NCBI GenBank assembly: GCA_963815095.1 | Contig: CAWFFH010000003.1 | Span: 1,056,001-1,120,000, forward strand | Source: Candidatus Bathyarchaeota archaeon | GTDB taxonomy: Archaea > Thermoproteota > Bathyarchaeia > Bathyarchaeales > Bathycorpusculaceae | Reading direction: 5' to 3' | DNA: 64,000 nt | In this document: positions 1-64,000 of the stretch, piece after piece | Layout: every line of letters begins with the position of its first letter | How positions within the stretch are numbered: position 1 is the first letter of the stretch | Notes under the pieces: generated by a model | What the model saw: the letters and a program-made list of their open reading frames with translations, nothing else | Told to the model about the DNA's origin: nothing | The model's database searches: none | Program-made: the position numbers and the translations under genes

Positions 1-323
1 TTTGCGTTTGGAAAAATGGCGGCTTCTGAGGTCTCTGCAATTCCTTGTGCATCAAACAATCCTGCTTGAATGCTAAAGTGTGACCAGTCTAGACCAAAGT
101 TTTTGAGAGCTCCTGCAGTGCTGGTTCCGAACTGTACTGGCTCCGGATAGAGTGCTTCTCGTCCTCTGAATGCAGAAAGGCTGATTTCGCACAAAACTGA
201 ACAATCATGGATGCAAATTGGACACATACCGCTGATTGCGCTTGTGTCTTTTACTCTTGTGTTTGTTCCAACGGTTGATTTTCCATTTAGATACGAACTA
301 TTATTTTGTGTACGTTCACTCAA
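1..323 (-). CDS. FMN-binding glutamate synthase family protein (archaeal GltB2-like), N-terminal part; runs off window
   Basis: Manual translation from TTG at 323: MSERTQNNSSYLNGKSTVGTNTRVKDTSAISGMCPICIHDCSVLCEISLSAFRGREALYPEPVQFG...; the CxxCxxxCxxxC and RGRE-LYP-FG motifs are typical of this family; purine-rich RBS GTGGGGG upstream. Confidence 0.75.
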   Translation of the reverse strand, partial: MSERTQNNSSYLNGKSTVGTNTRVKDTSAISGMCPICIHDCSVLCEISLSAFRGREALYPEPVQFGTSTAGALKNFGLDWSHFSIQAGLFDAQGIAETSEAAIFPNA

Positions 324-375
324 TTTTTTATTTCCCCCACTTTTAGTTCTTTTATGGATGACTAGTTAGTCGATA

Positions 376-440
376 GTATTGCCTGGTATGATTATTTAAC
401 GTTTGTCAATATTGGGTATTACCTGGTCACATAAACGTTT
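376..440. promoter_or_regulatory. Divergent promoter region with duplicated candidate operator GTATTRCCTGGT (376-387, 416-427)
   Basis: Two 11/12-identical copies 40 bp apart, each followed by AACGTTT (398-404, 434-440). Confidence 0.45.
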
Positions 441-477
441 AAGTGCATTCTTATAAGATAAGGTAGTTTGACAGTTA

Positions 478-657
478 ATGAAGAAAAAGAAAATCGCAAT
501 CAGTATAGATCAAGAACTCTACGACTGGCTTAAGGGTGAAGTGGACTCTGAGGAGAGAACATTCGCTTCAATGAGTCATGCCATTGAATACTGTATTGCT
601 TATTTGAAGAAAGACTACGATTTTGAACTAACCAAAAAAAGTAAAAAGTCACAATAA
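478..657 (+). CDS. Ribbon-helix-helix (CopG/MetJ-like) DNA-binding protein, 59 aa
   Basis: Manual translation MKKKKIAISIDQELYDWLKGEVDSEERTFASMSHAIEYCIAYLKKDYDFELTKKSKKSQ: beta-strand KIAISID, helix, then FASMSHAIE helix pattern; below the ORF-track size cutoff. Confidence 0.75.
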   Translation: MKKKKIAISIDQELYDWLKGEVDSEERTFASMSHAIEYCIAYLKKDYDFELTKKSKKSQ

Positions 658-932
658 CATTTTAGATACCCAAAAAATAATGTTGAGGATGCCCTGATTA
701 ACAGGGCAACTAGACCCAATCAGCAGACCTTTGTGGTGGCGACTAATTTTTGGACGTTTTTTGACACGGTTAATCTGTGTATCTTACACATACATTGAAT
801 ATGGCTAACAAAACCATTACGATAATAATTATGCTTTTTTGGGTCTTGAAATCGTACATTAATATTCCCAAATTACTTTTCACCCTAAAATCTTAAACCT
901 TAAAAGCAGTTGGCAGCATACAGAAACTCATC

Positions 933-2045
933 ATGAAGCACAAATCGTTAGGGCGACAAGTTCTTGAAAACAAGAAATTGTCGATTCTTTTATGTGTTCT
1001 TTTACTTGTTCTGCCGCTTGCCAGCCAAACTTGTAGCGCTCAGACAACCCCGCGACTGCAGAACAAGGCGTTAATGTTTCTTACTGACGTGATAGGAGTT
1101 GACACATCAAACTATAGGATTTCATTGTATGACAACCGATCCATTCAGGGGCAAGATTACCTCTTTTACAGCCTCGAACCGACCAAAGGGTCCATATTCG
1201 CTGTAGGAGGTAATGTCGGCTTCAACTTCTACAATGACTCTTTAGGGTCATGCAGTTTTGACCCAGGCACCATTAATCAACCTTACCTACATCCGCGCAG
1301 CGACCGCTTCAACGACACATTAGCCATAATGCAAAGGTACTATGGATGGACCAACGACACTCAAGTTCAGCAAATGATTGATCTTATGAAGAAAGTCGGT
1401 TCCGAAAAGAACTTACTTGAAGTCTCTGGCAATTTATCGCTTCGAATTTCAATACATTCACTCCTGGCCGAATATCGATTCAGCAATTACCTCAATGGAG
1501 TCGAGTACACAGGAGTGACTGTCAGCATGGGAAATTCTAGCGGAGACGTTTTCTTTGACGATAACCGAGTATGGCAAAAAATAGGAAATACAAGCATCAA
1601 CATAACCCAAGACCAAGCCATACGCATAGCCGAGGACGCAGCCAAAAGGTACTCTTATAATCATAATTTCGGGAATGGAACCGTAGTGACTATTTCTAAC
1701 CTCAATGTTACGGGCATTTATAGAACAAGCCTCTCAAGTACGTTGAGGGATAATTCAACACTTTATCCCATCTACAACATAGAATTGAACGTCACAGGCT
1801 TGCCCTCGAAGTATGTCGGTATTGGCGTATTTGTTTGGGCAAATGACGGAAAAATTCAATCTGTCTACCAATATATTTATCCAAGCTCTCCTTTTGTTGA
1901 TTCGATTTTCAACTTAATATTCTTCCAAACACTTTTTGGCTCATTGATAGACCTTGTTTTGGTATTGTGCCTTTTTGTGGCAGTCATAGTTATTGTGCTG
2001 GTAGTGGTTCTGAGAAGCAAGAAAGCGAACTCAAATAGTGGTTAA
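933..2045 (+). CDS. Secreted, C-terminally membrane-anchored hypothetical (glyco)protein
   Basis: N-terminal signal peptide, many N-x-S/T sequons, C-terminal TM helix plus basic tail. Confidence 0.75.
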   Translation: MKHKSLGRQVLENKKLSILLCVLLLVLPLASQTCSAQTTPRLQNKALMFLTDVIGVDTSNYRISLYDNRSIQGQDYLFYSLEPTKGSIFAVGGNVGFNFYNDSLGSCSFDPGTINQPYLHPRSDRFNDTLAIMQRYYGWTNDTQVQQMIDLMKKVGSEKNLLEVSGNLSLRISIHSLLAEYRFSNYLNGVEYTGVTVSMGNSSGDVFFDDNRVWQKIGNTSINITQDQAIRIAEDAAKRYSYNHNFGNGTVVTISNLNVTGIYRTSLSSTLRDNSTLYPIYNIELNVTGLPSKYVGIGVFVWANDGKIQSVYQYIYPSSPFVDSIFNLIFFQTLFGSLIDLVLVLCLFVAVIVIVLVVVLRSKKANSNSG

Positions 2046-2138
2046 TGGATAACCAGGTGATATCTTCATTCACTGAGGTTCGATGTAACGGATGCTCAAC
2101 TCGATAGGGGCTTTATCTTCTATCTCCTGTACAAAGAC

Positions 2139-2193
2139 TTAGTCAAGAAACTTTGACCAGAAAAAGGGGGTTTAGTTCAGAAACCTTGACAAG
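2139..2193 (+). repeat. Tandem pair of palindromic dif-like sites (copies A, B)
   Basis: TTAGTCAA-GAAACT-TTGACCAG (2139-2160) and TTAGTTCA-GAAACC-TTGACAAG (2172-2193), followed by TATA-like CTTTTATTGCAAA. Confidence 0.8.
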
Positions 2194-2226
2194 AACCCTT
2201 TTATTGCAAACCATTTCAACATAGAT

Positions 2227-3555
2227 TTGGTGATTATGAGAAAAGGTTTGGTCTTAGCGGTTGTTCTCGTCTTCCTAACAGCATCATCCACAATCTTGGC
2301 TTTGCCTGTTTCTGGAGCTTCTGCCAATGAGAATACTTGGGTAGATTTAGCACCTATGCATATAGCAAGAGCATGGTTGGGAGTCGCAGCAGTAAACGAA
2401 AAAATCTATGCAATTGGCGGTTCAACCGCAAGCGGATTTGAACCAGCGTCATTTCCTTATGGAAATATTAATGCAGACCATTTTGTCGCCACAAACGAAG
2501 AATATGACCCGACCAATAATATTTGGAGTTACAAAGCACCAATGCCTACTCCCCGAATGGCTTTCGCGATAGCCGAATTTCAAGGCAAAATTTACTGTAT
2601 AGGCGGCAGAAGTGTAGCTGGTATGTCAGGCGGTTATACTTCTGTAAATGAAGTGTATGACCCAGTTACCAATACTTGGGGAAACAAAGCTCCAATGCCA
2701 GTTGCCAATGGTTGGATAGAAGCAAAAGTCATTGACAATAAAATCTATATCAGAAACAGTCTTCCAAATACCTCAGGCATAAATTATGTTTATGACCCAA
2801 CATCCGATAAATGGAATAGTTCAGTCCCAACTCCACAAGACGGAAAATTATTGCTAGATTACATTCCTAATGGTTATGAAACTACAGGGATAATGTCTCC
2901 TAAGATGGTTTACACTTTTAATAGAGATTTTAGTTCAAACATTGACGTTTATAATCCTGAAAACGACAGTTGGAAAAATGGTGTTCCGAGACCTTTAGAA
3001 CGTTATGGGTTCGGGGTGGCAGTTTCGAATGACATCTTTTATGTTGTAGGAGGTTACACTTACAGTTTCATTGGCAACTTTGCTCCCTTAACGGCAAACG
3101 AGGAATACATTCCATTTGGCTATGGTACCCCTGATTCGACATATGTGCTGGAGCATGCTCCACCTGAAATGACATTTAGGTCACCGCTAAACCAAACTTA
3201 TAACGATTCAATCATTCCGATCATTTACACAGTTAACAAGAATTTAACATCTTCAGATTACAGTTTGGACGGGCAACAGAACATTACCATAACTGGCAAT
3301 ACTACACTCACAAGAATACCTAATGGCACACACAACCTAGCAATCTACGCTAATGATTCATATGGAAATACAGGCAGTCAAACAATCAATTTCACAGTTG
3401 AGAAACCAGAGTCAAAGTCCTCTCCTACCGGTTCAGTTGCTGTTATTTCTGGAATAACGGCTGTAGTTGTTGTTATTGTTGCTGCTAGTTTGCTGTTGAT
3501 CTACTACAAGCGCAAACGTAGTTTAGTCAAGAAACCTTTACGAAAAACCTCTTAA
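2227..3555 (+). CDS. Kelch-repeat surface protein with Ig-like domain and C-terminal TM anchor
   Basis: Repeated KIYAIGG / EEYDP..W..KAPMP kelch motifs; YSLDG..N.T..GN Ig-like module; TM plus KRKR; likely true start ATG 2236. Confidence 0.85.
   Translation: MVIMRKGLVLAVVLVFLTASSTILALPVSGASANENTWVDLAPMHIARAWLGVAAVNEKIYAIGGSTASGFEPASFPYGNINADHFVATNEEYDPTNNIWSYKAPMPTPRMAFAIAEFQGKIYCIGGRSVAGMSGGYTSVNEVYDPVTNTWGNKAPMPVANGWIEAKVIDNKIYIRNSLPNTSGINYVYDPTSDKWNSSVPTPQDGKLLLDYIPNGYETTGIMSPKMVYTFNRDFSSNIDVYNPENDSWKNGVPRPLERYGFGVAVSNDIFYVVGGYTYSFIGNFAPLTANEEYIPFGYGTPDSTYVLEHAPPEMTFRSPLNQTYNDSIIPIIYTVNKNLTSSDYSLDGQQNITITGNTTLTRIPNGTHNLAIYANDSYGNTGSQTINFTVEKPESKSSPTGSVAVISGITAVVVVIVAASLLLIYYKRKRSLVKKPLRKTS
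3523..3544 (+). repeat. dif-like site copy C, overlapping the 3' end of the kelch gene (encodes LVKKP)
   Basis: TTAGTCAA-GAAACC-TTTACGAA. Confidence 0.75.
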
Positions 3556-3599
3556 GATAGAAAGTTCTGAGGGATTAAGCAACTCAGGGCAGTATTACA

Positions 3600-4853
3600 T
3601 TGAAGAAAAAGGCTATAGGCATATCGTTGGTCTTAGCGCTTCTATTTTCATTAGCAGCTGGAACGTCACTTGTTGATTTAACATACGCTAATCCCATCGC
3701 ACCACGCAGTTATCCTCAAATAACAATTAACAGTGATGGTAGCATAACACCACCAACTGCGCCCATAAACCGCACTGGAAACGTTTACACGCTTGCAGAA
3801 GATTTGCTTGAACAAACAATTGTGATATATCGGAGTGATATAGTGTTTGAAGGAGCCGAACACACTATTAGTGTCCCGGAAAAGCCGGGGAGCGGTTTTG
3901 TTTATCAAACGATTGGCATATGGCTGATGCCAGACGAGCATGCAGCTGGTGTAATTAATAGAAAAAATGTAATTATAAGAAACCTGACGGTTCTGGGGAC
4001 TGTTGAAGTTTATTGTGGGGATAACTGTCAAATCGAAAAAGTCAATGCAAAAAATATTTGGGTAGATGGCAATTCCAACACGATAAAAGATAGCGCCTGC
4101 GGAGTAGGATTAAGCAATAACGCAAGAAATAATGTGATTACAAGAAACAACATAAACTCTTTGTGGGTCGGCAATGATTGTTACTCTAATAAATTTTATC
4201 TAAACAATTTCAATCTAACTGAATACCCAGGAGTATTCAGCACGATTTCTTGGGATAATGGGGACATCGGCAATTTTTGGAGCAACTACACAATAAAGTA
4301 TCCTGATGCCATAGAATTAGGCAATTCTGGAATCGGTAACATACCATACACTATCGAAAAAGAGTACCTTACAAGTCAATTAGAAAGACAATATGGAGGG
4401 CTAGCTAACGTCACATTTATGAGTCTTGGTTATGTCCCGCTTGTTGATCGTTTTCCACTAATCTATCAATGGGGAGCTCCACGAGTGATTCTACTCAACC
4501 TTGAAAATCTTACATCCTCTGAGCCTCTTGCCCTCAACTTTTCAGTCAGCAAGCCAGTTGTTTGGACAGGATATAGTCTTAATGGCGGAGAAAACACAAC
4601 TATCGCAGGCAACACTACTATCAACAGCTTAACAACAGGTTCTCATAACATAACAATCTACGCTAAAGACACCTCTGGAAATATTGGCGCTTCAGAAACT
4701 TTCAGATTTGAAGTTGCCCCAGAGTCCATTTTAGCCGGAGCCTCAGAGTCCTTGCCAATTTTAACGGTTGTCGCTGTTTCCGTAGTTGCTTTTGCTTTGG
4801 TGGCTTCTGGTTTGTTGCTTTTTAGACTATATGAAAGACGAGTGAGAAAGTAA
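3600..4853 (+). CDS. Parallel beta-helix (NosD/CASH-like) surface protein with Ig-like domain and TM anchor
   Basis: ITINSDGSI.P.TAPI N-terminus, Asn-rich beta-helix, WDNG..GNFWS.Y motif, YSLNG Ig-like module, C-terminal TM. Confidence 0.8.
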   Translation: MKKKAIGISLVLALLFSLAAGTSLVDLTYANPIAPRSYPQITINSDGSITPPTAPINRTGNVYTLAEDLLEQTIVIYRSDIVFEGAEHTISVPEKPGSGFVYQTIGIWLMPDEHAAGVINRKNVIIRNLTVLGTVEVYCGDNCQIEKVNAKNIWVDGNSNTIKDSACGVGLSNNARNNVITRNNINSLWVGNDCYSNKFYLNNFNLTEYPGVFSTISWDNGDIGNFWSNYTIKYPDAIELGNSGIGNIPYTIEKEYLTSQLERQYGGLANVTFMSLGYVPLVDRFPLIYQWGAPRVILLNLENLTSSEPLALNFSVSKPVVWTGYSLNGGENTTIAGNTTINSLTTGSHNITIYAKDTSGNIGASETFRFEVAPESILAGASESLPILTVVAVSVVAFALVASGLLLFRLYERRVRK

Positions 4854-4979
4854 CTCTTGCTGGCTAGTCCGGTGCCTTCTTGGCCCTTGCGGCCGATTTT
4901 TAGACTGGGCTTGACCTGAGCTGCTATAGAACTGGGCATTCGCCCGTATGAGAGATTGCAGCCTGAAAGCCAGCAGGAG
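4854..4979 (+). ncRNA. Candidate IS110 bridge/seek RNA
   Basis: Closing stem 4854-4865/4968-4979 and two stem-internal-loop-hairpin modules; loop 1 is complementary to the right-hand target flank. Confidence 0.5.
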
Positions 4980-4990
4980 AAAGAAAAAAA

Positions 4991-6037
4991 ATGGTGAGAT
5001 ATGTAGGAGTAGATGTTGGCAAAGCCAAATGCAGAGCAGCAATAATGAATCAAACCGGCGCCATCGAGAGCGAATTCTTCTTTGAAAACAACACTAAAGG
5101 AATAGAGTCTTTGACGTCTATGCTAACTGTTGAGGATCAGGTTGTTATGGAATCTACAGGGAATTTGTGGCTAAGCATATACGATGCATTGGATAATAGA
5201 AGCATTAAGGTAGTGCTGGCTAATCCATTGAAGACTAAAGTGATAGCTTCAGCGAAAATAAAAACTGATAAGGTGGATGCTAGGATTTTGGCGCATTTGC
5301 TGAGAGCTGATCTTGTTGCTGAAAGCTATGTTCCGCAAGGAAGCATACGTGAAATGCGAGGTTTAGTTAGGCATAGGCTGAGCTTGGTTAGAATGCGCAC
5401 GGCTATAAAGAACAAGGCACATGCAATCGTTGACAAGTATAGTTATCGTTGTGAATTCTCAGATATGTTCGGTAAAGGTGGAATTGCTTGGATGAGGTCA
5501 CTGATACTTAATGAGCTTGATAGACTGATTTTGGAAAACCATCTTTCGCTGATTGAATCTATTAACTTGCAGGTCGGGATGGTGGATAAAGCTATTCGAA
5601 AAATCGCTTGTGAGGATGAGGATGTTCGGTTGCTACTTAGCTTGACTGGTGTTGATGTTTATGGTGCATTGTTGATTCATAGTGAAATTGGTCCGATAAC
5701 GCGGTTTAGTAGTTATAAGAAGTTGATTTCTTGGGCTGGTTTGGCTCCGTCGGTGCATCAATCTGGGAATGTTGAGTATACTGGTAGGATTACTAAGCGT
5801 GGTTCTAGCTTGTTGAGGTGGGTTATGGTTGAGGCTGCGAGGACTGCTGTGCAGTATCATGAGAAATTGGCTGGGTTTTATGAGCGTGTGAGGGCTAGGC
5901 GTGGTGATCAGAAGGCTGCTGTTGCTGTTGCTTGTAAGATGCTTAAGATTGTTTGGTTCATGCTAAGTAGGCGTGAGGTCTATAGCTGTGCTAATACGAG
6001 GCGTTATGGAGAAAAGCTAAAAAAGATTGGTGCGTAG
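4991..6037 (+). CDS. IS110 family transposase/recombinase (DEDD RuvC-like plus Tnp20 domain)
   Basis: GVDVGK, VMESTG, KTDKVDA catalytic residues; GLAPSVHQSG and ITKRGSSLLRW motifs. Confidence 0.95.
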   Translation: MVRYVGVDVGKAKCRAAIMNQTGAIESEFFFENNTKGIESLTSMLTVEDQVVMESTGNLWLSIYDALDNRSIKVVLANPLKTKVIASAKIKTDKVDARILAHLLRADLVAESYVPQGSIREMRGLVRHRLSLVRMRTAIKNKAHAIVDKYSYRCEFSDMFGKGGIAWMRSLILNELDRLILENHLSLIESINLQVGMVDKAIRKIACEDEDVRLLLSLTGVDVYGALLIHSEIGPITRFSSYKKLISWAGLAPSVHQSGNVEYTGRITKRGSSLLRWVMVEAARTAVQYHEKLAGFYERVRARRGDQKAAVAVACKMLKIVWFMLSRREVYSCANTRRYGEKLKKIGA

Positions 6038-6153
6038 TTTGGTTTACTGGCTTTCAGGATAAGTTGGTCGCTGGCTTAGAGAACCGTCTTTCATGAGAGA
6101 AGGCATCGAAAACTCGTTGAATTGAGGAAGTTAGAGAATTAAACCCAAGTTAA

Positions 6154-7638
6154 TCAAATACATTGATGCATTGGCAGTCGGTGTCTTCTTTGCACAATTA
6201 TTAACAAAGCGGCTATTGTAACCAGGGCAACAATAATTAGCGACAAAGCTTCATTAGGCATTTCTGGAACCGAAGAAGCCTCAGGCATATCTGGCACCGA
6301 AGAAATCTTTGCCCCGCTCAGATCGAACATTATATTGTGTGAGCTATGGTGATAGTAAAAGTGCAGTATCCAGCTGTCCTCTGTTGAGGTTACAGTATAG
6401 GAAACTGGGTTATCATCAATATAGGCTTGGATGGATGAAACATTCTCAACAAGGCTTCTGCTAACACAGACATCGGCATACCCCATAGTTCCACTCAGCC
6501 CCGTTACTGAGAAGCTTAACTGGGCATTAGCCGAATCAAACGATAGGTTAGCCACGGTAGAGTTGGAGTCCACTGAAAATACAGTTTGTGATTGATTGCC
6601 GCTTGGGGCTGTGATTAGAACGGGAACGGCTTTGAAGACAAAGCTAGTTGTTGAGCTTCCCCAATAGGTTGCGTTAATCAGGTAGTTGCCTTCCGTTGAA
6701 GGTGACCAGTCGATGGAGTAGCTTCCATTTGTGGAAGTGTTTGTAGAGCCGATAAAACGCCATATTGGTTCGCCGATTTGTTGATAGGAGAATTCTATGA
6801 TTGCCTGCGGTATACCTGTGCCATATAATGATAGGGTGCCGAAAACTTGTATGTTGCCATTGGAGCCTTCACTCTGGCAGTTAACCGATAACGAGGACAT
6901 TCCAGGGTGAGAAGAGTCAACTGTTGGGGGCGGCATCACGGAGGAGTTGCCTTGTCCCGAAGCGTAAATTGCAACAACCTCGTTGTCGATGTATTGTAAG
7001 GAACTCAAAGTTGAGGGGAACGAGGTGCTGTTTAAATTGCATCTTGCACGCTGGGAAGATTCTACGAATTGGTCTTCGTTTATATGAATATTGGGGCCTT
7101 GCACAACAGCAGCCAACCAGTATGTACCTGCCTGTAGAGATATGGGGGATGCGAAATTTAGTGTTTGGAATTCGTCTAGTGTCAATGCAATGTTGTCAAC
7201 TGGTTTGCTGATAGTGTCCAATTCGGTTTGCCCAATTAGTTCTCCTATTTGTCCGTTGTTGTCACTATAAATTGCAAACCGGTAAGTGCTGTCTTCATCC
7301 TTTTCGTTGATAGAGTACCCAATGTACATTTGGCATGACATAGAAGTGATTGTTGCAGCCCCGTTGAGCTGGAAGAGTGAAGCACTAAAATTTTCGTTGT
7401 CCCCTCCATGAGCCAAATAAGGATAACCAAGGATGGGTTTATCGCCCTGTGCAGAGGTACCTTGTATAACGCCAAATGCTGCGGATACCAAAAGTAAGGC
7501 AACTAAGAATGCAGGAGACCATGAATGGTTATTCAAGTTTGTTTTCTCACTGTACTTTCTTGTGACGTTAGTAATACATTTTACTGTAGAACCAATATAA
7601 CAAAGAAAAATGGGGGTTGCGCGGGTGGATTTCTCCAT
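6154..7638 (-). CDS. Secreted surface protein with Ig-like domains and VPE-type C-terminal sorting/TM segment
   Basis: Signal peptide (probable start TTG 7536); FSVDSNSTV.NL.FDS..LSFSV.G..GT.GY and Y.HSSH module; VPDMPE/VPEMP plus TM plus RRHR. Confidence 0.75.
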   Translation of the reverse strand: MEKSTRATPIFLCYIGSTVKCITNVTRKYSEKTNLNNHSWSPAFLVALLLVSAAFGVIQGTSAQGDKPILGYPYLAHGGDNENFSASLFQLNGAATITSMSCQMYIGYSINEKDEDSTYRFAIYSDNNGQIGELIGQTELDTISKPVDNIALTLDEFQTLNFASPISLQAGTYWLAAVVQGPNIHINEDQFVESSQRARCNLNSTSFPSTLSSLQYIDNEVVAIYASGQGNSSVMPPPTVDSSHPGMSSLSVNCQSEGSNGNIQVFGTLSLYGTGIPQAIIEFSYQQIGEPIWRFIGSTNTSTNGSYSIDWSPSTEGNYLINATYWGSSTTSFVFKAVPVLITAPSGNQSQTVFSVDSNSTVANLSFDSANAQLSFSVTGLSGTMGYADVCVSRSLVENVSSIQAYIDDNPVSYTVTSTEDSWILHFYYHHSSHNIMFDLSGAKISSVPDMPEASSVPEMPNEALSLIIVALVTIAALLIIVQRRHRLPMHQCI

Positions 7639-7716
7639 TTGTACAGGGTTCGAGATAACGGTTGCTCAAAATGCCAGAGGTTGTGGCGTCTATTTTCTTG
7701 CAGAAAGCATCAAAGC

Positions 7717-7772
7717 ATAGTCAAGAAAACTTGACTTGGAAAGGACGGGTTTAGTTTAGAAACATAGCCAAG
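7717..7772 (+). repeat. Tandem pair of dif-like sites (copies D, E)
   Basis: ATAGTCAA-GAAAAC-TTGACTTG and TTAGTTTA-GAAACA-TAGCCAAG-AACCTTTT; same ~33-bp spacing and linker as 2139-2193. Confidence 0.75.
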
Positions 7773-7936
7773 AACCTTTTTTGGTAAATTGAGCTTGGTA
7801 TCCTGCAAGCTAATAATTAGTTTAACATATTCTTTTGGTTCTGTAGTTTCAGGGCTTAACCGTTTGTGGTAGGCATAGAACAAGCACATATACTTAACTT
7901 AACTGCTGAGTTTGAAATTCTAAACTAAAGAGTTGT

Positions 7937-8344
7937 TTGAAATTGGATCACACAGTTGTTCATTTTGAAATTCCTGCAAATGATGTTAAGAAATTGCAAA
8001 AATTCTATGAAAATGTCCTCGGATGGAAAATAACCAAATCCCCTATGCCAGATGTAGAATATTATATAATAGCTACTGTCCCTACCGACGACAAAGGAAT
8101 GCTTCAACGCCCAGGCGTAAACGGCGGCTTATACCCGCGAACTTCAGATATGCAAAACGCTCCTCAAATCAATTACGTCAGCGTAGAAGACATCGACAAG
8201 TACGCAGATATGGTTACCAAAGAAGGCGGAAAGATCTTGGTTCCAAAAAGACAGATACCAAAGGTCGGATGGTTTGCAATAGCCTCGGACCCAGAAGGCA
8301 ACTCATTTGGCCTTCTGCAGCCGGACATGTCACCGAAAACATAA
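7937..8344 (+). CDS. VOC (glyoxalase/bleomycin resistance) family protein
   Basis: VVHFEIPA.D....KFY..VLGW and DPEGNSFGL motifs. Confidence 0.9.
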   Translation: MKLDHTVVHFEIPANDVKKLQKFYENVLGWKITKSPMPDVEYYIIATVPTDDKGMLQRPGVNGGLYPRTSDMQNAPQINYVSVEDIDKYADMVTKEGGKILVPKRQIPKVGWFAIASDPEGNSFGLLQPDMSPKT

Positions 8345-8571
8345 AGCCAACTTAGAGAGACCATTTGCCTAAATCGTATTTTTTTGATTTCTTACTCTTT
8401 TTTTAGTTGATGGATCCTTGTTTGTTCGAAAGTACGCTCTCAATTTGTAAAATTAACTATTTTCATCATTTATAGGAAGTGCCATTTTCGAATAAGTGAA
8501 TCGATTATTGACCAGAAAATTTTTCTTAGCATACGCGTTTGCTATCTTAGAAACTTTCCAAAGCTTTCTTT

Positions 8572-9354
8572 TCAGAAGGTCTGTGCCGGCGGTGGAGGCG
8601 GTGGTGGTAGTGTTCTTGCTTTCATCGAATAGTAATAGAGTGTTATGGCTATTGCGAAGATTGGTGTTATCAGAGCTGTCAAAATGCCCGATATAAGGGG
8701 GCTTACTACGCCAAATGGAAAGGCGATTAATACAAAGACCCCGTTAAATATGGCAACAATGATGCCAAGCAAAAGCAATAAGCCGAAGGTTTTTTGCCAT
8801 CTATTGCTAACGAGCACGCGACTTCTTGAGAGGCTCCCTAAAACACCTGTACCCTCAAGCATGATGGCTGGGTAAATAAGCGAAAACATAAGCGCTATGA
8901 TTAATCCGGGAACAACAAACGCAATAAATCCCAGGACAATAAGAATACCCGTGATAATGCTTGCTGCTAACAAGGAAAGTAGTTTTAGCAATGTGAAATT
9001 GAAGGCTGTCTGCAGGTTTGCTTGTCCTCTCTCCAGTATATCTGAAGTAAATTTTACAGCTATTCCTGTGGTAACGCTGCTGGCGATCCAGCTTACGATT
9101 CCAGATAAAAATAGAGACGTTACGGTTGCTGCTAGGTAGGTTGGAAACCATGCCAAAAGCTGTTGCGATGTGGGATGGATTGGTGCTGCAGGGATGATTA
9201 TTGTTGATCTCACAGCTATTGTTACCAAGCCTGTTAGGATTCCTGCAGCTAAGAATGGAATCACGTACTGTACAAAATTTCGCGAATACAAATTGAAGGT
9301 TTGTGATAATATTTCGCCGATGGAGAGTTCGCGTAGGAGATTTTTGCTTTCCAC
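8572..9354 (-). CDS. Integral membrane protein of unknown function
   Basis: RELSIGEILS.TF.LY, SLSRS..LV motifs; about 5-6 TM segments; Pro-rich tail. Confidence 0.75.
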   Translation of the reverse strand: MESKNLLRELSIGEILSQTFNLYSRNFVQYVIPFLAAGILTGLVTIAVRSTIIIPAAPIHPTSQQLLAWFPTYLAATVTSLFLSGIVSWIASSVTTGIAVKFTSDILERGQANLQTAFNFTLLKLLSLLAASIITGILIVLGFIAFVVPGLIIALMFSLIYPAIMLEGTGVLGSLSRSRVLVSNRWQKTFGLLLLLGIIVAIFNGVFVLIAFPFGVVSPLISGILTALITPIFAIAITLYYYSMKARTLPPPPPPPAQTF

Positions 9355-9535
9355 TAACTTGACCTCAGTTTGTCGATATACTGTTTGAGCTTATTAATTT
9401 TGTCAGGAGTTGAATTTCCTTCCATCGGCCAATTGGGAACGTTTGGATTTGAACTCTTTACCTGTTGAGACATCTGCTGCTCTTTAGCGAATTCTACTTT
9501 TCAAATGTTTTTGATGCATTATTTGTTTTCGTAAG

Positions 9536-10300
9536 TCATAACCTCAAAGCTCGCCTTTGTCTAAAACGGTATATGAATTCTGAAATAGCAACGCCGAGGA
9601 AGGAAGAAAATAAGCCGAAGAGGACTACTGTGGTAAGACTGTTTGGTATTAGAATGGTTTCTGTGTGTTTCCAACCTATGCCGCTTTCATTCAATACCTG
9701 AATTTTTGCGATAGCAAAGATGGTAAAGTGAAAAACCAACCCTGCGACAAAAAGTGGCACAAGCATGGCAAGAGTCATCATTGGACCTTTGTACAGGTCA
9801 TATGAGCTATGAGAATGGGATCTTCTGATTGTTAGTTTCCACATTAAGGCTCCAGGCAAAATTAAGCTGAAAATAAAAGTCAAAAGTTGTAGTGCCATAA
9901 AGAATGGAATCGATTTAATACCAACTGCTACAGCAACGAAAAATGACCAAAAGGCTGGGTTCGCGAGAGTTAACACAAACCCCGCAAAACCAATAAGCAA
10001 TCCATCTGCCATACTCAAACTAGAAGGTTCAACGCCCTTCTCTTTGAAGGTTAAGAGAAATTGAGTCGCCAACTGCCCCTTCTCAGTCAACAAATATTTA
10101 CCATCAGAATCCTTCTGGATTAAGTCAGCTAATATCTTTAAGTGATAGTTGAATTTTCCCGTGTTTGATGCCTCAACTGCACCCATAAGATCCATGTAAG
10201 AGAGGCTCCCGCTTTGCCTTAACGTCAAAATTATTTTGCGGCGGATTGGGTGGTTGAGGACTTTTTGGAAGGAATCTATGTCAACGCTCATTTCTTTCAC
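9536..10300 (-). CDS. Membrane-anchored winged-helix (ArsR-like) regulator
   Basis: L.HPIRRKII...GKFNYHLKIL.DLI...Y.LTEKG wHTH followed by 4 TM helices. Confidence 0.8.
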   Translation of the reverse strand: MKEMSVDIDSFQKVLNHPIRRKIILTLRQSGSLSYMDLMGAVEASNTGKFNYHLKILADLIQKDSDGKYLLTEKGQLATQFLLTFKEKGVEPSSLSMADGLLIGFAGFVLTLANPAFWSFFVAVAVGIKSIPFFMALQLLTFIFSLILPGALMWKLTIRRSHSHSSYDLYKGPMMTLAMLVPLFVAGLVFHFTIFAIAKIQVLNESGIGWKHTETILIPNSLTTVVLFGLFSSFLGVAISEFIYRFRQRRALRL

Positions 10301-10329
10301 TGCTTAACATTTAAGAACTCGGAGATGTT

Positions 10330-10614
10330 GTGGGCGCTATTGCTGACCTTGCCAAAAACATCAAGGGCGTAATAGAAGTGCATAGCATCCGATTAAGGAA
10401 GCTTGGACCTTACATGACGGGTGACATGCATATCGTAGTCGAAGGTGATATGTTTGTGAAAGAAGCTGATGAAATAGCCACAGAAGTAGAAGAGAAAATA
10501 AAACAAGAATTTGAAGGTGTTATAGACATTAAGGTTAGAATAGAATCAAACATAGCTCATGACCGGCATTCGACAGATATAGAAATTAAAAAAGAGGAAT
10601 CAAAAGAAAAGTGA
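10330..10614 (+). pseudogene. Orphan C-terminal dimerisation domain of a cation diffusion facilitator (5'-truncated)
   Basis: IKGVIEVHSIRLRKLGPY..GDMHIVV...EA..IA..VE ZT_dimer pattern; TM domain absent; in-frame stop at 10312-10314. Confidence 0.6.
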
Positions 10615-10844
10615 ATTTTTGATAGGAGCTGATTTGAAAATAAGCTGTTTCACATTTACTTCAGAAGGACCTCAAAATATTTTCCATGTTGCCTATTTAG
10701 TGCTTTTTTAAGAAATTGAATTTATGAAGGGAAGAAACGTTGTTGAAGAGGGCCATTAACGATCCAGCCCCTGGTTGTAGCAACGTCATGCAATCACATA
10801 TATATTAATTCAAAGATTTCCAGTATAATTTTGAGGCGTTTAAA

Positions 10845-11135
10845 ATGAAGATTAGCGAATTACTTGAAAAAAATGTTTATGCTGAAGACTTAAATGTGGG
10901 AAAAATCACCGATATCGTTGTGGATATGGAAGAATTAAAAATAACTCATTTTGAACTTGAACTATCAAAAGAAGCCAGCGAACAAGTATTGGGAGTGACA
11001 CCCGGTTTACTTAAACCAGCTAAAAACATATTGGCAGTTTCAGCTATGGAAAAAGGGACAGCTTGCTGTAATGATAAAGGTGTTCAACTCAAAGTCTCGA
11101 AAGGGCAACTTGCAATCTATCTAAGACCAACGTAG
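10845..11135 (+). CDS. PRC-barrel domain protein
   Basis: ISELLEKNVY.....VGKITDIVVD motif. Confidence 0.7.
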   Translation: MKISELLEKNVYAEDLNVGKITDIVVDMEELKITHFELELSKEASEQVLGVTPGLLKPAKNILAVSAMEKGTACCNDKGVQLKVSKGQLAIYLRPT

Positions 11136-11293
11136 AAATATTTCCAGATATAGAAAAGTTTTCAGAAAATTTTTGGCACTTAGGACTTATGCACTGTTCT
11201 AGATTGCATTTGAGTGGTTTGCCTAAAAAAATAAAGTTACCCATATGCAAGACTGATTTGTTTTCAATGTTTCACTGGAGGTGAAGATTAAGT

Positions 11294-11686
11294 ATGAGGA
11301 TTGGAGATTTAATTCAGGAATCAGACTGGAAAACTGAGAAACATGTGCCCGTAATTGATAGCCCAGATGTGGTTAAGAAAGATGAGTTCTTCGAGGTTAC
11401 CGCAACCATTGGCAAAGAGGTTGCTCACCCAAACACCACTGCTCACCATATTAGCTGGATAACACTATATTTCCTTCCTGACGGCGAAAAGTTTCCTTAC
11501 CAGATAGGGAAGTTTGATTTTAACGCTCATGGAGCTTCAGCTCAAGGACCTGAAACCAGCACAGTATACACAAATCACAAAGTAACTGCATGGATGAAAA
11601 CAAGTAAGCCAGGAGTAATATTCGCAGTATCACTTTGCAATATACATGGCCTCTGGGAATATTCAAAGCAAATCAAAATAGAATAA
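11294..11686 (+). CDS. sor: Superoxide reductase (neelaredoxin / class II SORL)
   Basis: EKHVP, HPNTTAHHISWI and CNIHGLW iron ligands. Confidence 0.9.
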   Translation: MRIGDLIQESDWKTEKHVPVIDSPDVVKKDEFFEVTATIGKEVAHPNTTAHHISWITLYFLPDGEKFPYQIGKFDFNAHGASAQGPETSTVYTNHKVTAWMKTSKPGVIFAVSLCNIHGLWEYSKQIKIE

Positions 11687-11864
11687 AAAGGTACATTTCT
11701 GCCTAAGTTCCAAACAGGCTTAGACGAAGCTTGTATCCTCCCTTTTCATTTATTCAAAACTAAGTTTTTGATCAAAGTGTCAGAAATGTTTGTTAGTTGT
11801 AGGTGATTGCTGACTACAGAGTTTTATATTAATCTTCAAAATCACTATACAACAGGTGAATTGA

Positions 11865-12119
11865 TTGACTTGGGATAAAACAGATGATTATATTCGCAGT
11901 GTCCACGGTGATAAAAGTAAGTATGACTCGGACAGCTTCAGAACCATCACTATAGATGAAAAGGAAGGAATAAAAGCTATAATTGGCTGCCCCAAGGGAC
12001 ACTTTAAAGATGGACAATGCGAAACTGGAACTGAAATCGAGTCCTTTTTGTTCTCATTAGAAAACGGGTGGACTATGGAGAAAGCCAAAGACTGGTTTGA
12101 AAAGCACGAAAAAGGATAA
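11865..12119 (+). CDS. Small hypothetical protein, 84 aa
   Basis: Good RBS (AGGTGA); YIR...FRTITI.EKEGIKAIIG...SFLF....WTMEKAK.WFEKH. Confidence 0.7.
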   Translation: MTWDKTDDYIRSVHGDKSKYDSDSFRTITIDEKEGIKAIIGCPKGHFKDGQCETGTEIESFLFSLENGWTMEKAKDWFEKHEKG

Positions 12120-12248
12120 GAAAATAGAATGTAGAATCTGCGTACCTTTTTTCCTTACCAAAGCGGGAGTCTCCCTGCAAGTCACAAAGAAATATGCTAC
12201 TTGGAATCTATGAAACGTTTGTAATCTCAACTTTTTGAAGAGTTCCAG

Positions 12249-13250
12249 TTAAATGTTTAGGAAAAACACGATAGCACTTAAAACGCCAAAAAGCACTGCG
12301 AGAATTGCTATGGAGTACGCAAATTTTATTCTAACTTCTCCTTTCTTGTAGTAATGTCTTGGCGAAACGCCTCTGATCCTTAGTATAACGCTAGAGCCCA
12401 ACTCCAATCCAATCAAATATACGAATGTCAGAGTCAAGGCGCCGACAAAAAGACCAGCGTTTTCCAAAGCCAAACCTATTCCAGCAACCGTGGCAGGAGG
12501 AACAAGGGCAACAGCGATTGCGACTCCAACCAGCAATTCGGGAAGAGCCACAAACAAGGCCAATCCTCCCGCAAGCCCTATTACCAATGCAATTCCAATG
12601 TCGGAAAGAGAAGCATGCATACGCAAAACTATTTGACCCGAATTCAAAGGCACACTAACAAATTGTGAAACAAGAAAAGTTGTGACAGCAGACAAAATGA
12701 TTATAGCGCCTAAAAGACCAAGAATAGACAACTGACTAATGGCGACTTTGCGAAGTCTCCCTAAATTCGTATTGACTGCAAAGGCGTTTAAAGGACCCAG
12801 AAGAGGAGAAAGAAGCATGGCACCAATTACAATAGCAACATTGTCCAAAACAAGCCCGGCGAAAGCTACAAGAGTCGCAAACAACGCCATAGCTAACGTA
12901 TCTTTGTTTAGCCGTACGTGTTTGTCTGTCTGGCTAATCAGTCTTTCCAAAGGGTTCTTTTTGGATTTCTCCTTAGCGGCTTTCTCTGTGACTTTGTCAA
13001 GTGCAGTAGAAACAAAAGACTCTACGTCATAAACGCTAATTACATTTTCTTTAATTCGCAAGTCTATGTTTTTCGTTAACTCATCGATAGAATTGTCTAC
13101 AAGTTCGTCAGGCACAAGCACCGAAAAATTGCTCACAGTCTTGCCATCTTGAGTTCCAACTGAAGCAAAGACTGGGACATTTAGTTTTTCAAATGCTTCT
13201 TGAACCTTTTCAGCATGGTCTGTGGTTACCGTGACATTTATTCTCTTCAA
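12249..13250 (-). CDS. TIGR00341/DUF389 family membrane protein
   Basis: AIVIGAMLLSPLLGP and LVGVAIAVALVPPATVAGIG motifs. Confidence 0.9.
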   Translation of the reverse strand: MKRINVTVTTDHAEKVQEAFEKLNVPVFASVGTQDGKTVSNFSVLVPDELVDNSIDELTKNIDLRIKENVISVYDVESFVSTALDKVTEKAAKEKSKKNPLERLISQTDKHVRLNKDTLAMALFATLVAFAGLVLDNVAIVIGAMLLSPLLGPLNAFAVNTNLGRLRKVAISQLSILGLLGAIIILSAVTTFLVSQFVSVPLNSGQIVLRMHASLSDIGIALVIGLAGGLALFVALPELLVGVAIAVALVPPATVAGIGLALENAGLFVGALTLTFVYLIGLELGSSVILRIRGVSPRHYYKKGEVRIKFAYSIAILAVLFGVLSAIVFFLNI

Positions 13251-13421
13251 AAAACATCATATCTTTCTAGTTATGGAAGAATAAGAATCTTTTCAAGGCT
13301 TAAGATTATAAACAGTGGACTCGAATTTGGGGAAAGTCTTTTCATCTTTTGAGGCTTACAAACGACGATAAATTTTAAATATGAAGCCAGCTAAGCTCAT
13401 TTTGTTAGTCTGGAATTCAAC

Positions 13422-15323
13422 ATGGACTTTGAAATATTTTTCTTGTTTGCGGCTTGTCTTCTAATACTAATAGACATTGCTCTTTTGTCAAGAACGAAAT
13501 TAACCTCTAGCCGAAAAAGAATATGTCCCTTTTTTGCGGCTTTTTTTGCGTTTGCTTTAGTAATTGCCTCTTATTTGATGCTTCTTCAAGCTTTTATTAA
13601 CAACGATTTTTCCTTTGTTGGCGTGTACTCTTCCAGCTCTTCAAGTGCTTCTTTAATGTCAAAAATTTACTCTAGTTGGGCTGGAGCTGGAGGCTCGATG
13701 CTTTTCTTAACTGTTTTGCTAAGCATTTTTTATTTTGTATTGAGAATTTTAGGATTCAAAAAACCTAACAAACTTAACGCAATAACCTGCCAGGTCTTCG
13801 GCGTAGTTCTCTTTGTTTTCATAATTGTTTGTTTACTAAGAAATCCATTCGAACGTTTTTCCACTGCACCAATGGAAGGTATAGGTCTTAACCCGCAGTT
13901 GCAAAGTGTATGGATGGCGATTCATCCCCCAATTGTGTTTTCAGCATACGCGTTTGTGGTTTTGGCCTTTGCGTTAACGATAGCAAGTATGAAAACTGAT
14001 AGAGAACCTGATGATTCAAGACTATTCAAAGTTTCAACCTACGCGGCTTGGGGGCTTCTTACAATTGGGATAGCCCTCGGAGGGCTTTGGGCTTATGAAG
14101 TCTTAGGGTGGGGTGGATACTGGGCTTGGGATCCAGTTGAAACTGCTTCACTGTTGCCTTGGCTTTTTTTGGTGGCGTATTTTGTATTGAAAAATATCTC
14201 CAGTGCCAAGAAGAGCTTAACCCGGGAATTAATGATTATGATAGTATTTTCCAGCCTAGTTTTTTTGAGTGCCCTAACCCGTGGAGGATTGACTCAGTCA
14301 GTTCATTCCTATGCGGTATCGGCAATTGGTCCCATAATGCTCACTTTTGCGGTGGGAATGATTGTTTACTTCTTTTATGTAGCAAAAAGTAAAAGGAAAT
14401 CTCTTTTCCAATTGGAAGTTGATAAGTCATCTTTATCATCGCGTTCTTCCTATTTGGGCTTCTGGGCACTGATTCTAATATCCCTCGTCTGCCTAATAGG
14501 ACTGGCTTTTCCAGGTTTCGCCTTTAACTATTGGACCTACCCGTTTGTCGTTTTATTCGTCGTGGCTTTAATCGGATATAGCTTCAACGAGAAGACGCAT
14601 TACGCTCGCCAACTCCTAATAGTGGCTATTTCGTTAGTCGCGGGAGTAGCTATCTCGTTGATTGGATTTGCGTCTGTAAATATCCTTGTAACATTGACAG
14701 TTCCTCTTTTGATAGTGGCGTTTTTTTGCATAATCTACAAGCTGGCTAGAACCATTCGTCAGAGATCTTTACTTGGACAAAGAATATTCGCGTTAGCCGT
14801 AATTGTTTTACTCTTGGGAGTTTTTATGAGTGCGGGCGCAAAAACCGCAGTTACCTTAAATGACGTGAAAATCAACACACCACAAAAAACAATACAATCA
14901 GATATAGTGATTACGGGTATACAAATTGAAAACAGTACCACACAGGTTTACAATTCAGAAGCCAACGCCACTATACCCGAATATTCGTTTATAAAAGCTG
15001 ACATCACAATGCGAGATTCTGACAAAACTTATCAAGGAAGCCTTTATGCTATCTTATACCCAAACTACGGATTGGTAATTAAACCTCTAATAATCACGAC
15101 TGAAACTGGTGATCTTTATCTCCATGTCGAATTCACGGAATCGCTGTACGATACTCTATTGCAAACATTAAATGGAAATAGTGTTGCACCCAATGAAGTG
15201 TCAATTTCGGTTCAAAATAGTCCTCTTATCTACTTAGTTTGGGTAGGAGTTGTGCTTATGGCAGTCGGTATATCAATCCAGTTCGCGAGCGATCTATTTT
15301 CAAAAAGAGGATTGCGCTCTTAA
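13422..15323 (+). CDS. ccmF: Cytochrome c maturation heme lyase CcmF
   Basis: GLNPQLQ, IHPP, WGGYWAWDPVE (WWD domain), SVHS motifs; many TM helices. Confidence 0.9.
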   Translation: MDFEIFFLFAACLLILIDIALLSRTKLTSSRKRICPFFAAFFAFALVIASYLMLLQAFINNDFSFVGVYSSSSSSASLMSKIYSSWAGAGGSMLFLTVLLSIFYFVLRILGFKKPNKLNAITCQVFGVVLFVFIIVCLLRNPFERFSTAPMEGIGLNPQLQSVWMAIHPPIVFSAYAFVVLAFALTIASMKTDREPDDSRLFKVSTYAAWGLLTIGIALGGLWAYEVLGWGGYWAWDPVETASLLPWLFLVAYFVLKNISSAKKSLTRELMIMIVFSSLVFLSALTRGGLTQSVHSYAVSAIGPIMLTFAVGMIVYFFYVAKSKRKSLFQLEVDKSSLSSRSSYLGFWALILISLVCLIGLAFPGFAFNYWTYPFVVLFVVALIGYSFNEKTHYARQLLIVAISLVAGVAISLIGFASVNILVTLTVPLLIVAFFCIIYKLARTIRQRSLLGQRIFALAVIVLLLGVFMSAGAKTAVTLNDVKINTPQKTIQSDIVITGIQIENSTTQVYNSEANATIPEYSFIKADITMRDSDKTYQGSLYAILYPNYGLVIKPLIITTETGDLYLHVEFTESLYDTLLQTLNGNSVAPNEVSISVQNSPLIYLVWVGVVLMAVGISIQFASDLFSKRGLRS

Positions 15324-15528
15324 GGTTGTTGTTTATTCAAATTTAAGCGGAGAATATGATTTAATCGTAATTAGTGCAACAACGCCAACAAATTCTTGGA
15401 TGGATTGCCGAACAAACCTTTAGAGTTAAAAGGCAAGCCCTAATAAGACAATGTTGTAGCTAGCTCGGTACAGCATAGCTTTAAAAGGAAAACGTAAGAG
15501 AAGTTTCTTAGGCAGTTAGTGGTTTTTA

Positions 15529-16971
15529 ATGGCCGATGCGGAATCAAAGAAAAAAGTAGTTACAAATGGGTTAGAACCTGCTGATCTTAAGAGTGCCGAC
15601 TCTGTAGCTAAGTATTGGCTTTATTCTGCTGTCCTTTGGTTCCCAATTTTTGCAACGTTTGGAATGATAATGGCAATAAAGTTTTTTGTTCCAACGTTCC
15701 TTGTGGATTCTTCCTTCGACACATTCGGTAGAATCAGGCCCGCCCACGTCAATGGATTGCTTTTTGGTTTCTTATCTTCAGGCCTAATAGGCGCCATGTA
15801 TTACGTGGCTCCGAGATTATCCAATGTTTCTCTATACAAACCACTTCTCGGAAAGATTTCTGCAGTATTATGGAATGTCGGAGTCTTGGCGGGTGTGCTC
15901 TTGATCATGAGTGGAGATACGCAAGCTAGAGAATATGCGGAATTTCCATGGATTATAGATGTCATGATTATGATAACACTAATCATAATAGGCATCACAA
16001 TAATTGGCACAATAATAAAAAGAAATGAACGCAAACTCTATGTGAGTCTTTGGTTCTTTGCAGCTATATTTCTTTGGTTCCCAATTGTGTACTTCATAGG
16101 AAACGTAATGTGGCGTCCTCCAACAGGAGCGCTTTTCGGCTTAACAGATGCCATAGTTAACTGGTTTTACGGACACAACGTTTTGGGACTCTGGTTCACG
16201 CCCTTCGGGTTGGCGCTATGGTATTACTTTATACCTAAACTCTCAAAGCGAGCCCTCTATAGCGTTACTTTGTCTTTAATTAGCTTCTTCGCTCTAGCAT
16301 TCTTCTATACCGGAGTAGGAGGTCATCACTTGCTCCAATCCTCAATTCCAGAATGGCTAAAAACTATAGCCGTTGCAACAAGTGGACTAATGATGATTTC
16401 AGTCTTAACATTTGCCACAAACATAGGTATGACCCTTCGAGGAGCTTGGCACTCTATTTTAAGTAACGTCCCTTTAAGGTTCATCGTTTTCGGGTTCATT
16501 AACTACATACTTGTTTCAATTCAAGGCACTTTTCAGGCATTTCGCGATATGAACTTGTACTTACATTACTCGCAATGGCCAGTAATGCACTCCCATTTGG
16601 CCCTTTACGCATCTTTTGGAATTACGATAATGGGCTTAATGTATTGGCTGATACCAAGAATCTCAGGAAAGAAGCTCTGGAGCAAGAAATTAATGGATGT
16701 TAGTTGGTGGGTTACGCTTTTAGGTTTCATAATTTTTATGGCTGGGATGATGCTAGCTGGTTTAGTAGCCAACGCTAGTTGGTTCACCCATCAGACCATC
16801 GCTCAAGCCTTGCCAACATTGACACCTTACTTCATCGTAAGAGCAATTGGCGGTGGGATTGTTGTTGTTTCGGCTTTCCTTTTCGCGATTGATATCATAA
16901 TGACTATCTTGTCAAAACCATTATCATCTAATGAAAATTTGGAAACTGTTGGAGGTGTCCACAAAGAATGA
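15529..16971 (+). CDS. ccoN: cbb3-type (C-family) heme-copper oxidase catalytic subunit
   Basis: FGRIRPAHVN, REYAE, WFYGHN, helix-VII Y.G.GGHHL, HSH: all six heme/Cu His ligands and the C-family helix VII Tyr. Confidence 0.9.
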   Translation: MADAESKKKVVTNGLEPADLKSADSVAKYWLYSAVLWFPIFATFGMIMAIKFFVPTFLVDSSFDTFGRIRPAHVNGLLFGFLSSGLIGAMYYVAPRLSNVSLYKPLLGKISAVLWNVGVLAGVLLIMSGDTQAREYAEFPWIIDVMIMITLIIIGITIIGTIIKRNERKLYVSLWFFAAIFLWFPIVYFIGNVMWRPPTGALFGLTDAIVNWFYGHNVLGLWFTPFGLALWYYFIPKLSKRALYSVTLSLISFFALAFFYTGVGGHHLLQSSIPEWLKTIAVATSGLMMISVLTFATNIGMTLRGAWHSILSNVPLRFIVFGFINYILVSIQGTFQAFRDMNLYLHYSQWPVMHSHLALYASFGITIMGLMYWLIPRISGKKLWSKKLMDVSWWVTLLGFIIFMAGMMLAGLVANASWFTHQTIAQALPTLTPYFIVRAIGGGIVVVSAFLFAIDIIMTILSKPLSSNENLETVGGVHKE

Positions 16972-18581
16972 GCGATGCTGAAAAGAAGTTTGAGGACACA
17001 TTAGAGAAACTGGAAAAGAATGCTGAGCGAAAAGTAAAAATAATTAGGAAAAAAACTCAATATAAGAATTTGTTCCCACTTGTCGCAGGTGGAGTAGCAG
17101 TTTTTCTACTCATGGTAAGCATGGTTGTAGTAGCTCCATACATGTTTCTTTTGAACGTTCCTCCAAGCGAAACCGCTCACGTGTACACAACTCAACAAGC
17201 AGAAGGACGAAACTTGTTCATGACTTTGGGTTGCTTTTACTGCCACTCTCAACAAGTCAGACCTAGCGATTGGGGAATCGGCAATGTCTCTCAAGAAGGA
17301 GACTACGTGTACGATAGTCCCGCTGCCTTAGGTACAGAAAGGACTGGTCCCGATCTTGCACAAATCGGGGGAATGCGCCCAACCATCTGGCACCAAATGC
17401 ATGACAGAGACCCACGAAGCGTCAGCCCAGGTTCGTTAATGCCCAATTTCGGGTTCTTGAGTGACGCACAAATAGATGCGCTAACGGCCTATATTCAAAA
17501 TCTAGGTCAAGAAAACCTCCAAGTTGAAACTTCAATCACTAACGGATCCTCCTATCACCCTGCTGTACCGGATGAATATGTAAACGCAACAAACCAATTT
17601 ACACCAATGTTAATGACTGCCTTAGCGCAATATGACGTAGAAAATGACGCCTACGATGGAAACGCTACATTTGGAGATCAATGGGGCCTACTCTTTGATT
17701 CTGCTAAAGCTGATTATACACAGTTCTGCCTATCTTGCCATGGATGTTCAGGAAATGCACAAGGTCCATATGCTCGCCATGTAACAACTCAACCTGCAAA
17801 TCTGCATGAGCGTATAGCAACATTTCCTGGAGATAGCTATGATATCTGGCGAGTGAGCGGTGGAGTTCCTGGAACAGCTATGCCTGCATGGGACCTGACG
17901 CTAAATGCCACTCAAATCAGGCTCTTAGCAGCTTATGAGTTAAGTTTTGTTTTTGGTTCAGCTAGGACAATTTCAGGTGATATTTCCGACGCTGAAGGAG
18001 ACAACTTCGCTCAGACAGTTCTTAACACACCACCGATAAGTGGAACAATGCAGGATTACCAATCGGGAAAGAGTCTATACACCTTGTACTGCGCCCAATG
18101 CCACGGTAACGATGGACAGGGCGACGGACCTGCCTCAAGCAAGGTTCAAGGTGGCTACATTGTTCCAGTACCTGCCAACTTTACTGAGTCAGGGAGCGAT
18201 TTCATGTATTATGGTCGATACGTTTGGAAAGCGCAACAAGGCGTTGAAACAACAAACATGCCGCCATGGAAGTATGTTATGACTGACAACGAAATCTACC
18301 AACTGGTCTTCTACGTACAAACCTTCGCAACAGCCGAAGACTACAATACGAAATGGGCACCGCAATATACCGATCAATTTGCCCAAAACCTAAAAGGTGG
18401 TGTGGTCCAAGGGAGTCTGTTCACGAATCTGGGAACAAATCCAGCGGGCGCATTAGTAGCTTTCATCGCGGTTCTACTTTGGGATCGTAATTTTGGGCAA
18501 CTAAAAAAGCTCTACCAAACTTTGTGGATACAAAAATCATTTAGAAGCATAAAATTATGGAGGTTGATTCCGTGGACATAG
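16968..18581 (+). CDS. ccoO: cbb3 oxidase subunit II fused to two further cytochrome c domains (tri-heme)
   Basis: GCFYCHSQQVRP...RTGPDLA...PRSVSPGSLMP FixO domain; extra CLSCH and CAQCH, each with a downstream MP.W Met ligand. Confidence 0.85.
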   Translation: MSDAEKKFEDTLEKLEKNAERKVKIIRKKTQYKNLFPLVAGGVAVFLLMVSMVVVAPYMFLLNVPPSETAHVYTTQQAEGRNLFMTLGCFYCHSQQVRPSDWGIGNVSQEGDYVYDSPAALGTERTGPDLAQIGGMRPTIWHQMHDRDPRSVSPGSLMPNFGFLSDAQIDALTAYIQNLGQENLQVETSITNGSSYHPAVPDEYVNATNQFTPMLMTALAQYDVENDAYDGNATFGDQWGLLFDSAKADYTQFCLSCHGCSGNAQGPYARHVTTQPANLHERIATFPGDSYDIWRVSGGVPGTAMPAWDLTLNATQIRLLAAYELSFVFGSARTISGDISDAEGDNFAQTVLNTPPISGTMQDYQSGKSLYTLYCAQCHGNDGQGDGPASSKVQGGYIVPVPANFTESGSDFMYYGRYVWKAQQGVETTNMPPWKYVMTDNEIYQLVFYVQTFATAEDYNTKWAPQYTDQFAQNLKGGVVQGSLFTNLGTNPAGALVAFIAVLLWDRNFGQLKKLYQTLWIQKSFRSIKLWRLIPWT

Positions 18582-18724
18582 ACATGCTGATCTACATCAT
18601 CGGTGCATTAGGAATCACTTTCATAACTGCGGGTTTTGTGGTCTGGAGTTTTATAACCAAAGCGTATGAAGACAATGAGAATTTGAGGTTTAAACCGCTT
18701 GAGGAGGATGCAACAGAGCAATGA
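18572..18724 (+). CDS. CcoS/CcoQ-like small subunit or assembly peptide, 50 aa
   Basis: Manual translation MDIDMLIYIIGALGITFITAGFVVWSFITKAYEDNENLRFKPLEEDATEQ; GGAGGT RBS; overlaps both neighbouring genes. Confidence 0.7.
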   Translation: MDIDMLIYIIGALGITFITAGFVVWSFITKAYEDNENLRFKPLEEDATEQ

Positions 18725-19014
18725 ACTGGAACTATCTATTTGCAACCGCCAAGATTGTTTTTGTGAATCCCACTTATGCCTACTTAGCCCTAGTACTGAT
18801 TGGGGCAGCAGTACTTGTCATTTACTTGATTGTTAGAAGCTCGGATGAGTTTTCGGTGGAAGACACTGAAGCTAACTCTGAAGATTTTGCTGGCGTAATA
18901 CGTGACTCAAAGGGTCCAGTAACCAAGTGGCTTTGGGCGGTTTACATCGCTTTAGCAGTATGGGCAATAGCTTATCTAATTCAGCATTGGGGAGAATTCG
19001 CCAGTTTTCCATAA
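18721..19014 (+). CDS. Stand-alone CcoP N-terminal (FixP_N-like) membrane protein, heme-free
   Basis: FAGVIRDSKGPVTKWLWAVY...WAIAY resembles the FixP_N motif DGIEE.DNPLP.WW; no CxxCH. Confidence 0.6.
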   Translation: MNWNYLFATAKIVFVNPTYAYLALVLIGAAVLVIYLIVRSSDEFSVEDTEANSEDFAGVIRDSKGPVTKWLWAVYIALAVWAIAYLIQHWGEFASFP

Positions 19015-19407
19015 AAAATATTCATTCTATTACCAAAGCTTGAACCATTGTTCTTCGACAAACTTCCATTCTTAATAAAATAGCGCGAAGTCCAAACGAT
19101 TCCAATTTACTCATAGAATTCTGGGTTAACCAAAAGGTTAGGGAAAAAAGTTGACGAACGTATCCTGAAGAGATTGGCAGCGGTTTTGACAAATTTTTGT
19201 ATTTGAAGTGTGGGCAAAACATGCTTCGTTAATAATTGTTCTGTTGATGCCCTTTGCGTCTATCGAGGTATTTATCTCGATTTATGCAAAAGAAACATTA
19301 AGTGATCAGGAAAAAATGAAATAGAAACTGTTTTATTAGTTTTTCAGATTATTCAGTCAATTGGAGAGCATTGCAAGACGGTCACTTATACTGAAGTTCA
19401 TGAATGG

Positions 19408-19821
19408 ATGTCGCAGGCAAATCTAATCATTTTAGTTGTTGTTCTAAGTTTGCTAATAATTTTAAGTATTGTTCTTCAAAGGAGAAAGAAGTTTGTTTGG
19501 CATGGAAACTCTATGATGGTTGTCGTGATGATTGCAACCTTACTAACTATTGCTCATATGGGGCCTTCTTTTGTTCGGGTTGTGACAGAAACGGTTCAAG
19601 ACTTCAATGTTGTTGCACTTTTAGGAGTCGTTCACGGTGTTATAGGTTTGGTAACAATTTCTCTTGGTATTTGGCTAGTTGGTAAGTGGGCGTTGGGCGA
19701 ATCTAGCGAAACGCGTTTCTGCGCGCCACGGAAAAAGTTGATGTGGGAAATCCTGGCAGTATGGATAATAACCCTTGGACTTGGCCTTGCTTATTATCCA
19801 CTACATCTTATCTTTAGCTAA
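19408..19821 (+). CDS. Four-TM membrane protein (DUF420-like)
   Basis: Four hydrophobic segments with intramembrane His (WHG..M, AHM, VHG); DUF420 proteins often accompany oxidase clusters. Confidence 0.55.
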   Translation: MSQANLIILVVVLSLLIILSIVLQRRKKFVWHGNSMMVVVMIATLLTIAHMGPSFVRVVTETVQDFNVVALLGVVHGVIGLVTISLGIWLVGKWALGESSETRFCAPRKKLMWEILAVWIITLGLGLAYYPLHLIFS

Positions 19822-19997
19822 AGTTAAGCACACGCTGCAGATAAGAAGCGATGCCTGTTTGAGGTAAGTCCATTCACGTTCAATTGTTGCCAAGAAGGTT
19901 TGCCCCAAATTTATTTGGGTTTCGCATAATTGTTTAAACGAATCCAATGGACCCGCCACTCCCGAGGGACTATGTACTTTTTTTAAGTGAGTTAGAC

Positions 19998-20019
19998 TTA
20001 GTCAAGAAACCTTACTCAA
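19998..20019 (+). repeat. dif-like site copy F
   Basis: GACTTAGTCAA-GAAACC-TTACTCAA. Confidence 0.7.
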
Positions 20020-20211
20020 GTAAAACCCAAATTCATATTGACACCAAACTGCTTTCTTCTTATCCAAAAATTAGTGCATCCAACTCATAAGGCTGTTGAA
20101 TGCGATTTAAAATTAGGTTTTGTGACTGATATTTAGCTACCACAAACCAGTATAAAGTCAGCCAGTGTTGACTTTGTAGTTGATAATTCAACCTGCCCGA
20201 GGCTACCTTAA

Positions 20212-20835
20212 ATGGACGATAAGAAAGAGCTCCAAACAAAGAACAACTCTGAGAAGCCCAAGCAAAAAAACGACTATAGCAAATCAAGTGTAATTTCACC
20301 TCTTCAACGTTTCGAGAAGAGCATGCACATTACTTATGAAATGTGGCATGATGGTGCAGGGTATGATATGGATGCGTTAAAGTCAACTTCTACGACTGAA
20401 CGTAAAATAATTGAGCAAATGTTAATACATCGTAGCCCTCGGGACTGGCGAGATATCGAAGCGCTTGCAGAAATCGACACAAAAAGCGCCCGAGAAGCCA
20501 TTAAAAACGCGATGAAAGACCCCAACCCAGATGTCCGAGTTGCAGTTACAAGATTCGCAACTACTTTGATAACGAACAGTGAACGAAGCAAGTCCAACAT
20601 AAACGCGCTACAGCATGCAGAAGTATTCAGTGGCCTCTCACAGGTGCTTGACGATATAGAGGATTACCATCCAACTGAAGTCAAGGAAGCACTTATACAG
20701 GGACTGCTAAGTCGAAAAGGCGATGTCGCAGTTCTATTCGCTGCAATGCTATTCTATCTCTATAGAAAGGCAGACGAACCCTTCGATATGATGCAGCGCC
20801 CTTTCTTTCTGCGTTTTAACACAGAAAACAAGTAG
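20212..20835 (+). CDS. HEAT-repeat-like hypothetical protein with a probably premature TAG (frame stays open to 20910)
   Basis: IEALAEID...AIKNAMKDPNPDVRVAV HEAT pattern; ERVKVFRELCIQLNINPEKFLSSK follows the TAG in frame. Confidence 0.65.
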   Translation: MDDKKELQTKNNSEKPKQKNDYSKSSVISPLQRFEKSMHITYEMWHDGAGYDMDALKSTSTTERKIIEQMLIHRSPRDWRDIEALAEIDTKSAREAIKNAMKDPNPDVRVAVTRFATTLITNSERSKSNINALQHAEVFSGLSQVLDDIEDYHPTEVKEALIQGLLSRKGDVAVLFAAMLFYLYRKADEPFDMMQRPFFLRFNTENK

Positions 20836-21000
20836 GAACGAGTAAAAGTATTTCGAGAATTATGCATTCAACTGAATATCAACCCTGAAAAATTTTTGTC
20901 ATCAAAATAAACTTGGACTTTTAATAGTTAAGTCTAGAACTAAGTTCTCCACAAATCTTTTCGACTCATTACGGATTTGAAGTTTGGTTATGAGACAGGT

Positions 21001-21687
21001 TTAATTTAGAGTTACTTTCCAAGTCTTTTTTAATCTAACTAAGAGTGCAACTGATAGTGTGAAGATGAATAGGGGTAAAATCATTAACCAAGAAAACTCG
21101 GGAACTGTAGGTGTTGGGTTTGGTGTGGGTGAGGTTGAAGTGGAAGTTTCTGGTATGGTTATTGTATGGGTGTTGCTCCAATCACTTGTATTCACTGCAA
21201 TTACAGGATAGTCATTTGGGTCTATAATGTATGGTATTGGTGCAACAAAAGGAGCGGTGAAATTTGAATATCCATTGATTGCACGAATTTGCATATCGAG
21301 TAGATGACTATTTGAGCTGCCTAATATTTCGTAATAACTGTTGAGTGGGACAATTGTTCTTGTGACGCCAGTAGTGCCTGTTTCAATGATGTATTGACCA
21401 TTCTTTGTTGGGTCAGGTTCGGGATGAATCCAGTTTGTTGATTCATGCCATTTATACCTAAAATCAAAAAAAATCAAAGGGTAATCATGACCATTATCGA
21501 TAACATATTGATTTGAAATTACAATTTCCAGACCACCACCTACTACATAATCTACGATTCTAAGAGTGAATCCGGGAGTAGATAGTTTAGGTATTGTCTG
21601 AGCACTTGCAGATTCAACGATTATTAGGTTTGAACCTGCTAAGATAACTACAAGAAGTAACGAGAACCCCTTGCTAATGCCACCCAT
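21001..21687 (-). CDS. Secreted protein with PEF-CTERM-like sorting signal
   Basis: Signal peptide; SDWSNT.TITIP, Pro/Thr linker, VPEF plus TM plus RLKK. Confidence 0.8.
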   Translation of the reverse strand: MGGISKGFSLLLVVILAGSNLIIVESASAQTIPKLSTPGFTLRIVDYVVGGGLEIVISNQYVIDNGHDYPLIFFDFRYKWHESTNWIHPEPDPTKNGQYIIETGTTGVTRTIVPLNSYYEILGSSNSHLLDMQIRAINGYSNFTAPFVAPIPYIIDPNDYPVIAVNTSDWSNTHTITIPETSTSTSPTPNPTPTVPEFSWLMILPLFIFTLSVALLVRLKKTWKVTLN

Positions 21688-21723
21688 ATTTTACTCTTAG
21701 GATTACTTTGCAATAAAAGACTT

Positions 21724-21769
21724 CTCGTAAAGCTCTCTTGAATAAGCCCAGTCAAAGTTTCTTGACTAA
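21724..21769 (-). repeat. Tandem pair of dif-like sites (copies G, H), inverted relative to A-F
   Basis: Minus strand TTAGTCAA-GAAACT-TTGACTGG and TTATTCAA-GAGAGC-TTTACGAG, followed by CTTTTATTGCAAA exactly as after copy B. Confidence 0.8.
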
Positions 21770-22085
21770 GCTATCCAGTGGCTTTTCAGGTAAATCTGCA
21801 GAAGCAGCCTCATCCAAGCCATAATCTATAGCATAGCGGGATCGATGACAGAACTATAGAAGTTGTTGTTGTTGCTGCTGCAACTGAATTCTGCACACCA
21901 GTTGCAACAACAATCAAACACAAACCCAAATTACCAAGTTTACTCTTAACTGAAACACAAATCAGACCCATAGAAGATAATGATGATGATAATGCAACCC
22001 AATTTGCAAACAACAGTATCATCAATCAAAGAATAAAAATTACAAAATTTTTTTGCAGATGCCTAAGTTTTGGTTAGCCCTATTC

Positions 22086-22100
22086 CGAAACGCTTATATT
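22086..22100 (+). promoter_or_regulatory. BRE/TATA promoter of the aromatic amino-acid operon
   Basis: CGAAACG-CTTATATT about 36 nt upstream of the leader ATG. Confidence 0.6.
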
Positions 22101-22135
22101 TTTTGGCATATGACTGTTTGAACAGGTTCGAAGCA

Positions 22136-22222
22136 ATGTCTATTGCTGAAAGCAAAAATGGTCTCGCAGGTTCACAGTTTCCTAGCTTCGACTACTACTT
22201 TTATTATTACCATTTTCCTTAG
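22136..22222 (+). CDS. Phe/Tyr-rich leader peptide, 28 aa
   Basis: MSIAESKNGLAGSQFPSFDYYFYYYHFP; 5 Tyr and 4 Phe in the last 14 codons; directly upstream of the shikimate/Tyr operon. Confidence 0.8.
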   Translation: MSIAESKNGLAGSQFPSFDYYFYYYHFP

Positions 22223-22260
22223 GCCCAGAACTGAAAAATTTTTTGGGAGCGGTTCTGGGC
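22223..22260 (+). promoter_or_regulatory. Attenuator-like hairpin
   Basis: GCCCAGAACTG / CGGTTCTGGGC 11-bp stem (one G:U) starting immediately after the leader stop; loop contains T6. Confidence 0.7.
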
Positions 22261-22279
22261 GAAACAAGGGTGTACCAAC

Positions 22280-23515
22280 ATGCAAAGTAACAAAAAAATA
22301 GTTGTAAAATTCGGTGGCTCTAGCCTCGCTGACCATGAAAGACTCCTTAAAGCGGTTGTTGCCGTAGTTAATGAAGCTAAAAAAGGCACCAAAATCGCCG
22401 TTGTAGTTTCCGCCATGGGCAAAACCACCGATGTTCTCATGTCCACAGCCAAAAACACATCCAACGGCAAACTTGAAAAACACGAATTAGACGACATCCT
22501 CTCGATGGGTGAACGCACAAGCGTCCGCATATTCTCCGCTGCCTTGAGAAGCAACGGGGCAAACTCCTGTTACTTTGACCCCATCGACAACAACTGGCCC
22601 ATAATTACCGACGCCTTATTCCAAAACGCTAACCCACTTCTAAAAGAATGCGAAAAAAGCATCAGAGAATGTATCTTGCCAATCGTAGAAAAAGGCACCA
22701 TACCCGTCATAGCAGGGTTCGTGGGCAAAACCAAAGACGGCAAAATCACCACGCTTGGCAGAGGAGGAAGCGACACCACAGCATTCATATTAGCAGAATC
22801 CTTAGGCGCCGACCAAGTTGTACTAGTAACCGACGCAGATGGAATTATGTCCGGTGACCCAAAAATCATTGTAAACCCCCAAAGACTCAAAGAAATCGAT
22901 GTTAACACACTCGTGGGTTTAGCAGATTCAGGCGCCAAATTCATCCACAGCAAAGCCTTAAAATACAAGCCAAAAAACATCGATGTCAAAGTCATCAGCA
23001 ACACCCAGAGCGATTTGAGCAGAGAAGGAACCTTAATCACAGGAGCATTAGCTTCGGAACTGGACGCAGAAATAGCGCATCCAACCCCAGTCGCGGAAAT
23101 AACTGTGATTGGAAACGGCATATCAGCAAACCCACAAGTTCTCACGGAAATGGTGGAAAAAGTAAAAGAAAACTCCACCTTACTGGGTATGTCAATGAAC
23201 ACTAACTCGGTAATCCTCTATGTTCCTCAAGAAAAAAACATCGAAACTCTCCTAAATCAAATCCACACGTTAACAATCAGTAACAAAGAAACCATAGCGA
23301 TGGCCGTCAAAAAAGACCTTGTTTTCCTCAAAACCAGCGGAGTGGGACTCGAAGAAACACACGGCATAATCGGCAAAATCAGCGAAGACCTACGAGTCAA
23401 CGGCATAAACATATCAGGCATATTAACTATAACGTCAAGTATCCTGTTGTTTGTAGATTGGAATGAGAAAGAAAAAGCATTAAAGTTAATTAAAAACTCA
23501 CTAAAAACACGTTAA
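22280..23515 (+). CDS. lysC: Aspartate kinase with ACT domains
   Basis: VVKFGGSS, VVVSAMG.TTD, TTLGRGGSDTTA motifs. Confidence 0.95.
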   Translation: MQSNKKIVVKFGGSSLADHERLLKAVVAVVNEAKKGTKIAVVVSAMGKTTDVLMSTAKNTSNGKLEKHELDDILSMGERTSVRIFSAALRSNGANSCYFDPIDNNWPIITDALFQNANPLLKECEKSIRECILPIVEKGTIPVIAGFVGKTKDGKITTLGRGGSDTTAFILAESLGADQVVLVTDADGIMSGDPKIIVNPQRLKEIDVNTLVGLADSGAKFIHSKALKYKPKNIDVKVISNTQSDLSREGTLITGALASELDAEIAHPTPVAEITVIGNGISANPQVLTEMVEKVKENSTLLGMSMNTNSVILYVPQEKNIETLLNQIHTLTISNKETIAMAVKKDLVFLKTSGVGLEETHGIIGKISEDLRVNGINISGILTITSSILLFVDWNEKEKALKLIKNSLKTR

Positions 23516-23524
23516 GGTGAAAAA

Positions 23525-24316
23525 ATGAATTCAGGAAAAACCCGCAGACTAAGAAGAATCATGCAGCAAGATAACCGTACAGTAATTGTGCCTATGGACC
23601 ATGGCGTAACCGTGGGACCCATCCAAGGCATAACCAACATGCAAACCATAACTGACCAGCTGGTCATAGGCGGAGTTGACGCAATCCTAGTCCACAAAGG
23701 CATCGCACAACGTGTCAATACTAACGGAGTAGGATTAATTGTTATGTTATCAGGCATGTCCAACCTCAGCCCCAACATAAACGGCAAAGTCCAAGTATGC
23801 AGCGTGCAGGAAGCCGTACACATCGGCGCAGACGCAGTTGCCGTGCATGTGAACGTTGGTGCGCAAGACGAAGACAAAATGCTTCAGAACCTGGGTAAAG
23901 TCGCCGAAGAATGTGAAGCATTCGGTTTACCACTTTTAGCGATGATGTACCCGCGGGGTCCAAAAATTCCAAGCGAACACGCACCCGAAGTGGTGGCTCA
24001 CGCAGCTAGAATCGGAGCGGAACTTGGCGCAGACATCATCAAAACAAACTACACAGGCAACATTGACACCTTCAAAACGGTAATCGAAAGCTGCCCAGTC
24101 CCAGTGGTCATTGCGGGCGGACCAAAATGCAAATCCCTACAGGAAGTGCTTCAAACCACGAGCGACGCATTGAAAGCAGGCGCCGCAGGGTTATCCATCG
24201 GGCGCAATGTGTTTCAATGTGATAGTCCAATGCAACTTTCAAAAGCGCTCTCTGTCATCGTTCACAAAGGCGCATCTGTTGAGCAAGCTCTAAAAATTCT
24301 CGGTGAAAAACGTTGA
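23525..24316 (+). CDS. aroA': 2-amino-3,7-dideoxy-D-threo-hept-6-ulosonate (ADH) synthase
   Basis: IVPMDHG, AMMYPRG, GADIIKTNYTG, VVIAGGPK class I aldolase motifs; operon context. Confidence 0.9.
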   Translation: MNSGKTRRLRRIMQQDNRTVIVPMDHGVTVGPIQGITNMQTITDQLVIGGVDAILVHKGIAQRVNTNGVGLIVMLSGMSNLSPNINGKVQVCSVQEAVHIGADAVAVHVNVGAQDEDKMLQNLGKVAEECEAFGLPLLAMMYPRGPKIPSEHAPEVVAHAARIGAELGADIIKTNYTGNIDTFKTVIESCPVPVVIAGGPKCKSLQEVLQTTSDALKAGAAGLSIGRNVFQCDSPMQLSKALSVIVHKGASVEQALKILGEKR

Positions 24317-25353
24317 AGGAACTCTGGCTAGAAATAGATCCAAATGCATCGCCTCAAGAAAAGGAGGGTTTACTTAGCCTTGCTCTCGAAAATGCTGACG
24401 TAGTTTTAGAAAATAACCAAGCTACCAATCGTAATGGCAAATTAGACATAACTTTTCTTTCGGATTTAAATGAGAAAAAAATCACTCAACTAAAAAAAGA
24501 AGGCAAGAAAACCGCCCTTCATGTAGTTATCCAAGGCAAAGAGGATGAGAACAGAGCAGCCAAAGCTGCAGAACTTAGTGTTAACTATGTAATAATAAAC
24601 TGCCTTGATTGGCGAGTGATTCCTCTTGAAAACTTAATTGCGAAAGGCAGAGGAAAAAGCGTCCTAATTGCTGAGGTAAATACAGCAGAGGATGCCAAGG
24701 TGGTTTTGGAGGCACTTGAACTGGGAACTGACGGAGTGCTCCTTAAGACTGGGAAACTAAATGAATTGGAAAAAACCATAAAAATCATCAAAGCACAAGC
24801 GCAAAAGATGGCGTTAACGCCAGCGAAGATTTTGTCCATAAAGCCAATTGGTTCAGGAGCAAGAGTTTGTGTTGATACTGTTGATTTGATGTGTCCCGGC
24901 GAAGGAATGCTTGTGGGTTGCCAGTCTGCTGGCTTCTTTTTAGTTGAAGCTGAAGTAAACGAGAACCCCTACGTACAGTCTCGACCTTTCCGCGTGAACG
25001 CTGGACCAGCATCACACTACACTTTAACTTCAACGCAGAGCACACGTTACCTCTCCGAACTCAAGGCAGGAGACGAAGTTTTAATTGTCAACCGAGAAGG
25101 CAAAGTCAGATTAACAAACGTTGGCAGATCCAAAATAGAGTTCCGTCCCCTAATCCTAATCGAAGCCCAAGCCGACGACACAAAAATCAAAACCATCCTT
25201 CAAAACGCCGAAACCATTCGCCTAGTCACACCAAAAGCATCTAAACCCGTCACAGAACTAAAACCCAATGATGAAGTCCTTGTGCATTTATCGGCGAAGG
25301 GAGGAAGACACTTCGGCATATCTGTGCCTGAAGAAACGGTGATAGAAAAGTGA
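24313..25353 (+). CDS. aroB': 3-dehydroquinate synthase II
   Basis: DWRVIPLENLIA, RVCVDT, RPFRVNAG, LQNAETIRL motifs. Confidence 0.93.
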   Translation: MKELWLEIDPNASPQEKEGLLSLALENADVVLENNQATNRNGKLDITFLSDLNEKKITQLKKEGKKTALHVVIQGKEDENRAAKAAELSVNYVIINCLDWRVIPLENLIAKGRGKSVLIAEVNTAEDAKVVLEALELGTDGVLLKTGKLNELEKTIKIIKAQAQKMALTPAKILSIKPIGSGARVCVDTVDLMCPGEGMLVGCQSAGFFLVEAEVNENPYVQSRPFRVNAGPASHYTLTSTQSTRYLSELKAGDEVLIVNREGKVRLTNVGRSKIEFRPLILIEAQADDTKIKTILQNAETIRLVTPKASKPVTELKPNDEVLVHLSAKGGRHFGISVPEETVIEK

Positions 25354-26033
25354 CCCCGAGAATCTGCGTTTCGATTCTCACAAAAAACAACATAGACGCA
25401 TTAAAACTAATTGAGCAAGCAGAACAAGCCAAAGCCGACCTAATCGAAATAAGGCTTGACCGTTTCGAAATTTCCCGCAGACTATCTGATCTTTCTGCAA
25501 GCACAAAAATTCCCCTAATCGCCACCAATAAACTTCAAAGCGAAAAAGGCTTCTTCACTGGAACTGAGTCTGAACGGCAACAAACCCTTCTTAACGCCGC
25601 CAAGAACGAATTTGAATACGTTGACATTGACCTGTCAAGCCCAAAATACAAAGAAACCATTGAGAAACTAAAGCAGTCTGGCACCAAAACAATCGCTTCC
25701 TACCACAAATTCAACGGCACACTCAACGTATCTGCAATGGAGGCAGTTCTTGACGAGGAGATTGCAAGCGGCGCCAGCATATGCAAAATTGTAACAACCG
25801 CCAAACAAATCGAAGACAACCTTCCTGCTTTGAGCTTTGTCTCATTTGCCTCAAGCAAAGCTAAACTGGTGTGTTTCTGCATGGGCGAACACGGCAAAAC
25901 CTCAAGGCTCCTATCGCCGCTTTTCGGTGCATTTTTTACTTTCGCTTCACTTGAACAAGGTAATGAAACAGCGGCTGGGCAGATGAGCATCAGCGAAATG
26001 AGGGCTGCATACAGTCTCTTGGGGATAAAATAA
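25350..26033 (+). CDS. aroD: Type I 3-dehydroquinate dehydratase
   Basis: DLIEIRLD, IASYH, KIVT, FCMG..GK.SR, AAGQ motifs. Confidence 0.9.
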   Translation: MTPRICVSILTKNNIDALKLIEQAEQAKADLIEIRLDRFEISRRLSDLSASTKIPLIATNKLQSEKGFFTGTESERQQTLLNAAKNEFEYVDIDLSSPKYKETIEKLKQSGTKTIASYHKFNGTLNVSAMEAVLDEEIASGASICKIVTTAKQIEDNLPALSFVSFASSKAKLVCFCMGEHGKTSRLLSPLFGAFFTFASLEQGNETAAGQMSISEMRAAYSLLGIK

Positions 26034-26896
26034 TGGATATCTCGGGAAAAACACGTGTTTGTGGAGTTATTGGCGACCCAATAGAACACACTCTCAGCCC
26101 AATAATGCAAAATGCCGCATTCAACTCCCTTAAACTGGACAGCACATTCTTAGCCTTCAAGGTTAAGCCTGCTGAGCTCGAAAACGCAGTAAACGGTATG
26201 CGCGCCCTAAACATCCGGGGATTAAACGTAACCATGCCGCATAAAAGCGCAATTCTAAAATTTTTAGACAGAGTCGACTTATCAGCCCAAATCATAAACT
26301 CCGTCAATACCGTCTTGAACAAGGAAAGCAAACTTTTCGGCTTCAACACAGACGGCGTAGGCGCATTAAAGGCACTAAGAGAAAATGGTGTGGAACTGAA
26401 AGGCAGAAAAGTTTTGTTGCTCGGTGCAGGAGGATCTGCAAGAGCCATAGCATACGCAATGGCTAAAGAATCCGATGAACTCGCAGTTTTGAACCGAACT
26501 CTAAAACCAGCCCAAGAATTAGCAAAACTACTTGAAAAAACGGCTAACAAAAAAATAGTTGCAGGCTCACTCTCGCCAAAGGAAATCCAGCACAACCTCC
26601 AAGACTCAGACATTCTAATCAATGCTACATCTGTTGGAATGAAACCGAAAGCCGACGAAAGCCTTGTTGCTCCGAAACTTTTGAGATCTAATTTAGCAGT
26701 ATTGGACATTGTTTATAATCCGATTGAGACAAAACTGGCGAAAGAAGCTAAAGTAGCAGGAGCTAAAGTGGTCAGCGGAGTTGAGATGCTGATTTATCAG
26801 GGCGCTGCGTCCTTTGAAATCTGGACAGGAAAATCTGCTCCAGTTGAAGTTATGAGGCAGGCAGCACTTAATCATTTGCAGAAGGTGCAACTTTGA
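26033..26896 (+). CDS. aroE: Shikimate dehydrogenase
   Basis: GDPIEHTLSP, NVTMPHK, NTDG, GAGGSARA motifs. Confidence 0.95.
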   Translation: MDISGKTRVCGVIGDPIEHTLSPIMQNAAFNSLKLDSTFLAFKVKPAELENAVNGMRALNIRGLNVTMPHKSAILKFLDRVDLSAQIINSVNTVLNKESKLFGFNTDGVGALKALRENGVELKGRKVLLLGAGGSARAIAYAMAKESDELAVLNRTLKPAQELAKLLEKTANKKIVAGSLSPKEIQHNLQDSDILINATSVGMKPKADESLVAPKLLRSNLAVLDIVYNPIETKLAKEAKVAGAKVVSGVEMLIYQGAASFEIWTGKSAPVEVMRQAALNHLQKVQL

Positions 26897-27762
26897 ATGG
26901 GAAAGCAATAGCTATTGCTCATGGGGCTGCAACAATCGTAAACGCGATTGCACTGGGGAAAGGTGCAGCGTTTGGAGTTGATTTATGGACTCGAGCAGAA
27001 GTTCAATTAACCAATGAACCAGGTCTTTTCCGAGCTGAAATTGTATCTGACCCAAAAGAAAGCACGCTTCTAATAGAAAAAACCGCGGCAAGAATTCTTC
27101 AAAGGTTTAATTTAGAGAAGAATTTTGGCGCAAAAATAAAAACACTATCAAACATCCCAATCGCAAGGGGACTCAAAAGCAGCAGCGTAGCAGCAAACGC
27201 CACAGCACTCGCAACTACGGCAGCTCTTGACAAAACCCTTGACGACCTCGAGATTGTAAAGTTGGGTGTCGAGGCGGCTTTTGATGCTAAAGTTACCATT
27301 ACCGGCGCATTTGACGATGCATGTGCCTCATACTTCGGCGGGATAGTAATTACCGATAACTTCAAACGGGAAATAATCAAACAGTTGCCGTTCCCCAAAA
27401 ACTTAGTGGTGCTATTCCATGTTCCGACCCAAAAGGCCTACACTGCTGACTCTAATGTAAATAGACTAAAAACCCTCAAACCGTTGGTTGAAGTCGCCTA
27501 CGAGAAAGCTTTGGAGGGAAAAGTTTGGGAAGCCCTAACTCTTAACGGGTTAATTTATTCTTCAGCTTCCAGTTTTAACACAAAAATTGCCATTGATGCG
27601 TTAGCTGCTGGAGCAGTTGCGGCTGGACTTTGCGGCAAAGGACCCGCTATCTCTGCAGTGGTCCCAAACGACAAAGTCGATGAGGTAAAAGTTGCCTTGC
27701 AAAAATATGAAGGCGAAATATTGCAGTCGCAATTAAATTGTGAGAAAGCCAAGGTGCTATAG
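26893..27762 (+). CDS. aroK: Archaeal (GHMP) shikimate kinase
   Basis: GAATIVNAIA, IPIARGLKSSS, TGAFDDACAS motifs. Confidence 0.93.
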   Translation: MNGKAIAIAHGAATIVNAIALGKGAAFGVDLWTRAEVQLTNEPGLFRAEIVSDPKESTLLIEKTAARILQRFNLEKNFGAKIKTLSNIPIARGLKSSSVAANATALATTAALDKTLDDLEIVKLGVEAAFDAKVTITGAFDDACASYFGGIVITDNFKREIIKQLPFPKNLVVLFHVPTQKAYTADSNVNRLKTLKPLVEVAYEKALEGKVWEALTLNGLIYSSASSFNTKIAIDALAAGAVAAGLCGKGPAISAVVPNDKVDEVKVALQKYEGEILQSQLNCEKAKVL

Positions 27763-27765
27763 AAA

Positions 27766-29064
27766 ATGGTAGATGTATCAATTAAGAAAACTGAAAAGTT
27801 GACCGGTCAAGTTTGTGCGCCATCCTCTAAGTCTTATACACAAAGAATGGTAATCGCCTCTGCCCTCTCTAATGGTACATCAAGAATTTCTAATCCCTTA
27901 TTGTCTGAGGACACAGAAGCCACGTTACGTGCTATCACAGCTTTGGGCGCAAAAACAACGGTCGCGGAAAACTGCTGGATAATCGAAGGCGCTAAAACAC
28001 TGAAGGGCTCAAAAGATCCAATTGACTGCGGCGAATCGGGAGCTACACTTCGTTTCATGATTCCCATAGCTGCATTGGCAACTAATTCTTCCACTTTACT
28101 ATTTAGAGGCTCCATCGAAAAACGACCCGTAGAACCCTTACTTAAAAGCCTCAAAGAACTCGGCGCTAACGCATATGTTGGAAAAATCGACGGGAAAGAT
28201 GCAGTTTTTGTGGAAGGCAGCGGCATAGTTGGAGGCGAAACATCAATTTCAGGAGATATTAGTTCCCAGTTCATTTCTGGTTTAATGTTTGCTTGCCCAA
28301 AGGCTGAGGTGGACACGGAAATTATGCTAACTTCCCCTTTGGAGTCAGCAGACTATGTTAAGATGACTCAAGTGGTTCTGGCTGAACATAAAATTAAAGT
28401 GCCCGCACACGAAAATCACGTTCATATCCCCGCAAACCAAACCTACATACCCAAAGATGGTGGAGTCCCAGGCGATTTCTCTTCCGCTGCTTTTCTTCTC
28501 GCTGCCGCAGCAATAACCAACTCTAAAGTCCAACTAAACAACCTCAATTATGGCAGCATTCAGGGCGATAAAGCCATCATGGGCACCCTCAAGCACATGG
28601 GCGTTGAGGGAAAAGTCTGCAACGACAGTGTTGAAATTGGAGGCACTGGCAACTTACTCAAACCCGTTGAGGTCGATGCAAAAAATATTCCTGATCTTGT
28701 CCCAGCTATAGCTGTGCTGGCATCTTACGCAAAAGGTACCTCTCATATCTTTGGTGCTCACAGGCTTCGGCTTAAAGAATCTGATCGTCTTGAATCGCTT
28801 TACCTTGAATTAACGAAGATGGGAGCAAAAATTGCTATCAACAATGATGGTTTAATAATTGAGGGCGGTTCACCCTTACACGGTGCAGTTATAGATCCTC
28901 ATAATGACCATCGAATCGCCATGGCATGCGCAGTTGCCGCTTTAGGTGCAGAAGGCGAAACCATAATCCAAAATGCAGAGTGCGTCAGAAAGTCTTATCC
29001 ACAATTCTTCATTCATCTAAAACAGTTAGGAGTTGACTTAGTTGGCGGGAAATTCGATAGGTAA
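27766..29064 (+). CDS. aroA: EPSP synthase
   Basis: SKSYTQR, GESGATLRF, SSQFISG, KESDR, DHRIAMA motifs. Confidence 0.95.
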   Translation: MVDVSIKKTEKLTGQVCAPSSKSYTQRMVIASALSNGTSRISNPLLSEDTEATLRAITALGAKTTVAENCWIIEGAKTLKGSKDPIDCGESGATLRFMIPIAALATNSSTLLFRGSIEKRPVEPLLKSLKELGANAYVGKIDGKDAVFVEGSGIVGGETSISGDISSQFISGLMFACPKAEVDTEIMLTSPLESADYVKMTQVVLAEHKIKVPAHENHVHIPANQTYIPKDGGVPGDFSSAAFLLAAAAITNSKVQLNNLNYGSIQGDKAIMGTLKHMGVEGKVCNDSVEIGGTGNLLKPVEVDAKNIPDLVPAIAVLASYAKGTSHIFGAHRLRLKESDRLESLYLELTKMGAKIAINNDGLIIEGGSPLHGAVIDPHNDHRIAMACAVAALGAEGETIIQNAECVRKSYPQFFIHLKQLGVDLVGGKFDR

Positions 29065-30145
29065 AGAATTCATTGTTACAACGTTTGGCGAGAGCCATGG
29101 CAAAGTTGTTGGCGTAGTTGTGGATGGTTGTCCAGCTGGCTTGCCACTTTCCGAAGCTGATTTTCAGGAGGAGCTTGACCGCAGGATTCCAGCAGAACCC
29201 AAAATTGTTTCTGAACGAGTCGAAAAGGACGTTGCCAGGATTCAAAGTGGGGTTTTTAATGGTTTCACAACTGGCGCTCCAATCGCGATGATGGTTGAAA
29301 ACAAAGAAACCAACTCAAGCGACTACGAAGCCATCAAAGACCTGCCAAGACCCGGACACTCCGATTACCCAGCCCGCATCAAATACGGCGGCTTTAACGA
29401 CTACCGAGGTGGTGGACGCTTCTCAGGCAGAGTCACAGTAGCACTAATCATGGCAGGCACTATAGCCAAAAAACTACTTGGCAGATATAACATCGACGTT
29501 TTAGCTTATACCCAATCGATAGGCGCAATAAAAACTGATAAAAAATTCAGCGCCACAGAAATCCGCAAAAACAAAGAAGCAGCCGCAACCAGGTGTCCAG
29601 ATTTAGAGTGTGCGGAGAAGATGGAGGAAGCCATAATCAACGCGCGAAAAGAAGGTGAGAGTCTTGGCGGAATTATCGAATGTATGGGGCTGAATATGCC
29701 TCCAGGAATTGGTGAGCCACTGTTTGACTCGTTGGACGCAGATTTGGCGAAAGCAATATTTTCGGTTCCCGCAGTGAAGGGCGTGGAATTTGGAGCTGGG
29801 TTTAAGGCAGCAGAGTTGACAGGTTCACAAAACAACGACTCTTTCCTATTAAAAGACGGCAAAGTTTTGACTTCCACCGAGAATGCAGGTGGAATACTAG
29901 GCGGCTTATCCAGCGGCATGACCATCGTGATGCGTGTGGCCATTAAACCGACGCCTTCGATATCAAAAGAACAGAAGACCGTTAACCTATCCTCGATGCA
30001 GAATGCTGCCATAAGCGTTAAAGGCAGACACGACCCCTGCGTAGTTCCAAAAGCCGTCCCAGCTATCGAAGCAGCAGTTGCCATAACCTTAGCTGACCAC
30101 ATGATACGCTCAGGTTACATACCTAAAGCCCTCAAGGAGCACTAA
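29042..30145 (+). CDS. aroC: Chorismate synthase
   Basis: FGESHG, PRPGHSD, GGGRFSGR, GRHDPC motifs. Confidence 0.95.
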   Translation: MAGNSIGKEFIVTTFGESHGKVVGVVVDGCPAGLPLSEADFQEELDRRIPAEPKIVSERVEKDVARIQSGVFNGFTTGAPIAMMVENKETNSSDYEAIKDLPRPGHSDYPARIKYGGFNDYRGGGRFSGRVTVALIMAGTIAKKLLGRYNIDVLAYTQSIGAIKTDKKFSATEIRKNKEAAATRCPDLECAEKMEEAIINARKEGESLGGIIECMGLNMPPGIGEPLFDSLDADLAKAIFSVPAVKGVEFGAGFKAAELTGSQNNDSFLLKDGKVLTSTENAGGILGGLSSGMTIVMRVAIKPTPSISKEQKTVNLSSMQNAAISVKGRHDPCVVPKAVPAIEAAVAITLADHMIRSGYIPKALKEH

Positions 30146-30147
30146 GC

Positions 30148-30408
30148 ATGGCTGAAATCCCACAGCTAAGAAAAAAAGTGGACGAAGTCGATGACCAAAT
30201 CTTAACAGCACTTTGCGAAAGAGTCAAAATTTGTAAGGCAATTGGCAACGCGAAGAAAAAGCAAGGTTTGCCAATTAAAGATACGTCGAGGGAGAATGAT
30301 GTTTACAAACGCATCAGTGAAAAAGGTACCCAATTAGGGCTTGATTCAGGTCAGGTTGAAGCGGTTTACCGCGAAATAGTTAATATGTGCAGTGCCGTTC
30401 AAGAATAA
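30148..30408 (+). CDS. Chorismate mutase (AroQ type)
   Basis: LRKKVDEVD.QI...L.ER......IG..K......D..RE motif. Confidence 0.9.
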   Translation: MAEIPQLRKKVDEVDDQILTALCERVKICKAIGNAKKKQGLPIKDTSRENDVYKRISEKGTQLGLDSGQVEAVYREIVNMCSAVQE

Positions 30409-31519
30409 AGCGCTCTTAACGGAGAGTCCAAACTGTATGCTCTACGAGATAAACGAGAAAGCCCTCAAATTGGAAAGTGAAGGAAAAAAGATAATTCGAT
30501 TAAACCTTGGCGACCCAGACATGGCTACGCCGCCTGAAATCGTGGAAGCAGCATACGCTTCTATGAAAGCTGGAAAAACCAAGTATTCCTCTTCATATGG
30601 CGAGTTGAAGCTACGACAGAAAATCGCTGAAGTTCATGGCGTTAAAGCAGAAAACGTGGTTATTACGCCTGGTTCAAAATGGGGCATATTCGCCACGATG
30701 TTTTTGATGCTCAAAAACGGCGGCAACGTAATAATTCCCACGCCATACTGGACAGCTTACGATTTAATAGCAAAAAGCTTCGGCGCAAAAACAAAATTGC
30801 TTCGAACAGAAATGGCAGACGGCTGGAAAATCGACCTCGACAAGCTAGAAGGGTTAATTGACAAAGAAACCAAAATGATTATTCTTAATAACCCAAACAA
30901 CCCAACCAGCAAAGTCATAGACAACAAAACCCTCGACGGCATTGTGGAGTTGGCAAACAAAAAAGGCGTCAACATACTCTCAGACGAAGTTTACGGCGCA
31001 ATCAGCTTTGTTAAAACCAAAAGTATTCTCGACTATGATGGCGAATGCAAACATGTTCTCTCAAACGGGTTCTCAAAAACCTTCACCATGACGGGTTGGC
31101 GCATCGGCTACTTAGTAGCAAACAAAATGCTCGTTGACAACATAACCAAACTCAACCAAATCACCATAAACAACGTACCTGTCTTTATCCAAGACGCAGC
31201 CCTCAAAGGCTTAGAACTGCACAAACAAATCGCCTCCTCAATCAAAGCCAAATACAAGACACGCGCGGACCTCGCCAGCACTAAACTCTCCACCGCAGGA
31301 CTAAAATTCACCAAACCCGACGCACCCTTCTACGTCTTCCCCAAACTTGATGGTTTAGACGGCGACAAATTCACGCTAAACCTGCTCGATAAAGGCGTTG
31401 CAGTGGCTCCCGGCTCATCGTTTGGAGACTATCGCGAACACTTCCGCATCTCCCTAACCGCACCAGACGACCAAATCGAACAAGGTCTGAATAAAATCTG
31501 CGAGGCCATTGCTAAATGA
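30392..31519 (+). CDS. Class I PLP aminotransferase (aromatic/aspartate)
   Basis: NNPNNPT, SDEVY, GFSKTFTMTGWRIG motifs. Confidence 0.9.
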   Translation: MPFKNKALLTESPNCMLYEINEKALKLESEGKKIIRLNLGDPDMATPPEIVEAAYASMKAGKTKYSSSYGELKLRQKIAEVHGVKAENVVITPGSKWGIFATMFLMLKNGGNVIIPTPYWTAYDLIAKSFGAKTKLLRTEMADGWKIDLDKLEGLIDKETKMIILNNPNNPTSKVIDNKTLDGIVELANKKGVNILSDEVYGAISFVKTKSILDYDGECKHVLSNGFSKTFTMTGWRIGYLVANKMLVDNITKLNQITINNVPVFIQDAALKGLELHKQIASSIKAKYKTRADLASTKLSTAGLKFTKPDAPFYVFPKLDGLDGDKFTLNLLDKGVAVAPGSSFGDYREHFRISLTAPDDQIEQGLNKICEAIAK

Positions 31520-32388
31520 GGATTGCCGTAATCGGCGCGGGAAAAATGGGCGTTTGGTTCGCCAAATTCTTTCTCGCTAAAGATTACGATGTTGTATTGG
31601 CTGATCGAAACAAACAGAAACTCGAGAATCTGAAAGATTTGCTTGTGGATTTAACGACCAACTTCCAAGAAGCCGCAACGGACGCTGACCAAATCTACCT
31701 TTGCGTATCCATAAACGCAATTGAGGAAGTCGTTAAAACAATCAGTCCAGTCCTGCATGAAGGTCAGGTCGTTATGGACATATGCTCAATCAAAGATGCC
31801 CCGGTCAAAACCATGCATCAATACATCAAGGGCGCAACTGTGTTGGGGACGCACCCTGTTTTTGGTCCAGGAAGCAACGGCGTTAAACACAAAGCCTATG
31901 TTTTTACGCCTACAAATTCCGAAGAGAATGAGTTAGCTGAGCATTACAAACAGTGGCTTGCGAAGGAAGGAGCAAACGTTTTCATTATGACTCCTAAAAA
32001 ACACGACGAATTGATGTCGGTCGTTTTGGGGTTGCCACATTTTCTTGGCTTAGTGGCCTGCGAGACCTTACTTGAACAAAAGAATCTTTCTGAAACTAAG
32101 AAAGTCGCTGGAACAACTTATCGAATGCTGTTTACGCTGGCAGAAGCGACGGCGCTGGAAACTCCAGACCTGTACGTTGCCGTACAAACGAGTCTGCCAG
32201 AACTGGGAAACATCGAAGACACCTTCATGACTAAAGCCCAAGAACTACTCACCCTAATAAAGAACAAAGACACCAAAGCAATCGTCGAGCGCATGGAGCA
32301 ACTAAAAAAGAAGCTCAAGGAAACCGACAGTGACTTCACAAAATCATACGAAACCATGTACAAAATGCTGGAATCCACAGAAAAATAA
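31516..32388 (+). CDS. tyrA: Prephenate/arogenate dehydrogenase
   Basis: GAGKMG, DICSIK, HPVFGP, HDELMS.V.GLPH motifs. Confidence 0.92.
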   Translation: MRIAVIGAGKMGVWFAKFFLAKDYDVVLADRNKQKLENLKDLLVDLTTNFQEAATDADQIYLCVSINAIEEVVKTISPVLHEGQVVMDICSIKDAPVKTMHQYIKGATVLGTHPVFGPGSNGVKHKAYVFTPTNSEENELAEHYKQWLAKEGANVFIMTPKKHDELMSVVLGLPHFLGLVACETLLEQKNLSETKKVAGTTYRMLFTLAEATALETPDLYVAVQTSLPELGNIEDTFMTKAQELLTLIKNKDTKAIVERMEQLKKKLKETDSDFTKSYETMYKMLESTEK

Positions 32389-32444
32389 ACCGTCACAGAT
32401 AAACTCAAGTAACCTTTTCTACTTTTATTAGTTGAGCTGTTTTT

Positions 32445-32798
32445 ATGGAATGGAAAAAAGCGCCTATTGAGCTTGTAGATTTTATTAACGAAAAAATGAA
32501 AGATAAAAACTGCGATTACAAAAAAATGTTCGGTTACCCCGCCTACTTTTTTAACGGTAACATGTTTGTTGGGGTTCACGGCGACAAACTTTTTCTGCGG
32601 CTCTCCGAAGCCGACACAGCAGAAATAATGAAGGATTGCAAGGATGTAACTGCCTTTGAGCCCATGCCGGGAAGAGCAATGAAAGGATACGTTGTTCTCC
32701 CCAAACCTATTTACTCTGAAGATAAACTTTTCACAGAGTGGCTCGACAAATCAATAAAATATGTTGCCTCGCTGCCGCCCAAAAAAGGAAAAAAGTAA
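32445..32798 (+). CDS. TfoX N-terminal domain protein
   Basis: KKMFG..AYF.NGNMF, FEPMPGRAMKGYV, LPPK motifs. Confidence 0.85.
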   Translation: MEWKKAPIELVDFINEKMKDKNCDYKKMFGYPAYFFNGNMFVGVHGDKLFLRLSEADTAEIMKDCKDVTAFEPMPGRAMKGYVVLPKPIYSEDKLFTEWLDKSIKYVASLPPKKGKK

Positions 32799-32799
32799 C

Positions 32800-33618
32800 T
32801 CAATAGGTAGCTTTGGGGTATGAACCTAAGATTTTGATAAACGTTGCATACTTTTCTAATGCCTTTAATGCTTCGGCACATTTGGCTTCAGTTCGGTGTC
32901 CTTCAAAGTCAAGGTAAAAGTTGTATTCCCAGGCGGTTTTCTTGGTAGGTCTGGATTCGATGCGTGTCAGGTTGATGTTTCGTTTAGCGAATTCTCCAAG
33001 TGCATTGTAGAGTGAGCCGGGTTCATGTTTGGCTGAGAAGATGATGCTGGTTTTGTCTTTGCCTGTTGGGGCTGAATCTTCTTGTGATAAAACAAAGAAG
33101 CGCGTGTAGTTTTCTTTGTTGTCAGCTATGTCTTTGGCTAAGATTTGCATCTCGTAGAGTTCGGCGGCTCGTTGGCTGGCTATGGCTGCGGCGTTTAGGA
33201 GTTTTTGTTCTTTGATTATTTTGACGCTGCCCGCTGTGTCATAGGCTGGAATGATTTCCCATTTCATTTTTTCAAGGTAGTTTCGGCACTGGGCTAAAGC
33301 TTGAGGATGAGAATAGACCAATTTGATTTGATCTATAGTAGTGCCCTTGTTTACGATTAAGCAATGTGCTACTCTTACAACGACTTCTCCATAGACTTTA
33401 AGATCATAGTTGAAGAAGAGGTCGTAGTTCTGATTGATACTGCCTTCCAATGAATTCTCCACTGGCACCACACCAGACGCCACAGCTTTTTGCTTCACTT
33501 TTTCGAATACGTCGCGGAAGTCTCGACAAGGTTTAGCTTGCACCGTTTTACCGAAAAAATGGTAAACTGCCGCTTCGCTGTATGCGCCAGGTTCGCCTTG
33601 GAAAGCTACGTTTTTCAC
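32800..33618 (-). CDS. pheA: Prephenate dehydratase
   Basis: VAFQGEPGAYSE, ENSLEG, SHPQALAQC, NYTRF, IESRP (ACT domain), LGSYP. Confidence 0.95.
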   Translation of the reverse strand: MKNVAFQGEPGAYSEAAVYHFFGKTVQAKPCRDFRDVFEKVKQKAVASGVVPVENSLEGSINQNYDLFFNYDLKVYGEVVVRVAHCLIVNKGTTIDQIKLVYSHPQALAQCRNYLEKMKWEIIPAYDTAGSVKIIKEQKLLNAAAIASQRAAELYEMQILAKDIADNKENYTRFFVLSQEDSAPTGKDKTSIIFSAKHEPGSLYNALGEFAKRNINLTRIESRPTKKTAWEYNFYLDFEGHRTEAKCAEALKALEKYATFIKILGSYPKATY

Positions 33619-35153
33619 TTTTTGTTTCCCTGCTTGTGATGATTTTTTATCAAAAGCTTGTTTATTCCATTTATCATTGCTTCAACGCTGGCCATAACGA
33701 TGTCTTCGCGGGCTGCTCGGGCGCTGACGATGTTGCCTTTTTCATCTTCAACTTTTATGACAACTTCAGCGACAGCATTGGATCCGCCAGTTATGGCTTC
33801 CAGTCGGTATTCGCTTAAGCGGATGTTTTCGAGGTTGCTTGTTAATTTTTGGATTGCTTTGAGGACTGCATCGACTGGTCCCACGCCTGTTTCGGCTGCG
33901 ACGTATTCTTTGCCATCAAGTATTATGCGCACGGAAGCGGTTGGAATAACTTTGATGCCTGTGACAACAGCCATGTCGCATAAGTCGATGATTTTTTCTT
34001 CCCCAATCACCTCGCCCATGACGGCAGAAGTTAACGCTATCAAATCGGCGTCTGTAACCATTTTGCCTTTGTCGCCTAATTCTTTGACGCGTTGGACGAT
34101 TTCTTTTATTTGTTCTTCTGTAGGGTGAATGCCGATTTCTTCGAGTTCCGCTCTGATTCCGCGTGTTCCAGCAAGTTTGCCAGCTACAAGTTTCCTCGTT
34201 CTCCCGACTAACTCGGGGTTTATTGGCTCAAAAGTCAGTGGTTTTTCGGTTACGCCCCTTGTGTGGATACCTGATTCATGTGCAAATGCGTTCTCGCCTA
34301 CAATTGCCTTGTTAGCCTGGACCGTAATTCCAGTTAACGAAGCAACCATTCGCGACGTGCTATAGAGTAAGCGGGTGTTAACGTTTGTCTTATACTTGTA
34401 AATCATGTTTAGTGCCATAACCACTTCTTCCAGCGAAGCGTTTCCTGCACGTTCGCCCAAGCCGTTGACAGCAACATGTACTTGGGCCGCGCCTGCTTCA
34501 ACCGCGGCTAAGCTGTTTGCAACTGCCAATCCAAAGTCGTCGTGACAATGTGTACTTATGGGCACAGTGACCACGGTTTTCAATTCTTCAATTAGTTTGA
34601 TTGTTGTTTTGGGAATCATGATGCCTACCGTATCGGGAACATTGAGGCTGTCCATGCCTGCGTCCTGTGCCGATTTACAGACTTGTTTTAGGAAAGGCAT
34701 TTCAGATCGGGTGGCATCCATAGGTGAAAACTCACATTTTACCCCATGTTTCTTTACATATGAAATTGAATCTATAGTGGCAGCCAAAACTTGCTCTTCT
34801 GTCAAATTAACCGCGTATTTCATCTGGACTTCTGATGTCGGAATGAAAACGTGGATCAAGTCAACATCGCATGCTAATGCCGCGTCAATGTCGCCTCTTG
34901 TTGCTCGAGATAACGCGCAGATTTCTGAAGTTAACTCTAACTTAGCTATGTCTTTGACGACTTTTTTTTCGCCTTCAGAAGAACTTGGAAAACCCGCCTC
35001 AATCACATCTACGCCTAGTTTGCTAAGTTGGCATGCAATCTCAATCTTATCGTCTGAAGTTAAAGAAACTCCGGGGGTTTGTTCCCCGTCTCTTAGAGTG
35101 GTGTCAAAAATTCGGATGGTTTTTGGGTTTTTATTTGTCATGCTTTCAGCCAC
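33615..35153 (-). CDS. leuA: 2-isopropylmalate synthase
   Basis: [27 protein letters not shown]; regulatory domain; position in the leu operon. Confidence 0.85.
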   Translation of the reverse strand: MAESMTNKNPKTIRIFDTTLRDGEQTPGVSLTSDDKIEIACQLSKLGVDVIEAGFPSSSEGEKKVVKDIAKLELTSEICALSRATRGDIDAALACDVDLIHVFIPTSEVQMKYAVNLTEEQVLAATIDSISYVKKHGVKCEFSPMDATRSEMPFLKQVCKSAQDAGMDSLNVPDTVGIMIPKTTIKLIEELKTVVTVPISTHCHDDFGLAVANSLAAVEAGAAQVHVAVNGLGERAGNASLEEVVMALNMIYKYKTNVNTRLLYSTSRMVASLTGITVQANKAIVGENAFAHESGIHTRGVTEKPLTFEPINPELVGRTRKLVAGKLAGTRGIRAELEEIGIHPTEEQIKEIVQRVKELGDKGKMVTDADLIALTSAVMGEVIGEEKIIDLCDMAVVTGIKVIPTASVRIILDGKEYVAAETGVGPVDAVLKAIQKLTSNLENIRLSEYRLEAITGGSNAVAEVVIKVEDEKGNIVSARAAREDIVMASVEAMINGINKLLIKNHHKQGNKK

Positions 35154-36183
35154 TTTTCACTGTTAAGGCTGCAGCGATTGCTTCTGCCATGCCCACAGTT
35201 GTGGTGGTTCCGCCGCAGTCTGGAACAGATTGACGATTAGTCAATGCGTACACTACTCCATTCTCTATGGCTGCGCCTGCTTGTAAGCATTTCTTGTCAC
35301 TGTACTTTTCTCCCAGCCACTCCAGCATCATTTTTGCGGAGAGTATCATTGAGATTGGGTTGGCGGTGTGTTTTCCTGTGCGGTTGGGTGCTGAGCCGTG
35401 GATTGGTTCGAATAATCCAAAGTTGTCGCCTACGTTTGCGCCTGGAGCCATTCCTAAGCCGCCGATTTGTTGAGCTGCTTCATCGCTGAGTATGTCACCG
35501 AACATGTTGCATGTGCAGAAGACATCGAATATTTCTGGTTCCTTGATTAATCGCATGGACGCTGCGTCAACGTAGAGTTCGTTGAATGCGATGTCGGGGT
35601 ATTGTTTCGCGGTTTCGCGGCAAACATCACGGAATAAGCCGTCGGTTATGCGCATTACGTTTGCTTTGTGGATGGCGGTGACTTTCTTTTTGCCGTTGCG
35701 TAGGCGGGCGATGTCGAAGGCTTTTTTGGCTATTCGTTCGCAATTTTTGCGTGTGATAACTCTTAGGCATAGGGTTGTGTCATTGCCTATGGTGAATTCT
35801 AAGCCCTTGTAAACATCCTCAGTGTTCTCTCGTACAAACATCATGTTGATGTCTGGATGGGCAACTGGAACGTTGGGGTAAGCTTTCAGTGGACGCAGGT
35901 TAGCGTACAAGTCAAACATGACTCTGAGCTTCACTATGACATCTGCTGCAGACTCGCCAACTGGCCCCTTTAGGCAAGCATGGGAATTCTTAATTTTCTC
36001 TACAGTATCTGCCGGCAATGCAACGCCTATTCTCTCAAGTGCGACGTCGCCTGCTTCAGCTTCAATAATTTGCAGTTTTAGACCGAATTTTTTCTGGACT
36101 GCTTCTAGGACTTTTAGAGTGGCTTCGGTTAATTCTGGTCCGATGCCGTCGCCTGGAATTAAGGATATTTTGTATTCTGTCAT
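35146..36183 (-). CDS. leuB: 3-isopropylmalate dehydrogenase
   Basis: [29 protein letters not shown]; in leu operon. Confidence 0.9.
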   Translation of the reverse strand: MTEYKISLIPGDGIGPELTEATLKVLEAVQKKFGLKLQIIEAEAGDVALERIGVALPADTVEKIKNSHACLKGPVGESAADVIVKLRVMFDLYANLRPLKAYPNVPVAHPDINMMFVRENTEDVYKGLEFTIGNDTTLCLRVITRKNCERIAKKAFDIARLRNGKKKVTAIHKANVMRITDGLFRDVCRETAKQYPDIAFNELYVDAASMRLIKEPEIFDVFCTCNMFGDILSDEAAQQIGGLGMAPGANVGDNFGLFEPIHGSAPNRTGKHTANPISMILSAKMMLEWLGEKYSDKKCLQAGAAIENGVVYALTNRQSVPDCGGTTTTVGMAEAIAAALTVKSG

Positions 36184-36680
36184 TTTTTCATTTTTCCTTT
36201 CAAGTTCTCTATTAATCCGCCATCTGCCAATATTTCTAGGATGAATGGTGGAAGTTTTTCAACTTGGAATTTTTTGCCGTTTGAAGAGTTCTCGATTTTG
36301 CCCGCCTCAAAGTCAACAACTAATTCTTCGCCTGTTTCCACTGCGCTTGATATGCCTTTGCATTCGATTACAGGTAAACCAATGTTTATGGCATTGCGAA
36401 AAAAGATACGGGCAAACGATTCAGCGATTACGCATTTGACGCCTGAGTACTTCAAAGCTAAAGGAGCCTGTTCCCTGCTAGAGCCGCAACCAAAGTTTTT
36501 GCCGCCAACTAATATTACACCTTTTTTTGCTTTGTTGACGAATTCGGTGTCTAAGCTTTCTAAGGCATGTTTGGCTAACTCGCAGGGGTCAACTAAGATC
36601 AGGTATTTGCCTGGTAGGATGACGTCTGTGTCTATGTTGTTGCCGAATTTTATGGCTGGTGCTTTGATTTTGCTGTTCAT
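36180..36680 (-). CDS. leuD: 3-isopropylmalate dehydratase small subunit
   Basis: IDTDVILPG, NFGCGSSREQA, SFARIFFRN. Confidence 0.93.
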   Translation of the reverse strand: MNSKIKAPAIKFGNNIDTDVILPGKYLILVDPCELAKHALESLDTEFVNKAKKGVILVGGKNFGCGSSREQAPLALKYSGVKCVIAESFARIFFRNAINIGLPVIECKGISSAVETGEELVVDFEAGKIENSSNGKKFQVEKLPPFILEILADGGLIENLKGKMKK

Positions 36681-37945
36681 GGTTTTGTCACCAATTTTGT
36701 GGGGTCTGTTAATTTGCCTGTGATTGCGGAAGCCGCTACGGTTGCGGGTGAGGCTAAGTAGACGTTGGCTTGGGTGCTGCCCATTCTGCCGATGAAGTTG
36801 CGGTTGCTGCTGCTAACGCATGATTCGCCTGCTGCCAGTAAGCCGATGTGGCCGCCTAAGCATGGTCCACAAGCAGAACCACAAACGATTGCGCCTGCGT
36901 CGGTGAAGATTTCCATTAAGCCCTCGTTTAAAGCTTGGCGGTAGATTTCTTGGGAAGCAGGAATAACTAAAGCTCGTACGCCATCTTTGACGCGTTTTCC
37001 TTTGATTATTTCTGCGGCTAAGCGTAAGTCTTCGATTCTGCCGTTTGTACAGGAACCGATGAATGCTTGTTCGATTGGCACGTTCCCAACTTCCGAGACA
37101 GGTTTCACATTGTCCACTGAGGCTGGGCATGCCACTTGAGGTTCCATCTTGGAAACGTCAAACTCGACGGTGCGCTCGTAAACGGCGTCCTTGTCGCTTT
37201 GCAAGGTTTCAAAGGCAGGTAAGTTTTTGACTCTGCCCTCTAAGAATTTGCTTGTGGTTTCATCGGGTGCGATTATGCCGTTTTTGGCGCCCATCTCAAC
37301 TGCCATGTTGCACACAGTCATTCTTCCAGCAATGCTCATTTTTTTGATTGTTGGACCTGTGAATTCCGCTGCTTTGTATATGGCGCCATCTACACCTAAG
37401 TTGCCGATTACATTCAGGATTAGATCCTTTGGGGTAACGTACTTTTGGAAAGTGCCTTTAACATTAACTTTGATTGTTGGGGGTACTTTGAACCAGATTT
37501 TTCCTGTCGCCATAACTGCTGCTGCTTCGGTTGAACCGATTCCCGTGGCGAATGCGCCGAATGCTCCGTAAGTGCAGGTGTGGCTGTCTGCGCCAACGAT
37601 TACGTTGCCTGGTGTAACGTGTCCTTTTTCGGGCATAACTTGGTGGCATATTCCGCCTCTGCCTACGTCGTAGAAGGTGACGTTTTGGTCTTTGGCAAAT
37701 TGTCTCATAGTTTTGTGAAGTTCTGCTGCTTTTACTGATTCTGCTGGAACCTGATGGTCCAGAATCACAACTACTTTTTTGTTATTCCAAACTTTTTGAG
37801 AGCCTATTTTTTTGAAGGCTTCAACCGCTAAGGGTCCAGTTAAGTCATGAATCATGACCATGTCGACGTTTGCATCAACAATTTCGCCTGGATGCACAGC
37901 TTTTTTTCCTGAAGCCTTAGCTAAGATTTTTTCTGTAATGTTCAT
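36677..37945 (-). CDS. leuC: 3-isopropylmalate dehydratase large subunit
   Basis: DSHTCTYG, GSCTNGR, CGPCLG, NRNF.GR. Confidence 0.93.
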   Translation of the reverse strand: MNITEKILAKASGKKAVHPGEIVDANVDMVMIHDLTGPLAVEAFKKIGSQKVWNNKKVVVILDHQVPAESVKAAELHKTMRQFAKDQNVTFYDVGRGGICHQVMPEKGHVTPGNVIVGADSHTCTYGAFGAFATGIGSTEAAAVMATGKIWFKVPPTIKVNVKGTFQKYVTPKDLILNVIGNLGVDGAIYKAAEFTGPTIKKMSIAGRMTVCNMAVEMGAKNGIIAPDETTSKFLEGRVKNLPAFETLQSDKDAVYERTVEFDVSKMEPQVACPASVDNVKPVSEVGNVPIEQAFIGSCTNGRIEDLRLAAEIIKGKRVKDGVRALVIPASQEIYRQALNEGLMEIFTDAGAIVCGSACGPCLGGHIGLLAAGESCVSSSNRNFIGRMGSTQANVYLASPATVAASAITGKLTDPTKLVTKP

Positions 37946-38040
37946 AGTTTCTCTTACCTTTGAATTAACCTAAATATTACTAAGATAAATGGGAGTTTTA
38001 AAGAACAAGCAATTAAGTATTTCCGCTTTATCGATGCTGT

Positions 38041-38553
38041 TTATTCGTCGATTCTTATCGATTTTGCGCCTCGGGCTAGGGCTGTTATGCCTGTTCTGGC
38101 GAGTTCTATGATTCCGAATGTTTTCATGAGGTTGAGGAAGGCATCTATTTTGTCGGGGGTTCCTGTGATTTCGACGGTTAAACTGTCGGTTGAGACATCA
38201 ATGATTCTACCGCGGAAGACGTCTACACAGTTGATGATATCGCTTCTTTCTTTGGAACTGGGTACATTAACTTTTGTCAAAGCGAGTTCGCGCATGACAA
38301 AGTTACCTTGTGAGAGTTCGCTGACTTTGAGGACATCAATTTGCTTTGCGACTTGTTTGACCACTTGGTCGATTGTTTTTTCGTCTCCATTGATAGTGAT
38401 GGTCATGCGGGACGTATCTGGTTCTTGAGTGGGTCCGACAGTGATGCTTTCGATGTTAAAGTTTCTTCGACGAAACAGGTTCGCTATGGTGTGGAGTACT
38501 CCTGGTTTGTTTTCGACAAGGATGCTGATTACTTTGTTTTTTGCTGTTTCCAT
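38041..38553 (-). CDS. ilvN: Acetolactate synthase small subunit
   Basis: LVENKPGVL, RR.FNIESITVG, RELAL, ELARTG. Confidence 0.95.
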   Translation of the reverse strand: METAKNKVISILVENKPGVLHTIANLFRRRNFNIESITVGPTQEPDTSRMTITINGDEKTIDQVVKQVAKQIDVLKVSELSQGNFVMRELALTKVNVPSSKERSDIINCVDVFRGRIIDVSTDSLTVEITGTPDKIDAFLNLMKTFGIIELARTGITALARGAKSIRIDE

Positions 38554-40265
38554 TAGTAGTCACCTATCTGTTGTGGTAAACCGCAGCCTGGAGGCACAAA
38601 GGGAACCACATCGGTCTCTGAGCCAATAGGCACATCGATTACCGTTGTTACTTTACTAGATAGTGCTGTCTTAACTGCTTTGTGGAACTCCTCGATAGAC
38701 GTCACGCGTAAGCCTCGTGCTCCGTAAGCTTCTGCCAACTTAACGAAGTCTGGAGATTTGCCCAAATGAACGGCCATGTAGCGGCGTTTGTAGAGCATTC
38801 TTTGCCATTGAGCAACCATGCCAAGGATTGAGTTGTTTAGCACTATGACAGTGACAGGGATGTTCTCAGTAACTGAGCATGCTAGTTCCTGTTCGGACAT
38901 TATAAAGCTGCCATCGCCTGCAATGTCCACGACAGGGCGGTCTGGGCACGCGACTTTAGCGCCTATTGCTGCTGGAAAACCAAATCCCATAGTTCCAAGT
39001 CCGCCTGAACTGATGAACGTTCGCGGTTTTAATGCTTGGAAATATAAAGCTGACCACATTTGGTTTTGCCCCACTTCCGTGGTAACTATGGCGTTTTCTT
39101 GCAAAAGCTTCCTCAGCTCGATCAGCAATGCTTTAGGCATCAGGTCTTTTGGCAACTCTTTTAGCAGCGGACTTAGTTGTTCTTTAGCTTCTTTCACTCG
39201 TTTTGTCCATGTTTTACCTTCGCCCTTCTGTAACTTTTGCGAGACCGCAGCATAAAGCATCTTCATCGTAACTTTAGCGTCTGCAACGATGGGGACGTCA
39301 ATTTCGATGTTCTTGTTAATTTCTGCGTTGTCGATGTCTACGTGAATTTTTTTAGCGTTTGGGGCGAAGCTGTTTAGGTTTGCGGTGGCGCGGTCAGAAA
39401 ACCTTGTTCCAACAGCCAGCAATACATCCGCTTCACCCATTAACTTGTTCGCTGCAGGGTTTCCGTGCATGCCGATGCTTCCCAGTGATAACGGGTTATT
39501 TTCTGGGAATGCACCTTTTCCCATGAAGGTAGTCGCAACAGGTGCCATCAGTAAATCTGACATTTTAACCAGTTCATCTGATGCGCCTGCAGTTATGACT
39601 CCGCCACCTGCCAGAATGATTGGGAATTGAGCTTTGGCTAACAGGTCTGAGGCTTCGCTGATTTTTGCTGGATTCGGTTCGGTTGGTAATTTGTAGCCGC
39701 GTAAATCAATTTTATTTGTAAATTCTACGTCGGCAACTCCTGATTGAACGTTCTTTGGTAAATCAATTAGGACAGGTCCAGGTCTGCCTGTGGTTGCTAT
39801 GTAGAAGGCGTTGTTGACCATGAGCGGAATTTCAGTAACGGTACGGGGTTGATAACTGTATTTGGTGATGGCGGTGGTGATGCCGATGATGTCTGCTTCT
39901 TGAAAAGCATCTCTGCCAATCATGTAGCTGGTGTTGGTGCCTGAAGCAGGAATTTGTCCCGTTAAAGCAATTATCGGAGAGGAATCCATGTAGGCATTCG
40001 CGATACCTGTTACTAGGTTAGTTGCTCCTGGTCCGCTGGTTGCCATACATACGCCTGCTCTCCCGCTGGCTCTTGCATAGCCTTCAGCTTCATGTGCTGC
40101 ACATTGTTCATGTCGTGCGAGGATGTGGCGGATTTTCTTGTTGCCGCATAACGCATCGTATACTGGGAGGATTGCGCCGCCTAATATGCCGAATATAACT
40201 TCAACTTTTTGATGTTCAAGGGATTCTAAGAGTGCTTGTGCACCAGACATTTTTGCCATTTTCAA
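38553..40265 (-). CDS. ilvB: Acetolactate synthase large subunit
   Basis: RHEQ, TSGPGATN, SGGLGTMGFG, GDGSF ThDP motif. Confidence 0.95.
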   Translation of the reverse strand: MKMAKMSGAQALLESLEHQKVEVIFGILGGAILPVYDALCGNKKIRHILARHEQCAAHEAEGYARASGRAGVCMATSGPGATNLVTGIANAYMDSSPIIALTGQIPASGTNTSYMIGRDAFQEADIIGITTAITKYSYQPRTVTEIPLMVNNAFYIATTGRPGPVLIDLPKNVQSGVADVEFTNKIDLRGYKLPTEPNPAKISEASDLLAKAQFPIILAGGGVITAGASDELVKMSDLLMAPVATTFMGKGAFPENNPLSLGSIGMHGNPAANKLMGEADVLLAVGTRFSDRATANLNSFAPNAKKIHVDIDNAEINKNIEIDVPIVADAKVTMKMLYAAVSQKLQKGEGKTWTKRVKEAKEQLSPLLKELPKDLMPKALLIELRKLLQENAIVTTEVGQNQMWSALYFQALKPRTFISSGGLGTMGFGFPAAIGAKVACPDRPVVDIAGDGSFIMSEQELACSVTENIPVTVIVLNNSILGMVAQWQRMLYKRRYMAVHLGKSPDFVKLAEAYGARGLRVTSIEEFHKAVKTALSSKVTTVIDVPIGSETDVVPFVPPGCGLPQQIGDY

Positions 40266-40939
40266 TTCAGTCTCCTATGATTTAATTTAACAACTATACT
40301 GTCGTCTAGGATGATTGTTTGCGAGAATTTTTTGGTGGTGTATTTAGAGGATAACCTGGGTGAATTAGAAAAGTTGTACCCGACGATCCCAACTATTGAG
40401 GTGACGATCCCTCATGTTCTTGCCTCTTTTAACTCCACGTTCTTTAAAAAGAACTATTCGTGCAAATAAAAAGTTTACGGTTTACGAATAAACCTTACAG
40501 TCGGTAAAGAATAATTACTTGGCAAAGCAACAAGACTGTTAGTTCCAATTTACTTTTAGACCTCTTTCCTAAATATTTCTGCATAAAAAATCTGTCAAAT
40601 GGGTTTAAAGGGGAAAAGTAGTTAATTAAGCGGATTTAGCCATGGGCTAACATCGGTGAGAGCAAAAACAGCGGAATAAGCCTCCTCCTTTGTTAGCCGC
40701 CAGACTCGCCCAACTTGGCTCTTAGTAGTTTGCTTCTTAACCTTCTAACGAAAAGATTTGATATAAGGCAATGTGGTTACAATCGTGAAACAACAACCGC
40801 CAAGTTTCTTACTTCATTACCCAAAAATAATGTTTAACAAATAAAAAATTTAAAAAAGAAATTTTCGATTTTTAGTTAGCATGCTTTGTTGCTTGACTCT
40901 TTTGTTGCAGCCAACTTGTCAGTTTGACCTTTCAGGTTT

Positions 40940-42568
40940 TTATTCGGTTGGAGCTGGATTGTAGCGGGAGAGGATGCCTCTTTTTATTTTGGGTTCTCTT
41001 GGCTTCCAGGCAGCTAAACGGGCTTTGAGTTCTTTGTCGGAAAGTTCCACTTTTAGAACGCGGTTTGGAATATCAATGGTTATTATGTCACCGTTTTTTA
41101 GAACTCCAATTGGTCCGCCATCGAAGGCTTCTGGAGCAACATGCCCTATGCTGCCTCCACGAGTAGCACCTGAGAAACGTCCATCCGTGATTAATGCAAC
41201 ACTTTCGCTAAGGCCCATGCCTGCGATAGTGGCGGTTGGAAACAGCATTTCAGGCATTCCAGGTCCACCCCTCGGTCCCTCATAGCGAATGACGACAACG
41301 TCACCAGCTTTGATTTGGTTGGCGCGGATAGCTGTTAGAGCTTCTTTCTCTGAATCGTAGACTTTTGCCGGACCTGTGTGTTTTTGCATCTTTGGTGAGA
41401 CGCCTGCGGTTTTTATTACTGATCCTTTAGGTGCGAGGTTGCCGGTTAAGATGGCGATGCCACCTTCCTTATGAACGGGGTTAGTGAGGCTGTGGATTAC
41501 TTCTCTGTCAAGTACCGCTGCGTTCTTGATGTTTTCGCCGACTGTTTTTCCTGTCACAGTTAGAACTTTTAGGGTGAGCAATGTTTTGAGTTCGTTCATG
41601 ACTGCTGGAACTCCGCCTGCAGCATCTAAGTCTTCAATTGCATATGTTCCGCTTGGAATCATACTGCATAGGTGGGGAACTTTTCGGCCGATTTCATCGA
41701 ATCTTGAGAGCGGAAGGATTAAGCCTGCTTCTTTAGCGATGGCTGGCAAGTGCAGAGTAGTATTGGTTGAACCCCCAAGTGCCATATCGACTGCGATGGT
41801 GTTTTCGAAAGCTTCCTTGGTTAAGATTTGTGATGGTTTGAGGTCGTCTTTGATTAGTTTGAGGATTTGTTTGCCTGTGGCTCTGGCTAACCGCACTTTG
41901 AAAGCGCTGTTTGCAAGAGAAGTTGCGCAGTAGGGCAAAGACATACCCAACGCTTCAGTTAAGCACGCCATTGTGTTGGCGGTGAACATGCCGCTGCAGC
42001 TCCCGCATCCGGGGCAGGCGTTTTCTTCCAGCTCGCACAGTTCTCCTTGCGTCATCTTTCCAGCAGCGACCTGACCGAGTGCTTCTGGCATTGAGGAATA
42101 ACTGATTTTTTTGCCGCGGTGGTGTCCTGCCGCCATTGGTCCACCCGTAACCATGATGGCGGGGATGTTCACTCGGGCAGCTGCCATAAGCATGCCTGGA
42201 GTAATTTTGTCGCAGTTCGAAATCATAACCAATCCATCTAAACTATGAGCTTGAAGCATAATCTCTACGGAATCAGCGATTATTTCGCGTGAAGGCAAGG
42301 AGTACCTCATTCCTTCATGTCCCATGGCGATGCCATCGCAAACGGCAATCGTGCTGAATTCAAACGGTGTACCACCAGCAGCTAAGATGCCCTCTTTCAC
42401 GGCCTCCCCAATGGTTCGGAGATGAATGTGCCCGGGAACGATGTTTGTGTAACTATTAGCAATACCAATTAACGGCTTTGCTATGTCATTGTCTTCTAAA
42501 CCCAACGATTTTAGGAGCGCTCGATGAGGAGCTTTCTCAGTTCCTTTCTTAATCTGGTCACTACGCAT
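40940..42568 (-). CDS. ilvD: Dihydroxy-acid dehydratase
   Basis: [32 protein letters not shown]; start placed at MRSDQIK (ATG 42568). Confidence 0.93.
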
Positions 42569-42654
42569 ACATTTTGCCTCTGTGCAATCTATTGTCACCA
42601 ATAATTTTATATTTAAGCTTGACCCCTTGAAAATGAATGTGATTTAAATGGGGT

Positions 42655-44172
42655 ATTGCTTTATTCAACCACTTCCCTAAGTCTATAAAGTTTTTAGACA
42701 CTACCCTTCGTGATGGTGAACAAACACCCGGAGTCTCTCTTGTACCTGAGAATAAACTGCGTATAGCCCAGAGGCTGGATGAGCTTGGCGTCGATTTTAT
42801 CGAGGCCGGGTTCGCGGCGGTTTCGCAAGGCGAAATGGAATCTGTTGCCTTAATTGCTAAGCAGGGTCTTCGGGCGCAGGTGTTCAGTGCGGCAAGAGGT
42901 ACTAAAAACGACGTTGACGCTGTACTGAAAAGTGGAGCTTCAGGTATTGCGATGATTATTCCAACTTCCGATTTGCATATAGAGGTTAAACTGCGTAAGA
43001 CTCGTGAGCAAATCCTAACGGCAACTCATGACCTTGTAGCGTATGCTAAAGCTCATGGTTTAGCCGTTGAGCTTTTAGCTGAAGACGCAACCCGCTCAGA
43101 CTTCGAATACTTGACTAAAGTGTTTCTGACAGCAGTTGATGCTGGTGTGGATAGGGTTGTTCCATGCGACACCGTGGGGATTTTGACCCCGGAACGTGCG
43201 GCAGAGTTCTTTTCTAATCTCAAAAAAACCATAAAAGTTCCAGTTGCAGTGCATTGTCACAATGATTTTGGCATGGCAGTCGCCAACACCGTGGCTGCTT
43301 TAGGATCAGGCGCAGAGGAATGCCACTCAACTATCAACGGACTCGGCGAACGCGCAGGCAACGCAGCCTTAGAAGAAATAGTGATAACACTGAGGTCTCT
43401 CTACAAGATGGACCTGAACATCAAAACCGAACTGCTCTATGGCACATCCCAACTGGTTTCACGCCTAACAGGCGTTCATTTGCAACCCAACAAAGCCATA
43501 GTGGGAGAAAACGCCTTTACACACGAATCGGGAATCCACACTCAAGGTGTCCTCGCTAACCCGTTGACCTATGAGCCAATTGCTCCTGAACTGGTCGGGT
43601 GCCAAAGACGCATCGCAGCCGGAAAACACTCAGGTTCCAACGCTATACGCGCCGACCTCAACAATATGGGCATAAAGCCCACCGAATCACAATTCAAACA
43701 GATATTCCATCGTATAAAAGAACTCGGTGACAAGGGCAAAACCGTCATGGATGCCGATGTCCTAGCTATAGCTGAATCAGTCATGGGTTTGGGCGGAGAC
43801 AAACCGATTCAGTTGGAAGAAATGACCTACGTTGGTGGCGACAAAGTGACTTCAACCGCTTCAGTGCGCCTGAAACTTAATGGGAAAGTCGTTTGGGGCG
43901 CTGCTGTAGGTGTTGGTCCCGTGGATGCCGCCATAAATGCCGTGAAAGATGCTATTGCAGAGACTGAACCCATAACGCTGGAGCAATATAACGTTAAAGC
44001 TATTACAGGTGGAACAGACGCAATGGTTGAAGTTCTCGTTCACATGCGCAAAGGCAACCGAACAGTCACAGCATTGGGAGTCCGCGAAGACATCGTTAAA
44101 GCAAGCATGGAAGCTGTCTTAAGCGGCATGAACGTCCTAACAACCGATTACAACAACAAAAACCACCAATAG
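42655..44172 (+). CDS. cimA: (R)-citramalate synthase; no canonical in-frame start codon before the conserved N-terminus
   Basis: Frame reads [24 protein letters not shown] upstream of the ORF-track ATG 42835; [14 protein letters not shown] and [11 protein letters not shown] resemble archaeal CimA; start position uncertain. Confidence 0.75.
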
Positions 44173-44393
44173 CAAGCCTCCCTTTATTTTTATTCCAATT
44201 CTTACTGCAAGAGGTTAGGGTTAACTTTTTAATCTTTAACTTAATTTGGTTGTAGTAGTAGGTTGACTACCGCAAACGCTTTTAGAGCTAAAAAACGATG
44301 ATTTTAATGCGACTTGCCTTGAGTTGTAAGTCTCTTTTTAACGAAAAACACAATAATTGGTGGTTTTGTATGTTTTTGGTTGAAGGAATACAG

Positions 44394-44720
44394 ATGAAAA
44401 CTGAGTGCATATCCAAAAGGCGTCTCACGACTGCATGGAAAACATTGAGCGACAAGCCTCTGCCAAAAGTAAAAGCCTTCAGATTAAGCGACGACGACTT
44501 CAACACTGTCCTTCACCAACGTCATTGTATCGAGGATGATTTTCGAGAAATTGAGGAGTGGGGCGGGCTCCTCTCAACTAAGGGCACCGATGCCTGCGTT
44601 TTTAACGGCGACGAAAATGACGATGCAGAATTCATTATTCTGGTCAGGGAAAACTCCTATCACACTTTAGACGAAATTATCGTTCACGAATTATCACACA
44701 TCGCCCGCGGGGACCTCTAA
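44394..44720 (+). CDS. Hypothetical protein with HExxH zincin-like motif
   Basis: IIVHELSHIA near the C-terminus; start likely ATG 44394. Confidence 0.55.
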   Translation: MKTECISKRRLTTAWKTLSDKPLPKVKAFRLSDDDFNTVLHQRHCIEDDFREIEEWGGLLSTKGTDACVFNGDENDDAEFIILVRENSYHTLDEIIVHELSHIARGDL

Positions 44721-44721
44721 A

Positions 44722-45672
44722 CTAAAACTTGTTGGCGACGGCTTCGGCAAACAGTTTTAGCCCATCTGTGCTTGGTAAGTCTGCGAAGTACAACATAAAA
44801 TAAGTAGTGTCCAAATCGATGTAAACCTGCAGGGGATTTCGGCATTCATTTGCTGTAACAGCTAAAGTTCCCTTCATATAATCTTGCAAGCTCATGTTCG
44901 GCGGCTTTAATCTATTGATTTTTTCGTCAAGCGCGTTTTGGTTTTCAGCAATAAGTATTTGTCCGCTTGGCCAAGCAGACCGCTCAATTTCACTGAAATC
45001 TCTGCCCACCGCCATGCAATGGTTCTCTAAAACCTCAAGTTTATGTTTATACACCTCAACCGAGGGCAGGTATCCCCAGTCAAACCGGTCGGCGTATTTT
45101 GCGGTAACTTTGAGGGTGTTTTTCTCTTCACTGCCACCGACAGTTATTGGTGGGTAAGGTTTTTGTATGGGTTTAGGATCACAAACAGCATCTTTCAGAG
45201 AATAGTGTTTGCCTTGGTAGGTTGCTTCTTCCTGAGTCCAAAGCAACTTTATTAGGTCTAAAGCCTCGCCCAAACGTTCTACTCTTTCGCTGAGCTTGGG
45301 GAAACCAAACCCATAAGCCACGTGCTCGGGTTCTTGCACTCCTGCTCCAATGCCGAATTCTAACCTGCCGTTTGATAGGACGTCAAGCGTGGAGGCGGAT
45401 TTGGCGAGCAGAGGAGGGTTTCTGTGCTGGTTGCAGGAAACCATGGTTCCCAAACGTATCTTGCTAGTTAAAGTGGAGAGGGCAGATAGGGTGGTCCAGG
45501 ATTCGAGGATGGGCCAGTTATTGTACATTAAGTGGTCGTCGAGCCAGACCGAATCGTAGCCATAGCGTTCGCAATCTAAAACAATGGTTTTTAGGGTTTC
45601 AAACTGTTCGGTCGGCGTTTTGGCTTGAAATGCATAAAAAGGTAGGAATACGCCGAATTTTAGTTTGCCCAC
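44722..45672 (-). CDS. LLM-class (luciferase-like, probably F420-dependent) oxidoreductase
   Basis: DSVWLDDHL, TLDVLSNGRLEFGIGAG, PKPIQKPYPPI.VGG. Confidence 0.9.
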   Translation of the reverse strand: MGKLKFGVFLPFYAFQAKTPTEQFETLKTIVLDCERYGYDSVWLDDHLMYNNWPILESWTTLSALSTLTSKIRLGTMVSCNQHRNPPLLAKSASTLDVLSNGRLEFGIGAGVQEPEHVAYGFGFPKLSERVERLGEALDLIKLLWTQEEATYQGKHYSLKDAVCDPKPIQKPYPPITVGGSEEKNTLKVTAKYADRFDWGYLPSVEVYKHKLEVLENHCMAVGRDFSEIERSAWPSGQILIAENQNALDEKINRLKPPNMSLQDYMKGTLAVTANECRNPLQVYIDLDTTYFMLYFADLPSTDGLKLFAEAVANKF

Positions 45673-45724
45673 ATCTTTTTCCCAGCCGTAAATTTGTTAT
45701 CATAATAGTTGTGGGTTGGCGGTA

Positions 45725-47188
45725 TTAGGTTTTAGGATTTACCGGCTGATTCCTAATTTCTTTTCCTCTAAAATACGAGAGTACCGCTGCAATTACCAGT
45801 ATAACTATTGAGGCGTAGAAGGCGTTGTGTATGCCTCCTAAGAACGCAGTGCTTACGCCCCCTGATAGGCTGGAGGTTCCTATGAAGACTTCAAACGCGA
45901 CCTGTCTAGGAACTGATGCTGCTGCAACCGAGATAGCTAAAACATAGCTTCCCACCAAGCCAATGTTTTGCACAGTTCTTAGCAATCCAGAGATACTGCC
46001 AAAGGAGCCTTGTCGGGCGTTTGCCATGACCGCGCTATTGTTGGCTGGGAAGAACATCGATGTGCCTAAGCCTGAGATCGCTGAGGCGACTAGGACAATC
46101 CAAAGCGGCGAGGTAGTACTCATGGTTAGGTAAACTAATATGGCTAAAGCTAAGAAGAAAACGCCAATGGTAGCTAAGTCTCTTGAGCCGTATTTGTCGC
46201 TGAGCCTGCCCATTATTGGACCCAGAAAACTGCCCGCCACGTACCCTGGCACAAGCAAAAGTGAAGCATCTAACGGAGATAGTCCTCTTATGCCTTGCAG
46301 GTACATGATAACTAGAAATACTACGGCGAAGTAGCCTATGCTAAGAAAGAAGGCTGAGAGGATTGCGTTTCGTAGAATTTTGTTTTTGAGAGCTTCATAG
46401 TCAATCAGGGAATTTTTGAGTTGTCGGTCGTACCAGAAGAACACAGGAATCAACGCAGTACCTATAATGGCTAAGATGATGCTTGATGTGCTGATTCCTT
46501 CCGCAGCAAAGTTTACCAATCCCAAAGACAACAAGACGAGTGCTACTGCAAGTAGTCCCATACCTGGTAGGTTAAGTTTCGAAGGCGTCTTGTGCGTGTC
46601 TTTTATGTACTTGAAGCCGGCAACCGTTGCTACTACGCCTATTGGAATGTTTATGAAGAAAATGTATTGCCAACCGACGAAAGTGGTTATTATTCCTCCA
46701 AAGACTATTCCCAACATTGCTCCTGCCGTAAATCCTAAAGCGTTGTAGCCGTATGCTCTGCCTCGGACCTGAGGTGGAAACACATCAGCTATTATAGCCC
46801 CGCTTGTTGCTTGCATAATGGCGCCGCCTGCTGCTTGAACTACTCTAAACGCTATGAGCAGGTAGATGTGGGTTGAGAATCCGCAAAGGACTGAGCCAAC
46901 TGTAAAGATAATGAAGCCTGTGTTGAATATTCTGCTTCGCCCGTAAATGTCACCGATTCTGCCCATCTGCGTAGTTGCAACCGCGATTACCAACAGGTAA
47001 GCCAAGATTATCCAAATTGAAGTGGCGAGGTCGGAGTGGAGGCTGTCATTTATGGTTGGAAAAGCTAAGAGGACTATGGTGCTGTCTAAGGAACCCATTA
47101 GGGTGCCAAGCACAATGATTGTCAGTATTATTCGGCTGTGCGGTGTAGAACTTTGGTTTGGTTTGTTTTGTGCTTGTGGTTGGCTCAT
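45725..47188 (-). CDS. MFS transporter, 14-TM DHA2 type
   Basis: LDSTIV..A.P, GRIGDIYGR, WQYIFFINIPIG motifs. Confidence 0.92.
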   Translation of the reverse strand: MSQPQAQNKPNQSSTPHSRIILTIIVLGTLMGSLDSTIVLLAFPTINDSLHSDLATSIWIILAYLLVIAVATTQMGRIGDIYGRSRIFNTGFIIFTVGSVLCGFSTHIYLLIAFRVVQAAGGAIMQATSGAIIADVFPPQVRGRAYGYNALGFTAGAMLGIVFGGIITTFVGWQYIFFINIPIGVVATVAGFKYIKDTHKTPSKLNLPGMGLLAVALVLLSLGLVNFAAEGISTSSIILAIIGTALIPVFFWYDRQLKNSLIDYEALKNKILRNAILSAFFLSIGYFAVVFLVIMYLQGIRGLSPLDASLLLVPGYVAGSFLGPIMGRLSDKYGSRDLATIGVFFLALAILVYLTMSTTSPLWIVLVASAISGLGTSMFFPANNSAVMANARQGSFGSISGLLRTVQNIGLVGSYVLAISVAAASVPRQVAFEVFIGTSSLSGGVSTAFLGGIHNAFYASIVILVIAAVLSYFRGKEIRNQPVNPKT

Positions 47189-47721
47189 TGGGTGCGCCTC
47201 TTTTCAAAACAGTTTGCTTTTCTCTAATTAAAGGCAATTTATTAAACCCACAGGGAACAAAATGGACGGCTTAAGCGGAAGCTGTTCTGCTTTTTGGCAA
47301 ATCTTGACTTAATGGCGGTTGCTATTATCAGCGGTAGAACAACAACACACTTTTTTGTAGGATTACTCAGTTGTTGTTCTTTTCTCAGATGTGCTATGAT
47401 TGAAAGAAGAAGAACGGCAATTCTGTAGGAAATGTGTCCTTCTTCTTCTATTTGAAAGAAAACAACATCTCAGACATACGTACATCTACAACGTTCAGAG
47501 CTGAAAATTTTCAATGAACTACCTTCAATCATCGTTTTTGAAATTTGCTCGCTATGAAATACTGGCTCGACAAAGTATGATGATTCAACTTTTAACTTCA
47601 TCATGATGCATTTCTACAGAAGATTAACATCGGAATCTTCAGAAATATGAATGATATGTCCAACTTTGATGGGATAAGTAATTATAATTCATAAACCTAT
47701 TTTGAAAACAAATCATTTCCC

Positions 47722-48249
47722 GTGATTGTCAAAATGCCGTCGAAACCGCCTTCTGTATACGAGCTGATGGATGAAGAAAACAGTGCACAGGTTGATGAAG
47801 AAACTGAAAAACGGCAGCGACGCAAAGAACTCCTCGAACCCACAGGCGTTAAGGAACTTTTTAAAGAAGGCAAAATAGATATCAACAAATTTACCTGTGT
47901 GGGTGGCCAATGTCGACTATGCATCAAGGCTTGCCCAACTAACGCTTTGTACTGGAGCACAAGCGGAGTTGGCGTAACCGAAGACCTCTGCGTTTACTGT
48001 GGAGCCTGCGTTTTCAACTGCATGGTGAATGACTGCATAAAAATCGAACGCAAACGCGACGACGGCACAGTGGAGCGGTTTAGCAAGCCAAACGACGTTG
48101 TCAAACTTGCAGAAAGGCTCAACAGTCGGAAACGACTTGAGCGAGTCAGAACAAACGCTGCCACGATGAGGCGTTATAAAGAAAATGATTACGTTAAGAA
48201 ATATCGGAACTTTAGGCAACTTTACACTGAACAAGAAAACAAAATTTAG
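47722..48249 (+). CDS. 4Fe-4S dicluster ferredoxin-domain protein
   Basis: CVGGQCRLCIKACP and CVYCGACVFNC. Confidence 0.85.
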   Translation: MIVKMPSKPPSVYELMDEENSAQVDEETEKRQRRKELLEPTGVKELFKEGKIDINKFTCVGGQCRLCIKACPTNALYWSTSGVGVTEDLCVYCGACVFNCMVNDCIKIERKRDDGTVERFSKPNDVVKLAERLNSRKRLERVRTNAATMRRYKENDYVKKYRNFRQLYTEQENKI

Positions 48250-48332
48250 TGAATTCTTGGCTCAGAAAGTTAAAGGCAACAGGAATGCTGATAAGCAAAA
48301 ACACATACTAACAAAAACCAGAAGGCAACTGA

Positions 48333-49355
48333 ATGAGTAAAACTTACAATATAGCTACGCTCAAAGGCGACGGCATAGGACCCGAAGTTACCGAGGCAAC
48401 GGTGCAGGTCCTTGAGGCAATCCAAGCAAAATCCACATTCAAACTAAACTTTCTCTATGGGGAAGCAGGATACCACTGCATAGCCCAACATGGAACGAAC
48501 TTACCAAAAGAAACTATCGAGTTAATCAAGAAAACCGATGCGTGCCTCAAAGGACCCATGACCACACCTGAGGAAGCGGGAGCACCTGTAAGTGTCGCGG
48601 TTACGTTGCGGCGAATGTTCAACCTTTACGCGAATGTGCGTCCCTGCAAGAGTTTTCCAAGCGTTGAATCCCTCAAACCCAACATCGACTTAATCGTTGT
48701 AAGGGAGAACACAGAAGGGTTGTATTCGGGCGCTGAATCTCTTTTGGCTCCAGGAGTTGGAGTCGCACTGAGAATAATTACGCATGATGCATCACTGAAA
48801 ATCGCCGAATTCGCCTTCAAATTGGCATCTCAACGAAGAAAACACTTAACATACGTGCACAAAGGCAACATCCTACGGATAACCGACGGTATATTCAAAG
48901 ATGCCGTCAAAGAAGCCCAACAGAAATTTCCCGATGTTGAGGTTGACGACTTGCACATTGACGCGGCAACCATGCAATTAATCAAGAAACCCGAAGTCTA
49001 CGACGTAATGGTTACTACAAACCTTTTCGGAGACATCCTCAGCGACGAAGCAGCTCAAGTTACAGGCAGTTTAGGGTTGGCTGCGGGAGCAAACATTGGA
49101 GTGTCATATGGCATGTTTGAACCAGTCCACGGCTCCGCACCCAAATATGCTGGAATGAACAGGGTTAACCCAATCGCTACTATAATGGCTGGTGCAATGA
49201 TGCTTGATTACCTCGGAGAAAAGAAAGCTGCCGCAAAAATCGAAACCGCCGTAATTGCTGTGCTAAAAGAAGGCAAAGTTCGAACAGCAGACTTGGGCGG
49301 CGCTGCAACAACCAGCGAAATGGCAAACGCAATAGTGGCGAAACTAAAAGCTTAG
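48333..49355 (+). CDS. Isocitrate/homoisocitrate/isopropylmalate dehydrogenase family, second paralog
   Basis: [32 protein letters not shown]; substrate not assignable by eye. Confidence 0.85.
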
Positions 49356-50555
49356 TTTAACAATTGAAACCGCAGTTGCGGAGCGGGTAGACAACTCCAG
49401 TTTACCCCCAAACCCCTTCTTCACATAAACATTTTCCAAAACCACTCTATCCCCAATTTTCAAATCCTTCAAAGATTCAGCATGTTCCCTCCAAGCTGAA
49501 ACCCGAACAACGTTGTCGTTATCTTTTAAGTCGAAAACTGCGAGTTTGACGGTTTCGCCTTTGGACGTTGTGACTTCTTTGTTTTCACGCAACGCACAAA
49601 CGACGCCTTCAAGATTAACTATTTGATCTTCGGCTAAAGCCGCAATTTTTGTAAACTGTTTTGCGGCTGTTTGAAAGTCAATAAAGGTATTTGAGTCAAC
49701 ATGAACCTCCAAACCCCCGTTCTGCCCTTCTTTCACCCTTGCGTTAACCAGTAGCAAACATGCGTTAGCTTTTAGAGTGTTTTCAAGTTCGGCAGCTTTT
49801 TCGTTCCAAAAAACTACTGTGACTTGACCTGTCTCGTCTGCTAAAGTTAATCGAGTGATCGTGCCGACACTTGTGTCGCTCTTGATGAAGGTGCTTTCGC
49901 CTAAAATCTCCTTTACTGCCCCGGAAATGTTCACGTTTCCTGACGTGATGATTAAAGTGTTGATTTTTGAAGTAAACTTTGCCAGAGAGGGATACTCGGC
50001 TGTTTTGTTATCGGGTTCTTGTTCAATTTGGCTTTTATTGCCCAGGTGTAGCTCGGTTTTTCCGTAACGGTCTTCGCGTGTGTAGCCATGAAGTAGCCTG
50101 ACCGTTTGTCCAGCTTTCAACTCTCCCCTCTCAACCAACTCTGCCTTTTCGTTCCACAATACCACCCGCAAAATTCCTTCCTTATCCAGAATCATTAAGG
50201 TAGCAAACTTGCCTGATTTTTCAGCGCCCTGAAAGGTTTTGGTCGGAAAAACCGCGATTAAACGACCTGCCACATTAACATCATATAACCCTGCAAACAA
50301 GCGGCTAGTTGAGAGTATTCCACAGTTTTGGATAGTGTTCTGTTGGACTTGGACGCCGAATTTAGCCGCAATTAACCGCAAAAGCGTTTCGTCACCCAGC
50401 AAACCACCTGTTTTGGACCTTTCAGCCTGTAGCTTTTCTAGGATTTGCTCTTGGCTGATCAAAGGTTTTTGTCGTTGGATTTCTTGAATTAGGTCTTGGG
50501 TAGTCATTTTGCGCCGACACGATAAAGAAGTGTTGGGGCTTTTAATTTTTTGCAT
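49344..50555 (-). CDS. Replication protein A / multi-OB-fold ssDNA-binding protein
   Basis: Three OB repeats (D.TG..RVVLW.EKA); start probably MTTQDL. Confidence 0.85.
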   Translation of the reverse strand: MQKIKSPNTSLSCRRKMTTQDLIQEIQRQKPLISQEQILEKLQAERSKTGGLLGDETLLRLIAAKFGVQVQQNTIQNCGILSTSRLFAGLYDVNVAGRLIAVFPTKTFQGAEKSGKFATLMILDKEGILRVVLWNEKAELVERGELKAGQTVRLLHGYTREDRYGKTELHLGNKSQIEQEPDNKTAEYPSLAKFTSKINTLIITSGNVNISGAVKEILGESTFIKSDTSVGTITRLTLADETGQVTVVFWNEKAAELENTLKANACLLLVNARVKEGQNGGLEVHVDSNTFIDFQTAAKQFTKIAALAEDQIVNLEGVVCALRENKEVTTSKGETVKLAVFDLKDNDNVVRVSAWREHAESLKDLKIGDRVVLENVYVKKGFGGKLELSTRSATAVSIVKLSF

Positions 50556-50626
50556 TTCTGAAGGTTTGTTCTTTATGTTTATTAAAACGCTGGTTCATTG
50601 TTAGTTTGGTCGCTGGAGGCTAATGC

Positions 50627-50887
50627 GTGGATCTTGCGGTTTTTTATGCACTTGGCATAGCATTGATCGTTGTCGGAATCATTCTTGCTGTTACAGCGAT
50701 TGTATTAGCTTCCATGAGTGGTGAAAAGAAAGGTAAGGTGCGAACTGCAGGAGTAATTATGATCGGGCCAATTCCAATAATTTTTGGAACCGACAAAAAA
50801 TCAGTTAAGACCGTTTTGACGCTTGCTTTAGTTCTGACTATTGTTGTCTTAATAATAATTATTGTGGACTATTGGTTGGCGAGGTAA
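50627..50887 (+). CDS. DUF131 (TIGR00304) membrane protein
   Basis: GVIMIGPIPIIFGTD. Confidence 0.85.
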   Translation: MDLAVFYALGIALIVVGIILAVTAIVLASMSGEKKGKVRTAGVIMIGPIPIIFGTDKKSVKTVLTLALVLTIVVLIIIIVDYWLAR

Positions 50888-50893
50888 CTTGGC

Positions 50894-51190
50894 ATGTTAA
50901 AAAATGAGGACTCGGAGGACGAAGGCATCGGATTATCTGGCAGGCTGCTGGGTTTACTGCTCTTAGGAATTACGTTGATTTTTGTTGGAATAGCAGTTTT
51001 CGTAGTTGCCTCAGTTGTTTTAGGCAACTCAGGAAATGTTGGCGGCGTAATTTTGATAGGACCAATTCCCATAGTTTTTGGGGCTGGAACTTTTTCAATC
51101 TGGCTAATAGTTGTGAGCGTAATTTTGACTGTGGTGAGTATAATCTTGTTTTTGATTATGAACAGGCGCAGTAAAAGGTTTAGCATTTAA
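50894..51190 (+). CDS. DUF131 membrane protein, tandem paralog
   Basis: GGVILIGPIPIVFG. Confidence 0.8.
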   Translation: MLKNEDSEDEGIGLSGRLLGLLLLGITLIFVGIAVFVVASVVLGNSGNVGGVILIGPIPIVFGAGTFSIWLIVVSVILTVVSIILFLIMNRRSKRFSI

Positions 51191-51203
51191 AAAGAGATTT
51201 TTA

Positions 51204-51323
51204 CTAGTTAGTTTGCTCTTCATCTTTGCTGTAGTAAGCATAGAGGAAGATGAGTAGTAGAGCAACAAACACTGAGGCCATTAAGAGGTACTGTAAGGTT
51301 TGGAAGTATGCGCCTAGATCCAT
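51204..51323 (-). CDS. Small single-TM protein, 39 aa
   Basis: Manual translation MDLGAYFQTLQYLLMASVFVALLLIFLYAYYSKDEEQTN; AAGGAG RBS. Confidence 0.55.
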   Translation of the reverse strand: MDLGAYFQTLQYLLMASVFVALLLIFLYAYYSKDEEQTN

Positions 51324-51371
51324 GCGAAGGTTCTCCTTGTGTATTTACCTATTGTTGTAGCGTCTACATAT

Positions 51372-51785
51372 TTAAGCAGTAGCTTTTTTCCACTCATTCA
51401 TCAACATCTCAAAGCACTCGTCATTTTCCTCAATCGTTTCAAACCAACTAAGGTTCGCCGCAATTTTCTGTGTCAAAAGGTGGTAGCACATGTGAACTTT
51501 TTTGTCGAGGACACGGAAGTAAAAGTCGTGGCAAGTGCAGAATTCCGCTTCTGGCATAATCAAATAGTCGCGCTCTCTGCCCACCACTATCCAGACGGTT
51601 CTGCCGCTGGGCTTGAAAATGTATTTTTTTACGCGTCCTTCTTTTAGGGCTTCGAGTGCTTTTGTGAATCTGGACCCAAAAAGCTCATAGAGCTCCGTCA
51701 GATCTTCGCCGGACAGTTTGCCTGCTGTTTTCGCCTCTCGGCAAATAGCGTTTAACGTATCTATTTCCGTGTTGTCGTTAGTCAT
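51372..51785 (-). CDS. SWIM zinc-finger protein
   Basis: FCTCHDF...CYHL; WIVVG..RDY. Confidence 0.85.
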   Translation of the reverse strand: MTNDNTEIDTLNAICREAKTAGKLSGEDLTELYELFGSRFTKALEALKEGRVKKYIFKPSGRTVWIVVGRERDYLIMPEAEFCTCHDFYFRVLDKKVHMCYHLLTQKIAANLSWFETIEENDECFEMLMNEWKKATA

Positions 51786-51834
51786 GGCAATAGCTACTCT
51801 AAGGACTAAATGGGAAGGTGGAGTTTTTAGGCTT

Positions 51835-52431
51835 TTAGTCTATATCGATTGGTTCGCCTTTGGGCTTGGTTAAAACATCGGCTTTTGGCAGAACCACTTC
51901 TAATACACCGTTTTTGTAGGTTGAGTTTGCTTCTTTAATTCTTACTTTCACTGGCAAATCAGCTTCCTTGAAGTACTTGTATTGGGGAGTATCAACGGAA
52001 ATTGTGAGGGAATCTTCTGTGCCGTGGAGCTTTATGTCCGTTTTTTCTACTCCTGGAAGCTCTACAACTACATGGATGTCTTCATTGGTTTCCATAATGT
52101 CAACGAGCGGTTCCCGTTCATCCTTAACTTGAGGGGCACCCTTCAGGTCTTTTTTGATGTTCCCAAACTCTTGGATTTCAGGTTTGCCGTCTGAGCCTAT
52201 TTTCATGCTGTAACCATAAACGAATGGTCCCATTTCCTTGACTGTGCTGCCATCTGGTAGTTTGCGTTCTTTAACATATTCCTTGGGAACTTTTTCTGTG
52301 AAGTTTTTAAGTTCTTCATCCATCATTTTTTCCATTTCACGGAACATGTCGTCTATGTTGCTGAAAGGGTCCTTGGATGGGTTGCGGCGTTTTTTGAACC
52401 ATTCCGGAGTATCCTCGTTATCTGAAGACAT
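51835..52431 (-). CDS. hsp20: Archaeal small heat shock protein Hsp20
   Basis: GPFVYGYS...G.DGKP...EFGN, REPLVD, ELPGV.K.DI, YKNGVLEV. Confidence 0.93.
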   Translation of the reverse strand: MSSDNEDTPEWFKKRRNPSKDPFSNIDDMFREMEKMMDEELKNFTEKVPKEYVKERKLPDGSTVKEMGPFVYGYSMKIGSDGKPEIQEFGNIKKDLKGAPQVKDEREPLVDIMETNEDIHVVVELPGVEKTDIKLHGTEDSLTISVDTPQYKYFKEADLPVKVRIKEANSTYKNGVLEVVLPKADVLTKPKGEPIDID

Positions 52432-52786
52432 ACAGTCACCGTCTTAAAGGTGGGTTTTCAATCCAATAAATTTATTGTAACAAAACTTATCAATTAGATG
52501 AAAGCCAAAGGGTTTTGAACTTGTTTTTTTTTAAGAAGCCTTTCGATTGTTTTTGATATTTTAATTGCTTCAAAGCCATCAATTTAAAACTTATACGTTA
52601 GGTTTCACCATGGAATTTCGACATAAATTTGTTTTCTCTCTTTTTGTTGTTGCTACGCGAACCCACATAGATATATTAGCGTTCTTGAGAGAAAATTAAA
52701 TAGGCGAGCCAAAATTCTTTAGTTATTTTTGCGTATGAATTTTTCCGGGCTTGCATTTAGGTTAAACTAAGTTTGGTGACTTAAAA

Positions 52787-52909
52787 TTGACTCAAATGAA
52801 AGTTGCAGTTAAGCAAACCTACGATCCTGTTGATGAAATCATGTTTGAAGCTGCATTAGTGGCTAATGCGAAAGAAACAAAAACCAAACAAAAAGAATAC
52901 ATCAGTTGA
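52787..52909 (+). CDS. Small hypothetical protein, 40 aa
   Basis: Manual translation MTQMKVAVKQTYDPVDEIMFEAALVANAKETKTKQKEYIS; GGTGA RBS. Confidence 0.45.
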   Translation: MTQMKVAVKQTYDPVDEIMFEAALVANAKETKTKQKEYIS

Positions 52910-53013
52910 TCTGAGAAAAATTTTTGCCAATAACAATTTTACGATTACCAAGTTTAGGGCGGCATGACTTTCTCAGAAACAATTTTACAGATAGTTGGTT
53001 TTTTGCAGCCTCT

Positions 53014-53310
53014 TCAAACTTCGAATTCCCATAACCACAATGAAGTGATTAACACGAATGCCACCCAAATCGATACAATCAATGTACGAAAACGTTTAAT
53101 CTTAAATCCAGAATTTGAGGTTGCCAAAGTTAGTTTGGCTGTTCTCGTGAACAACGTAAAGGTTGGAAAAGGTGTGAGGGCGTCTACGAGGATGCTTGTT
53201 TGTTTATCCAAATAATAAGTAGTTTCGTGAGTGCTAGCTGACACTATGGTTCGCACTTTTCCGCTGACTTGTAGTTGCCATGTGATTGTAAGGGTTATGT
53301 GACCATATAT
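53014..53310 (-). pseudogene. Decayed fragment of a secreted/TM protein gene
   Basis: TTYYLDKQTSILV followed by a TM-like end; the upstream frame is broken by stops. Confidence 0.3.
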
Positions 53311-53565
53311 TTACGATAGAATTGGTCCTCGATATTGAGATTTACGGATGAAGAAGCATAGAAAAGTTTTGAACTATAGTATTTGTGTTTCATCTAAAAT
53401 CAATGCCCAGTTTGGGTTGAATTAAAGTTACTGTTTGCAATAGAAAATTGGTAAGTTGCTTTTTCTAAAGCTTCATTGGTTGCAGAAACGTATTATGATT
53501 CCTTAAAGGTTTAAATGAAGGAAAACAAACTAAAAAGACACGGCTAGAAAAAAACTGTGGTAATT

Positions 53566-53673
53566 GCCGGGGTAGCCTAGCCTGGCTAGGGCGCCAGACT
53601 CATAATCTGGAGAGTCAAAGGGCCAAGCGCCTTAACCCAGAAGTCGCGGGCTCGAATCCCGCCCCCGGCACCA
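53566..53673 (+). tRNA. tRNA-Met(CAT), elongator type, with a 30-nt intron at 45/46 (53613-53642) and encoded CCA
   Basis: GCCGGGG/CCCCGGC acceptor stem, CCAGA-CTCATAA-TCTGG anticodon arm, GCGGG-CTCGAAT-CCCGC T-arm; removing the intron restores variable loop AGGTC. Confidence 0.9.
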
Positions 53674-53721
53674 CTTTTTAAATAGGCTTTATCATATTTG
53701 TGGCAAGTTGGTTTGAATTCG

Positions 53722-55350
53722 ATGGTTGCTGAAGATAAGCCTTGGTTCAAATTTTGGCCTGCTGATGTACCAAAGAGCATAAAATATCCTGCAATACCTC
53801 TTCATGCGCTCTTGCAAGCGACCGCAGAAAAATACCCTCAAAAGTTTGCTTTAGCGTACAGTGGCAACAAAATTGATTATTCGCATCTGGATATGTTTTC
53901 AAACCAGTTTGCCCATGCTTTAGAAAAATTGGAAATAACCAAAGGCGACCGCGTTGCGCTTTTTCTACCCAACATCCCCCAGTTTGTAATCGCGTATTTT
54001 GGGGTTCTTAAAGCAGGCGGGGTTGTTACAACGATTAGTCCTCTGCATCGGGGACGGGAAGTCGAGTACCAACTTAGCGATTCAGGCGCCCAAACCATAG
54101 TTGCTTTGGATTCGCTGTATCCCATTGTGGAGAAAGTTAGGGAAAAAACCAATCTAAAACAAATAATAATCACAGGTTTAGAAGATTATGGTTCCGAAAA
54201 TATCTCTTCTTCAAGCATTCCAAATACTTTGTTTTTCAAGCAATTACTGAAAAACATCCCTGTAGAAGATCCAAACGTTAAGATTAATCCATATGAAGAC
54301 TTAGCAGCACTCCAGTACACTGGTGGCACCACAGGAACAGCGAAAGGTGCAATGCTTACCCACGCAAACCTCGTTTCAAATGCTCTTGCATTTGCGGCTT
54401 GGATAAAAGGCGTCGCAACCCAAGAAACCTTCCTATCTGCATTGCCACTGTTCCACATATATGGAATGACAACAAGTATGACCGTACCCATCAGTTTAGC
54501 AGCAAATATGGTCTTAATGCCAAAATTTGAGCCAACAAAAGTTTTGGAAACCATACAAACACAAAAAGTTACAGTTTTCTGTGGCGTCCCAACTATGTAC
54601 TCAGCATTGCTTGTTAATCCGAACCTTGGTAAATATGACTTAACCTCGATTCGGGTTTGCATTTCGGGCGCTTCCTCTCTTGCTCCCCAAATCCAAAAGA
54701 AGTTCATGGAAGTTACAGGAGGCTTCCTTGCAGAAGGGTATGGCTTGACTGAGGCATCGCCGGTAACGCATTGTACTCCTGTGGATAAATCGATGCTGAC
54801 GGTCAGGGTTGGTTCAATTGGGTTCCCGCTGCCAGACACCGACGCCAAAATTATTGACTTAGAAACAGGGGAAAAAGTTCTTGCTGTAGGTGAAGCGGGA
54901 GAGTTAGCAGTGAAAGGATTGCAGGTTATGAAGGGGTACTGGCACAAGCTAGAGGAAACCGATTTGGTACTGCGGGACGGGTGGCTTTTAACAGGCGACA
55001 TAGCACACATGGATGATGACGGTTATTTCTACATTACAGACCGTAAAAAAGACCTAATCAAGACAAAAGACTACAGCGTCTACCCAAGAGAAATTGAAGA
55101 TCTTCTTTACGAGCATGCAGCCATAAAACTCTGCGCGGTCGTGGGCAAACCCGACCCATTGGCAGGTGAGGTTCCAAAAGCCTACATAGTGCTCAAAGAA
55201 GGCAGGAGAGCATCCGCCGAGGAAATAATGTTTTTCGTCAATGGCAAAGTGGCACCCTACAAGGCAATCCGTGAAGTCGAATTCAGAAAAGAACTGCCCA
55301 TCAGCTCAGCAGGCAAAGTCCTTAAGCGAATGCTCCAAGAAAAACCTTAA
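53722..55350 (+). CDS. fadD: Long-chain fatty acid--CoA ligase
   Basis: QYTGGTTGTAKG, EGYGLTE, TGDIA.MD.DGYF...DRKKD; start taken at ATG 53722. Confidence 0.9.
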   Translation: MVAEDKPWFKFWPADVPKSIKYPAIPLHALLQATAEKYPQKFALAYSGNKIDYSHLDMFSNQFAHALEKLEITKGDRVALFLPNIPQFVIAYFGVLKAGGVVTTISPLHRGREVEYQLSDSGAQTIVALDSLYPIVEKVREKTNLKQIIITGLEDYGSENISSSSIPNTLFFKQLLKNIPVEDPNVKINPYEDLAALQYTGGTTGTAKGAMLTHANLVSNALAFAAWIKGVATQETFLSALPLFHIYGMTTSMTVPISLAANMVLMPKFEPTKVLETIQTQKVTVFCGVPTMYSALLVNPNLGKYDLTSIRVCISGASSLAPQIQKKFMEVTGGFLAEGYGLTEASPVTHCTPVDKSMLTVRVGSIGFPLPDTDAKIIDLETGEKVLAVGEAGELAVKGLQVMKGYWHKLEETDLVLRDGWLLTGDIAHMDDDGYFYITDRKKDLIKTKDYSVYPREIEDLLYEHAAIKLCAVVGKPDPLAGEVPKAYIVLKEGRRASAEEIMFFVNGKVAPYKAIREVEFRKELPISSAGKVLKRMLQEKP

Positions 55351-55562
55351 CTGCTCTTTTTTCTCCTCCAAACTTTGAAGGCAACTTTTTCGCCTATCCA
55401 AGCAAAAAACAGTAAAACAAAAAATGGACCCAAAAAAAGCCCGAAAACAAAATCGTTGTTATTGGTTGCTGCTTTCCCCAAGATATCTGGATAGAGCATT
55501 ATGCCTGCTATGACTAAAACACTTGTCAAAACAAACGCCATAGCGAAGGTTAGAGCCTTCAT
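55347..55562 (-). CDS. Small two-TM membrane protein
   Basis: Two hydrophobic segments and a basic tail. Confidence 0.55.
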   Translation of the reverse strand: MKALTFAMAFVLTSVLVIAGIMLYPDILGKAATNNNDFVFGLFLGPFFVLLFFAWIGEKVAFKVWRRKKSS

Positions 55563-55671
55563 TTACCATCAAATATCTTCTGTTAAGCTTGTCTGTTTTA
55601 AATGTTGTCAAAAATTGCTTCGAAATGTATAAGAGAAAACCTCGAGCATGAATTAGGTTAAGGCTTCGTCT

Positions 55672-57954
55672 TTGCGTGTAAAAGTTGCTGTCTCAGGTAT
55701 TGTTCAAGGTGTAGGTTTCCGCCCATTCATCTATCGGTTAGCGGTGCGAAACGGCTTGGCAGGGTATGTCCGAAATAGAGGGGATGCTGGGGTAGAAATC
55801 CTACTTGAGGGCAGCCAGACGGACATAAAGTGTTTTATGCGTGATTTAAAGGTGGAGAAGCCGCAGTTAGCCTCCATCTATGATATTAAATCAACCGAGC
55901 TTTCGGGAAGAAAAGAATACCAAAACTTCACAATTTACAAGAGTTCCACTGAGGCAGAGTCTTCCGGTTCAATCATACCTCCTGACATCGCCATTTGCAA
56001 TCAATGCCTCAAAGAACTCCGTGACCCCAAAGACTCCCGCTACGAATACTTTTTTATAACTTGCACCGACTGCGGGCCACGCTTCACAATCATTGAGAAG
56101 CTCCCGTACGACCGGGAAAACACTACTATGAAAGAGTTTCCCCTGTGTGGTTTTTGCCTCAAAGAGTATGAGGACCCAGCGAACAGGCGTTTTCATGCAC
56201 AAACCGTAGCGTGCCCAACCTGCGGACCCAAAGCATATTTGACAACAAAAAAGGGTGAAATAATCCACACCAAGGACCCTGTGAGGGAAGCTGGGAAACT
56301 GCTCTCGGAAGGCAATATCCTTGCGGTGAAAGGGTACGGTGGTTTCCATATTGCAGCTTCAACATTGATAGAGAAGCCTCTGCAAACCCTCCGTGCAACC
56401 AAGCATAGACGCGAGAAACCTTTTGCTATCATGGCAAGAAGTCTTGAAGCAACAATGGGGTTCGCCGAAGTGGGTTCAAAGGAAAAAGAACTGCTGCTTT
56501 CCCCTTCACGCCCAGTGGTGCTGTTAAACAAAAGTCTCAGTTACAACCTTTCGCCACAGGTGGCGCCTCACCTGCATAACGTGGGCGTAATGCTACCTTA
56601 CACGGGCCTACACTATATGCTCTTCGACCAAGTCAACGACCCAGCATACGTAATGACCAGCGCCAACCCGCCAAACCAACCCATCGTGAGGGACAATGTA
56701 CAAGCGCTCAAAGCATTGGGCAACACTGTTGATTATTTCCTGTTTCATAATCGCGAGATTGCGCATCGCTGTGACGATTCAGTACTGCGTGTCCATGGCG
56801 ACTACCAAGTGTTCCTTAGACGAAGCCGAGGTTACGCTCCTGCACCAATAAGGCTTAAACAAAAATCCAAACGCTGCGTTGTCGCCTTAGGCGGCGAACT
56901 TAACAATACTTCCTGTGTTCTGTTGGATGATAAAGCTTTTATCAGCCAGTATATCGGCGATGTCGAAAACGTTGAAACTCGCAGCTTCCTACAAGAAGCA
57001 ACTAATCATCTTCAGCTTTTGACCAACTGTAAGAGCGAGATGGTTGCTTGCGATTTGCATCCCAAGTTCACCACAACCAACTTGGCTAAGGCGATGGCTG
57101 AGGCTAATGGTTCGTTGGTGGTTCAAGTCCAGCATCACCATGCTCATGCGGCAGCTTTGATGGCGGAACACAGTTTGGATGAAGCGGTCAGCATTGTTTG
57201 CGATGGTTACGGCTACGGCACGGATGGTGAAGCGTGGGGTGGTGAGGTCCTTTTCTGTGCGCATAAATCAGCCGAGTTCAAAAGGCTTGGGCATTTGAAG
57301 ACTCAACCTTTGCTGGGCGGCGACTTAGCGAGTCGATATCCCGTGCGTGTGGCGGTTGGGATGCTTGGCAAGGTAGGAGTAAACGTTGAAGAATGGCTCT
57401 CAAAGAACAACCAGCATTTGCCTTATGGCGAGCCCGAAGCCAAACTTATACTAAGCCAACTCCAAAAAGGTGTAGGTATCATTGAGACTACGAGTTGCGG
57501 GCGAGTTTTGGATGCGATTGCCGTAGTTTTAGGAGTTTGTTTTGAGCGAACATACGAGGGAGAATTAGCAATGAAACTAGAATCTACAGCTTTAGCTGGC
57601 ACGGACCTTTTGAAGCTAGAACCTCAACTACAAGGAGATGTTTTGGATACTTCTTACCTGATTGGTTCAATTTATGACAGTTTGGGCACGGTTTCTGCTG
57701 CAGATTTAGCTTATTCTGCCCACGTTTACCTTGCCAAAGGCTTAGGGCAACTGGCAATTCAGGCTGCAAATGAGAAAAACTTGAAGAATGTGGGTTTTTC
57801 AGGCGGCGCCGCGTGCAACCAAATCCTTGCCCATCTCATGCGCGAAACTGTTGAATCTGCTGGTTTGAGGTTCTTTGTCCACAAATCTGTCCCCGCTGGA
57901 GACGGCGGAATCTCGTTTGGTCAAGCAGTTGTCGCTGGGTTTTCGAAGTTTTAG
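55672..57954 (+). CDS. hypF: Hydrogenase maturation carbamoyltransferase
   Basis: GIVQGVGFRPF acylphosphatase domain, two zinc fingers, QHHHAH, GDGGIS.GQ. Confidence 0.95.
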   Translation: MRVKVAVSGIVQGVGFRPFIYRLAVRNGLAGYVRNRGDAGVEILLEGSQTDIKCFMRDLKVEKPQLASIYDIKSTELSGRKEYQNFTIYKSSTEAESSGSIIPPDIAICNQCLKELRDPKDSRYEYFFITCTDCGPRFTIIEKLPYDRENTTMKEFPLCGFCLKEYEDPANRRFHAQTVACPTCGPKAYLTTKKGEIIHTKDPVREAGKLLSEGNILAVKGYGGFHIAASTLIEKPLQTLRATKHRREKPFAIMARSLEATMGFAEVGSKEKELLLSPSRPVVLLNKSLSYNLSPQVAPHLHNVGVMLPYTGLHYMLFDQVNDPAYVMTSANPPNQPIVRDNVQALKALGNTVDYFLFHNREIAHRCDDSVLRVHGDYQVFLRRSRGYAPAPIRLKQKSKRCVVALGGELNNTSCVLLDDKAFISQYIGDVENVETRSFLQEATNHLQLLTNCKSEMVACDLHPKFTTTNLAKAMAEANGSLVVQVQHHHAHAAALMAEHSLDEAVSIVCDGYGYGTDGEAWGGEVLFCAHKSAEFKRLGHLKTQPLLGGDLASRYPVRVAVGMLGKVGVNVEEWLSKNNQHLPYGEPEAKLILSQLQKGVGIIETTSCGRVLDAIAVVLGVCFERTYEGELAMKLESTALAGTDLLKLEPQLQGDVLDTSYLIGSIYDSLGTVSAADLAYSAHVYLAKGLGQLAIQAANEKNLKNVGFSGGAACNQILAHLMRETVESAGLRFFVHKSVPAGDGGISFGQAVVAGFSKF

Positions 57955-58005
57955 ACCAATTTGTTTTTATCGCCCTTTACAGCCTCTTCTATTGACTGAT
58001 TAGTT

Positions 58006-58230
58006 ATGTGTTTAGCAATTCCAGCCAAAATAATGAGCCTTAATGGGGCAACAGCCCATGTGGATTTTGGTCAAGGCGTTTTACGCGACGTTAACGTGTC
58101 CTTAGTTGACGCTAAGGTAGGCGAGTACGTGTTGGTTCATGCAGGTTACGCGATTCAGGTTTTAGAGGAAAAGGAAGCCTTAGAGACACTGAGTCTTTGG
58201 GAAGACGTTTTAGCTGCTGCTGGAGAATAA
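58006..58230 (+). CDS. hypC: Hydrogenase chaperone HypC
   Basis: MCLAIPA, YVLVHAGYAI. Confidence 0.95.
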   Translation: MCLAIPAKIMSLNGATAHVDFGQGVLRDVNVSLVDAKVGEYVLVHAGYAIQVLEEKEALETLSLWEDVLAAAGE

Positions 58231-58246
58231 ACTGTAAGTTGAGAGC

Positions 58247-59335
58247 ATGGCACAAAACCTCAGGTTCCGAAATTCCGAATTGGCACACAGCATAGCAGAA
58301 AAAATCAAATCAGTGTCGCCCAAAAGGGGGCAAGTTAAGTTTTGCCATGTTTGTGGTACCCATGAATGGACCATAACCCACTTTGGCTTGCGAAGTTTAT
58401 TGCCGGAAAATGTTGAGGTCATCGCTGGACCCGGATGCCCAGTTTGTATTGTGCCTGCTGCAGAAATCGACGAAGCAGTGCAGTTGGCGCAAAAAGGGAT
58501 GGTGATAACATGTTTCGGCGATCTTCTCCGAGTGCCGGGAAGTCAATCCTCGCTTTTAGAAGCCAAAGCAGCTGGCGCTGACGTCAGAATTGTATATGCC
58601 GTTTCAGACGCCATTGAAATGGCTAAACGCGAGCAAACTAAACAATTTGTTTTTCACGCCGTCGGTTTCGAAACCACTGCCCCTATCACTGCGCTTGAAG
58701 CCCTCGGTGATTTGCCCAAAAACTTTAGCTTCTTGGTTTCCCATCGCTTGATTCCGCCAGCCATGGAACTTTTGCTTGGCGTCGGCGACTTGCATATTGA
58801 CGGATTCATTGCGCCCGGGCATGTAAGCGCCATTATCGGTTTGAAACCCTACGAGTTATTTACTCGAGTTTACCGGATGCCTACAGTTGTGGCAGGGTTT
58901 GAGCCCAACGACGTGTTGATGTCGCTTTACATGCTTCTAAAACAAGTCAGCGAAAGCGATGCTTTGCTGGAGAATGAATATTCTCGTGTTGTTAAGCCTG
59001 AAGGCAACCCTAAAGCGCTGGAAATGATGAGGCAAGCTTTCACGGTTACTGCTGGGAACTGGCGCGGCATCGGCAGGCTACCCGACTCAGCATTGCAGTT
59101 GCGCGAGTCACTTAAACAGTATGATGCCCGAGAAAAATTCGATGTTCACGTTAAGGAAGGAAAAGACATTAACTTTGGGTGCGAATGTCATCTGGTAATT
59201 ATTGGAAAAATCAAGCCCAAAGAATGTCCCCTCTTCATGAAAACATGCACGCCCGCAAAACCAGTTGGCGCATGCATGGTTAGCAGCGAAGGCACCTGCC
59301 GCGTATGGGCAAAAAACGAAGCTGCCCAAGCCTAA
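58247..59335 (+). CDS. hypD: Hydrogenase formation protein HypD
   Basis: CGTHE, GPGCPVC, GFETT, PGHVS, CMVSSEGTC. Confidence 0.95.
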   Translation: MAQNLRFRNSELAHSIAEKIKSVSPKRGQVKFCHVCGTHEWTITHFGLRSLLPENVEVIAGPGCPVCIVPAAEIDEAVQLAQKGMVITCFGDLLRVPGSQSSLLEAKAAGADVRIVYAVSDAIEMAKREQTKQFVFHAVGFETTAPITALEALGDLPKNFSFLVSHRLIPPAMELLLGVGDLHIDGFIAPGHVSAIIGLKPYELFTRVYRMPTVVAGFEPNDVLMSLYMLLKQVSESDALLENEYSRVVKPEGNPKALEMMRQAFTVTAGNWRGIGRLPDSALQLRESLKQYDAREKFDVHVKEGKDINFGCECHLVIIGKIKPKECPLFMKTCTPAKPVGACMVSSEGTCRVWAKNEAAQA

Positions 59336-59342
59336 CTGATTG

Positions 59343-60941
59343 TTACGGAATATTCGTTTGGAAAACAAAAACTCTATACGGCAGAGTCCCAAAGACTGTT
59401 TCGTGAGTAAAATTGCCACTTACAACTAACATGTTGTATACTCCTTGAGCAGTTAAAGTTGAATTGAAGTATTCGAAACTTGTGTTTTCATCCAACATTA
59501 AATACTTGACATTTTTTTGTTCGCACAATACAACCAACTCATTAATGCTAAAGTTTGGTGTATATGAGTCGGGCGGCAAAGTGGGGTACTGCCAAACCGA
59601 GTTATTATTCGATCTATCGGCATTCAAATAAAACTGGACCATGTTAATATTGAGATTATTTACTGGACAGATAACCAAAACAGAATCATTACTGCCTAAT
59701 CCTTTAGCTACATACTGGGTGGCTTCAGGCAAAGGTATGTAAACTGATTCGTTTGCAACCCAGGTTTCCGCATCAACAATGCTGTAAACGATGGCGGCTC
59801 CCGTAAGAACTATGAGGCAACCAGCGAGAATTTTGACCGCCCATTTGCGATGAATGCTTGTATTGAAGGATCTCCAAGTTTTCTCAAATTTATTGTATAT
59901 GGCTGAAACAAAACATGCGCTTGAAACCGCTAACACTGGAAAAAGAGGCATTGCATAACGCCAAGTTCTCGAGGCTATCAAAGTGAAGAAAACGTAAACA
60001 ACAATAAACCAAACCAGGAAAAATTTGTCTTCGGGTTTTTTTCGCCAAGCAAACAGACCCAACCCCAACAACCCAAGAACAAATACAAGTATAGAAATTG
60101 GGTGAACATACTGCATTCCTTGAAAAGATATTTCCATCAAATAGAAGATTGGTTGAGGAAATCTTGCACTGTACACGTTTGCTTGGGCGTCGTTGACTTG
60201 AAGCAAATTAATCCATTGCCCTAAACCACCTGAAATAAAAATTGCTGTGAAAACTGGAATTATCATGGCTCCAGAGGCAAGGATAAAAAGCGGGAATCTT
60301 GAAAACTTTGCTTTAAATTTACTTCGGTAGAGGAGAAAAGGCAAAGTAACAAGTAACACTAATCCTGCAACGATTGCTTGATACTTAGTCAAAAACGCTA
60401 ACCCCAACACTAACCCGCATAGAAGAATAATTTTGTCTTTACCCGTATGCAACCATTCAACAAAAAGCAGCAACGTAGCCAAAAAGAAAAATTCCAGCGC
60501 CATCTCCAAAAGCGAAAGTCTAGAGAGCCAAATAAACGCCGGCATTGTCGCCATGAATATGCAAGATATGAATGCGACTCTGTGTCCGTATGTTTTTGAG
60601 GCAAGTTTAAACAAAACCCCTAGGGTAAGCAACCCAAAAACTACGGAGACCAGTCTTCCTGCCCATAAACTGGTGCCGAAAACCGCAAAGAAGCCAGCTG
60701 TAACTGCGTCGAATAAGGGTGGATAAAACGTTACGCCAAGATATTCCGTGATACGTCCTTGCGATAATAGAAGTGCTCCATATAGGTGAGGTGTTTCATC
60801 CCAAAGTATGCTTTTGTAAGCCAAATTATACAATAGCAAAAGACCACAAGTAACTGTGAAAATCAAGAATAAAATATGCCAACGCTCAAACCTAAACCTT
60901 ACTTGTTTAGACCTGATTTGAGAGAGCATTTTGTCACCCAA
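59343..60941 (-). CDS. GT-C fold glycosyltransferase (ArnT/PMT family 39-like)
   Basis: WDETPH, YPPL, GRL.S, LAFLTKY, RYAMPLFP; many TM helices. Confidence 0.85.
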   Translation of the reverse strand: MGDKMLSQIRSKQVRFRFERWHILFLIFTVTCGLLLLYNLAYKSILWDETPHLYGALLLSQGRITEYLGVTFYPPLFDAVTAGFFAVFGTSLWAGRLVSVVFGLLTLGVLFKLASKTYGHRVAFISCIFMATMPAFIWLSRLSLLEMALEFFFLATLLLFVEWLHTGKDKIILLCGLVLGLAFLTKYQAIVAGLVLLVTLPFLLYRSKFKAKFSRFPLFILASGAMIIPVFTAIFISGGLGQWINLLQVNDAQANVYSARFPQPIFYLMEISFQGMQYVHPISILVFVLGLLGLGLFAWRKKPEDKFFLVWFIVVYVFFTLIASRTWRYAMPLFPVLAVSSACFVSAIYNKFEKTWRSFNTSIHRKWAVKILAGCLIVLTGAAIVYSIVDAETWVANESVYIPLPEATQYVAKGLGSNDSVLVICPVNNLNINMVQFYLNADRSNNNSVWQYPTLPPDSYTPNFSINELVVLCEQKNVKYLMLDENTSFEYFNSTLTAQGVYNMLVVSGNFTHETVFGTLPYRVFVFQTNIP

Positions 60942-61015
60942 GCGACTCTAACCTCGCCTGGTCATTATATTAATATTTGCAGAAAACTGGAGACAATCTC
61001 TCTTTGTCTGATTTG

Positions 61016-62080
61016 TCAACAGATTCTTGGTACTGGATCGCCAACTGGTTTTGCGATTATTCTTTTGCCACCCACCAAAGTTTGCATCGCTACTCCCTTG
61101 AATTCGGAGGTGATTTCGCCGATTATTTGTGCATCCTTGCCCTCTTTGGTCTGCTTTAAGAACGCGAGTACTTCTTCGGTTTTTTGGTGAACAGCGCCAA
61201 TTATGATTTTGCCCTCATTGCCAATTTCTAAGGGGTCTAGGCCAAGCATTTCGCATGCAGTTTGTACGTCGCTTCGGATTGGGACCTTGTCTTCATGGAT
61301 TAGGATGCCTATTTTTGATTTTTCGGTCCATTCGTTTAGGGCGTCGGCTAAGCCTCCTCGGGTGGGATCTTTCATTGCGACAACGCCGCCGACATTGCCC
61401 AGCAAACTTTGAATCATTCGGTTAAGCGGCTTCACATCCGACTTTATTTCACTGCCAAACTTTAAGCCCTGCTGTGCCGAAAGCACTGCTAAACCATGGT
61501 CTCCGATTGTGCCTGACAATATGATTTTGTCGCCGACTGCAAGGTTAGAATCAAGTGCCCAGCGGGCTTTAAGTTCACGATATTTCCTGGCAACTTGAAG
61601 GTTACTCTCGAGAGCTGGAGTTCGCCTGCCTATGCCTGAAACATTCATAACACATCCGCCTAGACTGCCCTTCTCCACAACTTTCGTATCACCCGTAACT
61701 ATGCCAACGCCCGCTTCAATGCAGGCTTGTCGCATGCTACCAAGGATAAGCTTCAAATCCGATAGTAACAAACCCTCCTCAAGGATGAGTCCGCAAGCCA
61801 ACGCATAAGGCTCCGCGCCCAAGCACGAAATATCGTTAACAGTACCTGAAATGGATAGACGCCCGATGTCGCCGCCTGGGAAAAATATGGGTTTAACGGC
61901 GTGGGAGTCGCTTTTGAAAACTATATCTCCAATGACTGCTGCGTCATCCATGGCTTCCAATGGAACTTCGGCTTCGTTGACTAATCCGCCAAAATATTTT
62001 ACTATGTAGTTTTTGACGAGGTCATGCATTACTGAGCCGCCCGCGCCATGCAGCATTGTGATTTTCTCGATTTTATCCAT
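61016..62080 (-). CDS. hypE: Hydrogenase expression/formation protein HypE
   Basis: HGAGG, FFPGGDIG, GDTKVV, DPTRGG, C-terminal PRIC. Confidence 0.95.
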   Translation of the reverse strand: MDKIEKITMLHGAGGSVMHDLVKNYIVKYFGGLVNEAEVPLEAMDDAAVIGDIVFKSDSHAVKPIFFPGGDIGRLSISGTVNDISCLGAEPYALACGLILEEGLLLSDLKLILGSMRQACIEAGVGIVTGDTKVVEKGSLGGCVMNVSGIGRRTPALESNLQVARKYRELKARWALDSNLAVGDKIILSGTIGDHGLAVLSAQQGLKFGSEIKSDVKPLNRMIQSLLGNVGGVVAMKDPTRGGLADALNEWTEKSKIGILIHEDKVPIRSDVQTACEMLGLDPLEIGNEGKIIIGAVHQKTEEVLAFLKQTKEGKDAQIIGEITSEFKGVAMQTLVGGKRIIAKPVGDPVPRIC

Positions 62081-62410
62081 GGATTTGCTGTCCCCTGAGG
62101 CTTTTTACTAGAATAGAATAGCCTAAATGTGAAAAATAAACACATCGCAAAGAAATATGATTTTTCTAAGTTCTCAAATGAGGATAAAGTTATTGCAAGC
62201 TCTCGCCAGTAATTTTGATTTTGTTTTCTTAGAGTTTTTTAGGTAAAGTATAAATGGTTAAACGCAATCCCAAAACTATACACCTCACGCGTTCGAATTG
62301 TTCCGTCGCAGGAATGTCACTTAGTCAGTTAAGAGTAAAATCTTAGTTGTGATACGGAAAGCCATATAAATTGCTTTTACGTGTTTGAATGGCGCACTGG
62401 AGAAATATTA

Positions 62411-62896
62411 ATGCCAAAATGGGGATACACAATAATTGAAGAAATGCTCAATCCAGAAAAAACAGCGAAAGCAAGCGGAAGAGAACTCAAAGTATCCCAT
62501 AAAGCCGCACGGGAAGTCTGTAAAGCTGTTAAGGGCATGAATCTATCACAATCTAAAGAGTTTTTGCGCGACGTTATGGTCAAGAAAAGACCAGTTCCAT
62601 ATACAAGGTACACTAAAAAACTAGGCCATAAAGGCGGAATGCAAGGCAGATGCGTGGGCAGGTTCCCCATAAAGTGCGCCGAGCAAATTCTTCATGTTAT
62701 AGAAGCAGCCCAAGCCAATGCAGAAAACAAAGGCTTAGACGTTGACCGTCTCCGAATTATGCATGCAGCAGCTTACCAGGGTATAAAACTTAAGCGTTTT
62801 ATGCCAAGAGCACACGGCAGAGCCTCACCAAAATTCGATACAACCACACACGTTGAAATAGTCCTAGAAGAGAAACCGACTCAAGGAGAGCAATAA
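62411..62896 (+). CDS. rpl22: 50S ribosomal protein L22
   Basis: SHKAAREVC, GRFPIK, PRAHGRASP; start ATG 62411. Confidence 0.93.
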   Translation: MPKWGYTIIEEMLNPEKTAKASGRELKVSHKAAREVCKAVKGMNLSQSKEFLRDVMVKKRPVPYTRYTKKLGHKGGMQGRCVGRFPIKCAEQILHVIEAAQANAENKGLDVDRLRIMHAAAYQGIKLKRFMPRAHGRASPKFDTTTHVEIVLEEKPTQGEQ

Positions 62897-63652
62897 ATGA
62901 GCATAGTTAAACGTTTCATCACTGAATCAATAAAAAGAACAGAAATAGATGAATTTTTACAAAAAAAGCTTGAACGCGCAGGATACGGTGGGGTAAACCT
63001 GTCTAAAACGCCACTCGGCACCCACGTGGTTATCTACGCTATGCGTCCCGGCTTAGTTATAGGCAGAGGCGGAGAAACCATCAAAGAACTCGCCTCAGCA
63101 TTAGAGCACAACTTTAAAGTTGCTAACCCTCAAATTTCAGTTTCAGAAATCGAAGTTCCAGAATTCAATGCCCATGTCGTCGCAAACCGCGTTGCTTCAG
63201 CTCTTGAGCGAGGAGTTCACTTTAGACGTGCAGGTTTCTGGGCACTAAACCAAGTAATGGAAGCAGGCGCACTTGGCGCAGAAATAGTGATCAGTGGAAA
63301 ACTCACCACCGAACGAGCACGCTTCGAAAAATTCAAAGCAGGTCACTTTCCAATAGTCGGTGAACCAGCACTTAAAGCCATGAAAACGGCCGAAGCCCAC
63401 GTTCTTCTAAAACCAGGCATAATCGGTGTCCGCGTCAAAATCATGCCGCCAGACGCATACTTCCCAGATAAAGTAACAATTATTGAGCCAGCCAAAGAAG
63501 AAGAAAATGTAGCTTCTCCACAAACACAAGCTCCCCCTACACCGGTGACTACACCAGTTGAGCCAAAAGCTGAAGTAGAGGCAGAACCCGAACCAGAAGT
63601 GCAAGCAAAAGAAGTTGTTGACGAACCAAAACCTGAGGAGACAAAAGAATAA
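62897..63652 (+). CDS. rps3: 30S ribosomal protein S3 with Pro/Glu-rich tail
   Basis: RAGYGG, PGLVIGRGG KH domain, GAEIVISGKL. Confidence 0.95.
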   Translation: MSIVKRFITESIKRTEIDEFLQKKLERAGYGGVNLSKTPLGTHVVIYAMRPGLVIGRGGETIKELASALEHNFKVANPQISVSEIEVPEFNAHVVANRVASALERGVHFRRAGFWALNQVMEAGALGAEIVISGKLTTERARFEKFKAGHFPIVGEPALKAMKTAEAHVLLKPGIIGVRVKIMPPDAYFPDKVTIIEPAKEEENVASPQTQAPPTPVTTPVEPKAEVEAEPEPEVQAKEVVDEPKPEETKE

Positions 63653-63942
63653 TGCGAGTAAAGGACATCAATGCCCTATCAACTGATGATAGAGCGACAA
63701 AACTTGCTGATTTACGCATAGAATTAGCTCGTATGAGAACTATGGTTAATGCAGGTGGCGCTGTTGAGAACCCAACACGTATACGGGAACTGCGCAGAAC
63801 CATCGCCCAAATATTAACTATTCAAAACGAGAAAAAATTGGGAATCAGGCAGGCTGTTGAAGAGACAAAACAAGAAAAGAAAGTCCCAAAAACCGCCAAA
63901 GTTCCAAAAGCTAAGAAAGAATCTAAGGAGACCGTTTCCTAA
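63652..63942 (+). CDS. rpl29: 50S ribosomal protein L29 with Lys-rich extension
   Basis: GGAVENP.RIRELRRTIAQILTI. Confidence 0.93.
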   Translation: MRVKDINALSTDDRATKLADLRIELARMRTMVNAGGAVENPTRIRELRRTIAQILTIQNEKKLGIRQAVEETKQEKKVPKTAKVPKAKKESKETVS

Positions 63943-64000
63943 TGAAAGTAACTCCTGATATTATCCGTTACGAGTTTATCGGTGCTCAAGCAAGAATCGC
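63942..64000 (+). CDS. rnp1: Ribonuclease P protein component 1 (Rpp29), partial
   Basis: MKVTPDIIRYEFIG matches the Rpp29 N-terminus; canonical position after rpl29. Confidence 0.75.
   Translation, partial: MKVTPDIIRYEFIGAQARI

What the first reader, a model, noticed from the sequence alone, without database searches (positions are those of the whole stretch)
22136..22222. Phe/Tyr-rich leader peptide upstream of the aromatic amino-acid operon: candidate ribosome-mediated attenuation in Archaea
Seen: between a BRE/TATA (22086-22100) and lysC lies ORF MSIAESKNGLAGSQFPSFDYYFYYYHFP, with 9 of its last 14 codons Phe/Tyr in mixed synonymous forms (TTT/TTC, TAC/TAT). The operon it heads makes these products (ADH synthase through chorismate mutase, aminotransferase and TyrA). 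Known: cognate-codon-rich leader peptides are the hallmark of bacterial attenuation (pheL, trpL, hisL); archaea couple transcription and translation, but to my knowledge leader-peptide attenuation is not established there. Inference: ribosome stalling when Tyr/Phe-tRNA is uncharged switches this 10-11 gene operon on.
Basis: partly seen in the sequence, partly recalled or inferred. Interest (0 to 1): 0.92.

Follow-up and report, generated by a model that had tools for sequence, protein, structure and literature searches.

The report
Phe/Tyr leader ORF before archaeal aro operon
A tiny upstream gene whose tail is almost all phenylalanine and tyrosine codons, followed at once by a conserved RNA hairpin, sits in front of the aromatic amino-acid operon in many uncultured archaea, and looks like the leader-peptide sensors that so far are known only from bacteria.

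Summary
The window comes from a Bathyarchaeia genome. The ORF at 22136-22222 (28 codons, 9 Phe/Tyr among the last 14) lies between a conserved BRE/TATA-like box and an 11-gene operon: aspartokinase, the archaeal shikimate pathway, chorismate mutase, an aminotransferase and TyrA.

An equivalent ORF precedes the orthologous aspartokinase gene in:
- all 27 orthologous loci of the first sample;
- all 80 further loci of the same genus-level group;
- 32 of 59 loci drawn across the class (13 families; a 14th, f5, comes from the first sample);
- 8 of 20 loci from other classes of the phylum.

The N-terminal part varies freely but is never interrupted by a stop. The tail stays Phe/Tyr-rich with both synonymous codons. 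The stop codon abuts a stable hairpin (P2) in every lineage. A second helix (P1) pairs the 5' UTR with the codons just before the aromatic run.

No bacterial-type terminator/antiterminator pair exists, and the aspartokinase ribosome-binding site is not sequestered. The best reading is a translated Phe/Tyr-sensing regulatory leader. How it switches the operon is inferred only. No RNA data, no Rfam or Pfam family and no paper describing it were found.

The parts
22085..22101 (+). BRE/TATA-like box CCGAAACGCTTATATTT; predicted promoter of the leader and operon
   Evidence: Sequence. Nearly invariant in the 24-sequence alignment A1 and present in the longer rows of A3. Function and transcription start not tested. 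By the usual archaeal spacing (recalled) the start would fall near 22120-22126.
22124..22134 (+). 5' UTR: AGGT (Shine-Dalgarno-like, 22124-22127) and the P1 5' strand TCGAAGC (22128-22134)
   Evidence: GGTTCGAAGC is at least 90% conserved. An AGG/GGT/GGA/GAG lies 4-16 nt upstream of the uORF start in 92 of 92 family-f1 leaders. RNAalifold pairs it with 22185-22191.
22136..22222 (+). Leader ORF (uORF), 28 codons, MSIAESKNGLAGSQFPSFDYYFYYYHFP, stop TAG at 22220-22222
   Evidence: The ATG is invariant in A1. The frame is kept in 92 of 93 leaders. There are 0 of 92 in-frame stops in the variable part.
22184..22219 (+). Aromatic tail (S F D Y Y F Y Y Y H F P), including the P1 3' strand GCTTCGA at 22185-22191
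   Evidence: Tail composition is 37% Y and 27% F over 93 leaders, with both synonymous codons used. The last aromatic codon lies 1-3 codons from the stop in 124 of 124 distinct tails.
22223..22260 (+). Hairpin P2: 5' arm 22223-22233, loop 22234-22249 with A5 then T6 (22239-22244), 3' arm 22250-22260
   Evidence: covariation. Unique in the genome. A T-run of at least 4 lies inside P2 in 76 of 84 genus-type leaders, and of at least 5 in 60 of 84.
22268..22272 (+). Shine-Dalgarno GGGTG of the aspartokinase gene, unpaired in the predicted folds
22280..32388 (+). Regulated operon: aspartokinase (22280-23515), ADH synthase, DHQS-II, aroD, aroE, shikimate kinase, aroA, aroC, chorismate mutase, aminotransferase, tyrA (31516-32388). 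Genes overlap or lie at most 9 nt apart.
   Evidence: ORF coordinates; Pfam assignments.

Best explanation
The 28-codon ORF is a translated cis-regulatory leader (uORF) of the aspartokinase-aro-tyrA operon. It reports the supply of charged tRNA-Phe and tRNA-Tyr through the position of the ribosome that reads it.

Shown:
- The ORF, its start and its frame are conserved, while its N-terminal sequence is free to vary.
- Its last 10-12 codons are Phe/Tyr-rich in every lineage.
- Its stop codon abuts a stable hairpin (P2) that ends a few nucleotides before the kinase's ribosome-binding site.
- In family f1 a second helix (P1) pairs the 5' UTR with the codons just before the aromatic run.

Inferred geometry:
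- A ribosome waiting at a hungry Phe/Tyr codon in the run (A site 4 or more codons before the stop) covers the 3' strand of P1 and leaves P2 free to fold.
- A ribosome that reaches the stop must hold the whole 5' arm of P2 unpaired. It may linger there, because many leaders end in Pro-stop.

Inferred output (my best guess, about 0.3 on its own): P2 is a protective hairpin. When Phe/Tyr are plentiful, the terminating ribosome keeps P2 open. The U-rich loop and 3' arm then emerge single-stranded behind RNA polymerase, and transcription ends early, through the oligo-U tract and/or the FttA/aCPSF1 termination factor. This happens before a ribosome can load on the kinase gene. When Phe/Tyr-tRNA is scarce, P2 folds as soon as it is made, hides that stretch, and the operon is read through.
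For: Conservation of the leader:
- Present in 27 of 27 orthologous loci from 41 related genomes. It is absent before the 3 paralogous lysC-type hits.
- Present in 80 of 80 further loci at 73-98% kinase identity; one uses GTG and one is partly masked by N.
- Present in 32 of 59 usable loci across the class, scored as at least 6 aromatic residues in the last 14 and reached by at most 4 of 200 shuffles. These fall in 13 families; family f5 makes 14.
- Present in 8 of 20 loci from other classes of the phylum.

Coding signature without peptide constraint:
- The first ATG/GTG after the 5' motif is in frame with the Ser-Phe anchor in 92 of 93 leaders, at three different spacings (42, 45, 48 nt).
- There are 90 distinct N-termini.
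- TTT/TTC counts are 178/115 and TAT/TAC counts are 250/151.
- Stops in the variable part: frame 0 in 0 of 92, frame +1 in 48 of 92, frame +2 in 55 of 92. Entropy shows no 3-nt periodicity.

Structure:
- RNAalifold finds P1 and P2.
- On 98 sequences, 87.7% of cells pair against 25-47% when the partners are slid. 11 pairs carry double changes against 6.2 +/- 1.1 in shuffles, and 0 of 500 shuffles reach the observed value.
- P2 starts 0 nt after the stop in 68 of 87 genus-type leaders, and within -3 to +6 nt in all 122 folded leaders. Median energy is -16.6 kcal/mol.

Output step:
- T-runs of at least 5 follow 39.7% of 914 long ORFs in this genome, against 17.1% of random 60-mers.
- The genome has a full-length FttA/aCPSF1 (TIGR03675, 902 bits, cut-off 580).
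- Published passages define an FttA terminator as RNA -1 to -36, with U at -23 and U-rich RNA at -30 to -36 (PMC11616081). With the RNA 3' end at 22275-22276, the T6 of the P2 loop falls at -32 to -38, a U of the 3' arm falls at -23, and the 3' arm lies inside the stretch that would have to be single-stranded.
- Enterobacterial pheL also ends Phe-Pro-stop, and Pro-stop is slow to decode (PMC3082878 passages). 37 of 124 distinct tails here end in Pro.
Against: - No transcript, ribosome or start-site data exist. No RNA run was listed.
- No mutually exclusive alternative pairing was found under simulated ribosome positions.
- The consensus scan finds no hairpin-plus-T terminator in the window leader, nor in two other families' leaders.
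- The oligo-U tract sits in the loop only in the window's genus group. It is missing in 8 of 84 of those leaders. In several other families (f7, f11, f14, parts of f1) a short U-run follows the hairpin instead. That fits a hairpin acting as a negative, terminator-like element better than a protective one.
- An aromatic codon always lies 1-3 codons from the stop. A ribosome stalled there would open P2 during starvation.
- The trp, his and ilv/leu operons of the same genome carry no cognate-codon leader, so this is not a general device of the organism.
- The genomes are related, so the counts overstate independence.
- My ORF picker selects for aromatic tails. The shuffles control for this, but the positional statistic is partly biased by it.
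Confidence: 0.6

Rival explanations
1. Same Phe/Tyr-sensing leader, but P2 is the negative element: a terminator-like or roadblock hairpin, in some lineages followed by a short U-run. A ribosome held on the last aromatic codon(s), 1-3 codons before the stop, covers the base of its 5' arm and so prevents it. Starvation therefore turns the operon on by direct ribosome shielding, with no antiterminator.
For: The last aromatic codon is at -1 (24), -2 (89) or -3 (11) from the stop in 124 of 124 distinct tails. P2 begins -3 to +6 nt from the end of the stop in all 122 folded leaders. The strong G-C pairs of P2 (GCCCAG/CTGGGC) are at its base. In f7, f11/g38, f14 and f1/g20, g24, g25 the hairpin is followed by U3-U6 just before the Shine-Dalgarno (sequences printed).
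Against: Under starvation a ribosome should be held first at the earlier codons of the run, 12-33 nt further upstream, where it leaves P2 intact. A ribosome pausing at Pro-stop in replete cells would also open P2, which gives the wrong sign. The window's genus has no U-run after P2 (0-2 U in the 10 nt after it in all 87). The terminator scan finds nothing. The statistic is partly biased by how the ORFs were picked.
Confidence: 0.2
2. The leader acts after transcription. One version is termination-reinitiation or a shunt-like transfer of ribosomes across P2 to the kinase start. Another is stabilisation of the operon mRNA by a ribosome stalled near its 5' end, with P1 acting as a gate on leader translation.
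For: P2 brings the leader stop and the kinase Shine-Dalgarno close together: 0 nt before the hairpin and 6-9 nt after it in the window, and 12-22 nt from hairpin end to start codon in most lineages. P1 encloses the leader start, so stalling should keep the leader ribosome-binding site open.
Against: The kinase Shine-Dalgarno is unpaired whether or not P2 forms. Masking the 5' arm lowers its predicted accessibility no more than in controls whose stem pairs were permuted. Genus group: real 0.53 against control 0.41. Others: real 0.38 against control 0.345. Only 1 of 72 and 1 of 34 fall in the lowest 5% of their controls. Coupling by reinitiation would raise expression when Phe/Tyr are plentiful, which is the wrong sign for a biosynthetic operon.
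Confidence: 0.12
3. The ORF is not a codon-counting sensor. Either the aromatic nascent peptide arrests the ribosome in response to free Phe/Tyr (TnaC-like); or the peptide is a functional small protein or peptide precursor; or the region is an untranslated RNA or DNA motif bound by a regulator.
For: Ser-Phe-(Asp/Glu/Gly)-Tyr and the nucleotides AGCTTCGA are nearly invariant within family f1, including third codon positions. Many leaders end in Pro-stop, as TnaC is said to (passage). GGTTCGAAGC and AGCTTCGA form an inverted repeat that could also be read as DNA sites.
Against: Across families only the composition (Phe/Tyr) is kept, not the sequence. No modifying enzyme or transporter gene lies in or beside the operon. 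The open frame, the start codon and the spacing in multiples of three are maintained through 90 different N-termini. The invariant nucleotides are explained by P1, which shows compensatory changes in other genera. There is no Pfam family and no Rfam family.
Confidence: 0.08

Closest known systems
Enterobacterial pheL-pheA leader-peptide transcription attenuator, and its relatives trpL, hisL, thrL, leuL
   Same: A short ORF lies directly upstream of the biosynthetic genes for the amino acids whose codons it is rich in. Peptide sequence and length vary while the regulatory codons are kept. A helix involves the leader coding region. Many copies end Phe-Pro-stop, as enterobacterial pheL ends UUC_CCC_UGA (PMC3082878, passages seen).
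   Different: This is Archaea, not Bacteria. It mixes Phe and Tyr codons. There is no 1:2 / 2:3 / 3:4 set of alternative hairpins, only P1 and P2. There is no hairpin-plus-U-run terminator in the window. The regulated operon holds the whole archaeal ADH-type shikimate pathway plus a dedicated aspartokinase.
Factor-dependent attenuation governed by a leader ORF in bacteria (tnaC with Rho; leader ORFs that change access of Rho to the RNA)
   Same: The working model has the same logic. The ribosome's position at or near the leader stop decides whether a termination factor can use the RNA just downstream. Archaea have a functional analogue, FttA/aCPSF1, which binds U-rich nascent RNA and is proposed to police transcription-translation coupling (PMC11616081, passages seen). 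This genome encodes it.
   Different: Here the ribosome at the stop would expose the factor's site rather than mask it, and a hairpin would hide it. Dependence on the factor is entirely untested. The description of the bacterial systems is recalled, apart from the mentions in the passages.
Cognate-codon uORFs of Actinobacteria (polycysteine leaderless short ORFs of mycobacteria; the ilvB uORF of Corynebacterium)
   Same: Short ORFs with runs of cognate codons near their 3' end act as amino-acid-responsive attenuators of the operon downstream, without the classical enterobacterial hairpin set. I saw only the search listings and abstracts: 10.1101/834739 and PMC10272879.
   Different: They belong to a different domain of life. 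I did not read how those systems work. In the present case sequestration of the downstream ribosome-binding site was tested and not supported.

Membership tests
Bacterial-type amino-acid leader-peptide transcription attenuator | Short ORF just upstream of a biosynthetic operon, enriched in codons for that operon's product | tested here: met
   9 of the last 14 codons are Phe/Tyr. 0 of 1000 shuffles reach this. The tail averages 64% F+Y over 93 leaders.
Bacterial-type amino-acid leader-peptide transcription attenuator | The ORF is translated | tested here: inconclusive
   In silico only. Frame kept in 92 of 93 leaders. In-frame stops in 0 of 92, against 48 and 55 of 92 in the other frames. A Shine-Dalgarno-like AGG/GGT lies upstream in 92 of 92. 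No RNA or ribosome data.
Bacterial-type amino-acid leader-peptide transcription attenuator | Mutually exclusive terminator and antiterminator hairpins, chosen by ribosome position | tested here: not met
   Only two independent helices, P1 and P2, are found. Consensus folds with the ribosome footprint masked at the stop, at Tyr -9 and at Phe -2 give no conserved alternative within the transcript.
Bacterial-type amino-acid leader-peptide transcription attenuator | Intrinsic terminator (G+C-rich hairpin followed by a U-run) before the first structural gene | tested here: not met
   0 terminator-like sites in window 21900-22400, and 0 in the leaders of L174 and L151. The oligo-T lies in the P2 loop, not after the stem.
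Bacterial-type amino-acid leader-peptide transcription attenuator | Downstream expression rises when the cognate amino acid or charged tRNA is limiting | not testable with these tools
   Uncultured lineage; no RNA run listed.
Translational attenuation by ribosome-binding-site sequestration (erm/cat-type leaders) | The downstream Shine-Dalgarno or start is paired in one state and freed by the stalled ribosome | tested here: not met
   The Shine-Dalgarno is unpaired in minimum-energy folds. The change in accessibility on masking the P2 5' arm is no greater than in pair-permuted controls.
Factor-dependent (FttA/aCPSF1) premature termination controlled by a leader ORF | The factor is present, and a U-rich single-stranded site lies about 30-36 nt behind the polymerase | tested here: inconclusive
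   An FttA orthologue scores above the curated cut-off. The T6 in the P2 loop sits 31-36 nt before the kinase start region, which fits the published definition. The tract is absent in 8 of 84 leaders and placed differently in other families. Dependence on the factor is untested.
Known RNA families (Rfam 15) and protein families (Pfam-A) | A match to a curated model | tested here: not met
   No relevant Rfam match in window 21000-23500 at E up to 1; there were only three chance-level microRNA/snoRNA hits near 21860-21960. No Pfam family for the peptide at E up to 10. The exact peptide is not in the 15-billion-protein collection.
Ribosomally made peptide precursor or functional small protein | A conserved core peptide and neighbouring maturation or transport genes | tested here: not met
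   Only the composition is conserved between families. The neighbours are shikimate-pathway enzymes.

The most novel reading that the evidence does not exclude
This is the first ribosome-mediated (leader-peptide) attenuation system of Archaea. It is old and widespread, found in at least 14 families of Bathyarchaeia and in three families of other classes of the phylum. It is built differently from the bacterial ones. A single hairpin abuts the leader stop and hides a U-rich stretch from the archaeal termination machinery (oligo-U and/or FttA). A ribosome that finishes the leader therefore exposes a terminator, and a ribosome starved of Phe/Tyr-tRNA lets the hairpin fold and the operon run.
Probability: 0.3. 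Interest if true: 0.92.

Novelty: new variant of a known kind. Interest (0 to 1): 0.82.

Why it matters
[quoted passage not shown] A 2021 paper stated that no example of transcription attenuation or antitermination was known in archaea (PMC8448881, passage seen). My six literature searches found none since.

A conserved, sequence-defined candidate makes the question directly testable. It comes with about 120 natural variants, two helices with compensatory changes, and a clear set of mutations to make. The question is whether archaeal ribosomes steer RNA polymerase or its termination factor FttA.

It also shows how uncultured Bathyarchaeia may regulate an expensive pathway. And it suggests that systematic searches for cognate-codon uORFs in archaeal genomes are worthwhile.

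Tried and rejected
- Known families: there was no relevant Rfam hit in the leader, in the other leader type or in the ilvB leader. No Pfam family matched the peptide. The exact peptide is not in the protein collection.
- Expression: the look-up of sequencing runs listed no RNA holder for window 21800-25800.
It was not tried again.
- A general leader-peptide habit of this genome was rejected. There is no Trp-rich ORF before trpE and no His-rich ORF before hisG. The ILV-rich ORF at window 40495-40584(-) before ilvB occurs in 1 of 30 loci only, the window's own. The genome-wide scan for single-residue-rich short ORFs was too noisy to use beyond showing that the aro leader tops the F/Y/W list.
- The ribosome-binding-site sequestration switch was rejected. 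A first pass with whole leaders showed no difference between 'ribosome at stop' and 'stalled' (medians 0.52 against 0.52 in 89 genus-type leaders, 0.42 against 0.46 in 35 others). A local pass showed a drop outside the genus (0.64 to 0.35; 18 of 38 fell by more than 0.3). Controls with permuted stem pairs fell as much or more. About 14 leaders without a recognisable Shine-Dalgarno plus in-frame start were dropped. 4 more whose hairpin reached the Shine-Dalgarno, or started late, were dropped.
- Alternative pairings were rejected. The 5' strand of P1 can pair with GAAC(T) of the P2 5' arm over only 5-7 bp, by my reading of the sequence. Consensus folds under masking gave only pairings with the untranscribed promoter region.
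- A bacterial-type terminator was rejected for the window: 0 sites, and 0 in L174 and L151.
- Rows dropped elsewhere:
  - One search left out 21 of 104 loci (no exact GCTTATA, or N) and collapsed 83 to 70 distinct sequences.
  - Alignment A3 left out L097 (N) and, by my choice, L026 and L027 (different hairpin), as well as duplicates, giving 98 rows.
  - lost 1-2 of 94 rows to my regular expressions.
  - lost 4 loci with short upstream DNA.
  - L184 had no upstream DNA.
  - The start-codon distances are bimodal because my start finder sometimes took an ATG inside the Shine-Dalgarno region, so I do not use them.
- Supplements of papers were closed and not requested. Those of the archaeal Ribo-seq papers could list uORFs that I could not see.
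Full report
WHAT IS THERE. Window 22136-22222 (+) is an ATG-started ORF of 28 codons, MSIAESKNGLAGSQFPSFDYYFYYYHFP, with stop TAG. Nine of its last 14 codons are Phe or Tyr, and both synonymous codons of each are used. CCGAAACGCTTATATTT lies upstream at 22085-22101, and AGGT lies 8 nt before the ATG. An inverted repeat starts directly after the stop. Its arms are 22223-22233 and 22250-22260, and its 16-nt loop reads A5 T6 GGGAG. Then come GAAACAA, GGGTG (22268-22272) and the ATG of a 411-codon gene at 22280.

That gene is an AA_kinase + ACT protein. The next ten genes overlap or lie at most 9 nt apart. They are a DeoC-type aldolase (ADH synthase), 3-dehydroquinate synthase II, type I dehydroquinase, shikimate dehydrogenase, a GHMP-type kinase, EPSP synthase, chorismate synthase, chorismate mutase, a class I/II aminotransferase and prephenate dehydrogenase. 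A dedicated aspartokinase fits this pathway, because ADH synthase uses aspartate semialdehyde (recalled, not tested). Record titles of near-identical loci name the organism group as Candidatus Bathyarchaeota/Bathyarchaeia, Bathy-6 or 'Bathycorpusculum' type. The assembly is 2.69 Mb with 41.7% G+C.

IS IT MORE THAN CHANCE. None of 1000 dinucleotide-preserving shuffles of the 400 nt upstream of the kinase gene gave an ORF with as aromatic a tail. In a genome-wide scan it was the only short ORF upstream of a long ORF with 8 F/Y/W in 10 residues. The hairpin occurs once in the genome.

CONSERVATION. I searched 41 related genomes with the kinase. All 27 loci whose kinase is at least 52% identical have an equivalent ORF. 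The 3 weaker, lysC-type hits do not. A scan of one genome per species returned 80 more loci at 73-98% identity, and all 80 have it; one uses a GTG start and one is partly masked.

Across the class, 130 of 301 genomes had a kinase hit at E up to 1e-90. I fetched 60 loci chosen across families, and 59 had upstream DNA. Of these, 32 have an ORF with at least 6 aromatic residues in its last 14 that at most 4 of 200 shuffles reach:
- families with the leader: f1 10/10, f7 3/3, f11 2/3, f14 3/3, f30 3/3, f27 3/3, f37 2/3, f17 1/5, and one each in f16, f19, f28, f32, f34;
- families without it: f26 0/8, f35 0/8, f31 0/3, f15 0/1, f33 0/1.
With f5, that makes 14 families. Outside the class but inside the phylum, 8 of 20 fetched loci have it: f58 3/3, f62 2/2, f47 3/6. 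The counts for f52 (0/4), f44 (0/3), f66 (0/1) and f71 (0/1) were negative. Examples from other families, as printed, are MFFDFFYYYFYFE...KAYRYYYYRFF, MFGYFYFYYFGP and ...VFGFFYGFYFYFYFGP. These genomes are kin, so the counts are not independent events.

TRANSLATED OR NOT. Within family f1 (94 distinct leaders, 93 parsed), the first ATG/GTG after the conserved 5' motif is in frame with the Ser-Phe anchor in 92. The distance takes three values (42, 45, 48 nt). The N-terminal part gives 90 different peptides. The tail is 37% Tyr and 27% Phe, with TTT/TTC at 178/115 and TAT/TAC at 250/151. In the variable part no sequence has a stop in the leader's frame (0 of 92), while 48 and 55 of 92 have one in the other two frames. 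Column entropy shows no three-base periodicity. So selection keeps the frame open and the tail aromatic, but does not care which amino acids come first. This is what is expected of a leader that must be translated but whose product is unimportant. It is not expected of a functional peptide or of an untranslated motif. The peptide matches no Pfam family and has not been called as a gene in the protein collection.

RNA STRUCTURE. RNAalifold on 24 sequences predicts two helices.
- P1 pairs TCGAAGC just before the ATG (22128-22134) with GCTTCGA, the Ser-Phe-Asp codons at 22185-22191.
- P2 is the hairpin after the stop.
On 98 distinct sequences, 87.7% of cells form pairs, against 25-47% when the partners are slid by 1-3 columns. 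Eleven of 21 pairs show changes on both sides, against 6.2 +/- 1.1 in shuffles, and 0 of 500 shuffles reach that.

Other genera keep a P1 of different sequence (12 bp in L142, 13 bp in L147). P2 begins exactly after the stop in 68 of 87 genus-type leaders, and within -3 to +6 nt in all 122 folded leaders from all families. Its sequence differs completely between families. Predicted energies run from about -6 to -35 kcal/mol (median -16.6 in the genus). It mostly ends 12-22 nt before the kinase start, leaving the Shine-Dalgarno unpaired. Rfam has no family for the region.

WHAT THE GEOMETRY IMPLIES (inference). I take a footprint of about 12-15 nt on either side of the A site (recalled).
- A ribosome waiting at the first Tyr codon (nine codons before the stop) covers the 3' strand of P1 and ends about 14 nt short of P2.
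- A ribosome with the stop in its A site covers the entire 5' arm of P2.
- A ribosome at the last aromatic codon covers the first 4-5 nt of P2. That codon is 1-3 codons from the stop in 124 of 124 distinct tails.
- Thirty-seven of the 124 tails end in Pro. A paper on pheL states that Pro-stop is slow to decode and that enterobacterial pheL ends UUC_CCC_UGA.

HOW IT MIGHT SWITCH THE OPERON. The bacterial scheme does not apply.
- I found no alternative hairpins under simulated ribosome positions.
- The consensus scan finds no hairpin-plus-T terminator.
- A switch that hides the kinase Shine-Dalgarno is not supported. Accessibility falls on masking the 5' arm no more than in controls with permuted stem pairs. 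In the window's genus the real sequences keep the site more open than the controls do.

This leaves transcription or RNA fate. In this genome oligo-T runs mark gene ends: T5 or longer within 60 nt after 39.7% of 914 long ORFs, against 17.1% of random 60-mers. A T-run sits at a fixed place in the P2 loop: at least 4 T in 76 of 84 leaders, at least 5 T in 60 of 84, starting 15-18 nt into P2 in 69 of the 76. The genome encodes FttA/aCPSF1.

Passages of the FttA structure paper describe its terminator as nascent RNA -1 to -36, with U at -23 and U-rich RNA at -30 to -36. They propose that FttA acts when coupling to the ribosome lapses. With the polymerase at 22275-22276, just before the kinase start is made, the T6 lies at -32 to -38, a U of the 3' arm lies at -23, and the 3' arm lies inside the stretch that must be single-stranded.

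My preferred model is therefore that P2 protects. If it folds (ribosome held back in the aromatic run), the U-rich stretch is not available and transcription runs on. If a ribosome sits on the stop, the stretch is exposed and transcription ends. This gives the expected sign, is compatible with Pro-stop, and explains why the hairpin fills the gap up to the ribosome-binding site.

I rate the model at about 0.3, for three reasons. The U-run follows the hairpin instead in f7, f11, f14 and parts of f1. Eight genus-type leaders have no T-run. The always-present aromatic codon next to the stop fits the rival 'ribosome shield' model, in which P2 is inhibitory.

COMPARISON WITH WHAT IS KNOWN. It works like a bacterial cognate-codon leader peptide (pheL type), but it fails two defining structural features of that family, so I do not file it as a member. 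Literature searches found bacterial systems only. The search terms were:
- leader peptide / attenuation / archaea / aromatic amino acid;
- archaeal / leader peptide / transcription attenuation / uORF;
- attenuation / archaea / FttA / translation coupling;
- archaea / attenuator / leader peptide / ribosome stalling / tryptophan, from 2019;
- Bathyarchae / leader peptide / attenuation / uORF;
- archaeon / ribosome profiling / uORF / amino acid biosynthesis / leader, from 2018.
Passages of two archaeal Ribo-seq papers mention uORFs only in general. Blombach et al. [quoted passage not shown] I saw only listings, abstracts and the quoted passages of these papers, and no supplements.

VERDICT. That it is a translated regulatory leader sensing Phe/Tyr supply is well supported by comparative evidence (about 0.6-0.8). 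How it acts is open. It is a new variant of a known kind of regulator, in a domain where none has been described.

Noticed in passing
Loci L156-L163 (family f26), L166 and L168 (f35), L195-L197 (f31); upstream of the orthologous aspartokinase gene: These families lack the Phe/Tyr-rich uORF. They carry another conserved leader with the core TTTTCGGTGATGGCGTTTAC, which reads LFGDGVY in a short ORF such as MGDRLFGDGVY.... In f26 it is enclosed by a long-range helix GCAGGTGA...TACCTGC. There is no Rfam match. It may be a second, riboswitch-like or arrest-peptide-like type of aro leader.
   Followed up: partly
Window about 40266-40480, minus strand (5' leader of ilvB, which is 38553-40265): A core of about 55 nt, AAGAGGCAnGAAcATGAGGGATCGTCACCTCAATAGCTGGGATCGTCGGGTAC, is nearly invariant in 23 of 23 genus loci. 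It holds the direct repeat GGGATCGTC twice, and lies 110-165 nt before ilvB and downstream of a TATA-like CTTTTTATTT. It is conserved at all codon positions, so it is more likely an RNA element or protein site than the short ORF it can be read as. No Rfam match.
   Followed up: partly
Window 40495-40584, minus strand: An ORF with an Ile/Leu/Val-rich tail (MQKYLGKRSKSKLELTVLLLCQVIILYRL) lies 229 nt before ilvB and looks like a branched-chain leader peptide. It is present in the window's own genome only (1 of 30 loci), so it is probably chance.
   Followed up: yes
Own genome G000 contig C3:30919-30963, before trpE (30964-32403): The trp operon (trpE to trpA, 30964-36804) has no Trp-rich uORF. 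The 45-nt gap after a small upstream ORF holds TGTACAtttttGTACtgg next to a TATA-like ccttaaataaa. This recalls the TGTACA boxes of the archaeal repressor TrpY; the comparison is recalled and not tested.
   Followed up: no
Window 32800-40265, minus strand: Prephenate dehydratase (pheA, 32800-33618) is the last gene of a cluster whose 5' end is ilvB. Between them lie ORFs that look like ilvN, leuC, leuD, leuB or ilvC, and a LeuA/CimA-type synthase. Only the last two genes were run against Pfam. So Phe synthesis is split from the Tyr branch and sits outside the leader-controlled operon.
   Followed up: no
Family f14 loci L174-L176, hairpin after the leader stop: The post-stop hairpin of this family (AAGCTTCGAAACC.../...GGTTTCGAAGCTT) uses nearly the same palindromic GCTTCGAAGC motif that forms helix P1 in the window's family, but in the other position. 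This may be chance or a shared recognition element.
   Followed up: no
Own genome G000 contig C3:1184775-1186658: A full-length FttA/aCPSF1 orthologue (TIGR03675, 902 bits) is present, and two shorter beta-CASP paralogues lie elsewhere. Oligo-T runs are enriched after long ORFs genome-wide.
   Followed up: partly
Window about 21830-22000: Runs of trinucleotide repeats (GTT/GCT on the plus strand, then GAT) lie between the divergent 228-codon ORF with no Pfam match (21001-21687, minus strand) and the leader promoter. They gave only chance-level microRNA/snoRNA hits in Rfam.
   Followed up: no
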